Assembly: GCF_037042905.1 (NCBI RefSeq)
Contig: NC_087251.1
Location: 27,096,001 to 27,156,000, forward strand
DNA length: 60,000 bases
Direction: 5' to 3'
Source: Lytechinus pictus
Lineage: Eukaryota
The stretch's first letter is position 1. Every line of letters begins with the position of its first letter. The translations under genes and the position numbers were made by a program. This document shows, one piece after another, positions 1-60,000 of this stretch. The notes beneath the pieces are model-generated. The model saw only the letters and a list, made by a program, of their open reading frames with translations, was not told where the DNA came from and searched no databases.

Positions 1-556
1 GTAACGTGATAAGGGTGTCAAAAACACAAAAATATTGAAAAAAGGGTATCTATTTCGCTCGGAAAAATATACGTGTTTAGGGTCAAATATGCGGAGATGA
101 TAAAACAAAATCAAAATGTTTTATAAAGGATGTCTTTTTTGCCCCAACACTACGTGTTTAGAGTCCGATTTGCGCGAGGTGTAGAAATAATGGTGTGTAA
201 AGGTAAAACCGACGACCGACGGACCCGTGACATAACAATAAAATATCGCTGTACTTGTTTAGGGGTTCATTTCAGGGAATACTTGCCAAGAGTACCGTTT
301 TGTTTCCAATACTTGTTAAGGGGTGCATTTTCAGAATATGGAAAATACATCGCTGTACTTAATTGTTTAGGGGCTCAATTCTGTGAATACTTGCCAATAG
401 TATTTATTTTCAATACTTGTTAAGGGTAGGGTTTCACACGCCAATACTTGTTAAGGGGTGCATTTTCAGAATATGGAAAATACGTGTTTAGGGTGCTTTT
501 CAAGACCCCGTGGTCGCGCATGGTATCCACTCGTCAATGGAAGTGGCCCCTCCGGG
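1..556. repeat. Right-hand part of an interspersed repeat (probable non-autonomous DNA transposon) with internal sub-repeats
   Basis: Recurring TACGTGTTTAG(G/A)G and AATACTTGTTAAGGGGTGCATTTTCAGAATATGGAAAATAC units, ending in ...AAGTGGCCCCTCCGGG; left end lies outside the window. Confidence 0.45.
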
Positions 557-745
557 CAGGCTATACAAGAATAGGGGGAAACCCTTATTTGCATGACGTG
601 ACTAATTTAAACAATTGACTGAAAACGGTCCATCGGACCAATCACTCCACGCATGGACCCCAATGGACCCTACCAAGGGTCCATGATCCATGTAAGAAGT
701 TTTTTTTAATTTAGTTACAACGATCTACAAATCAATTCAACTTTC

Positions 746-1027
746 CATGGGCGGAAATCTGTCCCCAAAGGTAGGGGCGACCAGGGCCTGGAAAATTTGA
801 CAAGCAAAAAAAAAAGAGGGTTTTCACCCAAAATATAAGGTCATTTAGTCCAAAATACATGTCATACATACATGTACATGTATTATTTCGATTGTGAAGT
901 GATGTATTCTTCGATCACCATCATAAAAGACCAAAAATAGTAGGGGGAATTAACATTTGATATTGTGTCCCCCTACTATTTTTGGTAGGGGGACACGTCC
1001 CCCTGCCCCCTGGGATTTCCACCCATG
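746..1027. mobile_element. MITE with 14-bp terminal inverted repeats
   Basis: CATGGGCGGAAATC ... GATTTCCACCCATG; TTC on both flanks (possible 3-bp TSD). Confidence 0.6.
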
Positions 1028-1716
1028 TTCCCATTTCTAAAGAAGTACACACAAATACACCGAGGCACCGCAGTGGACTAGTCTGCTATGCAGACTCTGA
1101 ATGGCTCGTGAAGTGGGATCTACAGCTGGTTTGCGAAGCAAACCAGCCTGAAAGGGCGAGCGAAGCGAGCCATTTCAGAGTCTGCTTCTTCTTTGGAAAT
1201 CTTGTTCCCACGGTCAAAATAAGTCCCACCCACCCAAAATTTCAGAGAGCTTTCATTGGATAACTTCATCTGTCTGTAAACCAAATTTTAGGACCCCTGA
1301 GGAGTATAGATAATCCCTACTTCAACCACAGAGCCATGAGCAGGGTTATTATGTAATACACTCGCTCAGGCCATCAGACAGTGTTTACATATGACATTCC
1401 ACTGAGCAGCTGCATGTATGGCCAAAACCATGCTCCATGGCCCATGGTAGTGGTATTATCAAACACTTTTCATCATATCAAACATATTCAATTCAATTCA
1501 ATCTTTATTTCGCAAATAGGATAAAAATACAAGGAAACATAAAATAATGTGATTAGATAATAAAAATAAATTGCGTGGCTTCCCATGAAGGTAATTAATA
1601 AGAAACAGCTCTGCAGCTCTAGTAGACATATAGTCTGTTATGCAGACTCCTTGAATCAGCTGTGATACACACACTGCAGATGTGGGTCTACAGTTGTAGA
1701 CTATAGCAGTGGACCG

Positions 1717-1890
1717 CAGGGGCCGCGGAACGGTTTTCAAAGTGGGGGGGCTGAGCCAAAAGTGGGGGGGGGGCTGACCATGCTAAAAATCACAATCATA
1801 TGGTCAATTTTACGTTTTTGTACACGGTTTTGGGAAAAAGTGGGGGGGGGGGCTGAAGCCCCCCCAGCCCCCCCGGTTCCGCGGCCCCTG
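1717..1890. mobile_element. 174-bp MITE with CAGGGGCCGCGGAA TIRs and 5-bp TSD (hAT5-like)
   Basis: TIRs CAGGGGCCGCGGAA/TTCCGCGGCCCCTG; GACCG duplicated at 1712-1716 and 1891-1895; second copy in opposite orientation at 51868-52046. Confidence 0.85.
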
Positions 1891-2455
1891 GACCGTACTG
1901 CGCTGTACTTTATTTTGATGGCGACATGTGATGCCGCCAGTTTTATAGGAAGGGTGAAAAGAGTGATTTGATAGATGGTTGGGATCGCTTTCAGTATTAT
2001 CGAACCTGGATGTTATTATGCACATGACGGAAAATCAATGCCACATTGTATACTGAAATTTAGCTTAATGTTGTCTGTTAACAGTTTCAATTATTTTCTC
2101 ACTCTGTACGCATATCAATATTGGCATTTAATATTCATTATATAGAACTGTGTTTTTGTAATCTGTTTTTTTAATTGTGTGGGTGAGCTTGTGCGTGTGT
2201 GTAATAATATAATACCTGTATATGCCATTTTATTTATGTATTCTTCGTAAATATTGAGTTTGTTATGGAGTATAGGACTCAAGGACAGCAGTTTGTATAT
2301 TGAGGTAACCCTGATTAAATAAAACTGATAAAAAATAAATAGATAAGTTCACATTCATTCTGAAAAGCGATTGTCCGTGATCAATATGTTGCCCGTATTG
2401 GAGTCTCCTATATACCAATGCTCTGCAAAACTCTTTGAGTACTGTATTTCAATAA

Positions 2456-2695
2456 AACAAGTGAAATGCATCTGGCAGTATCGCCTGCATTACCCGACTC
2501 AATACAGCAACAATGTTGACTATGAAAAGAATTAACACGAATGATTAGTAACAAAAATTGACACTAATAAACTTTTTACTTGATCATTTCAAAACTTTAT
2601 CTTGGTTAAGATTTAAATGTTGACGACGCCGCCATTGCCACCGTCGAAAAAGCGGCGCCTATAGTCTCGATCCGCTATGCAGATGAGACAAAAAA
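2456..2695. mobile_element. Helentron/HINE-like non-autonomous element (short copy)
   Basis: Starts AACAAG, has sub-terminal GTATCGCCTGCAT inverted to the terminal ATGCAGATGAGAC; 3' GTCTC..GAGAC hairpin then A-run; same end sequence at ~36420-36505 and ~37015-37100. Confidence 0.5.
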
Positions 2696-3140
2696 CGAAC
2701 TTAATTATCAAGTCTCGAAACGTACGAGAACTCGATCAGCGCTTTGATAATTAAGCAATTTCATTAGTCTAATAGTTTTTTGGTTTCACAAACAGTGCAC
2801 CGATCTGGAAATGCCAATATGGCCATGTTTCATGATGTAATGATAATGACTGAAAATTGCTAGTACCTCTAAAACAAATGTATTCCATTGAACCAATCAA
2901 ACGACAGCTTTTTACTTGCAACTGATACGTGATGGCATATTTTATGCAAAATGATTTTGCGAGTAGTTATAAGCAAAGTTCCTCATCAGAGACTATCATT
3001 GACGCAAATTCAAAGAAGTTCATAGTTATTTCACGACAGACATATTCCACAAAAATACCATCGTCTTTCAGAGAAGGGATTGTATACATCTCGTATCTTC
3101 TTACTTCATTATCGGTTGGTACTTTAAAATGCATTTTCAT

Positions 3141-4187
3141 ATGAATTTAAGCCTAAATAACTTTGATAATGATGCAAATGCTACTCTCGGGAGCGGAGGG
3201 CATTTGACTACATTTGATACCATTCGTCTGGTTGGTCTATACCGATTTGTGTCTTGATCGAAGTGACAGTGAATATATTCTTTATCGTACTTTTCGCAAG
3301 TGATCGCGACCTTGATATCAATGAGAATGATAAGCTTCTGTACAAACTCATTGCAATTCATGATATCATATCGTCTGCTGTCCAAAAAACCTTCTTCTTT
3401 ACTTTAATGTTTGGGAAATACTTTCATGTGAATATATCTGGTTGTTTGTTATTGGCAACCACGTACGTCCTTTGTTACCAACTTTCTGCCTGGCAAGTCT
3501 GTGCAATTATCCTGAATAAGTTCATGTTCATCAAGAATCCGTTGAGATACTACAACATGGTCACTAAACGTCGGATGATAGTTTTTCTGTTGATTGGTGG
3601 GATGCTGTCTTTGAACGTCTTCATTCTGTTACCTATCAAAGATTTCCCTTGGACAAGTATCAGCAAGTGTACTGTCTTTGGGGTGATTAAACCGACAAAG
3701 CTATCAACATCACAGTTCCTGTTTTACACCTTGGGAATACTTCTTCCTGGATTCTCTCTACCCATCGTCATAGTAGCTTTCCTGAACACCCGGTTATTTG
3801 CTCTAGCTATAAAGCAAGCTAGATCTAACCGTCGTGTCGATGTGATGGCCCTTGCTAACCCTCGACAAAGTGAGGGAGAAACTCGAGCAGAGAAAGAACG
3901 AAATCGTGCTAAACTCAGAGGATACTTAAACATTTTTTATGTTGTCAATCTAGTTCTAGTAGCACTATTTGGAGCTATTTTTTGCGTTTTATTCCTGTTC
4001 ATACAACCAGATTTTCTCAACTATGACCATGTTGTATATAGACGTAGCGTTACTGTTTAGTGATGTTAGGTATGTATTTTGGTGGAGTAAAGTGAGCGTT
4101 CTTGCTCTCAGTGATGTCAAATTACGAAGAGTAGTCATGAAGCGTTTATCAGTAATATGCTGTAAATGTAAACATGGTAATCATTAA
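3141..4187 (+). pseudogene. GPCR cluster copy 1: intronless class A GPCR pseudogene (two frameshifts)
   Basis: ATG 3141 gives MNLSLNNF...DTIRLVGL, homologous to paralog N-termini, then frameshift at ~3240; ORF 3254-4060 covers TM1-TM6; a 16-nt insertion (4025-4040) moves TM7/helix 8 (DVALLFSDVRYVFWWSKVSVLALSDVKLRR) into ORF 3969-4187. Confidence 0.85.
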
Positions 4188-4729
4188 CATAAGGTGATTA
4201 AATTGCCCTTGCCACAATTGCTCCGGGTTGTATAAATTAAGGGTTATGGTTAGGGTTTGCAACATGGTTTTATGTTGGATTAGAGTTAGGTTTGAGGGTA
4301 TAGTTTTAGGGATTGTAGTTAGCCATTCGATTCGCGTATGGAATTTATTGCAGAGCAATTGTCGCCGGAGCAAATTTCATGGAACCCAAGTAAATGTACG
4401 ACTGAGCTAAAAAGCCTAAAATTATATACGAACTACCCTTGCTTGGATACATTTTCAAATTTAAGTGACATAGTGATTGTTTTACAACGAATAAAGTCAA
4501 CAGAGGGGAAATGAGAACTGTCACTCGGTCCTGGCCGCGGTATACAAGATAGTGGGTTTTTTCTACAGACGGATATGACAAATGAATATTGATGGACAGA
4601 AGAATTCTACAATAAATTGATAGTCCTCAACATTGAAATACCTTGAACAGACGGAAGGAGAGTTTTTATCTCGATAATAGACTACACATAGTAGGTGGCG
4701 AAACGGGTGACAGAAAATTATTATAATAT

Positions 4730-4990
4730 GGAAGCGTCGTATATAGTGTAGCGGTTTGGACTCTCGTCTTGTAATCAGAGGGTCGTGTGTTCGAATCCCA
4801 ACGCAGCCTAACGACTAGCGTCCTTTGCCAATGTGTCAATCCACACTTTGCCACTATCCACCCGGGTTTTAAATATGTACCCGGTATGGATGTGAAAGCC
4901 TATAATAGTAGGCGTAGCAATTGAGAATGACCGGGGTAATGATAATTGCAATGTAAATTGCTTAGAAATATATTGTATTCAGCATCAAAT
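4730..4990 (+). mobile_element. tRNA-derived SINE
   Basis: tRNA-like head with A-box-like segment and B box GTTCGAATCC (4789-4798), followed by a non-tRNA body (CCACTATCCACCCGGGTTTTAAATATGTACCCGG); related copy at 31200-31338 on the minus strand; 3' end approximate. Confidence 0.7.
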
Positions 4991-6959
4991 AAATGTTATC
5001 ATGATATCATATCCGGTCCCTAAGATACATTTTAATCGGAGCCCCAAATGGCTCAATATAATATATTATATAGGCCCTCAATATAGGCTCTAGTCTAATA
5101 TCTCGCTGATAATTGTTTGTAATCAAAGGAAGATATAAGTGCAGTCGACATGGGTGTCATGATGGTAGCATTCAACATTCCATGACAATTAGTCCGCTGA
5201 AATAGTATATGCTCAGCCGACAATTTATTACTCAAAATACGACAGATTCTCCGGAAATGATTTCTCCGCCGATATCTACTTCGCAGACTGTTCCACCGAT
5301 TGCTTCGAGATATGCTCCACATGCGATTTCTCCACCAATATTTGCTTTGCTGGGTCGCCGCCGACCATGGCTCGCCAGTCGCCCCGACTGCCCTCCCCCT
5401 TTCATTCCTTTCACCCCTTGCCCTCCCCTTTCGGGGAGGGGGGGGGGGCAGGTATCAGGTGTTATCAATGTAATAAACAACAAACTGTTCTAGCGCATAC
5501 AATAACAGAAAGAAAATCACTTATATTTTACATGAGAAATAATGATCAATATATCCCGCAATATATATTGGGTATATTGCTTCACACTGACCAAGTTTTG
5601 ATAACGTACTAAACTTATTCAAAATATATTCGTATTCGAAATTGCAAAGTTGGACCCAGCATTATTTAATGGGGGGGGGGGGATAATACATATTATTTTC
5701 CCAAATCAACTAGTCGAAGAGCTACAGTTCTTTTTTTTAGCGGAGGGGTAATCCTGAACACCAAAGTGTAAGTTTATGTAAGCTTTATCTTGAAAAAAAA
5801 AAGACAAGGTATTTTATTAGCCTGAATAAATGATGATATTTCGTGTATGTATGATTAAAATTTATACAGAACAAGCTAAGGACTACTTTATAATCATGAA
5901 CGTAATGTTTATCTCACTAGACAAAATAATGAAAGCTAGATTTCTGCGTCCTTTGCTTTCGGGTTAATTCGGCGCCCCTAAGTTTAAAATCAGATTGGTA
6001 ATTTAGCTCTCCAATCATAAACATCAATAAGAACGCCAATTCGGCGCCTCCGTTAATATTAAGATGAAATTGGCGTTCATTGATTTACGTCTTTAAGTCA
6101 ATATTTATAGTGTCCCTAATTTTAAACAATTTTGTAAAAGAATTTCGGAGCCCACTTCCTTTCGGGCCAATTTGGCGCTCCTCAAGTTTAAGCTCTCTAT
6201 ATGTGGCATCCCTATTATTTTTTAGATTAATGTGGCACCCTACATAATTATTTATATTGAACATCAAATTCACTCCAAGCTGCTGTCAGGTAAAAATACA
6301 TAATTTGCCTTATATGTGTTAAATGTCTTATTTAAACGAAGAATTATTCTCATTACACAAGTCATGTAAAGAAGCGAGTTTAATTGACTTAATGATACAT
6401 GATCTGAGATTTGTTTTTATCAGGTACATTTTCTCAACATGTCACATGAATGATTCAGAACAAACTGCAGCAACAAGAAACACTACAAAATACGGGAGTT
6501 AATTTAACACCAGCTGGGTATTTATATAAGAAAATACCAGAAAGGTGTTGAAAAAATAACACTTCGGCTTTAGGCTAACGCGAGATATTCATTTAAACAA
6601 CACTAATTAGTGTTAAACCAATATCAGGTTTTTTTAACTGGTGTTGTTTCGACACTTCCCTGGTGTTTTCCAATATAGATACGTTCAAGCTCCACTAAAC
6701 CACGAGGCGTGGCCCAGCGCAGCACGCAGGTAATTTATTACGAGATCGTTTCACATTACTTTTTCTCAATTAATACAATATCGCTTTAATTCTATATTGC
6801 CGTGACTACTCATGCTGTAAGATTTTATGAGATCGTTCCATATTGCTTTTTCTCAATGAATACAATTATCATTATTATCATTACTTATCACTTATACTTT
6901 TGCCACTATGCCTAAAGCGCTTACAATGAATTATTGAATTATGTCATCTCAAAACTACG

Positions 6960-7330
6960 AGCTACGAAAAAGATGGGGTTTTAATGATTTTCTGATAATT
7001 GCTAGTGATGGAGACTAAATAATTGCAAGTTGCAAATCATTTTGAAGTTGACACAGTAAGAGGATCAAAAGCCGACCTATTAGTGCTCTGGTTGGCGTAT
7101 ATACAGAGCCAAATAATTCCTTCAATTCGCTGGAGCCTGTTTATTCAGTGTTTTGTACAAGAAAAAAGTAATTTGAATATTATTCTCTGTTTCAAAGAAA
7201 GCCAGTGTAGTGAATTTAAGAGTAGTTTGGAAGGATGATCTCGAGAAACCTGTAAAATTAATCGTGCTGCCCAATTTCTTAGTCTTTGAATGAAAATTAA
7301 TTGATTAGAGGGAATAGTACCTACCAGGTC
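6960..7330 (-). mobile_element. L2-like LINE ORF2 C-terminal fragment (degenerate)
   Basis: Minus-strand translation IQRLRNWAARLILQVSRDHPSKLLLNSLHWLSLKQRIIFKLL resembles the C-terminus of L2 ORF2. Confidence 0.6.
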
Positions 7331-7859
7331 TCTATGCTCTTCAACATCTCGTCTGCTTGTGGTTCCCAAAGTTTCAAAAACTAGGGGAAGCAACCTTTCC
7401 TCATACGTATCCCATACTATGGAACAGACTCCCTGAATACATCAAAAAATTATCTCTGTTGAGTCCTTAAAAATGTTCTTAAAACCTTTCTTTTTACTTC
7501 TTAATTTCTTTATGCGCCTTGAGCATTCTACAGAGTGGCGCTTTACAAGACACGTGTCTTGTTATTAATCATAGAAAGAGTCCCAATTGAACAATCAATA
7601 CGAAATTTAAATCATGAACGAACAGTGTGATAGGCAGACTGATCAATGAACCTCATGATTCTATAACTGTGCTACAGATATACGAGGCATTGACACGCGG
7701 GAATCAAATATATATAACATTTCCTGACAGTCTAAACAGTGAGCAACCAACATCTAGCTGAACATTTGGAAGACTGCATGCGCAGATGGTAGAGACAGCA
7801 GCGGCAACCCCCCCCCCCCCCCAGTTTGTTTCTAATAATTTTGATTTAGTTTATTCAAT

Positions 7860-8763
7860 ATAAATGATAAATTAACTTGGAAAAATCATATTAGTTACAT
7901 TTCTAACAAAATATCAAAGGTTATTGGTGCAATAAGTAGATTGAAGAAGGTCTTACCTCATAACATACTATTGTCCATTTATCAATCTTTAATAGGATCT
8001 CATTTGATATATTGTAATATTGTGTGGGGAGGATGTTCCTCAGCACATCTCAATAGACTCTTTTTGTTGCAGAAACGGGTAATATGCGTCATCACAGACT
8101 CAGCTCCCTTTTCACATACCAGTCCTTTATTTTTTCAAATTCAGACAACTGAAAATTCAGGATATTCATAAATTACAAGTTGCAATCTTTATGTTTTCTT
8201 ACTTACACAATATACTACCTAAATTTTTAAATGACTGTTTTCATGAGAATAATTTAACTGTTCCTTACACAACCAGGCAGTCAAATCATATCCGTGTCCC
8301 TAAATTAAAATATGAGTTTTCTCGGTCCACAATCATTTTCATTGGTCTAAAGCTATGGAACTGTTTAGATCCTGATATGAAGAGTTGCCCTACATTGTCT
8401 AGGTTTAAGAAGATGTATATAAATAATCTAATTAATTCTTATACTCCCTGATTTTACTTCTATTTTTAATTTTTGAATAACTTTATTGCTTTATGTTTTT
8501 TTTTTTTTGTATTTGCTTGATTGTTTATGATCAGTCATATGTTATCTTTATATGTTGGGGACAAGCCCTTGATAGGCCCCGGGCCTTTGTTTGTCCCTCC
8601 ACTTTTTAATATTCTGTTAATGTTCCGTACTTTGTTTATCCTTTTGTTTTTGTACCAAGTAAGTCTATGTATTGTATTATTCATTGTTCTTTGAATCACT
8701 TTGTGCAATTTTGATGTAATTTTTATTGAATTGTGGAAATAAAATGAATTGAATTGAATTGAA
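7860..8763 (+). mobile_element. 5'-truncated CR1/L2-superfamily LINE remnant with (TGAAT)n tail
   Basis: ORFs 7941-8171 and 8191-8451 (LSIYQSLIGSHLIYCNIVWG, LQKRVICVIT, YTTRQSN, GLKLWN) match the LINE ORF2 C-terminus; AT-rich 3' UTR ending AATAAAATGAATTGAATTGAATTGAA. Confidence 0.75.
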
Positions 8764-9015
8764 TATCATCCACTGTTTTCTATCTGATATACAATTCTGG
8801 AGTTTAACAAGTGCATTATCGAGAGCTCCAGGAATCTTAGGATCAAAAGAAAAATATAATTGTGTGTCATCAGCATAAAAATGATCATTGACACAGGAAT
8901 ATCGGATGACGTCGCCAACATGAAGAGTATTGAGTATATATGGATCGACTATTGACCCCTGAGGGAGTCCAAATTCTGAATATTTCTTTAATTCTATATA
9001 ACCGTCACCACGCAT
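8764..9015 (-). mobile_element. LINE (L2-like) reverse transcriptase fragment
   Basis: [10 protein letters not shown] and [12 protein letters not shown] motifs in ORF 8677-9015; interrupted by the adjacent plus-strand LINE tail. Confidence 0.75.
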
Positions 9016-10958
9016 GCGGTAATGTACTACCTTTTGATTTTCACTGATTCGATCAGAACGGTCCCTGTAATAAAATAATCAATAAAACAAACCAGAAGAG
9101 CATTTTAGGAAGTATGAGGACAAATGGCGATTCAAAGCCACTGAAAAATTGAACAACACCACAGTGTCACGTGAGAAATGACTTTTTAAAATTATTTGTC
9201 TACTGCTGCTTGACGCCAAATAAGGAATACGTAAAACTGAGGATTACAGTTAGTAAAAGATTTAATCAAAACTCTTAAATCATTCTGTGGTCTCCTTTGA
9301 TTTCTTTTACAATGATTCACATGAAAATATACATGGATATGGATAACAAAACATAACTTAACTTAATGATAATAGTTAATGTGAGCCCCCATCATCTCAT
9401 CTGGCCTGACATGCCCCACTTGGCCCTGGTGGTCGGTCCAGTTCCTGGCCTCCGCAGCTTGCGATGTCTCTTCCACTCGGCCTTCGCAGACTGTTGCCCC
9501 TCGATGAGTAGCCCCCATATCAGAGATGTGGCTTCAACGAATTAGTGGACGAGATCGAGCCCCCAATAATGACATGAATTTTGACGAATCATGTCGGTGG
9601 AGAACCGGCGGCAGCTGGGGTCGTTATCTCGTCACCGACGTAGTCCCTCAGTTCTAACTTCGACTGCCTATAGTAACATCCGTAGTCTATTCTAGCTTAG
9701 GTGGCTCTCTCTGAATCACTGAAATTAACCTCCTAATATACCCTACCGTTACTAGGACTAACTGTAAAATTTCTATAAAGTAATTCAAAGAATTTGAGTG
9801 CATAAAGCAATACATTCTTTATAACAAAAGACTTCCTGTGCATCTGTACACCTATATTCATCAATGCTAAAGCACAGTATTAGCTATTTATGACACCTGT
9901 ATGAAAATGCTTACATAATACAAAATATTTTTAACACTAGAACAAAATATGGCATCCACCTAATCTTGTACTCTAAGGGGGGGGGGGGTATCAAACGTCG
10001 CCAACGCTTGCTTTTGAAATATTCAAAACATAATCATTTTTACCCAGGTTTAAATATTCACAACACACGAACTATCTTTATAAACTCAGAACATGAGTCT
10101 AATCAAAGGAATTAAATTAAATAAATTTCTTCCCTGACACACAGACAGTTGTATACGGTTGACAACTTCGAAATAAATTTTTCAATTTCTACACTTGCTA
10201 ACAGAATTTTAAGACAATTTGTTACCAAACTTTCCAGAGATAAGAAAGATTTATTTTCAAAAATGACATCAAGTTTGAATTTCAGCTCAAATAGCGTGGA
10301 TTATGATGGAGATGCTTCATTCGGAAGAGGAGAGCATTTGAACACAATCGACATCGTTCGATTGGTCGGGCTGCTCATTGCTTTTCTGATTGAGGTGACT
10401 GTAAACATCTTCATCATGCTTGCCGCAAGTGATCCCAACGTTGGTATCAAACAGATTGATAAAATTCTTTACAAACTCATTGCCATTCACGATGTTATAT
10501 CATTTGTTATCCATGAAGCTGCGTTCAGCACATTCATGTTTGGGAAGTACTTTCACATTAATTTATCTGGCTGTTTGATATTGGCGACCATGTATGTTCT
10601 TTGTTCTGAGCTTTCTTCGTAGCAGTTATGCGCTTTTGTTTGCTTGTTCATCAAGTATCCTTTGAGATACAACATCGTTACGAAACGTCGGATCATACGT
10701 TTTCTGTTGAGTGGTGGGGTACTGTCTCTGAACGTTATTATGCTGTTACCTATTACGGATTTCTCACTAGCAAGTATCACAGAGTGTACAATCACTGGGG
10801 TGGTTCGATCAGCAAAAATAAGAAAATCAGATTTCCTCTACTACTTTTTTGGTATGTTACCCAGTATGTCGATACCAATTATCACGATTGTTTTTCTCAA
10901 TATTCAACTGTTTAGTATCTCCATAAGCAAGCCAGGATTAACCGTCGTGTAGCTGTGA

Positions 10959-13812
10959 ATCACTCTCTGACACTTTAGAAAATTTTAAAAAAGATGATGA
11001 GATTATAGTGTTGGGGGACATGAATATTTGCCTTTCGAAAAAGTCTCCTTTATCCAAGAAATATGAGAATTTACTTAATCTAAGTGGTTTAAGCCAACTT
11101 GTAAAGCTACCCACACGTACAACTCAGACATCTTCCTCCCTGATAGATCACATATTATGTAGTAAAGAAGAGCATATTAGTCAAAGTGGTGTTATTGACC
11201 TAGGTATAAGTGATCATTTATTGATTTATTGTTCAAGAAAGATTGTCAGGCCCGTATTTGGGCACCACAGAACTGTGTCCATCAGGAGCTTAAAAGGTTA
11301 TAATGTAGATAATTTCAACTTAAATTTATCCCGATCAGACTGGTCCAAGGTAACTGAATGTAAAGATGTAAATATGGCTTGGGCAAATTTTAAATCTATA
11401 TTCTTGTCAATTATAGATATGAGCGCACCTCTGAAAGAGGTAAGAATTAAGCAATCAACTGAAAAATGGATGAACCATGAAATTATTGTTTTAATTAAAG
11501 AGAGAAATGTAGCTTACAAAAATATGAAAAGGAATATTGGCAATTTAGACCTTGAAAGGAAATATAAAGTTTTAAGGAATTTAGTTCAAAGGAAGGTAAG
11601 AAGTGCCAAAACCGAATATTTTCAAGAAAAAATCGAAGAAAACAAAAATGACTCTAGAAAATTGTGGAAGAATTTGAAAGGTTTAGGTCTAAAAAGTAAA
11701 GGGAAATCTGATAAAAAAAACGGTTATTAATGTGCAAGGTGAATTAAGTCACGATAAGGCTAAAATTGCAAATGAGTTTAATCGTTATTTTACAACTGTG
11801 GCCGACAAGTTAGTTTGTAAATTACCAGTAAATACAACAAAATTTCATGCAGAAAGTGACCAATTTCAAAAGTTTTATGAAGAAAAAAGTATTTCAAAAG
11901 GTAGTTTTCATTTTTCCCCCGTTACAGAAAAAATTTGTTTTAGATGAACTAAATAGGTTGAAAATATCAAAAAGTACTGGTTTAGATATGATACCTGCAA
12001 GATTTTTAAAAGATGGGGCAAGAAATTTGTACAAACCTTTGAATTATGTTATTAATTTATCTCTTATGTCTTCTACCTTTCCTAATGATATGAAATTCGC
12101 AAAAGTTACCCCGCTACATAAAAAGAGAGATAAAACTGACGTTAGTAATTATAGGCCAATAAGTGTATTAAGTGTAGTGTCGAAGATTTTGGAAAAATCT
12201 GTTCATGCTCAAGTGGAGAAATACTTCCAAGAAACCAAGCTTATATATAAATTTCAGTCCGGCTTTCGTAACGGATATTCCACTGAAACTTGTTTAATAC
12301 ATTTAACAGATTTTATCAGGAATGAAATTTCACATGGGCGCATGGTTGGAATGGTTCTCCTAGACTTACAAAAAGCCTTTGATACTGTAAATCATAGCAT
12401 ACTTTTAAAGAAATTAGAAGTGATGGGTTTAGACTCTGCATGTGTGACATGGTTTAGATCATATTTATCTAACCGTCATCAGGTAGTTACCATGCAGACG
12501 GTTCTTTCTGATTCACTGCCTATTAAATGCGGAGTCCCTCAAGGAAGCATTTTAGGCCCCATTCTTTTTATGTCTTACATCAATGATATGTGTACTTGTA
12601 TTAACGAATCTAAATTAATTTTATATGCTGATGATAGTGTCTTGCTATATTCAGATACAAATCCCAAGATAATTGATAAAAAACTTAGTGCAGATTTGGC
12701 TAATTGCATCGAATGGATGTCTGACAACAAGCTTAGTTTACACGTTGGGAAAACGGAAAGCATTTTATTTTGTTCGAAACGAAAGTTATGATATACACAC
12801 GATTTCAAGGTTTCATATAATAATCAGGTAATTGAAAGAAAAGATTCAGTAAGATATTTGGGAATTAATTTAACAAGTAACCTATCATGGACGGGTTTGG
12901 TAGACTCAATCGCCAAAAAGGCAAATTCACGCTTGAAATTTTTGTATAGATATCAAACCTGTTTGAATATGAAGTCTAGACGTATTTTATGCTTTGCTTT
13001 AATACAATGTTTATTCGACTATGCTAATGCGGCTTGGTACGGTAGTCTGGGTGTTACGGATAAGAAAAAGCTAAGAATAATTCAAAATAAAATTGTGAGA
13101 TATATAAATGTTTTAGGACCAAGAGCACATGTCGGATATAATGAACTTGAAAAGGCAGGATTGCTTCATGTAGATCACAGGTCACAACAATTAGTATTAC
13201 ACCACGTGCATAAAATATTCTATTCGGATAAATTAGATCATTATATAGCAAATAATTTCACCCGGGTATCAAATATCCATAGGTACGATACTCGAAATAG
13301 TAATTTTAATTTCGTATTACCAAAACGTGAAGGACATATTGGAAACACTTTTTATTTTAATGGCATCCAATCTTGGAATGCTCTTCCTGATAAAATAAAA
13401 GCCGTTAATTTTTTTTGTCAATTTAAGAGTGCATTAAAAAATCACCTAAAACTGGAAGCTGCCCGAGAACAGCATTACCAGTAAAATAACACATTTTGTA
13501 CAGTTGGTTTCTAGTATTGTAGATAATGTATACATTAGGGTATGTTAAAATATAATCTTGTTTCACATATTAGGAAGATTATTGTTTGCTTCAGATGTTT
13601 GCAAATTATATGACTGATGGATATGTTTGTATGTATTTTTCCCCCAATATTCCAGTACTTGTCGTAGTTTATATTTTTTTGTTACAATATGTTAATGTTT
13701 TATACTAACTATAGGACCCCATTGGAAATAAGCCTTTCGGCTTTCATGGGCTATCCTGTCAAGGTATTTCCTCAATTTCATTGTAATCTCCTGTGATATT
13801 CTTGACGAATAA

Positions 13813-13889
<77 letters not shown>
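10959..13889 (+). mobile_element. 5'-truncated CR1/L2-superfamily non-LTR retrotransposon (APE endonuclease C-terminal part + reverse transcriptase), inactivated
   Basis: APE motifs LGDMN, TRTT..SLIDHI, ISDH; RT motifs YRPIS, QSGFR, DLQKAFDTVNH, GVPQGSILGP, YADD; frameshifts at A-runs (~11715, ~11930), in-frame TGA 12789-12791, stop 13484; 3' UTR, AATAAA and (AATC)n tail; GTGA duplicated at 10955-10958 and 13890-13893. Confidence 0.92.
13813..13889 (+). repeat. (AATC)n microsatellite forming the LINE 3' tail
   Basis: About 19 perfect AATC units. Confidence 0.95.
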
Positions 13890-14860
13890 GTGATGGCCGA
13901 CAATTATCCAGGACAAAGCGAAGAGGAGGCTCAAGCTGAGAGAGACCGTGCCAAACTGAAAGGATATTTGAAACTTATGTTTGTCGTAAATCTAGTTCTA
14001 TGTGCTCTCGGTGGAGCATGTTTATGGGCTATGTTGGCGTACTTACAACCTCAATCTATAAATTTCGACGCATGGCTTCTTTTTTGTGATATCATCAATG
14101 TTATCTGGTGGAGTAAAGTGGGTGTTTTAGTTATCAGTGATGTCGAAGAGCAGTCATGAAGAGTTTTTCAATGATATGCAGTAAATGTCATATTTGGAAT
14201 GACTAATTGTATGCTCTTCATGAATTCATCCTCACGTTTCAGTACTATACTTCTTTGCAATGTATATGGAAAGTTATTCACTTGTGGAAGGTTGGCAATA
14301 ATAAAGATGCGTGGATGTTTTTATCGGATTTGCAATCGGACATAACCAATATAAAATCGAAGAAGAAAATTAATCAACTCATTCATTGTTCAGGGCCAGG
14401 GGGTATACTCTGAGTTTAATATTGTATACAATATTTATCTATAGCTAAAGGTTTAAACCATCAAACCTTATGGTTGATCGAATGGCAGACCTCACGTATT
14501 AATGATTGTCCCTAAATTGAAATATGAGTACCACAGGTACGATGATGATCGTAATGTAGATAAGATAGTCTCAACTCATCCACCAATAGTTGCTGGCTAT
14601 CGCATTTGAATAAGTAGTCACGACTGCACCCGACCAGTCGGCGGCAAATAGTCATGGCTTCTCTGTATCCCGGGCCGGCGCTTCCAAGCTTACGATCAGC
14701 TGTTATGTGATACATATCTTGATTACACGGGGCTTTCAGGTTTTCACATTTCAAGTCCACAGCCGGATCGGCGGGGGGGGGGGGGGGGGGGGTGATTTAA
14801 ATTGTGAACATTGGGGCCTACCAAAATCATATATCTTTGACATTGTGATGATATTTTGGT

Positions 14861-15853
14861 TTAGAATCTTATTCGTAGGAAATTCTTGGCAGCCTTCCTC
14901 AGTTTCACATCGCTAATGATGAGTATACCCATTTTGCAGCACCATGAACAGTAAGAAATGTCATTAAGACAAGCCAGGGTATAGTAACGTTTCTCCTGAA
15001 CGGTTTGCGTCATTACTGCCATTATTATCGAAACAATTAATGAAACAAGGGCCGTTTTTACGAGGTAAACGACGTTGAGAAGACCTCTACGTCTTTTGCT
15101 ACTTTGGTCGTCGCCCTGTTCTCTCTGGGAGGCCTCGATTTGGTTATGATGTGGGAGGACCAAACCATTCACCGGACGATTATTCCGTGATTGCTTTACT
15201 GCAATTGAGATAAGCGCGACATTTAGGGCGACCGTCAAGGCAATGGGAAATACAATGAAGCATAGCATAAAAATTGAGTATTTTGCAGTGACTGATGCGT
15301 TTTGCCTCGCTTTTACAGTCTCTCTTATAGAACACACGATGAGACCGGTTAAGGGAAAGTTCTTGAAAGGAAGATCACAAAGTGTATTCAAAGACAGTAT
15401 CCCGCATATCACCATGAGACTAATCGCTCGCCTTGTTGTTACCAGGTTAAAGTACCTCAGAGGAAACTTGATGAAAATTAGCTTGTTTAAAGCTATGGAG
15501 AAAAGCAGCCATGCAGAGATATTAAATCCCAACACATAGAAGAAGTGAATGACGTGGCACAAATTGGAGTTAAGATGAAAGATGGGTTGAAACGCATAGA
15601 TGATTCCTAAAATGTAGAAGACAGTGGCTGCTAATATGTCGACAAATGCGAGGCCCTTGTAGAGAACTTTCCCAACATGGGTTGATTCTGCGTCATATAT
15701 CCGTAAAAGAACGTGGATTATAAAAGTATTAAGAGCAGCTGTTATCACAAAATAAAAGGTCGAAAGCACAAAACGTACGATAATGACCATATCAAACATT
15801 TTCCCTTCTGATAAATCTTCAAGTGTGGAGTTCTTGAAACTAATATTAGCCAT
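14861..15853 (-). CDS. GPCR cluster copy 3: intact intronless class A GPCR (330 aa), inverted relative to the other copies
   Basis: Open frame from ATG 15853 (MANISFKNST, N-glycosylation sequons); seven hydrophobic segments; LAFVD, SAW...LNKLIFIKFPLRY, D-x5-W-x2-K and SDVKLRK motifs shared with the paralogs. Confidence 0.88.
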   Translation of the reverse strand: MANISFKNSTLEDLSEGKMFDMVIIVRFVLSTFYFVITAALNTFIIHVLLRIYDAESTHVGKVLYKGLAFVDILAATVFYILGIIYAFQPIFHLNSNLCHVIHFFYVLGFNISAWLLFSIALNKLIFIKFPLRYFNLVTTRRAISLMVICGILSLNTLCDLPFKNFPLTGLIVCSIRETVKARQNASVTAKYSIFMLCFIVFPIALTVALNVALISIAVKQSRNNRPVNGLVLPHHNQIEASQREQGDDQSSKRRRGLLNVVYLVKTALVSLIVSIIMAVMTQTVQEKRYYTLACLNDISYCSWCCKMGILIISDVKLRKAAKNFLRIRF

Positions 15854-16449
15854 CGTCACTGTAGGTTTTACACACGTACTGCTGGCACAATGCACACAGT
15901 GACCCTTTCCTTGGTTGAATTTCGAATACTTTATTTCAGATTCACTAATCGCGAAGCCATGATCGCTTAAGAACTATCGCGGTTATCATGTTTGTATCTG
16001 TTTGAATATCCTATTAAGTCCGGGGTTTTTGAAATAAAATCTTCGTCGACATTCATTGCCAATGGTGTCCGCAGACGGAGGAGACAGAAATTTGACAGGC
16101 ATTTATATTACACAGTCAGCGCAATAAGGACGAGAGTAATAAACCGCTTTCTAATTAGGAAAGTGTCAGTTCATGGCGACTTCAAGACAGATATGTGACA
16201 TCACAAACGACGTCATTTTTTATAATTGCAAAATGCCAGTTAATAAAGTGTTTGATATCAGGAATGTGTCATCTGCGAGGATTTCAGACGCAGGTCAAAA
16301 TGTGTACTTTGCGGCTTGATGTCGAAAAAAAATTACTTTTAATGTAGGATATGGATTGCGGTCTGTTCATATTTGATTTGTAATCGTTTTTCTGATACGA
16401 GTAATGAGATCACATAGGGTTGAAAAGAAACATGATATAGTGTGGCTGA

Positions 16450-16555
16450 TTGTGTGGGTGTGTGTGTGTGGGTGGCCGTGTGTGACGGTGTGTGTTAGGG
16501 TGAGGGTGTGTGTGTGTGTGTGTGTGGATGGCCGTTTGAGGGTGTGCGTGTGCGT
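16450..16555. repeat. Imperfect (TG)n microsatellite
   Basis: Direct inspection. Confidence 0.85.
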
Positions 16556-16649
16556 CTAACAGAGTATGTTTTTTATATGTTACGGCACTGACAAAACATA
16601 AAGAAAAATACGCAAATAAAAAAAAGTAGTATCCATACAGGCATCTTCT

Positions 16650-16990
16650 CAGAGTGTCATATCCTGATCCTTTATTTTGTAGACTAAAAACATTAAAAGT
16701 TACTGATATTCATAAAATGCGAATTGCAATTTTTATGAATCACTTGAATAAAAGTGAGTTACCGTTATCATTTCATGATGATTTTACTTTGAATAGAGAC
16801 ATTCATAGCCATCCTACTAGACATTCATTTGGTTTTCATTTATTTACTCCCAGGAGTGCCTTAGCCCATAAATCAATAACATATGTGGGACCTAACATTT
16901 GAAATTCACGACCTTTAAATATAAGAATTTGTAACAATATTGTACCATTCAAGAAGAATAGGAAGGACTTATATCTCCCCAAATATTATA
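16650..16990 (+). mobile_element. CR1/L2-type LINE ORF2 C-terminal fragment
   Basis: DPLFCRLKTLKVTDIHKMRIAIFM...HSHPTRHS...SITYVGPNI, similar to the 8100-8450 remnant. Confidence 0.65.
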
Positions 16991-17648
16991 AATTATATTT
17001 CTCTAAATTAAAATTATATTTCATTTCATTTTATTCAAGATGCGAATGATGTCCATATCTAAATATGCTATAGAGGCATTATTTCAGTTATTGTATTGAT
17101 TCCCCCCCCCCCCCGGTTTTTGTGAATGCTTATTTCGAGCCATGTATATTTAAACGAGTTACTTACATACGATGTTATTTACTGCACTTCAAACGTTTTT
17201 TTTTTTGCGTAGTTTCTTTTGTGTGTTATTATTATTAATGTTGCATTATATTCTGTCAATTTATTTCTTGTTATGCGTGGTGAAAAATTAAACCAAAAAA
17301 ATCGGGAGATTGTACGTATCACGGGAAGGAGGGGGGGGGTTATATTGAATAAAACCATCAAGAGAGACTGATGATTAGAAGGGCATTTAACGACGCTATT
17401 CAATTTCCGTAATGTACAGTGGAGTCACGGTTAACCGACAAAGCGCATTATGCTCATTATGAAATAAGCCAGAATCATAAGAAAAAATATCAAAAAATCA
17501 ATTGATAAGTGGTATCGCGACAGTTTAAAAAAGGCGGCAAATAGGCCTCATGCATTTTTTTGCTACAGCCTGCAAAACCATCATAAAAAAAAACCACACA
17601 ATTTCATCAATAGTGAACTTCAAGTTTAATTCAGGAAGGTTTCAAACC

Positions 17649-18671
17649 ATGGCGCCATACGACTCTGTTGAATATCATGCGAATTCTACCCAATACCTAG
17701 TGGACAATTTCACGCCTGTTGACATCGTTCGGCTTATCGCTTTGCAGCTTTTCTTTATGATAGTTTTGGTTTCAAACATTTTCTTCTTCTTTGTCATCGT
17801 AAGTGATCGCGAAGTTGAAATAAACCAGATTGATAATTTTCTCTACAAAATCATGGCCTTTCACGACATCATATCGTCTGCTGTCCACACAGCTCTTTTC
17901 AGCACTTTCATTTTCGGCGAGTACTTTCAAATCAGCATATTTGCCTGTTCCATACTGGGTACTTTGTTCGTTCTATGTTATGAACTTTCTGCGTGGCAAG
18001 TATGTGCTATTATCTTAAACAAACTTTTGTTTATCAAATGTCCTTTGAGGTACTACAGCATCGTATCTAAGCGCCGAGTTGTTGGTTTTTTGTTGATTGG
18101 CTTTGTGCTGTCTCTAAACGTCGTCATGCTTTTACCTTTCGAAGGATTCCCTTTGACAAGTATCATCAGATGCACCGTTTTTGATATTCTACATCCGATC
18201 AGTGTACCAAAAGACCTGCTATATCTTGGCTTCACAATACTATCATTGGGATTCTGCGTACCAGCCATTGGAATAGTGTTTATGAACTTTGCAGTGGTAA
18301 CATTGGCCATCAAACAAGTCAGGTATAATCGTCGCACACATATCGTGGTCAAGAATAACCCAGAGAATAATGCGGACGAATATCGAGCTCAACGAGACCA
18401 ACATCGCACAAAACTCAGAGGATATCTAAGCATCATGTATCTCATAAATCTATCTTTACTCGTTATGCTGGTAGGAAATATCCATTCTATTTTGCTATAT
18501 TTTGAGCCAGAATATGTCAATTTTGATGTAATGCTGGTTTTCAATGATGTTGTGAATTTCCTCTGGTGGAATAAACTGGGAGTATTCGTCTTTAACCATG
18601 TTAAATTGCGAAGAGTTGTCAAAAAGCGTTTGGTATTAATGTGCTGTAAATGTAAATTTCGAATAGACTAA
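17649..18671 (+). CDS. GPCR cluster copy 4: intact intronless class A GPCR (340 aa)
   Basis: ORF 17550-18671; ATG 17649 preferred (ACCATGG context, aligns with the copy 5 ATG); 7 TM segments and family motifs. Confidence 0.9.
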   Translation: MAPYDSVEYHANSTQYLVDNFTPVDIVRLIALQLFFMIVLVSNIFFFFVIVSDREVEINQIDNFLYKIMAFHDIISSAVHTALFSTFIFGEYFQISIFACSILGTLFVLCYELSAWQVCAIILNKLLFIKCPLRYYSIVSKRRVVGFLLIGFVLSLNVVMLLPFEGFPLTSIIRCTVFDILHPISVPKDLLYLGFTILSLGFCVPAIGIVFMNFAVVTLAIKQVRYNRRTHIVVKNNPENNADEYRAQRDQHRTKLRGYLSIMYLINLSLLVMLVGNIHSILLYFEPEYVNFDVMLVFNDVVNFLWWNKLGVFVFNHVKLRRVVKKRLVLMCCKCKFRID

Positions 18672-19187
18672 ATTCCCTCACGGGGGTGTTTCCCCAAAGG
18701 TCTCTCCTCCCGCTATAACTGATAGGGGGATTACAGGTGGACCACTACACCGCCCCCCCCCCCTACGCTTATACGAATAGTGCAGTGGGTTCTTAACGTG
18801 CAAAGATGGTGACTCTCCTCTACACGGGGCCTCCATTTAACGTCCTATCCAAGGGACGGAGTGTATTAAACTGTATAGCCTGCATCTGTTCCCTGGAACA
18901 GGGATTGACGTTTCCACAGATGTACGAACTATACTGCAGATATGTTTTCGTGCCTATGAAATAATCCACATTTTCAATGGTGTTTCGACGTTGGACTTAA
19001 TGACCCTAACCAAGTAATGACCAAATGTTAAATTTACATTCAGCGAAAAGAATGTTAATCTCTATAATGATTGGATTTCATATTTACCTGATAAAAAAGA
19101 TTGGCAATCTGATTTAGTTACTAAGTACCGTATTGTATTAAGTTATCTTTACGCGACTTCAAGTTAACTGACTAAACATTGGTTTAA

Positions 19188-19331
19188 TTTCAAGAAAGTA
19201 AAAATTTTGATGCAGTGTTGGTTTTCAGTGATTTTGCAAGTTTTATCTGGTGGAATAAATTGAGTGTTCTCGTATTCAATGATGTCAATTTACGAAGAGC
19301 AGCTAAGCGTATTTCGGTAATGGTTCGATGA
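19188..19331 (+). pseudogene. Orphan GPCR gene fragment (TM7 + helix 8)
   Basis: Manual translation from 19203: NFDAVLVFSDFASFIWWNKLSVLVFNDVNLRRAAKRISVMVR*, clearly homologous to paralog C-termini; not in the ORF track. Confidence 0.8.
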
Positions 19332-19470
19332 ATCTCTATAGGCCTATTTAAAATACCTGAATTTCAGTACCTGCTTACACTCATATTCAATTCGTCACGA
19401 ATAATATTCAGAATTATGGAAGGTCACATGATTAAAGTCCGGCTGCAGAGCTCCTACCCCTTGCTATCCT

Positions 19471-19771
19471 GACTTTTCGCATTTACTACGGAGTCACTCT
19501 CTACAACGTACCAATTCTTTTAAAAAGGCAAGTCAAATCACAATGGAGAGGCTTTTGTCGAAGGTTGGTGGACCGGGGCAGCATCGGAATCGCTTGACGC
19601 TGGACAACGACATATTTGCAATTGTTCGTCCGGTGCAAATCTTCAGACGATCTGCTTTCCCAGTCCACACCAACTTTCGACAAAAGCCTTGGGCTCTCCA
19701 TTGTGATTTAAATTGCATTTTCAAAGGAATCGATGCGTTGTAGAGATTGTCTCCGTAAAATGCGAGAACTC
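19471..19771. mobile_element. Palindromic MITE with imperfect inverted arms of more than 100 bp
   Basis: e.g. AAATCACAATGGAGAG..GGCTTTTGTCGAAGGTTGGTG versus CACCAACTTTCGACAAAAGCC..CTCTCCATTGTGATTT. Confidence 0.7.
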
Positions 19772-19825
19772 CCTATTGCTGCGGATTCTATGACACACAA
19801 TTTAAATCCACTTCGTTCTGATTAA

Positions 19826-20097
19826 AGGCCCTGGTCCCACTGGCCGACGGACACGAAACGTATTCATAACGGATATAGTAGACAAGCAAAATTTCGGGGT
19901 GGCTCCATCCGTTTTCATCCGCTCCAGACATTAGACAAAACAATGAAATCAGTACAGTGGACGGATGCTCGATGGGTATAGAGCGAAACACGTATGCAAA
20001 TAGTACACAACGGATACATAACGTTTTCCAACGGATGGCAAGATTCTTTTCCGCTTTACATCCTCTCTGCATCCGTAAGTGCAGTGGGACCAAGCCT
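19826..20097. mobile_element. MITE (PIF/Harbinger-like)
   Basis: TIRs AGGCCCTGGTCCCACTG / CAGTGGGACCAAGCCT flanked by TAA. Confidence 0.65.
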
Positions 20098-22279
20098 TAA
20101 GTTCTTAACTGCTGTCAGAATTATTTATCTTTCGATGGACATTTAAGGTGAACATATGTATTCCAATTAACTCCTCTAACTTCAACACGGTAATTCCAAA
20201 TAATTTGAGTCGAAATTGTATTCTTTAAAAAAATCAAAAATTCGAAAAGAACAATATTTCTACTAGGTAAATACCAACTACATACTTATTTGTTTTAACC
20301 TATTATAGAACGGTTGCAGCTTTACAATACATTAATGTAAAACCTGTTTTCATTTTGTTCTTTCAAGTGATAAAGAATGACTCGCGACATGAATTGTTAG
20401 TTCTTATCCATCATAGTCATGATGTCGGATATTTGTAAAGCTAAATTAGGGTGAATAAAAGTATAACATTCAATTCACTTTTCATTTTCATTTCAATGTG
20501 TTTACTGCTTTACTAATACAATGACTGGGTTTATTCGTTGCTTAATATAAAAAAAAATGGTACTAAATTATCTCCTTAATTCTAGGTATTTTAATATGAT
20601 TTAACTTTGGGGTTAAAAACGTCCGTTAAAATATTTCGTTAAAATGTTTACTGCAGATTTAAATTAAACTTCTCGTCTTTAATTTCTCCTGTCTCCCTCT
20701 TTTACTTTATCTAATTCTATTAATGTTGTGCGATATAAAAACAATTAACATTTGATAATTATTGATTATTTGAATGAGTGACGTTTTCATGTGTTTTTGT
20801 TAACCACAGGAGAAAGCCAAATGTGTCTCAACCGCATAGCTGAAGTTGAAATATGCAAATGTTCATCGCTAGTTATAACTGTCAAATCACATTTCAGGGC
20901 AAAGTTTTTTTGTTTGTTTTTTTAGTCTCGGGAGCCAATAGGCTGCAGTCATATTGAATGCTAAATTAGTTTCTGGTGCCTTACCCAGAATGCATAATTT
21001 TCATCACGTCATCATATGACGTATATCAAACGGGAGGAGAGATTACTCCCTAATAACACAGTTTCAAGTGAAAATCAAATAGCACACACTGTATAAGTAC
21101 CGATCTTATACCGTCCTTTGTATGTTATATATATAAAACTAGTTTATACCACATGATTCTAATAAAGGATCCCCTATTAACGGAGGACAGTCTCCCTTTA
21201 ACATAAATTTGGTTTATAAATTAAACACATTCGATCTTCTTTGATACTTTGGAGTTACATTTTGGGCACTTTATTTATATTCCTATTTATTTATGTGTAC
21301 ATCAATGTTTGATTTTATTTACATGTATGGTATTGATGTTATTTGTTGTAATCTTGATTCTCTTTTAATTAGGTCATTGATGAAAATCAGCTTTTTGCTG
21401 ATCTTTTGTACCTGAATAAATATATTCTGATGAATAAATAAATGTGCGTTACTTTACGGAAATTATTAGGGAACGTTACCTATCTGCAGTGCTAGTTACC
21501 CACATGTTAAAAAAATATATATTTTCAGTTGTTTCACTTCGTGTGTGTTTTATGAGAGTGTGGAAGAGTGGGGGTGCTTGCGTGTGGGTGTATATGTGTT
21601 GCCGTTTTCGCAACCAAGTGGGATCGGGATAATTTCCCCAGCTCCAGTTACCCGATTTGGAAGGCAACGTGAGTATTTCGGGCATGCGCAGTGGCAAATA
21701 TATCACGTCACTCGCAATAGCTTGACATTCAGTCTGACGATTGAAAGCTGCCAAATAATGCTACCCAGTGGCACAAAAAAAAACACCCAAAAATGCTAAT
21801 AAAGAACGACACCGACCAACGGAAGGTATTTCTTTGAAAATTAAGTAATAGTTTTTGTTTGTTTTTCAGTCTGTTTTGGGGGAAGGGGGGGGGGGGGGGT
21901 TGAGAAAACTGTACTCACGTCACGGTTTACTACTCTAAAATATGATCATAATATGCTATTTAATTTCGGTAATGTACCGTAACTCCACGGACTGACAGAA
22001 TTTACGGACAATGCACAAAATGTTCATTATTAAATCAGTCAACGCAAACCATACAACGAGATAAGAAATTCTTTAAAAAGAAAGCAGAGGAGCATATAGT
22101 TAACGTCCAAATTATATGTATTCAAAGATAAAGTGCATCGCGATCTCACAACAGTTTGGAGAGAGTACGTAGCGATTTTTCACTTTTGCGCCACGTTCTC
22201 AACTACAACACCACAAATACTTTCTAAAACAGTAAATATGGATTTAAATTCAAATGTTATAACAGACATGTTTCAAATC

Positions 22280-23306
22280 ATGTCTTCATATATACGACTC
22301 TGTTGAATATCATGCAAATTCTACCCAATACCAAGTGGACAATTTCACGCCTGTTGACATCGTTCGGCTTATCGCTTTGCAGCTTTTCTTTATGATAGTT
22401 TTGGTTTCAAACATTTTCTTCTTCTTTGTCATCGTAAGTGATCGCAAAGTTGAAATAAACCAGATTGATAATTTTCTCTACAAAATCATGGCCTTTCACG
22501 ACATCATATCGTCTGCTGTCCACACAGCTCTTTTCAGCACTTTCATTTTCGGCGAGTACTTTCAAATCAGCATATTTGCCTGTTCCATACTGGGTACTTT
22601 GTTCATTCTATGTTATGAACTTTCTGCGTGGCAAGTATGTACTATTATCTTAAACAAACTTTTGTTTATCAAATGTCCTTTGAGGTACTACAGCATCGTA
22701 TCTAAGCGTCGAGTTGTTGGCTTTTTGATGATTGGCTTTGTGCTGTCTCTAAACGTCGTCATGCTTTTACCTTTCGAAGGATTCCCTTCGACAAGTATTA
22801 TCAGATGCACCATTTTTGATGTTTTACATCCGATCGGTGTACCAAAAGACTTATTATATCTTGGATTCACAATACTATTATTGGGATTCTGCGTACCAGC
22901 CATTGGAATAGTGTTTATGAACTTTGCAGTCGTAACATTGGCCACCAAGCAAGTCAGGTATAATCGTCGCATACATATCGTGGTCAAGAATAACCCAGAG
23001 AGTAATGCGGACGAATTTCGAGCTCAACGAGACCAACATCGCACAAAACTGAGAGGATATCTAAGCATCATGTATCTCATAAATCTATCTTTACTCGTTA
23101 TGCTGGTAGGAATTATACATCCCATATTACTATTTGTTAAACCCGAAACTGTCAATTTTGATGTATTATTGATTTGTAATGATGTCATAAATTTCCTCTG
23201 GTTGGCTAAACTGGGAGTTTTCGTCTTTAACGATGCTAAATTACGAAGAGTCGTTATAAAGCGTTTGATATTGATGTGCTCTAAATTTAAACGCTCTAAA
23301 GACTAA
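22280..23306 (+). pseudogene. GPCR cluster copy 5: near-identical paralog of copy 4 with an N-terminal frameshift
   Basis: ATG 22280 is followed by an extra TATA (ATG TCT TCA TATA TAC GAC versus ATG GCG CCA TAC GAC in copy 4), giving an early TGA; the remainder (22335-23306) is an open 323-codon frame with no in-frame ATG until TM1. Confidence 0.75.
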
Positions 23307-23343
23307 AATCCCCATACCGTGGGGGGGGGGGGGTTCATGTGCT

Positions 23344-24494
23344 CAGTGGCGTACCGTGGGTCACGGTATTGGGGGGGGGGGGGGGGCACCAGCAAAAATT
23401 TTGAGTCACTTTTGAGCGAGCTGCCAGGTCTACTGACCTAATAGAGGCATTTTAAGGACAATGCTTTTAAACGGATATGTATCTCACTGATCAAATAATG
23501 CGAGCGCGAAGCGCGAGCTGAAAATTTTTGATATTCAGACCCAAAAAGGGACATTATAATCAGATTTTTGTAATCATGATACGTACCTGTCTCGCTAAAC
23601 AATGCGACCGCGAAGCGCGAGCTGAAATTTGTGTATATATTGACCCCAAACATGGAGATTTTAAGGACTATATTTTAGTAATCCATTAAGATTATACATA
23701 TCTCACCATAGTCATCTTAGCGAGTACCAAGCGCTTGCTGATTTTGTTAGAATTACATCTAAATACATGAAGTACTTGTAGTCATTGTAATCATGAATCT
23801 CATACGCATCTCACTAATCGAATATTGCGAGCGCGAAGCTGAAAATTTAGTTATTCAGACCTGAAGATAGTCATTTTAAGGCTTGTTTGTAGGAATTCAC
23901 GAAGACCATACGTATTTCCTTAACCAAGTAATGCGAGCGCGAAGCCCGAGCTGAAAATTTTTGATATTCTGATCAGAAAAAGGGACATTTTAAGGACTGA
24001 TCCGTATTCATGGAGAGCATGCATATCTCACCAATCAACTAATAAGGACGTAATCACGGACAGGAAATGTCTTATATTAAGACCTTAACATGGGGCAATC
24101 AATTCTAAGTAGTCATGAAATAGAAGCATATATTACTACATAAAATAATAACTCGAAGTTCGAGGAAATATATTTGGTGTATATTGACTTGAAAACGGGA
24201 GGTTTCAGTACAACAGGATCATATATCTCATTAAACAGACAATGCAAGCACCAGGAACAGTGAAGACATATGCCCTGATAAAATTATGTGAAATAAATTT
24301 TCGATAAAAATGTTTCTATGTATAATATAACATAACAAAATTATAATATAACATTATAATGAATAATAAGTTTTTCTTTTCCACTTCGTTTCTCTTCCTT
24401 TCTCCATCTTTTTCTCCTTTTCCCGTTTTTTTTGGTCAGCCGATTGGGGGGGGGGGCACGTGCCCCCCATGCCCCCACCCCGCGTAGTTACGCC
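23344..24494 (+). mobile_element. hAT-like non-autonomous element (CAGTGGCGTA family), right TIR clipped
   Basis: Starts CAGTGGCGTACCGTGGGTC, repeated GCGAGCGCGAAGCGCGAGCTGAAA units, ends GTAGTTACGCC; homologous to 52242-53024. Confidence 0.85.
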
Positions 24495-25152
24495 TTTTCC
24501 CTATTGCTTCAACAGCGTTGCACTGGATTTTATATGGCTCAAATCAAGTTTTGGCAAATAATATATATATAATAATATATTTTGCATTCAGATGCTTGTC
24601 AACAACAAGAATTCAATCTTCAAAGATCTGACATCTGCTTTGGCTAATAAGAATAAAACTAATAATTTAGACCCAGAAATATGATTCGGTCGTGCGCAAC
24701 TTATAAACAACACCGAGAGGCCATACTGATGCATGCCGGGGTGATACTGGGTGACGGTATACAAAAAAGATGTATTGTAACATATCTCTGAATAAATTGC
24801 CCCCATTTATCTATATTGATAGATCGGTCTTCAGTTAAAAGCTTGGGCAGTGTGGGAATCATTATTTATCAAATAAAAAAGTCATACATCGAGAACAAAC
24901 TTGAGCTTTAACAAGATACGATGAGCTTAAAATCTTATCCTCTGGAATATATTATTTCCATTTTCGTCCACCTATTTTTCATGAACATTGTATTAATAGG
25001 ATCAAAGTGAATAGTATCCCTTATCAAGACCCACTGTTTATTTTCTAAACAATCTTTATTTTTTACTTTTCTTAATATCGGAGGTGGTTAAAACCCCCAC
25101 ACTTAAAATGTTGGGCAACAAACTGTCCACTGTGTTGGGTAATGTATATTGG

Positions 25153-25183
<31 letters not shown>

Positions 25184-28100
25184 TCTAGGAAATTATTACC
25201 AGCAAACTTATCACCCAATTATTAGCTTTTATTACCCAATTGGACAGACTTTAACCAATAGTTGTGTGGACAGTGTGTTACCCAATGGTGGTTAAAAATT
25301 GGGGCCTTATTTGCCCAACCCTTTTTAGAGTGCATAAAAAAACAACCTATGCGTGTTTTTATGTTATTTTTTTCTTTTAAATGTATTTGTATTGTCAAAT
25401 AGTATTTACATATACGGATAAGGGATGCTGAAGTAAGAAAAGAAAAAAAAATTGTGTTACGTTGAATCATAGTATACTGTATAATTCTACAAACAAATAT
25501 CGAATTGAAATTATATCTATATTACACACTGTAAAAATATTGGGTAAAATTTTTATCACCATGAGGGAAATTATGTGTCCAACTAATTTGGGGCAGTATT
25601 TTTCCCAATGCGGCAAGCATAATTATTGCCCAGTAAGGTTAAAAATTAAGCAGCCATTACTTTAGAATGGGCAAAATTTTCATCACACTGGATAAATAAA
25701 AAAGACCCAGAAGAAATGCCCAACATCTTGAAGCACTTTTACCCAACATTTTTAATGTACTTTTACATCACTCCTCTTTGACAAATCCTCTATAACAGAT
25801 TAAACGCAGCCTATCTTACTGTTTTGTAAATCCCCCAAATACGCATGTCACATTCATTTCTAGATAATTTGAATGTTTCAAAAAGTTATGATGTGGAGAA
25901 TTTGAAATTTAAAACAAAAGGGTTTTACAGGATATACTTTCAAATTTCATATGAAATTTATTATTTTTGTAATTGTTGTTTTTAAATATGCATTTGATTA
26001 TTCCCTATGTATATATACAAACCGCTGTATGTATGCTATTAATAATAGTGCAGACAGAGTCGTTGTAATTATGTAACTGTAAATACTACATTGTGTAGAC
26101 TAGAAATGAATGAATAATAAAATAAAATATTTTTGTTAAATTTATCTTACATACAATATTTGAATCGTTATCTTGTATATATATATATATTTGTATACCA
26201 TGGGTATGAATATATTGTCTTGATTGTATAAATTTTTGTATATTGCATAAACATACGAAGCTTGACCCCATTAGTAGTCTTCAAATATTTTATTGAACAT
26301 TGTTAATTTATATTTGTATTTGATAAATTTTAATCAGTTATTTATTTCAGGGGACTCACATAAACAAGCGAAGCTTTCCAGTGAGTTCCCTTTTTTTTCA
26401 TTTCTGTTATTCATATTGTGTTTTGTTCCTACTTACTTTGTCAATTTGTTTGAAATGAAGAAAAAAATAAATTCAATCAATCAACTACAAGTACATGATG
26501 TATGTATGACGCTTTTCATGCGTAAGTGCGTGGCTGCTTGTATGCATGAAAAGTGACCCTTTGTACTAAAACGTATGCAAAACGGTCTCAAAATTTATGT
26601 GAATGTAAGTATTGTTGAGAGATATTCGCAACAGATATACAGACGCTTTTTGGAAACTAAAATATCTATTGGCAAATGACCTTTATGAAAACGAAGTCTT
26701 TGTCGAGTGTCGGTGAAATGACAAAGACCTCCCGGGTTTTCATTGCGATAGGGTTGATTCTGCGTTGCAGTGCGAAAACTCACTATTGTCATCTGTGGTG
26801 GAACCAACTGCCTTGATCGGGCTCGGAATGGTACCGAAGAACAATGGTCGCGTTAAACTGTTTTCCTTTATTCAGGACTGCACGAATAAATGACGGCATG
26901 ACAACACGGAGAACTAGTTATGGACGTATACATGAACTGAAACAGCTGGGACTCGCAAATTTATGCATTTCAATCTACGGTAGATATGAACTGTGTGTGT
27001 GTGTGTGTGTCAGAATTCGCAAGAGACGAGCATGTACTATTTTTTATAAACAGGGGTTCAAATTGAGTCCAAAATAATACAAGTTTTCGCTTAACTTGTC
27101 ACCAACTGTACCATTTCCAGGACATTATAAGACATTTTTAATTTAAAATAAAGAGGAACAAATTTTGTGTGATAATCATCGATGTGCAAATGAGGGGGGT
27201 GGGGTGAGAGCTTCACAGAATTGGAAAGAGGGATGGCGAACAAGTCAATTGCTTCAGTGAAACAACCAATTTGAACAAACGCACATTCACAATGTGTATC
27301 ACACTGCGGGAAATGTCCTCATTTCACATGGTAAGTATATGTGATATGGAGCATGTCGAATAATCCACACACTGTGAAACACAGTGTAACTGTGTGTTTG
27401 TTAGAATCCCTTACAGAACCCCTTCCTATTTTGGTATTGAACACACACCCTCACACCCTCGCACACATACACCCCTCAAACACACACACACACCGTTACA
27501 AACCACTATAACGTGTGGGATTAAAAAGTGAAAAAATATGAAAAGAACTTGAAGAAAAATGGGTAGTCATAATAAAATAAAATAAAATGGAAAGGAAAGG
27601 AACGCACAAGAAATGTGGTTAGTTAAAAATGGGAGATCGAGAGAGATGGGTGGACGAGTAACGAAATATCTTCTAATTTAATGCACTTTAAAACGCTGTT
27701 TAAAAGTTTAAACACGTTGTTAAGCTTGTCACTCAAACAAGTTTTTTACAGTTTTAAACACGTTGACTGACGTATAAAGTGCTTCAATATTGGTACTGTG
27801 AAGAAGTAAATAAATCTGTAAACAATAAAATAATGTATATTTCAAACAAAAAACAAAAGAAACAGTGTGTGATGGACACCTTCGACTGACTCATTTACAT
27901 GTCATTTATGAAAAATATGCGAAACTTTAAAATACCATGCTTTCTTATTTTACATCCGATTTTGACAGTTTGATTTTTCTCTAATCAACATTTATCTGGG
28001 GTGGACTTGACCTTTAAATTAAAAAGCGAAATTCACCAAGTGTCCTCGTAGCCCCGAGATCTTGTTGGCTTCCGTTCTCCTTGAACATGAAACGATGATT

Positions 28101-28891
28101 GTCGATTCTTGATTTAGATCAAATGTGATATCCCATTCTTCATGGCAAACTTTTCAAATATCTTCTGACAGTACTTTTATATCACCTGTCAAAGATGTTT
28201 ATTGGCTTGTCTTATAGTATTAAAGTATAGACTTGGAACGCCATTCAGTTTCTTCAAAGTCATTGGTAGCGGATTCAAACATATATTAGTCACGTACTTG
28301 AGTCATAAACGAGCAAAGTCGAAACATCTAAGGCCGCTGGTTGGTTGGTTGAGGTGACGAAAATTCATGCAAGATTGGGAAGCCGCTTCTTCTCGTTTAG
28401 TTATTGACGTGTTTTGCTCAGCTTACACTATCCGTTTTTAGGAATTTCATCTAAAAATCAAAAGAACGCTAATTCTGTGAAACATTTTCGTCACCTGATT
28501 ACCGATATCATCTGAAACTGACAAGTTCGTCTCTTTCGTTCAACTGCATGTTACTCTGTAAAATTGACCAAAACCTTCACAAAAACTTCGAACGTTGCAT
28601 CACACGCATTATATCTTGTTACATGTGCTAGTTCTGTCATTTAGCAGGTTTGATGGCTCAGCAACGAACAGATGCTCAAACGCTGCTCAAAAAGCGGTAG
28701 GAGTCTATGGTATCTGAAAACAAAAACTCAAAGGCTCAATTAACGTATTCATTCATTGTAGGGCCTACCAGTGTCGTTTCAACAATCTCTTTTTATTCAT
28801 TAATTTACTTATTTTTTAATTTTGAGCTCTTTCTCATTTTTTTTACCATTGTCAAACACAATATTTTTTTAAAACATTATAGTAAAATATA

Positions 28892-29899
28892 ATGGAAAGC
28901 TACAATCATTCTGGTGGACAGAGCGTGAGTTTGACCATGGATATCGTTGATGTTGCTCGACTAGTTTGCATGCAGGTTTACTGTTGCATCGAAGTTGCTC
29001 TCAACGTTTTCATCCTCATAGTCCTTGCGAATGACCACGACATCGACTTTATCCAGATCGACGTGTATCTTTACAAACTTCTCGCAAAAATTGACATCAT
29101 CTTGTCAATAATTTATGACGCCACATTATCTGCAATTTTCTTGGGTAAATATCTATATATCCCTGTAGTTGCTTGTCTGACAATATCGACTATATGTTTC
29201 TTCATTTTTCAACTCTCTGCCTGGATGTTATGTTCTGTCGCGTTGAACAAATTTATATTCGTGAAGTATCCATTACGGTACCCCAGTATGGTTAAACGCC
29301 GTCAAGTGATAGGCTTTCTGGCAGTTGGTGGGATTGTTTCGCTTCTTGGAGAAATCTGTGTTTTGCCATTTAAGGGGTTTCCATTTGCAGGCTTAGAATA
29401 CTGTTCTGTCCTTGGTATCGTAGAATCTTTTCATGAAACCGCTTCGCCGTCGAAATTTGCATTCATCTTTGTCGTTGTGATCGTTCTCTCTATACCATTT
29501 ATCCCCACAGTACACCTGAACTTTGCACTGATATCCACAGCCGTGAAACTGGCTCGGTCAAATCGTCGAGTAGCAATGATGGGCAACAATCAACTTAACC
29601 AAGACTTGGAGCAAACTCCAGCTGAACATAATAGGAATCGTGTAAAGATAAGAGGTCTCCTATCCGTTAATTACATTCTTAACTTAGCTCTAATTCTGCT
29701 CCTCTCGACAAGTATAGCTACGTGTGTTATTTTTCATCCAGGAAATGTAAGCTATAACGCACTTCTGCTTACTTATGATTTCTTCATGATGTTGTGGACA
29801 TGTAAAATTGGTGTTCTGATCCTAAGCGATGTGAAGATAAGAAAAGCAGCTAAAAGATATTTAGTGTTTGGTCTAAAAATCTTTAGAATATGTGATTGA
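28892..29899 (+). CDS. GPCR cluster copy 6: intact intronless class A GPCR (335 aa)
   Basis: Complete ATG-to-stop ORF; N-terminal NHS sequon; 7 TM; LAKID, SAW..ALNKFIFVKYPLRY, DFFMMLWTCK, SDVKIRK. Confidence 0.9.
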   Translation: MESYNHSGGQSVSLTMDIVDVARLVCMQVYCCIEVALNVFILIVLANDHDIDFIQIDVYLYKLLAKIDIILSIIYDATLSAIFLGKYLYIPVVACLTISTICFFIFQLSAWMLCSVALNKFIFVKYPLRYPSMVKRRQVIGFLAVGGIVSLLGEICVLPFKGFPFAGLEYCSVLGIVESFHETASPSKFAFIFVVVIVLSIPFIPTVHLNFALISTAVKLARSNRRVAMMGNNQLNQDLEQTPAEHNRNRVKIRGLLSVNYILNLALILLLSTSIATCVIFHPGNVSYNALLLTYDFFMMLWTCKIGVLILSDVKIRKAAKRYLVFGLKIFRICD

Positions 29900-31199
29900 A
29901 TCCTCAAAGTAGGCCATTACCAATTTATACAACCTATATAGTAGTATTATCTTAATGGCATGAAAAAAAACACAACGTGCATCAGCATTCACGCATGCGC
30001 ATTCGATAGGTTTAATTCTCCGGTCCAAAGTAAGGTCATGCAGTTACAGTCCTTAATCCTTAATCGCAAAGTCCATACTAACAAAATGCGGAAATCATTG
30101 TGAATATAACATGTACACCTTTCAAACAGAATGGAAGAGTTGAAGAAAGAGAATACGAGGATAACAGTACTCTCAAGAATCATAAAGATTCTGTTCAACT
30201 CGTTTAGCACGTTTTATGAATTATGTTCTTAGGTAATTGGGAGGGACTTTTAACGTAATATTTGAATGATAACACGGGGACTGGTGACAGGTTTAGGAAG
30301 AAAGCAGGACATGGGGCACTGGGAAGCGGTACGGGGGTGCTGGGGGTGCACACCAAAAAACAATCCTTGAGGGTGCAGCACCCCCAGGTATTGTGGTAAC
30401 CAAAATGACTTTCATTTTGTAGTGAAATCCTTTTTTTTTTTTTTTTGCTATTCAAAATTCTCGGGACCAATTTGACCTCCATTTAGTAGTGAAAAACCTT
30501 TTTTATGGGGGGGGGGGGCGCTTCCCAAATTGACATCACGGCACCCCCAGTAAAAAAAATTATTGAATATTGAAATCAGTTGAAAAAAAACTGATGGTAA
30601 GCATGAGTTCATGAAGGTGATAGGAAAAACCAACAACGGAAATGACTAAATTCAAGAAAGAAAACAAACCATATTTCTCTCAAAAAATGAATTGGAATCG
30701 AAATGAAATACCATGATTAACGCAAAGCTTATATACTGAATCTGACACCTGGGTGTATGTTAAAAGGAACGGATGTATTGTAATTGCGCGCATGGATAAC
30801 ATATTCATATCTAAAGACAGGGACCCCGTTCTCAGATCTTCTGAACTGGTTTCCAGAACCACTTCACGTAAAGTGGTCTTGTTGCTGTGGGAACGCTCTG
30901 AGTGGAGCACGACCAACATGTTCGCAATCTCGTACTTTCATGTGAAGATCGCTTCCCGAAAAAGAACTGTGTCCTTATCACCTACGCCTAACCAATTGTA
31001 ACGAGGCAAAACAATCTTGGAAAACCACATCGCGAGTTGGTTTTCCAAAGTGATTTGGAACACAACTTCCAAGACCGCTTCGATTCGAGCGTCCCCATTA
31101 CACGTTAAACTGGTTTCCACTAAACTAGTTTCCAATTAACTAGTTTGAGGACGTAGACGAGAACAGGATCTAAGTTATCATACATAGTGAAACGAACGT

Positions 31200-31338
31200 C
31201 TATTTGAGATAGTACACAATGTAACATCCATTTGACACCTGAATGGAGAGTTGCAAGGACGCTCGGCTGCGGTGGGATCGAAAACACGACCCTCTGTTTA
31301 CGAGTCGAGAACCAGAACCGCTACACCACGACGCTCCC
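31200..31338 (-). mobile_element. tRNA-derived SINE (same family as 4730)
   Basis: Reverse complement GGGAGCGTCGTGGTGTAGCGGTTCTGGTTCTCGACTCGTAAACAGAGGGTCGTGTTTTCGATCCCACCGCAGCC aligns with 4730-4810. Confidence 0.7.
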
Positions 31339-32608
31339 ACGATTAACGCGATTTACTTTGAACGAATCAGAGAGCGACATTTTATGAGTGTAATAACTAG
31401 AGAGAAGAATGAATTTGAAATGCAAATAATATTTAGCATTTACACCCACTCCCTCATGCCACATGGAAGCCTCGATCGATATTGTTGACTTTCATTCTCT
31501 TTCCACACAAATTAAAGCAGTATTTGTTGGTAGGGTGAGATATCACTCGCTATAATAGAAATCCTTAGGGATGTCGTTTCAGTCATTTTCTGACAGGAAA
31601 TTAACCCGTATACCTTGATATTGAATATCAATAATGCCCATTGCTTTTCTTACCCTGTGATGAGCCTTAATACGGTTTTGACAGAATAATTAGTTTGAAC
31701 AGGATATTGCAGTAAATATTAAGTATAAGACAAACAAAAACCCATGAACATCACATCACTGTCATTAATGTGATCGAGATGACAAGGACAGTTGATGTTT
31801 TAAACATTTCAGTGGTCTTTTATCTCTTCTTTCGCAATGATCTGTCACGTGAAAAAGCGGGAGATTTTATGACATCGCCTTTTTTCTTCGAAGTTATGTT
31901 GGCTGTTGTCCTGGAAACTGTTGCAAACTTTAATTTTAAAAATTCTATACTAAACAATATAAATGATCCTCTTTTGAATCAAACTTTACTGGCAATGATT
32001 GTAAAGTAAAACTGTATGTTTCATGGAGGGGGAAAAGATATGTATAACGCCAGACTCCGCTCACTTGTTCGAAGCATACACCGGCACAGCGTATACGCAT
32101 CTTCGGAGTACAAGAAAGTGGTGTTTAGTAGCAGAACCTATGGTAGCAGGATCCTTCAATCAGCTTTCGAATAATGTCTTAAACCTTCTTTAGCTTAACA
32201 GACAGTAGCCAGTAGGTTATTCAGCTGTCCACTCCCGCCTGCCTGTAGGTCAAAAGAATATCACCAGGTTCATAAATATTCAGTGAAACTTAGCGACATC
32301 ATCAAAACCTGGCAATTTTAGCATTTTCGTTCGTTATCATCGTTTGATATAGAATGGTAACTTCAACATAGGTTGTGCGGTGAAACATCATGTTTTGGCG
32401 TCAAGCATTTAAGTAAGCATATTGTATTAGCGAAGTCACAGTTTTCTCTCCCAATGATTACTGTTACGAATGCAACGTATTTGAAATAAGAATGTACCAA
32501 AATTTAGGAAAAAAAACTTTCGTCATCATTATTTATAGAACTCATCAGCTAATTTCATTCGGACTGTTTATCCATAGGCCCCAGTAAATCACAGAAAGTA
32601 AGGTGGAT

Positions 32609-33636
32609 ATGGCTGACATGATGACCACCGCAAATTATTCTTTTGGACAGGATGGAATGTCGGTTGTCGATGTTGCTCGGCTTGTTATCTTGCAGGTCTA
32701 TTTTTGCACCGAAGTAGCTCTCAACGTTTTTATCCTGGTCGTCCTCACAAATGACCGCGACATTGACTTTATCCAGATCGATGCATATCTCTACAAACTT
32801 CTAGCTTATGCAGATATTCTTTCTTCATTCCTGTACAACGCAACTTTTTCTGCAATAATTTTGGGTGGGTATTTTCATATTAATGCAGATGCTTGTGGGA
32901 GTAGTTTGGCCATATTTCTGTTCGCTTTTCAACTGTCTGCTTGGATACTCTGTTCTGTCGCCTTAAACAAATTCATTTTCATCAAGTATCCTCTGAAGTA
33001 CTACAGCATAGTGACCAAGCAGCGAATGATGGGGATCGTTGCAGCGGGAGGGATTCTCTCCCTAGCAGGGGTAATTGGTATTACTCCTTCGAAAGGTTTT
33101 CCATTCGCAGATGTAGATCACTGTTCTCTGGATGAATACTTGCGACATTATAACCAAATCGTTTTATCAGCTCAATTTATATTCGTTGTCATCGTCATAC
33201 TTGGTGTATCTACGCCTATTGTTTTTACCATGAGTTTAAACTTTGCACTTATGTACGTTGCCGTTACACATGCTCGGGCAAATCGCCGATTGACGGCAAT
33301 GGCTCCGAATCAAATTGACCAAAACGAAGCCGAAACTCGAGATGAACATGATCGCAACCGCGTGAAGTTAAGAGGACTCCTGAATGTGTTAAACCTCCTG
33401 AACTTAGCTTTAATTATACTTTTTTCGTCGACCATATTAATTTGTATTACCTACTTCAACCAGATAATGTGAATGTTAAGACCGCCATGTTTATCTATGA
33501 TATTCCAATGCTGTTGTGGATATGTAAAGTTGGTGTTTTGATTGTAAGTGATATGAAAATGCGCACAGCAGCCAAAAGATGCTTATCAGTAGGTCTAACG
33601 TTATGTAAAACCAGAGACACAAGTCTGCAAATCTAA
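32609..33636 (+). pseudogene. GPCR cluster copy 7: class A GPCR with a single frameshift before TM7
   Basis: ATG 32609, open through TM6; frameshift at ~33445-33452 puts LQPDNVNVKTAMFIYDIPMLLWICKVGVLIVSDMKMR in ORF 33442-33636; closest to copy 6. Confidence 0.8.
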
Positions 33637-33767
33637 TGAAACAATTCTACAGACTATTTATTCAAAATGATTAACTGGTATTTGATTGAGCAATACGTTA
33701 TTGATTAACTGAAAACTATGGGACGTTCACCAAAATATAGGCCTTATACTTTACTAAAAATTTTCAT

Positions 33768-34161
33768 TTCCAATTCGTCTAATGCCAATTCATCCAATTG
33801 CCAACTCGTCTACTATCATTTGGTCTACCATCAGTACGTCCTATCACCAGATGCTCTACTTTCATTTGGTCTAATGTAATCCGTCTACTAGCCAGTTGTT
33901 CCAATAGCCATTTAGTCCATATACAATTTGGTCTAATTGGACTAAGTGTTAAATTGTGCAAAATGAATGAAAATGAAATGGATACTAGACCAACTGGTTA
34001 TGAGACGAAATGGTCATAGATGAAATGGTGATTAGACGAAGTGATGATTGGACCAAATGGTTGTTAGACGAAATATTGATGGACGGAATGGCATTAGACT
34101 AAATGAAAGTAGACCATGTGGTGAGTGGACGAGTTGGCAGTTCATGAATTGGCAATTTACC
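33768..34161. repeat. Foldback-type repeat built from ~15-bp sub-repeats in inverted orientation
   Basis: Left half units like CA(T/A)TT(G/C)GTCTA; right half complementary TAGAC(G/C)AA(A/G)TG units; ends TGCCAACTCGTC / GACGAGTTGGCA. Confidence 0.65.
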
Positions 34162-35764
34162 ACTAAAAACTAGCAGTATCTTTGCCTATCCACATATGCT
34201 TTCGTGGCACAACCAATTGTTATCAATGGTTAGTAACATTGCCTGATTAAATCTTTTTCTGCTTATATTTTTAACGTTCAATATACCAGTTAGTTCCACC
34301 TGGTAATTTTAATGCATTATATATTTTGTGTTATGCGATGAAGATATATTGTCTTATTGCAATAAAACGGTTCGTTTAATAAAGCATATATGATGACGGT
34401 AACTCTGCTATAATGGCAACTACCATGGCAAAGTTAGAATTTTGGGAGCCCTGCCTCGAAATGCTCTCAGGGAGAGGCACTCAAGGGGAGATCTTTATTG
34501 ATATTCAGTGACAAACTGCAATGCTGGTAACATTCTATCCTACTGATAATGTAATGAATTTGATCATACAGACCTACTAGTTTATAGAGATCCACATGTA
34601 GCAGTTTATTCTTACAGTTTTACACTATATTCTTGAAAGGTATATTTTTAATGCTTGATAGGCATCAATAGGCCTACTTACTAATTGTAGATCCATCGTA
34701 TAGGTGTGATAAAAAGTCCTAATTTTGGCATGTTTATGAGTATGACTTATTAGGAACATTGTTAATATTACTACCATTATTATTAATATTATTGTTATTA
34801 TAATTATCATTTTGATCATGATGTTATTTTGTTATTATTACTCTTACTATTATTGTTATTATTCTCGAAATGCAGTTATTCTATTATACAATTTCAAGTA
34901 AAATCAACAAGTTATATACAGGAAGAGTCACAAATAGCATATTGGGGACGCACACAACTGTAATAAATATCGACCCCTCTCGTCGATGCAAGTATATAAT
35001 CTCGCATTTATTATTTGTCCTTGTTGAACAGAATTTAATATTTGTACGATATTGCATAGAAATTCCCTAAAAGAGGAGGATCACAACATAGGATCGTAAC
35101 ATATAGAAATAAAAGGAAGACAATATTTGCCACTAAGATAATTTCATATGTTTCGACCATTGTTGGTTGATGTATGAAAACTGAATTTATAAGTAAATGT
35201 AAAATTATGTTAAAAGGTCATGAATTGATGTCTCGCCATGTCAAAAGCATATCTCAATAAATATAAAGAGCAAAAGCGAAAACAATAACTCTTTCGCGAT
35301 CCTTATTATGAGATGGAAAAAAAGATTGGTGTATTTCTTTACAAAAGAAAGGTCGAATAAACCGTCACGCTAGATGAAATTAGGAAGCCAATACTTTAAA
35401 TTTATTAAAATGACTTTATTTCAGAGGCATCATATTCCTTGATTGTATTTTACATGAAATTGTCAAGGGGAAAATTAATTTCAAGATTTCACGAGTGGAC
35501 CTTCGATCCAACGCATGCTGTTTCCGTTCGGTAAAATGAATATTTATAAAGAAAATAGAATTATGAATACCTTATTTGAGAACTTAATTATGAATGGAAT
35601 CGTTACAAATCAAAGAGTTTGAATGCAATTCTGACATTTGAGAACTTATGATTGTGTGGCAGTGTGGTCTGTTTTTGTTGTCATCCCGATTTACATGTCT
35701 ACATATCCAAATAATAAACACCAGTTTTATCATGGAAAGTGCATAAGGCAACTGCTTCTGTGAT

Positions 35765-36505
35765 GACAAGACCCTGGTGATGACTTAAAACTCGTGCAAA
35801 ATGATCAGTTATAGTTGATTATGCTCATGTCCAAGTTTCATGAAATGGACCCATCACTAGCAAAGTTATATTAAAATTTCAAAAACTTAACTTTTGTTAA
35901 GATTTCGATGTTGAAACATGTTCAAAGTTCATTGACCCTAAATGACCTCTTACATTAATCAAGCGACCTGAAATTCGCGCAAAATGATAAGTGATACTTG
36001 ATTAACCTATGTCCAAAGTGCATGAATTACAATAAACTGCATTAACTTTCAAAGTTAAGATGACATTTGAAAAGATACTCAAAATATGGTTAAATTTCAT
36101 TGACCCTAAATAACCTTTGACCTCAATCATGTGACCTAAAACTCACGCAAGACGATCGGTGATAATTTACTCTTATTTCCAAGCTTTATGAACTGAATCC
36201 ATATACTTTCAAAGTGTCATGACATTTCGAAAACGTAAATTTGGTTTAGATTTCAATAATGATGCCCAAAACATGGTCAAAGTTCATTGACCCTAAATGA
36301 CCTTTGAACATGGTCATGTGACCTGAAACTCGTGACTTGATTACCGTTACTGCCAATTTTTATATAGGTCCATATATACTTTTTTAAAGTTATGATGACA
36401 TTAAAAATTTGTTTACCTTTGTTAATATCTAAATGTTGATGCCATCGACGCCATCGTCGGAAAAACAGCGCCTATAGTCTCGCTCTGGTGCAGGCGAAAT
36501 AAAAA
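35765..36505. mobile_element. Helentron/HINE-like element with an internal tandem array (~165-190 bp units)
   Basis: About 4 diverged units containing TCATTGACCCTAAATGACCT and GTGACCTGAAACTCG; ends CCTATAGTCTCGCTCTGGTGCAGGCGAAATAAAAA, like 2456-2695. Confidence 0.55.
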
Positions 36506-39500
36506 CAAAAAACCCAATCATTTCAGCAGGAACTGCAGAAACTATCAGAACTTGCCGTCTAAGGTAGATATGAAAACATTGGAACTTTCTCACATTATTC
36601 TCATGGGGGCGCTAAAGTAGTTTGTATATATCTCCATCTGTTTATTACAGTTGTAAGGCTTTAGGGACTAATAACACTGTAAAATAATTAAAAAAAATAA
36701 AGGGAGAGAGGGGGACTTTAATTAAAAATGTAGTTAGTAACGATTCTGATAACAAATTGTCGGCGCAGAAAGTTTCCAAAAATGATATATAGTACTTCGT
36801 TGGTGAGAATCGTCATATCTTTCTCCAGCAGACTGCGCTACAATCTATACTTCCTCGAGAATATTGGATTAATGTACAAAAATTCTTGTTCGACCATCGT
36901 GTGCATGCTACAAGTATTTGCTGTTAGCGCAGTCTTTGACGTCTGCGTTTTATTGCTATTAAAAATCGTAATTATCAAGTTACCCACTGCCGATGATGAC
37001 ATTTACATTTTTTAACCTTGGTTAAGATTAGACGTTGACGACTCCAATGTCGCCTTAGGAAAAAGCAATGCCTATATATATATATATCTCTCGCTTTGGA
37101 TGAGATATTCGTGTGGATAGCTTCTATCAACTTTATACCCATTAAAATCTGAAACCATGCAACAGAAAGTGATAAGAAATGGGTTAAAAACAGTCATTGA
37201 AAAAAACCAAATCTCATTACTTAAATGGAGGCGTCTTGTGTTTCATTGATCTGTGATCCACAACACACAAATCAAATAGGTAAAAGAAAAATGTTCCGCA
37301 CTATATACTATTTGATAATCATCCATGAGCCTCTAACGAACATTATCCATCCACTTTTAAATCAAACTAATCACAAATAAATAAACCAGTCAGAGAATCC
37401 TTGAATTAGAGGTGAAAGTGGGTAATACCATGGATATCTTTATTGAACATTTTATGCCAGGAACATGAGAATATATTGATTCTAAATGAAACAGATATAA
37501 TTTATACCTATAAAAACATGTTTTTTATGAATTATAATCAATATGATTATAATCATAGTCTAAAATATATCATGGTTATATATAAACACTACTTTGTACG
37601 AGGGGTAACAAACAAACAATATAGACAAAAGCACCTACTAATTTAATGTAAGAGTGCATAATGAATGTACTCCAAATCAAGAAAAATTTTATGGTCAGAA
37701 TAAAGTTATCAAACTACAATTTTCTTCCTCTAGACAGTGTTTCACAGGCTTTCATCAACACCAGGAGCACGTTGCAGAATGAGTTGTAATCAAACACAAC
37801 TTGATTTTCAAGTGCACATTTTGAGACTTGCGCTTGGTATTTTGACGTACTTTTAAACAGAACTCTTTCAGGAATGGGCCCAAGGACGAATCAGCCAGCA
37901 ACGCCAGCATCATATATCAAGAATTGGCAACGCAAAAATATGTTTCTTGTCTAGAGATGAATTTGTGCTACCAAGAAATGTGAATAAATGACAAGGCTTG
38001 CCATCCGAACATCGGAGTATGTTGGAAAAATAGTTCAGACATGATGCATGATCATGTTTCACAAAACTTGTTAATAATGCACCTGTTCAATTCCAATTTG
38101 ATTACATATATCTATATGTCTTTCAACCACTTGTTACTGACACCAGTTTATGAAACAGTGCCCAATATTGCTAAAAGTAGTCTGTGTTCAACAGGTGAAA
38201 AACAGAAAAGGGCTTCCACCTTAATGTACATAAGTAAAATTGTACATGTAATCTCATCAGTAGCCATGTGAGTATTTAAAGGGAAATACCACATGATCAA
38301 AGTTTTGATCTAAGCCAAGTAAAAAAAATGCCAGTAAGTAGATTTGAGGAAAATCAAATCATGTATAAAGTAAAATAATCAAAAGTATTGATTTTAAAAT
38401 GGAGCAGAAATATGAAAAGCTGTAAGGTATTTCACAGCCCCTGAAACTTACCCCTCTCCCAAAAATATCAGCAACACGTACATGGTAAAGATGACCACCA
38501 GAGTTGGGGCCGGGGGTGTTGTGCACAGATATACAAGGATAGGGGTAAAGTGTGGTAAATAAATATTTTCAATAACAGATATATGTATGTAGTTGTAATG
38601 TTTCATATTCATTGAAGAGAAGATTATAGCAATTTATTACCACAGGTTCAATATAATACAAAATATCCAACATATTCATCTATCCATATTGCAAGGTTGA
38701 ATTTCAAACAAGTTACCTTTCTCATCTAAAATCTAAAATTAAAAGGTTTTGTAACAGCTTTCCATAGAGGCAACATGCAAAGAGTGTAATGTAATAGAGG
38801 AATCATACAATATACATGTATTTAGTATCCATCAATACAAAAATACACAAACTATCCATTCATTTTTTTTTCATTATTTATCCATTCATATCTGCCTGTA
38901 AAACTTCTTGTTCTTTCCTATGTTCCTATACATGTACATCTACACACAAGTTTATATAAAAAAATACAAGGATAACGTCTGAAGGCACGTAACAGTTTTC
39001 CCCATACACAAAAGTAAACAAAAAACACATTTGAAATTCAGTAGAATAACCAATGTCTAATGATTTGCTAACTGTCCTTAGATTTAATCAATTGGAATTT
39101 TCTCCAACTACATAAAGCTAGCATAGACAACCAAGTGCATTGCGCAACATTTGCATCATTGATTGAATCATAACTTTTGGGCATACGTTAAACAAAAGGT
39201 TCAAAGGAAAATTGATTTAATTGATACTCACAATGAAAATATCATAAGAATACAAAATAATTCATAATTATGGGATGAACATCATGCGGCAGAAGTTTGC
39301 TGAACTAAATAATTAAAATATGACAGCTTATTTAATCAATTTAGAAACTTTTTTTTTAATTTAATACAATGATAGCTGAGTGGAGCACTGTGATACACAT
39401 TATGTGCAAGCATACATATACCACTGCCTGTCCACTATGGCCCATATTCCGAAGTCAAATTTAACTTGGGCTAAGTTATGGGAAGCTGAAAAAATTTCAC

Positions 39501-40890
39501 ATTTTTATTCAAATTGCATATTTTTTTTCATAGAGCTACTTTTTTTTAATATTTACCTTGTTCTTTCCCCATGTCTTAACGATGAAGTAAACTATTTTAG
39601 ATTATTCCAATACATTTGAGAAAGAATTTAGCACCAAAGTTGCTGACAAATTGAATCCCTGCTGTTAGAAATATGTGTATGTGTCAGACTTTGCTATCAA
39701 ACTTTCCACCACAGGGCCTAAATTAAACTCAAGTTCATAATATCATATGGGTCTATGAAACTGGTCAATTTCCTGATGAAGACATTATTTAGGGGGAAAT
39801 CCAAGTCATGGTCACCGTTGACATGTCAGGCAAAGTAAGCCAAATTAAGCTGCTTAGTATCTCGTGCTGCTTTGCTCCACCAAGTTTATACCACATGTAC
39901 AGACTATTATGACATACTTTAAGCAGTCGGCCTGTGAATGTGCAAATTTGCACTCAATTGCGTGGAAGGGAAAATGTATGCATCCTTCTTTCAATGCAAC
40001 ATATACATTTGCATAACATTGTTACTGAGCAAAATAATAGAATTAAACAAGAAATTACACAGGTACTCATTCCCAAAATTATATTTAAATACACCGTTTA
40101 TGTATGAACAATATAAACAAAAACATGGGATATATTGCAAAAATATATGATTAACAATTCAGCTATTTAATACACTATCATTGATATGTAATTATTTCAA
40201 ATTTGAAGAAACGGTGGAGTAAAATAATAAAATGGAAGATCAGACACAACTGAATAAAATTTGAGAGAATAAATAGCTCAAGTTTTCACACAAGTAATAA
40301 TATTGCGTAGAAATAATAAGCGAAGTCTAGGGGATGTCACCAACACTACATCAGGAAATGATTCAACTGAGATCCAAGATTCATGCAAACTAATACTGCA
40401 TATGAAATACATACTAATGATATAGTGTAACCCATTTTTGGTCCAACAAATATCAAATTAAGTAAAAAGCACAAGAACAGCAATACTGATGGCAAACAAG
40501 AAATTTTAAACATTTTTAGTGTAAAGAAATTATTTCAATGCCCATACATGTTAACTGAAAAATTTATGAGACAAGTATACACTGATTACAGAATACATAG
40601 ATGCAATGCTTCTTCTTGAAATTCTGTCCATCGTACAATGCCGTTCTCTTGATTTAATATGATATCCCAGTAATGATGCATGCATATTTCAAATTACAAA
40701 TTATCAAAATGATTATTGAAATCAACAAAAAAAGATGACAGTGCAATACTCAATGACTTCCATTTAATCTGTAGATGTTAATACATAGATTGATAAATTA
40801 AAAAATTATTTATAAAGATCACAGTGCCAACTGTACTATAGGCAACAGCAAAGCTATTTGTCATTTCATTTCTTTAAAAAAATATTCTTA

Positions 40891-41055
40891 TACCTCAGTC
40901 ACATTCGCTCTACGGCGGCCGTACGGCCAGTCGAAAACAGCCGTTTTATTAATTTTTTGTATTCCAACCGCCTATATGCAGCTATTACAAAAAATGTAAA
41001 AACGGCCGTTTTCGACTTGCCGTACCGCCGCCGTAGATCAAGTGTGACCAAGGTA
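40891..41055. mobile_element. Palindromic MITE, PIF/Harbinger-like
   Basis: TACCTCAGTCACA...TGTGACCAAGGTA with ~65-bp inverted arms; TTA on both flanks. Confidence 0.8.
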
Positions 41056-41499
41056 TTAGTGACAAGTTTAATCAGAAATTATCATTTTGATTTCTATTTA
41101 TTTTATCCAAAAAAATAAAAAATAAAGTAAAAAATAAAGCTAAATAATGATAACCATATATTGTGTATACTGTACTGCAAACAGGTAAAAACCAAGTTGT
41201 ATGATTTTCCTACTACAAAACTGGCACATGTAATCACCAAAAATATATAATTTCCAAATAAGTATGTAAAAATCAAGATGTAAAACATTAACCCATATGA
41301 GACAGGGGTCCTATTTTCCTACTACGAAAATATTTTAATAAATGAGAATTCTAATAAAATGAAATAATAATTTTGATTTATATTAAAATATTACCTTTGA
41401 AGGGGTCAATGGAAATTGTGTATACATGTATAATTCAAATCTCCAAGTTGAAGTGTACTTCAGACATATATTTACATGATACTTTATTCAAGCATTTAA

Positions 41500-42079
41500 A
41501 GGGGAATGAAACCTTTGGAACAAGTTCGCTTTAGTGAGAAAAAAAAAATAAAATAAAATAAGATCAAAGCAAGTTTGAGGAAAATCTGACAAATAATGAG
41601 AAAGTTATGAGCATTTGAATAATGCGATCACTAATGCTATGGAGATCCTTCCATTAGCAATGCAACAAATATTTGTGATGTCACATGTGAACAACTTTCC
41701 CATTGATGGACTATATCCCGAAAATGTATATTTTTGCTCTTTCTTAGGGCGATACAAACTCTTTATCCATAATGTATTCTTTGAAAATCTGTATTATATG
41801 CCCTCCTATAGAAAGCATACATGATCTACTGATAGATGTGATAAAAGAAGCAGTTTAAGTGAAATATATAGAAAAGTAATGGGAAAGGTGTTCACATGTG
41901 ACATCACACATCTTTGTCGCATTGCTAATAGGAGGATCTACATTACAATAATGATCTAAACTTCAAATGCTCATAACTTTTTTATTATTCATTCAATTTT
42001 TCTAAAACTATCATTGATCTGTTTCTTTGATTTTTCTGTTTTTGCACAAGCTATCTTGATTCAAGTGTTTCATTTTCCT
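41500..42079. mobile_element. Kolobok-like MITE (TTAA TSD, long TIRs)
   Basis: TTAA|AGGGGAATGAAAC ... GTTTCATTTTCCT|TTAA; inverted arms ~200 bp; related to 46686-47268. Confidence 0.8.
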
Positions 42080-42267
42080 TTAATGAATTTTTATTAATAC
42101 ATCCAACGCTATGTGATTTGTGCTGAATGAAAATATGTATTTGTCATCGATAACAAGTACTATTGGCAAAAAGATTAATGAGAGTAACCCTTTTTTTATT
42201 TTCAGTTTTCATCAAATATTTCAAACAATACTCTCTACATACACATATTTTTTCAGAAAAGAAGAAG

Positions 42268-42305
<38 letters not shown>

Positions 42306-43465
42306 CATATACTCTTTCTTATTCTTTATAACACTTGGTAACAATATCACCTCTGGTCCCTTTATCACCTGTTAATAACTATTGCATCATTTTCATTGAT
42401 TCATACAGTCAACTTTATATGGATAATAAACAGTTAAATATGTGAGATAATAAATGTATATATGCACAGTCATATGATTGATATTGCTGTCGAGGTAATC
42501 AAAATTACACACATGTAAGCAAACCCACATCCTGTTCATAATCCTCATCTAAAACAGATCTAGACAAATTACACGACGTTAATAAAATCCAGATAAATAA
42601 TAATATTAATAAGTTTAATATAGGGGCTGTCTATCCATGATTATTGTTTTGATTATTTGATTAAGTGATTAAAATTAATTCTTCATTTACTTTATGTATG
42701 AAAAGTGCCCAATTTCAGATCAAAGGCCCCATGATACAAACAACATCCTGTTCGAGGACTAGTCTAATGCCCATTACCGCATTAGTGTTATGACAAATGG
42801 TCTGATTGCAGGTCTAATATCCTAGTGAAGGAATAGGTTTAATGCCCAATTACATGTACATGACTAATGTCACATTTAATGAGTACAAAAAACAATGTAT
42901 AATGTGAACACAAATATTTATCTGCAGTAATACTGATTTCTTTTACCAACTTACTTTTATCAGTATGAAACCTTAATTCCATTATTTTACAAACTCGACA
43001 TCCTTGTCATAATATTTCTGTACCCAAAATGAGCTTTTGACAATTAATTCTTGCACCCTTAGGACTCTTTATGACATGTTCTAAAAAAAGGGGGGGGGGG
43101 GGCTTCTTCAATTACCATTTCTCCAGTGACCGATTAATTGTATCATTTGAGAATGAAACTTCTTCCTATAAATCTGCAATCAGACTGAAAAAATTCAATG
43201 GCCATTTTCCCCTTTTAATATCATACTGAAGAAAAAGGTTTATCAATTTATCATATTTTGAAATAGTTGGCAGATTGAGGAATCATTCATGAAAATGTCA
43301 TTATTGACTAAATTTTCAGTCCTGAAATCCATGGTTTGGATTGATTGGGAAAAAAAGTCTGTGTTCCCACGTCCGATAATGACAACTTCAACTTGCCATT
43401 GCCGACAAATTTCTTGAATTGGTACCCAGAGAGAGCACAGGATATGGGTTTATATGATACTTGGC

Positions 43466-43629
43466 TTACAAGGCAGCAAAGGCAAAATTACACCTGCAAT
43501 TCAGCATGGTCTTGGCCAATGTCCAGGTGTCTGTGAATGGGTCATACTTCTCCACCCGGTCAAGATAGGCTGCCCCAGAATGACCACCAGCTGCATAGAT
43601 ATGTCCACCCATAACAGTCACTCCAAGAC
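43466..43629 (-). CDS. KLHL28: KLHL28 last coding exon (Kelch repeat 6)
   Basis: tttcacag|GT CTT GGA...: GLGVTVMGGHIYAAGGHSGAAYLDRVEKYDPFTDTWTLAKTMLNCRCNFAFAAL*; not in the ORF track. Confidence 0.88.
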
Positions 43630-46600
43630 CTGTGAAATACGATTCAGTTGAAATAGAGATCTGAATAAAATTAAAAATCGTCGGCCTTATGCCAGAAGGG
43701 CCTTAGCCATTTTTGGGCATTCCGAGATAAAAGCCTTTAAAGTTTTTCCATTTCTGATATCGTAAACTTTGTGTCCATTTCTTAGTTTCTGAATTCAATC
43801 TTGACACATAAGTTTAATGACCATGTTTTACACAATACAATATCAAATAATTGGATGAAAGATCAAAATATTTAGCTTAATATGCAAAAAATTAGTTAAG
43901 GGCTTTTTGGCATATGTATGGTACAATTTTTTGTTAATGACATCAGATAAAAAAAATACCAAACTATCATCTTACACTCTTCAGCATAAGCCACAAGTGA
44001 AGACCAAATCAGGGCACCATCTAAGAAGGTTGTTATTGATAATTTGATTCAAAATCTTTGGTTTTTATTGACTACGAAGCCATAGCAACTTATTGTTACC
44101 ACAAAACTCTCAGTTAATGGAAAAACTTAAAGGTCAAGTCCACCCCAGAAATTTTTTTATTTTAATTAAAAGAGAAAAATCAAACAAGCATAACGCTGAA
44201 AATTTGATAAAAATCGGACGTAAAATAAGAAAGTTACGATATATAATTGAAAGTTTTGCTTATTTTTCACAAAACAGTTTTATGCACAACTCAGTGACAT
44301 GCAAATGAGAGAGTCGATGATGTCCCTCACTCACTATTTCTTTTGGTTTTTTTGGATCAAAATCGGACGTAAAATAAGAAAGTTACGATAATTGAAAGTT
44401 TTGCTTATTTTTCACAAAACAGTTATATGCACAACTCAGTGACATGCAAATGAGAGAGTCGATGATGTCCCTCACTCACTATTTCTTTCTTTTTTTTATT
44501 GTTTGAATTATACAATATTTCAATTTTTACAGATTTGACAAAAAGGACCAACTTGACTGAACTGTAAAATGTTAAAACAATGGTAATTCAACATGTTCAG
44601 GGAGGAATAAGACTTTTTTCACAGTACAACAGGGAAAACATTTGAATATTTCATAATAAAATACAAAAGAAATAGTAAGTGATGTCATCAGTCCCCTCAT
44701 TTGCATACTGCCCAGGATGTGAATATAAAGTGTTTTGTGAAATTAAGCAAAACTTTAAAATGTCATAACTTTCTTATTTTACATCCGATTTTTGATGACA
44801 TTTTCAGTGTATATTCTTGTTGGATTTTTCTCTTTTTATTCAAATCAACTTTTGTTGGGGTGGACTTGTCCTTTAATTGAGAGGAAATCAGGCACTGGAA
44901 GCTTAGAGATAAAACACTGCATTAGCTTCAGAAAAAAAAAGTATTAAAAAAAATACATCAAAATTTAAGAAATACTATTTATACAAACCTGTTCTTGGCA
45001 TGCCCATTGAAGCCACTGTTTTCCAATTATCCTGATGCGGGTCATAACGTTCTACGCTGTCTAGATACTGCTCCCCATTGTGTCCTCCAACAACATAGAT
45101 GAACCCATGAAGTACAGCTACCCCAAAGTTAATCCTTCGATCGGTGAGTGGTGCTACCTTTTCCCAGAAGTCCTTGTCTGGATCATATCTTTCCATACTA
45201 CGTGAAAATCAAAGGATAACAACCATACATCAATTTACATGCATTTTATGGATTACAATTAGGTAAAAATTGGTCTTCATAATGAAATAAAAAATACACT
45301 GTACCAAGTATCACATAGCCCTATTCATGTTCATTGTGAGAAGAAACTAAAAAAATGTGGGTTGGATGTACAAAAAGGTCAATTTATAATCAGCCTAAGA
45401 AATAGTATTTATAATCAACTTAATTCTGCCTTTCCTCCATAGCAAGTGACACTCAACCTTATTCAGTCATCTTGTATTGAACATGAAGGAATCTAAAGAG
45501 CAATACTTTGCAGAGTAAAATGCGTCAGATAAATCACCAGGTAGTCAGGTACAACATCCTACCTGTTAAGATAGTTAGGTCCATAGCCACCAATGGCATA
45601 GATCTTTCCATCAACTACAGCTGTGGTGAAGATACTCCTGCGTTCAAGCATTGGTGTGGCCATTTTCCACTGGTTGTTCTTTGGACAGTACACTTCTACA
45701 TTCTTCATGTAAGACTCTCCATTATATCCTCCGAGAGCGTAGATTTTCCCATTAAGCACTGCAACACCATGATTGCTCCGACACATGTGCATGCTGGCCG
45801 CTGTACTCCAAGTGTTAGTGTCTGGATGCCATCTTTCAACACCATTGTCATAGCAACGATAGGAGGTGCCGTTTCTGAGTTGGCATCGCACTCCTCCGAT
45901 GACGTACAGGTTCTGGTCAACAACTGCGGCAGCGCATTCCTGAAGCCTGCAGTTCAAGGAGGCTACTTCACTCCAGCTATCTGTCTCTGCTCGGTAGACT
46001 TCAACACTGGAAAAAAAAAGATAAAGTAAAAATTTTAAGTTGGAAAAAAATATATCACATATATGTATATATACCGTGAGAGTCAAAAAGAACTTGATAC
46101 CTGACAAATCACCAATTCAAGAAAAAAATATCTCACGAACGCATAATCACTATATATGACTGGAAAGAGTATCTTCTCCCAAATAATATGATACCATATT
46201 TTGATTTGCACCAAAGTAAGGCATGAATGCAATGAATGAACTCTAGATGCCAATTATGTTATAATCCTACATGAGTTAGTAAACATATTTGCAAATCCAT
46301 TTTTAATTAAATTAACTTGAGAATTGATAGTAAAAAGTGTTTATTGAACAATTATAATGTAAACTACTGAAAAAGTGTTTTGAAGTGGATTTTAATGCTG
46401 CTCTTGTAGACTTATCATGGCTTTATTTTACAGGCTCTTTGTGATCAAGGATCAAATGTACAAAATTGATTTATTTAATATATCAAATATAAACATAATA
46501 AATAGTGGATGTGTGACACACCAGGATTCTTAAGATCATAAAGGAAGATTTACTGGGGAAATGCAAAAATCGAAAGTGTCATAACTCTTATTTGATTGAA

Positions 46601-48735
46601 TTTTGGTGGTGTTGCTGTGTTTGGGGATTTATTATTGTCTACTTTTTTTAAGATTAACTTGATACTAAATTAAAATTGTCTTTAAAGGAGAATGAAACCC
46701 TTGAAACCAGCTGAATCCATATCAAAGAGAAAAATCAAAGAAACATATTGTTGAAAGTTTGAGGAAGATTGAATGAATAATAAGAAAGTTATGAGCATTC
46801 GAATATTGAGATCACTAGTGCCATGTAGATTCTCCCAACGGCAATGCGACCAAGATCTGTGATATCACACACGTACAACTCCCTCATTACTTTAGTACTT
46901 ATTTCACTTATATTCTCACTTTTATAGAGTCTATCACAAGGTGAGGTGTTCTCTTTATGAGATGACAAGTACAGAGGTTTCACAACATTATATCATTGAT
47001 GAATCGTTTGTCATATGATTAGAATGAGCAAAAAGAGATGTTTTGGGGTATATTTTCAGTGTCCAAATGGGAGAGTTGTACGTGTGTGACATCACAGATC
47101 TTGGTCGCATTGCCAATGGGAGGATCTCCATAGCATTAGTGATCTCGACATTCAAATGCTCATAACTCTTTTATTGCTAGTCCTATTTTACTCAAAGTTT
47201 TGTTGATCTTATTGTTTGATTTTTCTGCTTTCACAAAAGCTAACTTGCTCCAAGAGTTTCATTCTCCTTTAAGCAGAAGCAAACTGTCAGGCAGAACATT
47301 TTTTATCATAAGGACTTTGGAGCAATAGTTAAAGAACATTCAACAAGGTTTTATTTTTCTATGAATGGGCATGCAATATTGATGATAAACATTTTCATCA
47401 TTCTCATTTTCGTTTACCTGTCAAGAGTTGCAAACAAGCCATTCTTTCCTCCAACAGCACAAAACATCTCTAACTCTCCTCTCTTCTTTAATTTGTCTTT
47501 CATGTTTTTGGCCAGTGTAAGCCGATCCTCTGTGTTGAGATGGTATTGCAGTGCTTTGTTCACCTACAGAATAGAAATGGATCCAGATTAAAAAATATAC
47601 TCGGACCATGTACTGATTTTGATGATATGTAATTCATTGAATACCCATCAAATCCGTTACAACTACTTGAGATGTACTATATCATTCACATTTTCTTTTG
47701 AAATCAGGACACATAACGAGGGAACCCTGCTACTATCATCTTTAAAATGTCTTTCAGTGGACACAGACACAAATGAATCACTGAAGTGATTAAACAATAT
47801 TCAATAAAATGTTTGTAAACAAAGTGATGAAATATGGATTCATTAAATTATTGAAAGAAAGGACACATAACAAGAAAATATCAGGAGGTAAATTATCTTA
47901 CCTGTTCTTGGCAGAGAGCATTCTCCTTGATAAAGGGGTGGGTGCTGTATAACTTTGTTAAAGTCTTATGTGTGAGCTGAGGCAGCCGTATACACTGAAG
48001 AGCTCTTCCAAGATAGCACTGTCGTCTGTTAGGATCGTAATTCAACCAGATATCAAGAGCATCAAAGACCACTTCTTCAGACGAAATATTGAGGTCATCT
48101 CTTGACAGGATTCTAGTCAACTCTTCAAAGACAAGATGGCAAAATTCTTCGCTCTGGCTGAGTTCTTGAAAATGAGCAGCAATGAATTTATCACCATATG
48201 CCTGAAGTTCCTTACAAGCATGGACTTCGGCAAAATGAGTGATCCCAAGGCAATTTGTGGCATGGAGTTGAGATTGTAAGAACTCGCAGCATAGCTTTTT
48301 TACAGAATGCATTTGAAAAAGATTAGCTGCTGGCAAGAGAGATTGGACATTGACATGGGTAACTGCTATTTTTCCTGTGTAGGCAAAGTCTACAAGAGTG
48401 TTGATTGCTGTCTTATCGACTGATTTCAGATCAATTTCTTCTTTCTCACTTTCACACAAATTTCCAGTGAACATGGCCTTAAAATAGGGGCTACACCCAG
48501 AGAGCACTGCTCTGTGGGCTTTTACTTTATGGCCATCTACTCTAAGAACAACATCACATAAATCTCCCTGTTGCTGTAGGCTGTGCATTTCTCGCAGCAC
48601 CATTCTTGCATGACCGGACACCTCACTGCTTACCCCGCCCGAGCTCCCGGGTATTGCCACTGGGCAGCTGGCCTGAGATCCATTATTGTGATTGCGACCA
48701 TCGCGACGGTCAACACAATCTTGTTCGCGACTCAT
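43466..48735 (-). CDS. KLHL28: Kelch-like protein 28 (BTB-BACK-6xKelch), 5 coding exons: 48735-47902, 47563-47418, 46006-45563, 45197-44989, 43629-43466; 598 aa
   Basis: All introns GT-AG with compatible phases (0,2,2,1); joined CDS 1797 nt, open; motifs recognised from vertebrate KLHL28: SPYFKAMFTGNL, CAVGGKNGLFATLDSVE, YAIGGYGP, VVGGHNG, C-terminal CRCNFAFAAL; start codon inferred. Confidence 0.9.
44131..44872. mobile_element. Kolobok-like MITE in a KLHL28 intron with an internal ~145-bp tandem duplication
   Basis: TTAA|AGGTCAAGTCCACCCCA ... TGGGGTGGACTTGTCCT|TTAA; 44210-44350 repeated at 44358-44490; a right-end fragment of the family lies at ~27800-28017. Confidence 0.8.
44989..45197 (-). 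CDS. KLHL28: KLHL28 coding exon 4
   Basis: SMERYDPDKDFWEKVAP...GMPRT; acceptor cgtag, donor gtttgt. Confidence 0.9.
45563..46006 (-). CDS. KLHL28: KLHL28 coding exon 3
   Basis: SVEVYRAETDSW...YAIGGYGPNYLN; acceptor ttccag, donor gtagga. Confidence 0.9.
46686..47268. mobile_element. Kolobok-like MITE in a KLHL28 intron
   Basis: TTAA|AGGAGAATGAAACCCTTG ... CAAGAGTTTCATTCTCCT|TTAA; ~200-bp inverted arms. Confidence 0.82.
47418..47563 (-). CDS. KLHL28: KLHL28 coding exon 2
   Basis: VNKALQYHLNTEDRLTLAKNMKDKLKKRGELEMFCAVGGKNGLFATLD; acceptor ctgtag, donor gtaaac. Confidence 0.88.
47902..48735 (-). CDS. KLHL28: KLHL28 coding exon 1 (BTB + BACK domains)
   Basis: LCDVVLRV..AHRAVLSGCSPYFKAMF..; acceptor at 48760-48761 upstream of ATG 48735; donor gtaaga. 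Confidence 0.9.
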
Positions 48736-50309
48736 TCCGATTTCGACCAAGATATCTCCCTGAAATAACACACAAAATATCCCAGATATCACGTATTCAT
48801 ATCAAGTAGTAAGTACAAAATCCTGCAACACTAGCACACTTATCTCGCCTGGCTGTATCAACCATTACGGCACATTACATGGGTTAAACAGCTTCTCACA
48901 AAATCCACTCCTCGGTGACCTCCATCTTAGGATCTGTTGATATTTAATTAACTATGAAGTGCAAAATGTGTCCCCAAGACAAACAAACTAACCCTTCTCA
49001 GCTCCGCATCCCGGGGTTCCGCATCACCAATGCAGTGACACGCATGGGCGCCACATCAGTGTATGCCACGCCCCCCCCCAAAAAAAAAGGAATTTTAAGG
49101 GTGGGAGCACCATAGGCCATGTCCGCCCCAATTCATTGTTAAACAATGAATTGATAAACTAGATTAATAACTATGAATTAGAAAATGAGTGTAGTGGATA
49201 AAACAATGAATGAATGAAAAAATAATAATAATCAATTCGTTGCTAAAAAGTGAATAGAAATTGAATGAATTTTTAAGTAAATCAATGAAAAAAAATAGAA
49301 AAGTAAACCGTAATCCGGTCCGTGCCTCTCCCCACCCTTTGAGAGACATAATGTATATATCAATTTTTATCCAAGTTTGCCCCTCTTTTGAAAGTGAGGA
49401 CCTTTTTTTTTTGCTTGTAAATTTTCCACGGACGACATGTCCTTCAAGTTTATAGGTGAAACCTTCTCTTTTTTGGTCAAATTTTCATCCGAAAATGTGC
49501 CCCCCCCCCCTTTAGAAAATCCGGGATCCGCCCCTGTTTGAAACGACTATATTATTTCAATTTACAGTGAAGATCAGGGCAAAGAGTATGTAACACTCGG
49601 TCTCGCGTTCACGGACCCGATCCCCGAAAAGGGTATCAGATTTAATGAAATAACTCTCTGGATTTTCTAAAAAGTTATCTCTCAATTGTATACCACTTGA
49701 CTGAGATCTATACACTACGTGGCGTACCGATGGGGGCTTGCATATGGGGGCATGCCTCCCCCCCCAAAAAAAAGGTTCCACGACTAAGAAAAAAAAAGAG
49801 GACAGGAAAGGAGAAGGGTAAGGTATGATTTTATAATCTGAATATTATGTTTTCAAAAAAAATCGATCACAAAATTAGATTTTCATGCAAGTTTAAAGTG
49901 ACCTTAAAAGTTTCGCTCGCTTCGCTCGCTCGGCCGTCTTTAAAAAAATCGTTGTCATACACCCCATGTTGTGGACCTCATTTTTGGCTCATATGCAAGT
50001 GAATGAGTATACGGATTGGTACAATAGCAAAACAAATTTATGTAAGATTATACAACATCGAGTTAGTTATATAAACTATACAGCTGTATAACTACTTTGA
50101 GAACGTTTTATGTTCGACTACCAATCAAAGAGGTGGAACATGACGAAAGAACTTGAAAAAAAAAACAGGAGTATGTTCAAAATGGTTTTGAAAGAAAAAT
50201 TTGGATGATATTTGACATAGTATCATAAGAATTACTTTTTAAAAGAAATAATTCAAAAGAATTTTACCGTAACTGCACCTTAAAGTGCATCAGGTTGATG
50301 CAGGCACTG

Positions 50310-50535
50310 ATGGCGGATCGGGGGGGGGGGGGCCACAGCCGGCTCGTGCCCCCCTTTTTGAGAAGCAAAATTAAAATTTGCAATGTAAAAATACCATTAC
50401 AACAGAAGTGTGACCCCCCCCCCCCTTGAAAGTAAAGACCTTTTTCTTTTCTTTTTTGCTGTCAATTTTTTTTTCGGGGACGAAATATCATAAATTTTTG
50501 GTTAAAAACCCTAAAAAATCCTGGATCCGCCCCTG
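50310..50535. mobile_element. Short hAT-like MITE (GGCGGATCC family); related pieces near 49300-49535 and 50930-51042
   Basis: GGCGGATCGGGG ... CCTGGATCCGCCCCTG termini; similar internal TTGAAAGT(G/A)A(A/G)GACCTTTTT segment in the 49300-49535 copy. Confidence 0.55.
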
Positions 50536-51424
50536 GATTTGGGTATCCTCAAGGTATCCTCAACCAGGCTATACTCGAGACTGAGATATTTTGTCATGTA
50601 ATAATGGGTTTCAGCCACATCGGCGTCATGGGATGGGTCAATTCATTGCTAAAAAAATAAGTCTTTATTTTAAAATGTCGATTTAATGCCCTTAACATTC
50701 CTTCCCCCAGTATAATGTATAAAAATTAATTTGAATAGTTTCCAGTGAAAGCTTTGAGGGTACATTTCACAAATTTAATTTCCCGAAACTGATATACTGC
50801 ATAGTTTAACTTTAAGATTGGGTATTCAGAGAGAGCAAATAATGAATATGATGCTTCACGGATATATAGTTTATGCACAGCAGTTGATAAAAATAGAAAA
50901 GACAAAATACATGATCACCATTAGAATGAAAGCGAGTGGGATCCGAGGGGGGTATATTACAGAGAGTCGTGAAAGAGGGAAAGAGGAGTGAGATTGGGGG
51001 CGGGGGCACGGGCCGGCTGTGTCCCCCCTGGATCCGCCAGTGAGTGGTAAAACCATGGAGCTATTAAGAGACTGTTAAATTTTAAATTCACATTTTATTT
51101 AGGCCTATATTGCATTCTTATTTGCATGTACTACTTCAGTATCATAATTATCTGGAAAATCTAGTCAGGAGTCTGAAACTCTTCGGGATTATTAGGAAAC
51201 TGTTCAGCCGTTTGGCAAAGCGTTGATCTACATTTTGCCACACTCGACCCAGGCCAGTGATCGAATATGTTATAGCAAATTAAGACCCTTGTAGTATCTT
51301 TGGTTATAGATGGATGCCCGGATTTTCCTCGAACTATACTGAAAAGACAGTTATGCCATAACGGGGCAGCCGGGGTAATAGGCCGAGTATGTGTAATATG
51401 CAACATAAATAAATATTGTATTAA

Positions 51425-52195
51425 AGGGATGCTCCTTGCTGAAGAAATAGAGTAAAATTCACAAACAAAATGCTATGACAATTTGATCAAAATCGGATAA
51501 CAAATAATGAAGTTATTGAATTTTAAAGATTTGCGGTGAAACAGTTTTAGTCATGTCTTCGTGAATATTCATTAAGTGGGCTGATGATGTCATATTCCCA
51601 CTTGTTCTTTTGTATTTCATTATATGAAATTAGGTTTATTCACAATTTTCTGCAAGAACTAAAAAAATTGGAATGACATCTGATTAAGTGCATTAGTTAT
51701 TTCTTGCTGCAACTTATTTCATCATATGATGGAGACACATCATTTACACATTAATGAAAAAATGAAACTATGATTTCATGTAATAACATATTTATGTTAA
51801 AGAAAAAAGGAAAGTGGTGATGTTACATCATCAGCCACCTAATGAATATTTATGAAGACATGCCTAGCAGGGGCCGCGGAAGCGGGGGGGGGGGGCTGGG
51901 GGGGCTTCAGCCCCCCACTTTTTTCCAAAACCGTGTACAAAAACGTAAAAATTACCACAGGATTGTGGTTTTTTGCATGGTCAGCCCCACCCCACTTGTG
52001 GCTCAGCCCCCCCCCCCCCACTTTGAAAACCGTTCCGCGGCCCATGCCTAGAACTGTTTCACCAGAATAATGCAAATCTTTAAAATTCAATTATAACTTC
52101 GTTATTTGTTATCCGATTTTCATGAAATTTTCAGTATTTTGCTATGTGAATTTTTCTCTAATTATTTAGATATAAATATCTTCATCCTGGAGTAT
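51425..52195. mobile_element. Kolobok-like palindromic MITE carrying a nested insertion
   Basis: TTAA|AGGGATGCTCC left end; inverted arms (AAAATCGGATAACAAATAA / TTATTTGTTATCCGATTTT); right end degenerate. Confidence 0.65.
51868..52046. mobile_element. MITE with 5-bp TSD (second copy of the 1717-1890 family), nested
   Basis: CAGGGGCCGCGGAA...TTCCGCGGCCCATG; CCTAG duplicated at 51863-51867 and 52047-52051. Confidence 0.85.
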
Positions 52196-52241
52196 CTTGG
52201 TATAAACTCGTTGCATATATTATTTCTATCATAACAGGTCA

Positions 52242-53024
52242 CAGTGGCGTACCGTGGGTCAAGGCATTGGTGGGGGGGGGGCACCAGCAAAAATTTTGAG
52301 TCACTTAGTGGGCGCGCGGCGAAATTGCCAGGTATACTACCTTATGGAGACTTTTAAGGACTGTGCCATGTATCTCACTGATCAAATATTGCGAGCGCGA
52401 AGCGCGAGCTCAATTTTTTTTATATTCAGACGTTATTAAAGGGACCATATAAGCAAATTTTTGGATTCATGATACATGCGAGCGCGAAGCGCGAGCTGAA
52501 ATTTTTGTATACTAGCGCAAGCTGAAAATTTTGGATATTCAGACCACAAAAGTGGACATTTTAGCGGTTGTTTTTAGAAATTCAAGAAGAGCAGACATAT
52601 CTCACCAATTCACTAATGCGAACAAGCCCAGACTGGACAAGTTTTATATTCAGACCTTAAAAGGGGGCAATCACTTTAAATAATTTATGAAAAAGAAGCA
52701 TATGTCACTACCAAATATAACGCTAACTCGAAGTGCGAGGAAATAATCATATATGGTGTATATTAACTTGAAAACAGGATTTTTTTAGTACAACAGGATT
52801 ATATTATCTCATTAAACAGAAAATGCGAGAACCAGGAATAATGAACGCATAGGCCTTAGCAAATTTGTTTCATAAAGCTACAAAAAAAACATAATACAAT
52901 ACAATTTCTTCTTCCCTACTACGTTTCTCGTTCTCCTTTTTTCTCCTTTTCTTCCTTTTTTTTCGGCCAGCCGATTAGGGGGGGAGGGGGCACGTGCCCC
53001 CATGCCCCCGTAGTTACGCCACTG
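52242..53024 (+). mobile_element. hAT-like non-autonomous element (CAGTGGCGTA TIR, 8-bp TSD)
   Basis: CAGTGGCGTA ... TACGCCACTG; ACAGGTCA at 52234-52241 and 53025-53032. Confidence 0.9.
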
Positions 53025-54467
53025 ACAGGTCATATAAAGTCATTAAAAAGGATTAGCAATTTGATACATGGTAAAATAAATGGGGACACGATCGCCCCAG
53101 GAAAAAAAAACTGTTCATCATAAAAAGGGTAAAATTTCTTTCGTATGTTTATATCCGATATATTTTCAAATATTCACGCATCAATGAGCAAGAAAAGTTT
53201 GAAATTTCAATGTTAAACTTATTGTTATATTTTTAATATAGGGCCCAATTTGTAAAATGATTAGGATAGAAATTTAAAGATGATTAGGGTGGAAATTGAT
53301 TTACATATACAGGCCTAACGCTGAACTACTTGAGATTTACTATATCATTAACATTTTCTTTTGAAATCAGGACACATAACGAGGGAACCCTGCTGCTCTC
53401 ATCTTTAATGTCTTTCAGTGGACACAGACACAAATAAATCAAACAATATTCAATAAAATGTTTGTAAACAAAGTGATGAAATAGTGATTCATTAAATTAT
53501 TGAAAGAAAGGACACAAAACAAGAAAATATCAGGAGGTAAATTAACTCACCTGTTCTTGGCAGAGAGCATTCTCCTTGAAAGGGATGGGTGCTGTATAAC
53601 TTTGTTAAAGTCTTTTGTGTGAGCTGAGGCAGCCGTATACACTGAAGAGCTCTTCCAAGATAGCACTGTCGTCTGTTAGGATCGTAATTCAACCAGATAT
53701 CAAGAGCATCATTTTTAGAAATTCAAGAAGAGCGGACATATCTCACCAATTCACTAATGCGAACAAGCCCAGACTGGACAAGTTTTATATTCCGACCTTA
53801 AAAGGGGGCAATCACTTTAAATAATTTATGAAAAAGAAGCATATGTCACTACCAAAAATAACGCTAACTCGAAGTGCGAGGAAATAATCATATATGGTGT
53901 ATATTGACTTGAAAACATGATTTTTTTAGTACAACAGGATTATAATATCTCATTAAACAGAAAATGCGAGAACCAGGAATGATGAACGCATAGGCCTTAG
54001 CAAATTTGTTTCATAAAGCTACAAAAAAAAACATAATACAATATAATTTCTTCTTCCCTACTACGTTTCTCGTTCTCCTTTTTCTCCTTTTTTTTTTTTT
54101 TTCGGCCAGCCGATTGGGCGGGGGGGGGGGGGGACACGTGTCCCCATGCCCCCGTAGTTACGCCACTGACAGGTCATATAAAATCATTAAAAAAGGATTA
54201 GCAATTTGATACATGGTAAAATAAATGGGGACACGATCGCCCCAGGAAAAAAAACTGTTCATCATAAAAAGGGTAAAATTTCTTTCGTATGTTTATATCC
54301 GATATATTTTCAAATATTCACGCATCAATGAGCAAGAAAAGTTTGAAATTTCAATGTGAAACTTATTGTTATATTTTTAATATAGGGCCCATTTTGTAAA
54401 ATGATTAGGATAGAAATTTAAAGATGAATTAGGATGGAAATTGATTTACATATACAGGCCTAACGCT
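52571..54467 (+). repeat. ~750-bp direct duplication (52571-53323 and 53712-54467) flanking a KLHL28 fragment
   Basis: Near-identical sequence including non-transposon flank. Confidence 0.9.
53324..53711 (-). pseudogene. Duplicated KLHL28 fragment (3' end of BTB/BACK exon plus following intron)
   Basis: Aligns to 47661-48064 with small indels; translation NYDPNRRQCYLGRALQCIRLPQLTQKTLTKLYSTHPF followed by a 2-nt deletion. Confidence 0.9.
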
Positions 54468-54627
54468 CAGGGCCGTAGCTAGAGGGGGGTATGGGGGGGT
54501 GTGACACCCCCCCCCCAACATTCATGGCAGTCGGCAAAATCATGTACCAGTTGGCAAAATGGAGGATAGGGGAGAAAAAGAAAGAGGGAAAGAAAGGAAG
54601 AGAAAAAAAGAAAGGAGAGAGGGGGAG

Positions 54628-54706
<79 letters not shown>

Positions 54707-54708
54707 AA

Positions 54709-54804
<96 letters not shown>

Positions 54805-56503
54805 AAAAAAAAATGAAAGAAAAAAAAAATGAAAGAAAAATAGAGGTATCAACTTCGAAGAAGGTTACGACTTATGGAGTAAAGACAACCAGTTGGCAAA
54901 TCCAAGTCCATGTAGCCAGGCTTAGAGCCCTACTAGTCAGCAAAATACAAAGGACAAAACAGATGGAGCTATAATAACGCACGAAGTATGCTCCCGGTCC
55001 TCCCCCAATATAAACAAGCTTGTGAGTTTGCAAATTATACCACAATTATTGACGATTTAACAAATACATTAGTTTGTAAAATTAGAGGCAAGACAAAGTG
55101 ATGTAAAGTACTGCCCCGTTTCAGAACTGAAAAGAACAGAACACAAGACTTAAAAAACTGGTAACTCTGCAGTTGGCAAATTCATGAAGACAAGTGTACA
55201 ACTTAAAGACTTGTCTACAAGTTTGCAGTTGGCAAAAAACACAAGTTATTATTGTTTTATGTCGTGATATATGCCTTTTTCATGACTATATACTTAAAGT
55301 GATTGCCCCCTTTTAAGGCCTATTTATATAAAACATTTCCAGTCTGTGTTTACGTTCGCACTGGTGTGGACCGATATAGGTACCGGGCTGGTGTTAAATC
55401 AACACCGGCGTTTTTTTTGCAGTGCATGAATTCCTAGACAGTCCTTAAAATGTCCCTTTTTCTGATCTAATTATAACAAATTTTCAGCTCGCGCTTCGCG
55501 CTCGCATCATTTGATTAGTGAAATAGTAAATTCCTACAAACAAGCCATAGAATGCCCCTCTTCAGGTCTGAATTTCAAAAATTGTCAGCTTGCGCTTCTC
55601 GCCCGCAATATTTCATTATTAAAATACGTATCATGTTCATGATTACAATGACCACAAAAAGTGCTTCATGTGCTCAGGTGTAATTATAACAAAATCAGCA
55701 AGCGCTTGGCGCTTGCATTAGATGACTATGATGAGATACGTACGCACTTCATGAATTCCAAAATATAGTCCTTAAAATGTCAATTTTTAGGGTCAAGTTA
55801 TACAAAAAATTTCCGCTCGCGCTTCGCGCTCGCATTGTTTGTTTTGTGAGACAGGTACATATCATGATTACAAAACTTTGCTTATAATGTCCCTTTTTAG
55901 GACTGAATATCAAACATTTTCAGCTCGCGCTTCGCGCTCGCATTATTTGATCACTAAGATACATATCCGTTTAATTGCACAGTCCTTAAAATGTCTCTAT
56001 TAGGTCAGTATACCTGGCAATTGAGCGCGCTTCGCGCGCCCACTTAATGACTCAAAATTTTTGCTGGTCCCCCCAAATGCCGCGACCCACGGCACGCCAC
56101 TGTTAGCAGTAGCACTCTTGAAATTTTAGTTGAGACATCTTGCACAGAAGGTCAATTAAAAATTAACAAATCTTTGATTTTGATATTATTAATGCATAGG
56201 GTATATCATTATACTGCAAGTTAGCAACTACGGCACACTAGCCTTTCTATTTTGATCCAAAATGTTTTATTTTTACAGTGCAAATATCTTTGTATAATTT
56301 ACTTTAAAGTATTCACCAAATGCCACTAATTTAATTCTAAGAATTCAAAATCTTTTGGCATGTGATTATTGTAGGGGGGGGGGCACATCCCCCATCAGAC
56401 TCCCCATGTGCTCACGTTGGCGCTGTCACGCCAAATTTAGTTGGCAAATTTAGCTGGTACACCCCCCCCCCCCCCCAACAAAATGCTTCTGGCTACGGCC
56501 CTG
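54468..56503. mobile_element. ~2-kb hAT-like non-autonomous/composite element
   Basis: TIR CAGGGCCGTAGC(T/C)AGA; TSD CTAACGCT (54460-54467) / CTAACGTT (56504-56511); contains (GAAA)n and an inverted CAGTGGCG-family segment (~55270-56102). Confidence 0.82.
54629..54806. repeat. (GAAA)n microsatellite
   Basis: More than 40 units with one interruption. Confidence 0.95.
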
Positions 56504-56529
56504 CTAACGTTGAAAAAATAAACTTTTTA

Positions 56530-56738
56530 TTATAAATTTTTACTAGAAATATAAATTAAAGTAAAATATTAATGACAGTTTATGTCATTCTTCGTATAAT
56601 TTAGACAGGAGCTGGAGCTCCTGACCTGGACTATTATAAATGTTTACTAGAAATATAAATTAAAGTAAAATATTAATGACAGTTTATGTCATTCTTCGTA
56701 TAATTTAGACAGGAGCTGAAGCTCCTGACCTGGACTAT
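56530..56738. repeat. 104-bp tandem duplication (2 copies)
   Basis: TACTAGAAATATAAATTAAAG...CCTGACCTGGACTA at 56541 and 56645. Confidence 0.9.
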
Positions 56739-57296
56739 GGAAAAAAAACAGGTCTAACATTTTTAACATAAATTGTTATCATGATATTTCCTTTTCCCCT
56801 ATTTATTACGGCAGCCAAGCTACAGCTGGGGTAATAATATCCAAGTCCTTTGGAAGCGCATAGAGACATTATTCATAATTGTGATATGCGCTATACAAGA
56901 ACTGTTTATTATTATTATTATTATTATTTCGCGTTACATAGTTTGCATTGGTTTAGTCTTAATAACTTATCACTTTAATCTTTTGGTTCACTAAAGTAAT
57001 GTTTTAAAACATCTGAAAACTTTCATAGTGATTTTTGATCAAATTAACAATTTTTCATATTTTTATTCTAAATTTTAATACATGAAAGCTGTATTTTTTT
57101 AAACTAAGAATGATGCGATTCACCAAGGGGGTAAATACATGGTCTACTTTTTAGACTAGTTTGGAGTGACAGTTTTGGGCAGCGAGCTAGCTAGCCACGC
57201 ACGCAAATAACACACAAGCAATATTGCATACATTTTTATGTGAAAAGCTGCGCTGGAACAATTAAAGCAAGATCACAACATTCTACGGTACTCAAC

Positions 57297-57404
57297 ATGG
57301 ACGAAGATAAAGGAGAAACATGGGGTATTATACTACTTTCGCTTGCGATGTTGATCGGTTGTTACATTGCTGGATCAGTCCCTCTATCCATTACGATGTC
57401 GGAG
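57297..57404 (+). CDS. SLC39A9: Zinc transporter ZIP9, first coding exon (gene continues beyond the window)
   Basis: AACATGG start; MDEDKGETWGIILLSLAMLIGCYIAGSVPLSITMSE matches the ZIP9 N-terminus as recalled ([24 protein letters not shown]); strong donor GAG|GTGAGT. Confidence 0.88.
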
Positions 57405-57618
57405 GTGAGTAACAACAGAAAGTGCCAAACTTCATGATCATCTATCTGCGGTTCCCCTCATCTGCTTCAGGAAACGACGCCGGGTCGGGGTCTGGCTCGG
57501 GGACAGGCATGGTGATGGTGGGGATGGGGCACGGGCCAGAGCAGAGGGCAGAGACATTTATGTGGTAGATCTATGTGCCAAGGAGAATAGCCCAAGGCCG
57601 ATTGCAGGAAAGGATCAA

Positions 57619-58780
57619 GGCGCTAGTGTAGTTTCGCACCTCCCCGTTTAATGGTTTTCAAACATGTACAATCTCATCCTAAATAATTCACAACCTAAAA
57701 TACTTGCAAAAGTTGCATCTGAGCCTCCAAAGTCCAGTAGAAGTTGAATATTTGCCGTTTTGACACTTTTTTACAAAGTTTTACACCTATTTCGGAATCA
57801 CTTGGTCGCTTGATCAAGCTCAGCGCTGCACATAAGCAGTCGGTACGCGTACAGTACGTACCACCTAGTGAAGTGCAAGAAGAGCGAGTTTTTCTATGGT
57901 ATCTTCAAAAAGATTTTTTCCCCTCTTTCAGCTTGCACCAAGTATTACGGTAGTGGTTGTGCAGAGTGGTTGATGTTTGTTGTGTGAAGGTATGTGTGTG
58001 GGGTGTGTGTGATTTTTTGAATGAAATAAGAAATGTGAAAACACCCCACACACACCTTCACACAACAAACATCAACCACTCTGCACAACCACTACCGTAA
58101 TACTTGGTGCAAGCTGAAAGAGGGGAAAAAAAATCTTTTTGAAGATACCATAGAAAAACTCGCTCTTCTTCAGCGCTGAGCTTCAAGCGACCGAGTGATT
58201 CCGAAATAGGTGTAAATGTAAAACTTTGTAAAAAAAAGTGTCAAAACTGCAAATACAGTACGTACCACCTAGTGAAGTGCAAGAAGAGCGAGTTTTTCTA
58301 TGGTATCTTCAAAAAGATTTTTTCCCCTCTTTCAGCTTGCACCAAGTATTACGGTAGTGGTTGTGCAGAGTGGTTGATGTTTGTTGTGTGAAGGTATGTG
58401 TGTGGGGTGTGTGTGATTTTTTGAATGAAATAAGAAATGTGAAAACACCCCACACACACCTTCACACAACAAACATCAACCACTCTGCACAACCACTACC
58501 GTAATACTTGGTGCAAGCTGAAAGAGGGGAAAAAAAATCTTTTTGAAGATACCATAGAAAAACTCGCTCTTCTTCAGCGCTGAGCTTCAAGCGACCGAGT
58601 GATTCCGAAATAGGTGTAAATGTAAAACTTTGTAAAAAAAAGTGTCAAAACTGCAAATATTCAACTTCTACTGGACTTTGGAGGCTCAGATGCAAGTATT
58701 TTAGGTTGTGAATTATTTAGGGTGAGATTGTACATGTTTGAAAACCATTAAACGGGGAGGTGCGAAACTACACTAGCGCC
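57619..58780. mobile_element. Foldback element with very long TIRs and an internal 404-bp tandem duplication, in SLC39A9 intron 1
   Basis: GGCGCTAGTGTAGTTTCGCACC... / ...GGTGCGAAACTACACTAGCGCC; 8-bp TSD AGGATCAA (57611-57618) / AGGATCTA (58781-58788); 57850-58253 repeated at 58254-58657. Confidence 0.88.
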
Positions 58781-60000
58781 AGGATCTACTCTTTGCCACT
58801 TGTTCACTGCAACCACCCTGCCTGTTGGGAATCTACAGGTTGGACTATGGCATGCCAATGCTGTACAGAGCACACACTTTAAAAAATGATTAAGATATCA
58901 CTTTTGTGACCAAAATTACTAATTTCCGTACAGTTGCAATTTATTTTTCATTAGTAACTTGGGAATAATTTTTGTATTCACGAGAGCGCTCAAAAACTTG
59001 AATTTTGGGCATATTTTTGTGTACGCCCTCTATTGGTGAAAAATAATATGGCAAGAAAATTTTCATTTTTTAATCTCTATTTTTAATTAAGAAAAAAATA
59101 ATTTAAAGAATCAAATTTACTTAGGGGCCAAGTTGTATGACGAATAGGTGTAATGGAAACTGTCAGTGTAAAAAAATCAAGCATTTGTCCCAAAGAAAAA
59201 GAGAAAATAAGCCAAACATTGCCATCCTTATTTTGCCACACATGGAGATATAACTGAGAACAAGGTTATATCATAACCTTGTTCATTGAATGATTGCTCT
59301 TTGCAAGAACCGTCTTTCATGCATGTAGCCCATTTATTTAATTTATTGCGCTATGTGAAACGCATTTTCAATAAATTACCTGCAAAAGAGCAAACATTTT
59401 GTCTGTAGCCTAGATCTACTAGATCTAAGTCCCGGGGGGGGGGGGGGCACTCAATATATATGCGTGGACCGTGGTGGGTATGTGCCGTGGAGAGGACCCC
59501 CCATTTTTACACTCAAATTTTTGTTCCAAGGCATACCATTTTATCTTGTTGAGAAAAAGAATAAAGAAAGCCGCGCGCTCCAAAGCATATATAGCATTTT
59601 TTCCTTATCGAGAAAAAAGAAGAAAGAAATCCGCTTCAAAGCTCTGCAATTTTTTGTCACGCCATTTCGGCCGCTTTGGTCCGCTACCATCGCCTCTGCG
59701 CGAGCGCACCCAGCGCCGGTGCCGCCAGGCTAGCTACGCTACATGCACGTTGGACAGCTGGCAGCCGTCTGTTTCGAGGAGTTTTTTGAAAACATTTTTT
59801 TTTTTTTTAAATTTCTCGTACACAGATGGCTCGCGATCGTGCAGCCACCATTAGGGGGTTGATAATGCAAAATCCCCCGACGGGGCTCATCGATTTTTGT
59901 CTTTATTTCTTAAAAGTATATAACAAGAACTGGACCAAAACAGATTATTTTGTTTTGGCCTGAAATGCATCAAAACGGGAAAAATAAACTTTAAAGGGGA

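Follow-up and report, generated by a model that had tools for sequence, protein, structure and literature searches.

A tandem array of orphan sea-urchin class A receptors from a clade with an invariant lysine at position 7.49, a likely mimic of the allosteric sodium

The window (the whole 60-kb stretch of Lytechinus pictus DNA analysed here) carries a tandem array of single-exon class A GPCR genes that were delimited by tblastn: three are intact, four are broken and one is reduced to a TM7 fragment (Table 1). The array runs from about 3254 to 33636, i.e. past both ends of the interval 14861..29899 in which it was initially described. Intact ORFs are found only in copies 3, 4 and 6, each of which is a single ORF. 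The gathering score of Pfam 7tm_1 is passed by five of the six copies tested, copy 6 being slightly under it (25.7 vs 30.5).

Table 1. Receptor genes, gene remnants and inserted retrotransposon of the array (generic receptor numbering in brackets).
Feature	Position	Strand	Detection	Details and marker residues
copy 1, broken 7TM gene	3254..4187	+	tblastn; Pfam 7tm_1 E 4.2e-11	5'-end frameshift; 16-nt insertion before TM7; true 5' end somewhat upstream of 3254; TM7 still D-x5-W-x2-K despite frameshifts
copy 2, 5' part (TM1-TM5)	10290..10931	+	tblastn	stop codon; TM3/ICL2 deletions
LINE retrotransposon inside copy 2	10942..13890	+	RVT_1 E 4.5e-33; Exo_endo_phos	endonuclease and reverse transcriptase pieces; (ATCA)n tail
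copy 2, 3' part (ICL3-TM7)	13884..14147	+	tblastn	7-nt deletion in helix 8
copy 3, intact single-exon class A GPCR	14861..15853	-	7tm_1 E 4.5e-12	330 aa; D72 (2.50), K124 (3.50), D298, W304, K307 (7.49; codon 14933-14935)
copy 4, intact	17649..18671	+	7tm_1 E 1.5e-09	340 aa; K309 (7.49; codon 18573-18575)
orphan fragment of a further copy	19191..19322	+	tblastn	TM7 + helix 8 only
copy 5	22280..23306	+		90% identity to copy 4; 4-nt insertion right after the ATG (22280), which is thus out of frame
copy 6, intact	28892..29899	+	7tm_1 E 9.9e-06 (under Pfam cut-off)	335 aa; R23 (1.35), D68 (2.50), S109 (3.39), K120 (3.50), D296, W302, K305 (7.49; codon 29804-29806), D313 (8.47)
copy 7	32609..33636	+		small frameshifting insertion between TM6 and TM7; TM7 motif kept

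The ORF of copy 3 is wholly spanned by one contig from a probable RNA run, and this copy is covered in two probable RNA runs from two studies (tissues not given). Almost none of the raw reads from two RNA runs (tissue not given) fall on the array genes, and no run bearing array sequences was recorded as RNA in the sequencing-run search. Purifying selection is indicated by a dN/dS of 0.17-0.37 in 8/15 pairs with unsaturated dS. The codon of the TM7 lysine is always AAA; this was rejected as a signal, AAA making up 31 of the 46 lysine codons of the intact copies.

The products are orphan class A (rhodopsin-like) GPCRs. The model of copy 6 (pLDDT 86.8, pTM 0.84) has the seven-helix class A fold with helix 8, and the best VIA matches of the modelled fold are class A receptors (Z 24.8, rmsd 3.5, 285 aligned). 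Foldseek matches in the PDB are generic aminergic and adenosine receptors (13-18% identity), and the ESM Atlas returned generic 7TM clusters only. As expected for class A, N1.50, D2.50, C3.25 with an ECL2 Cys, and P5.50 are present, D2.50 and C3.25 being found in 7/7 copies. The canonical microswitches are absent: N-K/R-x stands at the DRY site, Asn at 5.58, neither W6.48 nor P6.50 is found, and K7.49 is accompanied by neither P7.50 nor Y7.53. DRY, CWxP, NPxxY and Y5.58 are typical of class A but not obligatory.

Most motifs reported by the sequence-only reading were recovered. D-x5-W-x2-K has exactly eight matches in the six frames of the 60 kb, which are the eight TM7s of the array, and with none elsewhere a chance or misread motif was rejected; x(G/S)(V/I)(L/F)xx(S/N)(D/H) follows the lysine in 8/8. 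N-K-(F/L) occupies the DRY site in 6/7 copies, copy 2 being deleted there, and P-x7-N, which provides Asn5.58, is present in TM5 of 7/7 copies. Other descriptions held in part. S-A-W (S3.39) is kept in 6/7 copies and reads S-S-stop in copy 2; the basic helix 8 attributed to every copy exists in 7/8, copy 2 having lost it owing to its 7-nt deletion; TM6 lacks CWxP in every copy as described, but copy 5 carries a proline near the outer end of this helix (about 6.55, not 6.50).

The lysine had been placed by eye at 7.49, the sodium-pocket Asn of related receptors. This register is borne out by a MAFFT alignment with NPxxY receptors, by a profile-profile alignment (overall probability 99.7) and by two structure models (copies 6 and 3), in both of which the break between TM7 and helix 8 falls at Lys+8. 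The numbering upstream of the lysine (W = 7.46, D = 7.40) is less sure, as both alignments contain a 2-residue gap. A register with the lysine at 7.50, which equates the W-W-N of copy 4 with that of relatives, was rejected: helix 8 is 11 from the lysine, as it is from Asn7.49, and the homologues P0007 and P0015 have W-W-K in that column. The two models differ on TM7, which breaks just before the lysine in that of copy 6, whose alignment included Asn7.49 relatives, and is unbroken in that of copy 3 (pLDDT 74), whose alignment was restricted to clade members.

An initial homologue search gave 2 proteins among 8000 scored candidates; the set used here combines an HMM search of representatives (best 150 of 443 matches used) with two further searches. 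The array genes belong to a clade of 34 rows, several of them redundant, that has an ultrafast bootstrap of 100 with six diagnostic columns taken out. Lys7.49 is kept in homologues from three sea-urchin genera (Strongylocentrotus, Lytechinus and Diadema): it occurs in 26/26 clade rows reaching TM7, never replaced even by Arg, and in 0/86 outside rows of this set with a credible TM7, 49 of the 135 outside rows having been excluded from TM7 counts because they have no credible TM7. The outside rows show His (18/86), Gln (4) or Arg (1) at this position. In the clade, position 7.46 is Trp or Phe in 26/26 rows, neither of which is among the eight commonest residues outside; position 3.50 is basic in 24/24 (mostly Lys, Arg in the Diadema member), and Ser or Thr is kept at 3.39 in 24/24. 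Asp2.50, present in 25/25 rows reaching TM2, is the sole invariant acid of the membrane core; taken alone this invariance says little, because 119/131 outside rows also keep Asp2.50. The nine full-length members (19-80% identity, median 25%) share 19 invariant columns. Three of these are charged: D2.50 and K7.49, which alone carry invariant charge within the membrane core, and R6.32 on the cytoplasmic side. A second acid in TM1, E1.46 or D1.43, occurs in some members and could partner the lysine instead; it is missing from copies 3 and 4 and from P0005. Of 594 pattern matches in a metagenome scan, none was confirmed as a relative. Part of the proposed rewiring was over-read as family-specific: Asn5.58 is found in 61/128 outside rows, and loss of P7.50 and of Y7.53 in 28/86 and 30/86, many of them keeping Asn7.49. 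Both were rejected as clade-specific traits, being common among relatives.

The N7.49K substitution itself is already known from receptor engineering. It was selected for stability in the oxytocin (N325K), V1B (N334K), NTR1 (N365K) and alpha1A-adrenergic (N322K) receptors, in the first of them together with a 7.46 change. The engineered alpha1A receptor, which the substitution leaves signalling-incompetent, was reported as silenced, and a Lys7.49–Asp2.50 bridge was proposed. These receptors have the same residue at the same position beside a kept Asp2.50, but they are artificial and retain P7.50, Y7.53, CWxP and DRY, whereas in the sea-urchin clade the lysine occurs naturally, is fixed in all three genera and goes with the loss of the other switches. 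Human mu-opioid N334K (7.49) is among the variants whose signalling was improved by a modulator (PMC13309543), so this receptor is not irreversibly dead. In human DP1, the place of sodium at D2.50 is taken by K76 (2.54), and the receptor still couples to Gs although it lacks W6.48, DRY and NPxxY; its pocket lysine was called unique among class A receptors (PMC12508460). DP1 thus shares with the sea-urchin clade a natural lysine, putative in the latter, in place of sodium at Asp2.50. It differs in that its lysine comes from TM2 and also contacts the agonist, in that D7.49/P7.50 are kept and in belonging to an unrelated lineage; position 2.54 of the clade is S/A/G/L. Among openly accessible papers, and for spellings other than numbered forms such as K305(7.49), literature searches found no paper linking Lys7.49 with D2.50 and sodium, and none on KPxxY or Lys7.49 as such.

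Because D2.50 and K7.49 are invariant, and given the precedents of engineered N7.49K and of the DP1 Lys2.54, it is likely by analogy that the lysine pairs with Asp2.50 as a sodium mimic, as had been suggested. The whole reading, in which Lys7.49 bridges Asp2.50, replaces the allosteric sodium and brakes basal activity while G proteins are activated without NPxxY, is the best explanation, and has about an even chance of being correct. The process could be viewed as follows: the lysine amine would reach Asp2.50 and Ser3.39 and stand in for sodium as a salt-insensitive brake on basal activity, and the upstream Trp/Phe would pack on the lysine chain, filling the space left by the lost Phe6.44 and Trp6.48. 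Loss of Asp3.49 raises basal activity in class A receptors, and the lysine brake may compensate for this loss in the clade. Ligand binding in the variable outer pocket would shift the proline-free TM6 as a rigid helix, which would expose Lys/Arg3.50, Leu34.51 and Arg6.32 to G-alpha. The TM7 Asp may pair with Arg1.35 and so tie TM1 to TM7.

This last residue had been proposed as a site for a cationic ligand. An internal TM1–TM7 pair appears at least as likely from the alignments, since the Asp is not clade-wide (18/26 aligned rows plus one gap-misaligned fragment) and travels with Arg1.35, although this co-occurrence amounts to about one evolutionary event and is weak; both the branch of P0007 and Diadema and P0015 lack the Asp. 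The same facts bear on the view that the lysine is a moving switch or sensor for a deep agonist, protons or anions, like DP1 K2.54, with the TM7 Asp anchoring a cationic ligand. The DP1 precedent speaks for it and, were the 2-residue alignment gap real, the Asp would fall at about 7.42, facing the main pocket. However, 7.49 sits well below the orthosteric pocket in class A geometry, and 18 of 19 other pocket positions vary (pairwise identity 0.06-0.36), which gives no hint of a single common ligand; this view is very improbable. It is somewhat less improbable, yet still unlikely, that in a straight TM7 deprived of Pro7.50 the lysine finds its partner in a TM1 acid or in backbone carbonyls, or extends to the cytoplasmic side, as mere repacking in fast-drifting chemoreceptors with no sodium logic. 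The unbroken TM7 of the clade-only model, the TM1 acids of some subsets, the residues tolerated at 7.49 by other relatives and the bulky aromatic three residues upstream, for which a canonical sodium pocket has little room, are all consistent with such repacking. Against it, no TM1 acid is common to all members, both models fix 7.49 relative to the helix-8 junction, and the lysine and S/T3.39 are strictly retained.

A further rival accepts the bridge and supposes that it locks the receptors permanently off, so that they would work without G proteins, sequestering ligand or partnering other receptors in trafficking or heterodimers. The silencing of alpha1A by N7.49K and the joint loss in the clade of D3.49, Y5.58, F6.44/W6.48/P6.50, P7.50 and Y7.53 argue for it, as do the atypical chemokine receptors ACKR1-4, whose DRY is altered (Lys at 3.50 in ACKR2) and which are G-protein-silent. 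Unlike the latter, the sea-urchin clade combines Asp2.50 with kept G-protein contacts and short tails poor in Ser/Thr. P34.50, L34.51, R6.32 and G6.33 are found in 9/9 full-length members, 3.54 is Ile or Val in 9/9 and A5.65 occurs in 7/9; these contacts agree with those of canonical receptors and have survived 19-25% identity. Tails after 8.51 have 11-21 residues with 0-4 Ser/Thr (11 rows), those of copies 3, 4 and 6 having 11-19 residues and no Ser/Thr; arrestin-driven scavenger receptors have a Ser/Thr-rich C-terminal tail and are a poor fit. With its Arg3.50 beside Lys7.49, the Diadema member also argues against a locked receptor, as does DP1, which signals despite a comparable loss of motifs. 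Such locking is improbable. For the same reasons, the suggestion that signalling might be uncoupled from G proteins is not favoured, and judging from these residues G-protein signalling is probably retained in the Lys7.49 receptors. Conservation of the inner half (0.40 vs 0.21 in the clade) was rejected as proof of coupling, canonical receptors showing the same (0.40 vs 0.28).

The gating of class A receptors by the sodium pocket and NPxxY has been studied mostly via mutation, and N7.49K recurs in laboratory evolution. A natural clade with both N7.49K and a G-protein surface would allow the need for sodium-pocket collapse in signalling to be tested directly; candidate permissive second-site changes are aromatic 7.46, small 6.44, a TM6 free of proline and Asn3.49. 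The strongest proposal, that the clade fixed the N7.49K lock yet activates G proteins by a new route without sodium-site collapse, NPxxY, CWxP or Tyr5.58, as a second independent natural sodium mimic, is put forward tentatively and is somewhat less probable than its negation. If true, it would be a second natural solution after DP1, with a lysine from TM7 instead of TM2, and a natural template for receptors that are stabilised yet signal. Motif loss is frequent in invertebrate chemoreceptor expansions, which tempers this significance, as does orphan status.

The Lys7.49 receptors are probably chemosensory. The sea-urchin 'surreal' GPCRs and echinoderm OR-like rhodopsin-type expansions (PMC7042368, PMC5442662) are single-exon, tandem, orphan rhodopsin-type genes that turn over by birth and death and whose outer pocket varies, and the present array likewise is of sea-urchin lineage, single-exon and tandem. 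The array motifs were not found in a receptor context in the supplements of two papers. According to Marquet et al., sea cucumber OR-like receptors commonly keep the R of DRY and the N, P and Y of NPxxY; the sea-urchin clade differs in having K7.49, W/F7.46 and mostly K3.50.

Rhodopsin-type receptor genes lie in tandem from ~3.2 to ~33.6 kb of the window and are flanked by exons of a BTB-BACK-Kelch (KLHL-type) gene (see table). Copy 5, which shares 90% identity with copy 4, has a 4-nt insertion past its ATG, copies 1 and 7 carry a frameshift upstream of TM7, and copy 2 harbors a stop codon, deletions and a LINE inserted at the end of its TM5. Of six copies scanned against Pfam 7tm_1, five score above the cut-off, and dN/dS is 0.17–0.37 in pairwise comparison (the 8 of 15 pairs whose synonymous sites are unsaturated).

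Features of the receptor array and its surroundings
Feature	Position	Strand	Description
LINE	10942-13890	+	endonuclease and reverse transcriptase pieces, (ATCA)n tail
Copy 3	14861-15853	minus	intact single ORF, size within 330-340 aa
Copy 4	17649-18671		intact single ORF, size within 330-340 aa
TM7-only fragment	19191-19322		
Copy 6	28892-29899		intact single ORF, size within 330-340 aa
BTB-BACK-Kelch (KLHL-type) gene	45562-48801	-	exons

The motif D-x5-W-x2-K, assigned by the sequence-only reading to all eight TM7s, has eight matches across the six frames of the window, all of them in these TM7s (8/8). The remaining motifs are as first described, except for a broken helix 8 in copy 2 and a Pro near 6.55 in copy 5. 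The proposed location of the Lys at 7.49 is firm. It shares a column with Asn7.49 in a 161-row alignment including NPxxY receptors, and profile-profile alignment with 18 NPxxY receptors matches it to the same residue, with low confidence upstream of the Lys, where a 2-residue gap is opened. In the homologous proteins P0007 and P0015, W-W-K stands in place of the W-W-N of their nearest outgroups. In both AlphaFold models, TM7 is separated from helix 8 by a break at an Asp (Lys+8), a spacing identical to that from Asn7.49 to 8.47 in aligned relatives. The two models differ in whether TM7 kinks before the Lys; that of copy 6 has a pLDDT of 86.8 and is matched by class A structures at Z 24.8. On the simplest reading, Trp is 7.46 and Asp is 7.40, either possibly off by one or two.

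The clade has named members in Lytechinus pictus, L. variegatus and Diadema setosum (from a different order than the others), as well as in Strongylocentrotus (XP_011680854.1, a fragment lacking TM7). Its bootstrap is 100 in a 46-row tree after removal of six diagnostic columns. Among its 34 rows, several of them near-identical, Lys7.49 and an aromatic residue at 7.46 are each present in 26/26 rows extending to TM7, Asp2.50 in 25/25, Ser/Thr3.39 in 24/24 and a basic 3.50 in 24/24 (23 Lys; Arg in Diadema). The relatives outside the clade are the best 150 of 443 family-profile matches, not a sampling of all receptors; none of the 86 with a credible TM7 (49 of 135 rows being dropped) has Lys7.49, the position being Asn in 60, His in 18 and Arg in one, and Lys3.50 occurs in 1/135. 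Lys7.49 is a real and conserved feature of the family. Asn5.58 (61/128 outside rows) and the losses of Pro7.50 (28/86) and Tyr7.53 (30/86) were rejected as family-defining because they are common outside the clade.

The 18 outside rows with His7.49 (P0019, P0029, P0031, P0039 and others) mostly read HPxxE or HPxxQ instead of NPxxY, so that the motif has been naturally rewired in a further way. The Arg belongs to P0115 (W-I-R-P-I-I-Y), the rest of whose group has Gln. Within the clade, several members come from contigs of matching length (P0001, P0009 and P0175, 23921; P0004, 23920; P0153 and P0018, 11815), which suggests similar tandem arrays in other assemblies.

The TM7 Asp, which had been proposed to bind a cationic ligand, is restricted to an inner branch and co-occurs with Arg1.35; a Lytechinus-Diadema branch has neither and P0015 has Arg1.35 without the Asp. 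This distribution does not favor the proposal. A search for a ligand would best start from the orthologue group P0007, P0155 and P0171–P0174, which extends from Lytechinus to Diadema at 55% identity and conserves Lys7.49, Phe7.46, Asp1.43, Gln3.43 and the outer pocket.

A buried Lys requires a counter-charge. Among nine full-length members (median 25% identity), Asp2.50 and Lys7.49 are the sole invariant charges inside the membrane. In class A receptors, the sodium pocket is lined by positions 2.50, 3.39 and 7.49 (PMC10063554). The clade's natural Lys is the same substitution as in engineered receptors: N7.49K was selected together with S7.46C in the oxytocin receptor (PMC8060309, PMC7439316), taken over again in V1B (PMC10350018), carried by 80% of the evolved NTR1 clones (PMC10063554) and included in a stabilized alpha1A receptor, for which a bridge to Asp2.50 was proposed (bioRxiv 10.64898/2026.08.10.743833). 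Human mu-opioid N334K is among the variants whose potency and efficacy are improved by a modulator (PMC13309543). Human DP1 also has a natural Lys in the sodium site, but at 2.54 (PMC12508460). Given the invariant pair and the engineered and DP1 precedents, Lys7.49 is probably a built-in cation that would brake the receptor in its inactive state. This sodium mimicry, already put forward from the sequence, is likely, though the idea itself has precedent.

Whether such a brake would be releasable, on a receptor that couples to G proteins, can be given about an even chance. Coupling is supported by P34.50, L34.51, R6.32 and G6.33 (each in 9/9 full-length members), Ile/Val at 3.54 (9/9), A5.65 (7/9) and the Diadema member, which combines Lys7.49 with Arg3.50; the uncoupling envisaged earlier is thus not favored. 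These residues also weigh against locked decoys, an unlikely reading to which two observations nevertheless lend weight, as they oppose coupling: N7.49K makes alpha1A signalling-incompetent (bioRxiv 10.64898/2026.08.10.743833), and D3.49, Y5.58, F6.44, W6.48, P6.50, P7.50 and Y7.53 are jointly lost. Human DP1, which lacks W6.48 as well as DRY and NPxxY, couples to Gs (PMC12508460). C-terminal tails of 11–21 residues with 0–4 Ser/Thr argue against decoys acting by arrestin-type scavenging. A repacked TM7 placing the Lys elsewhere is as doubtful as the decoys, and a Lys serving as a ligand-contact switch is more improbable still. The higher conservation of the inner half was rejected as evidence of coupling, as it recurs in canonical receptors.

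The array fits published descriptions of surreal receptors in sea urchins and of OR-like receptors in echinoderms (PMC7042368, PMC5442662). Members carry automatically assigned database names ('uncharacterized', 'GPR161-like', 'beta-3 adrenergic-like'), and no natural Lys7.49 was found in open-licence literature, as far as the search wording could catch.

Two raw-read RNA runs gave a depth below 1 on every repeat-free gene bin, a quarter of each being read. Copy 3 is covered in two contig-level runs from two studies, their type (RNA) being a guess. In one, a single contig spans its whole ORF at ~95% identity, copies 4, 6 and 7 having zero depth; in the other, it is covered in pieces, together with copy 5-like pieces. 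These data suggest that copy 3 is transcribed.
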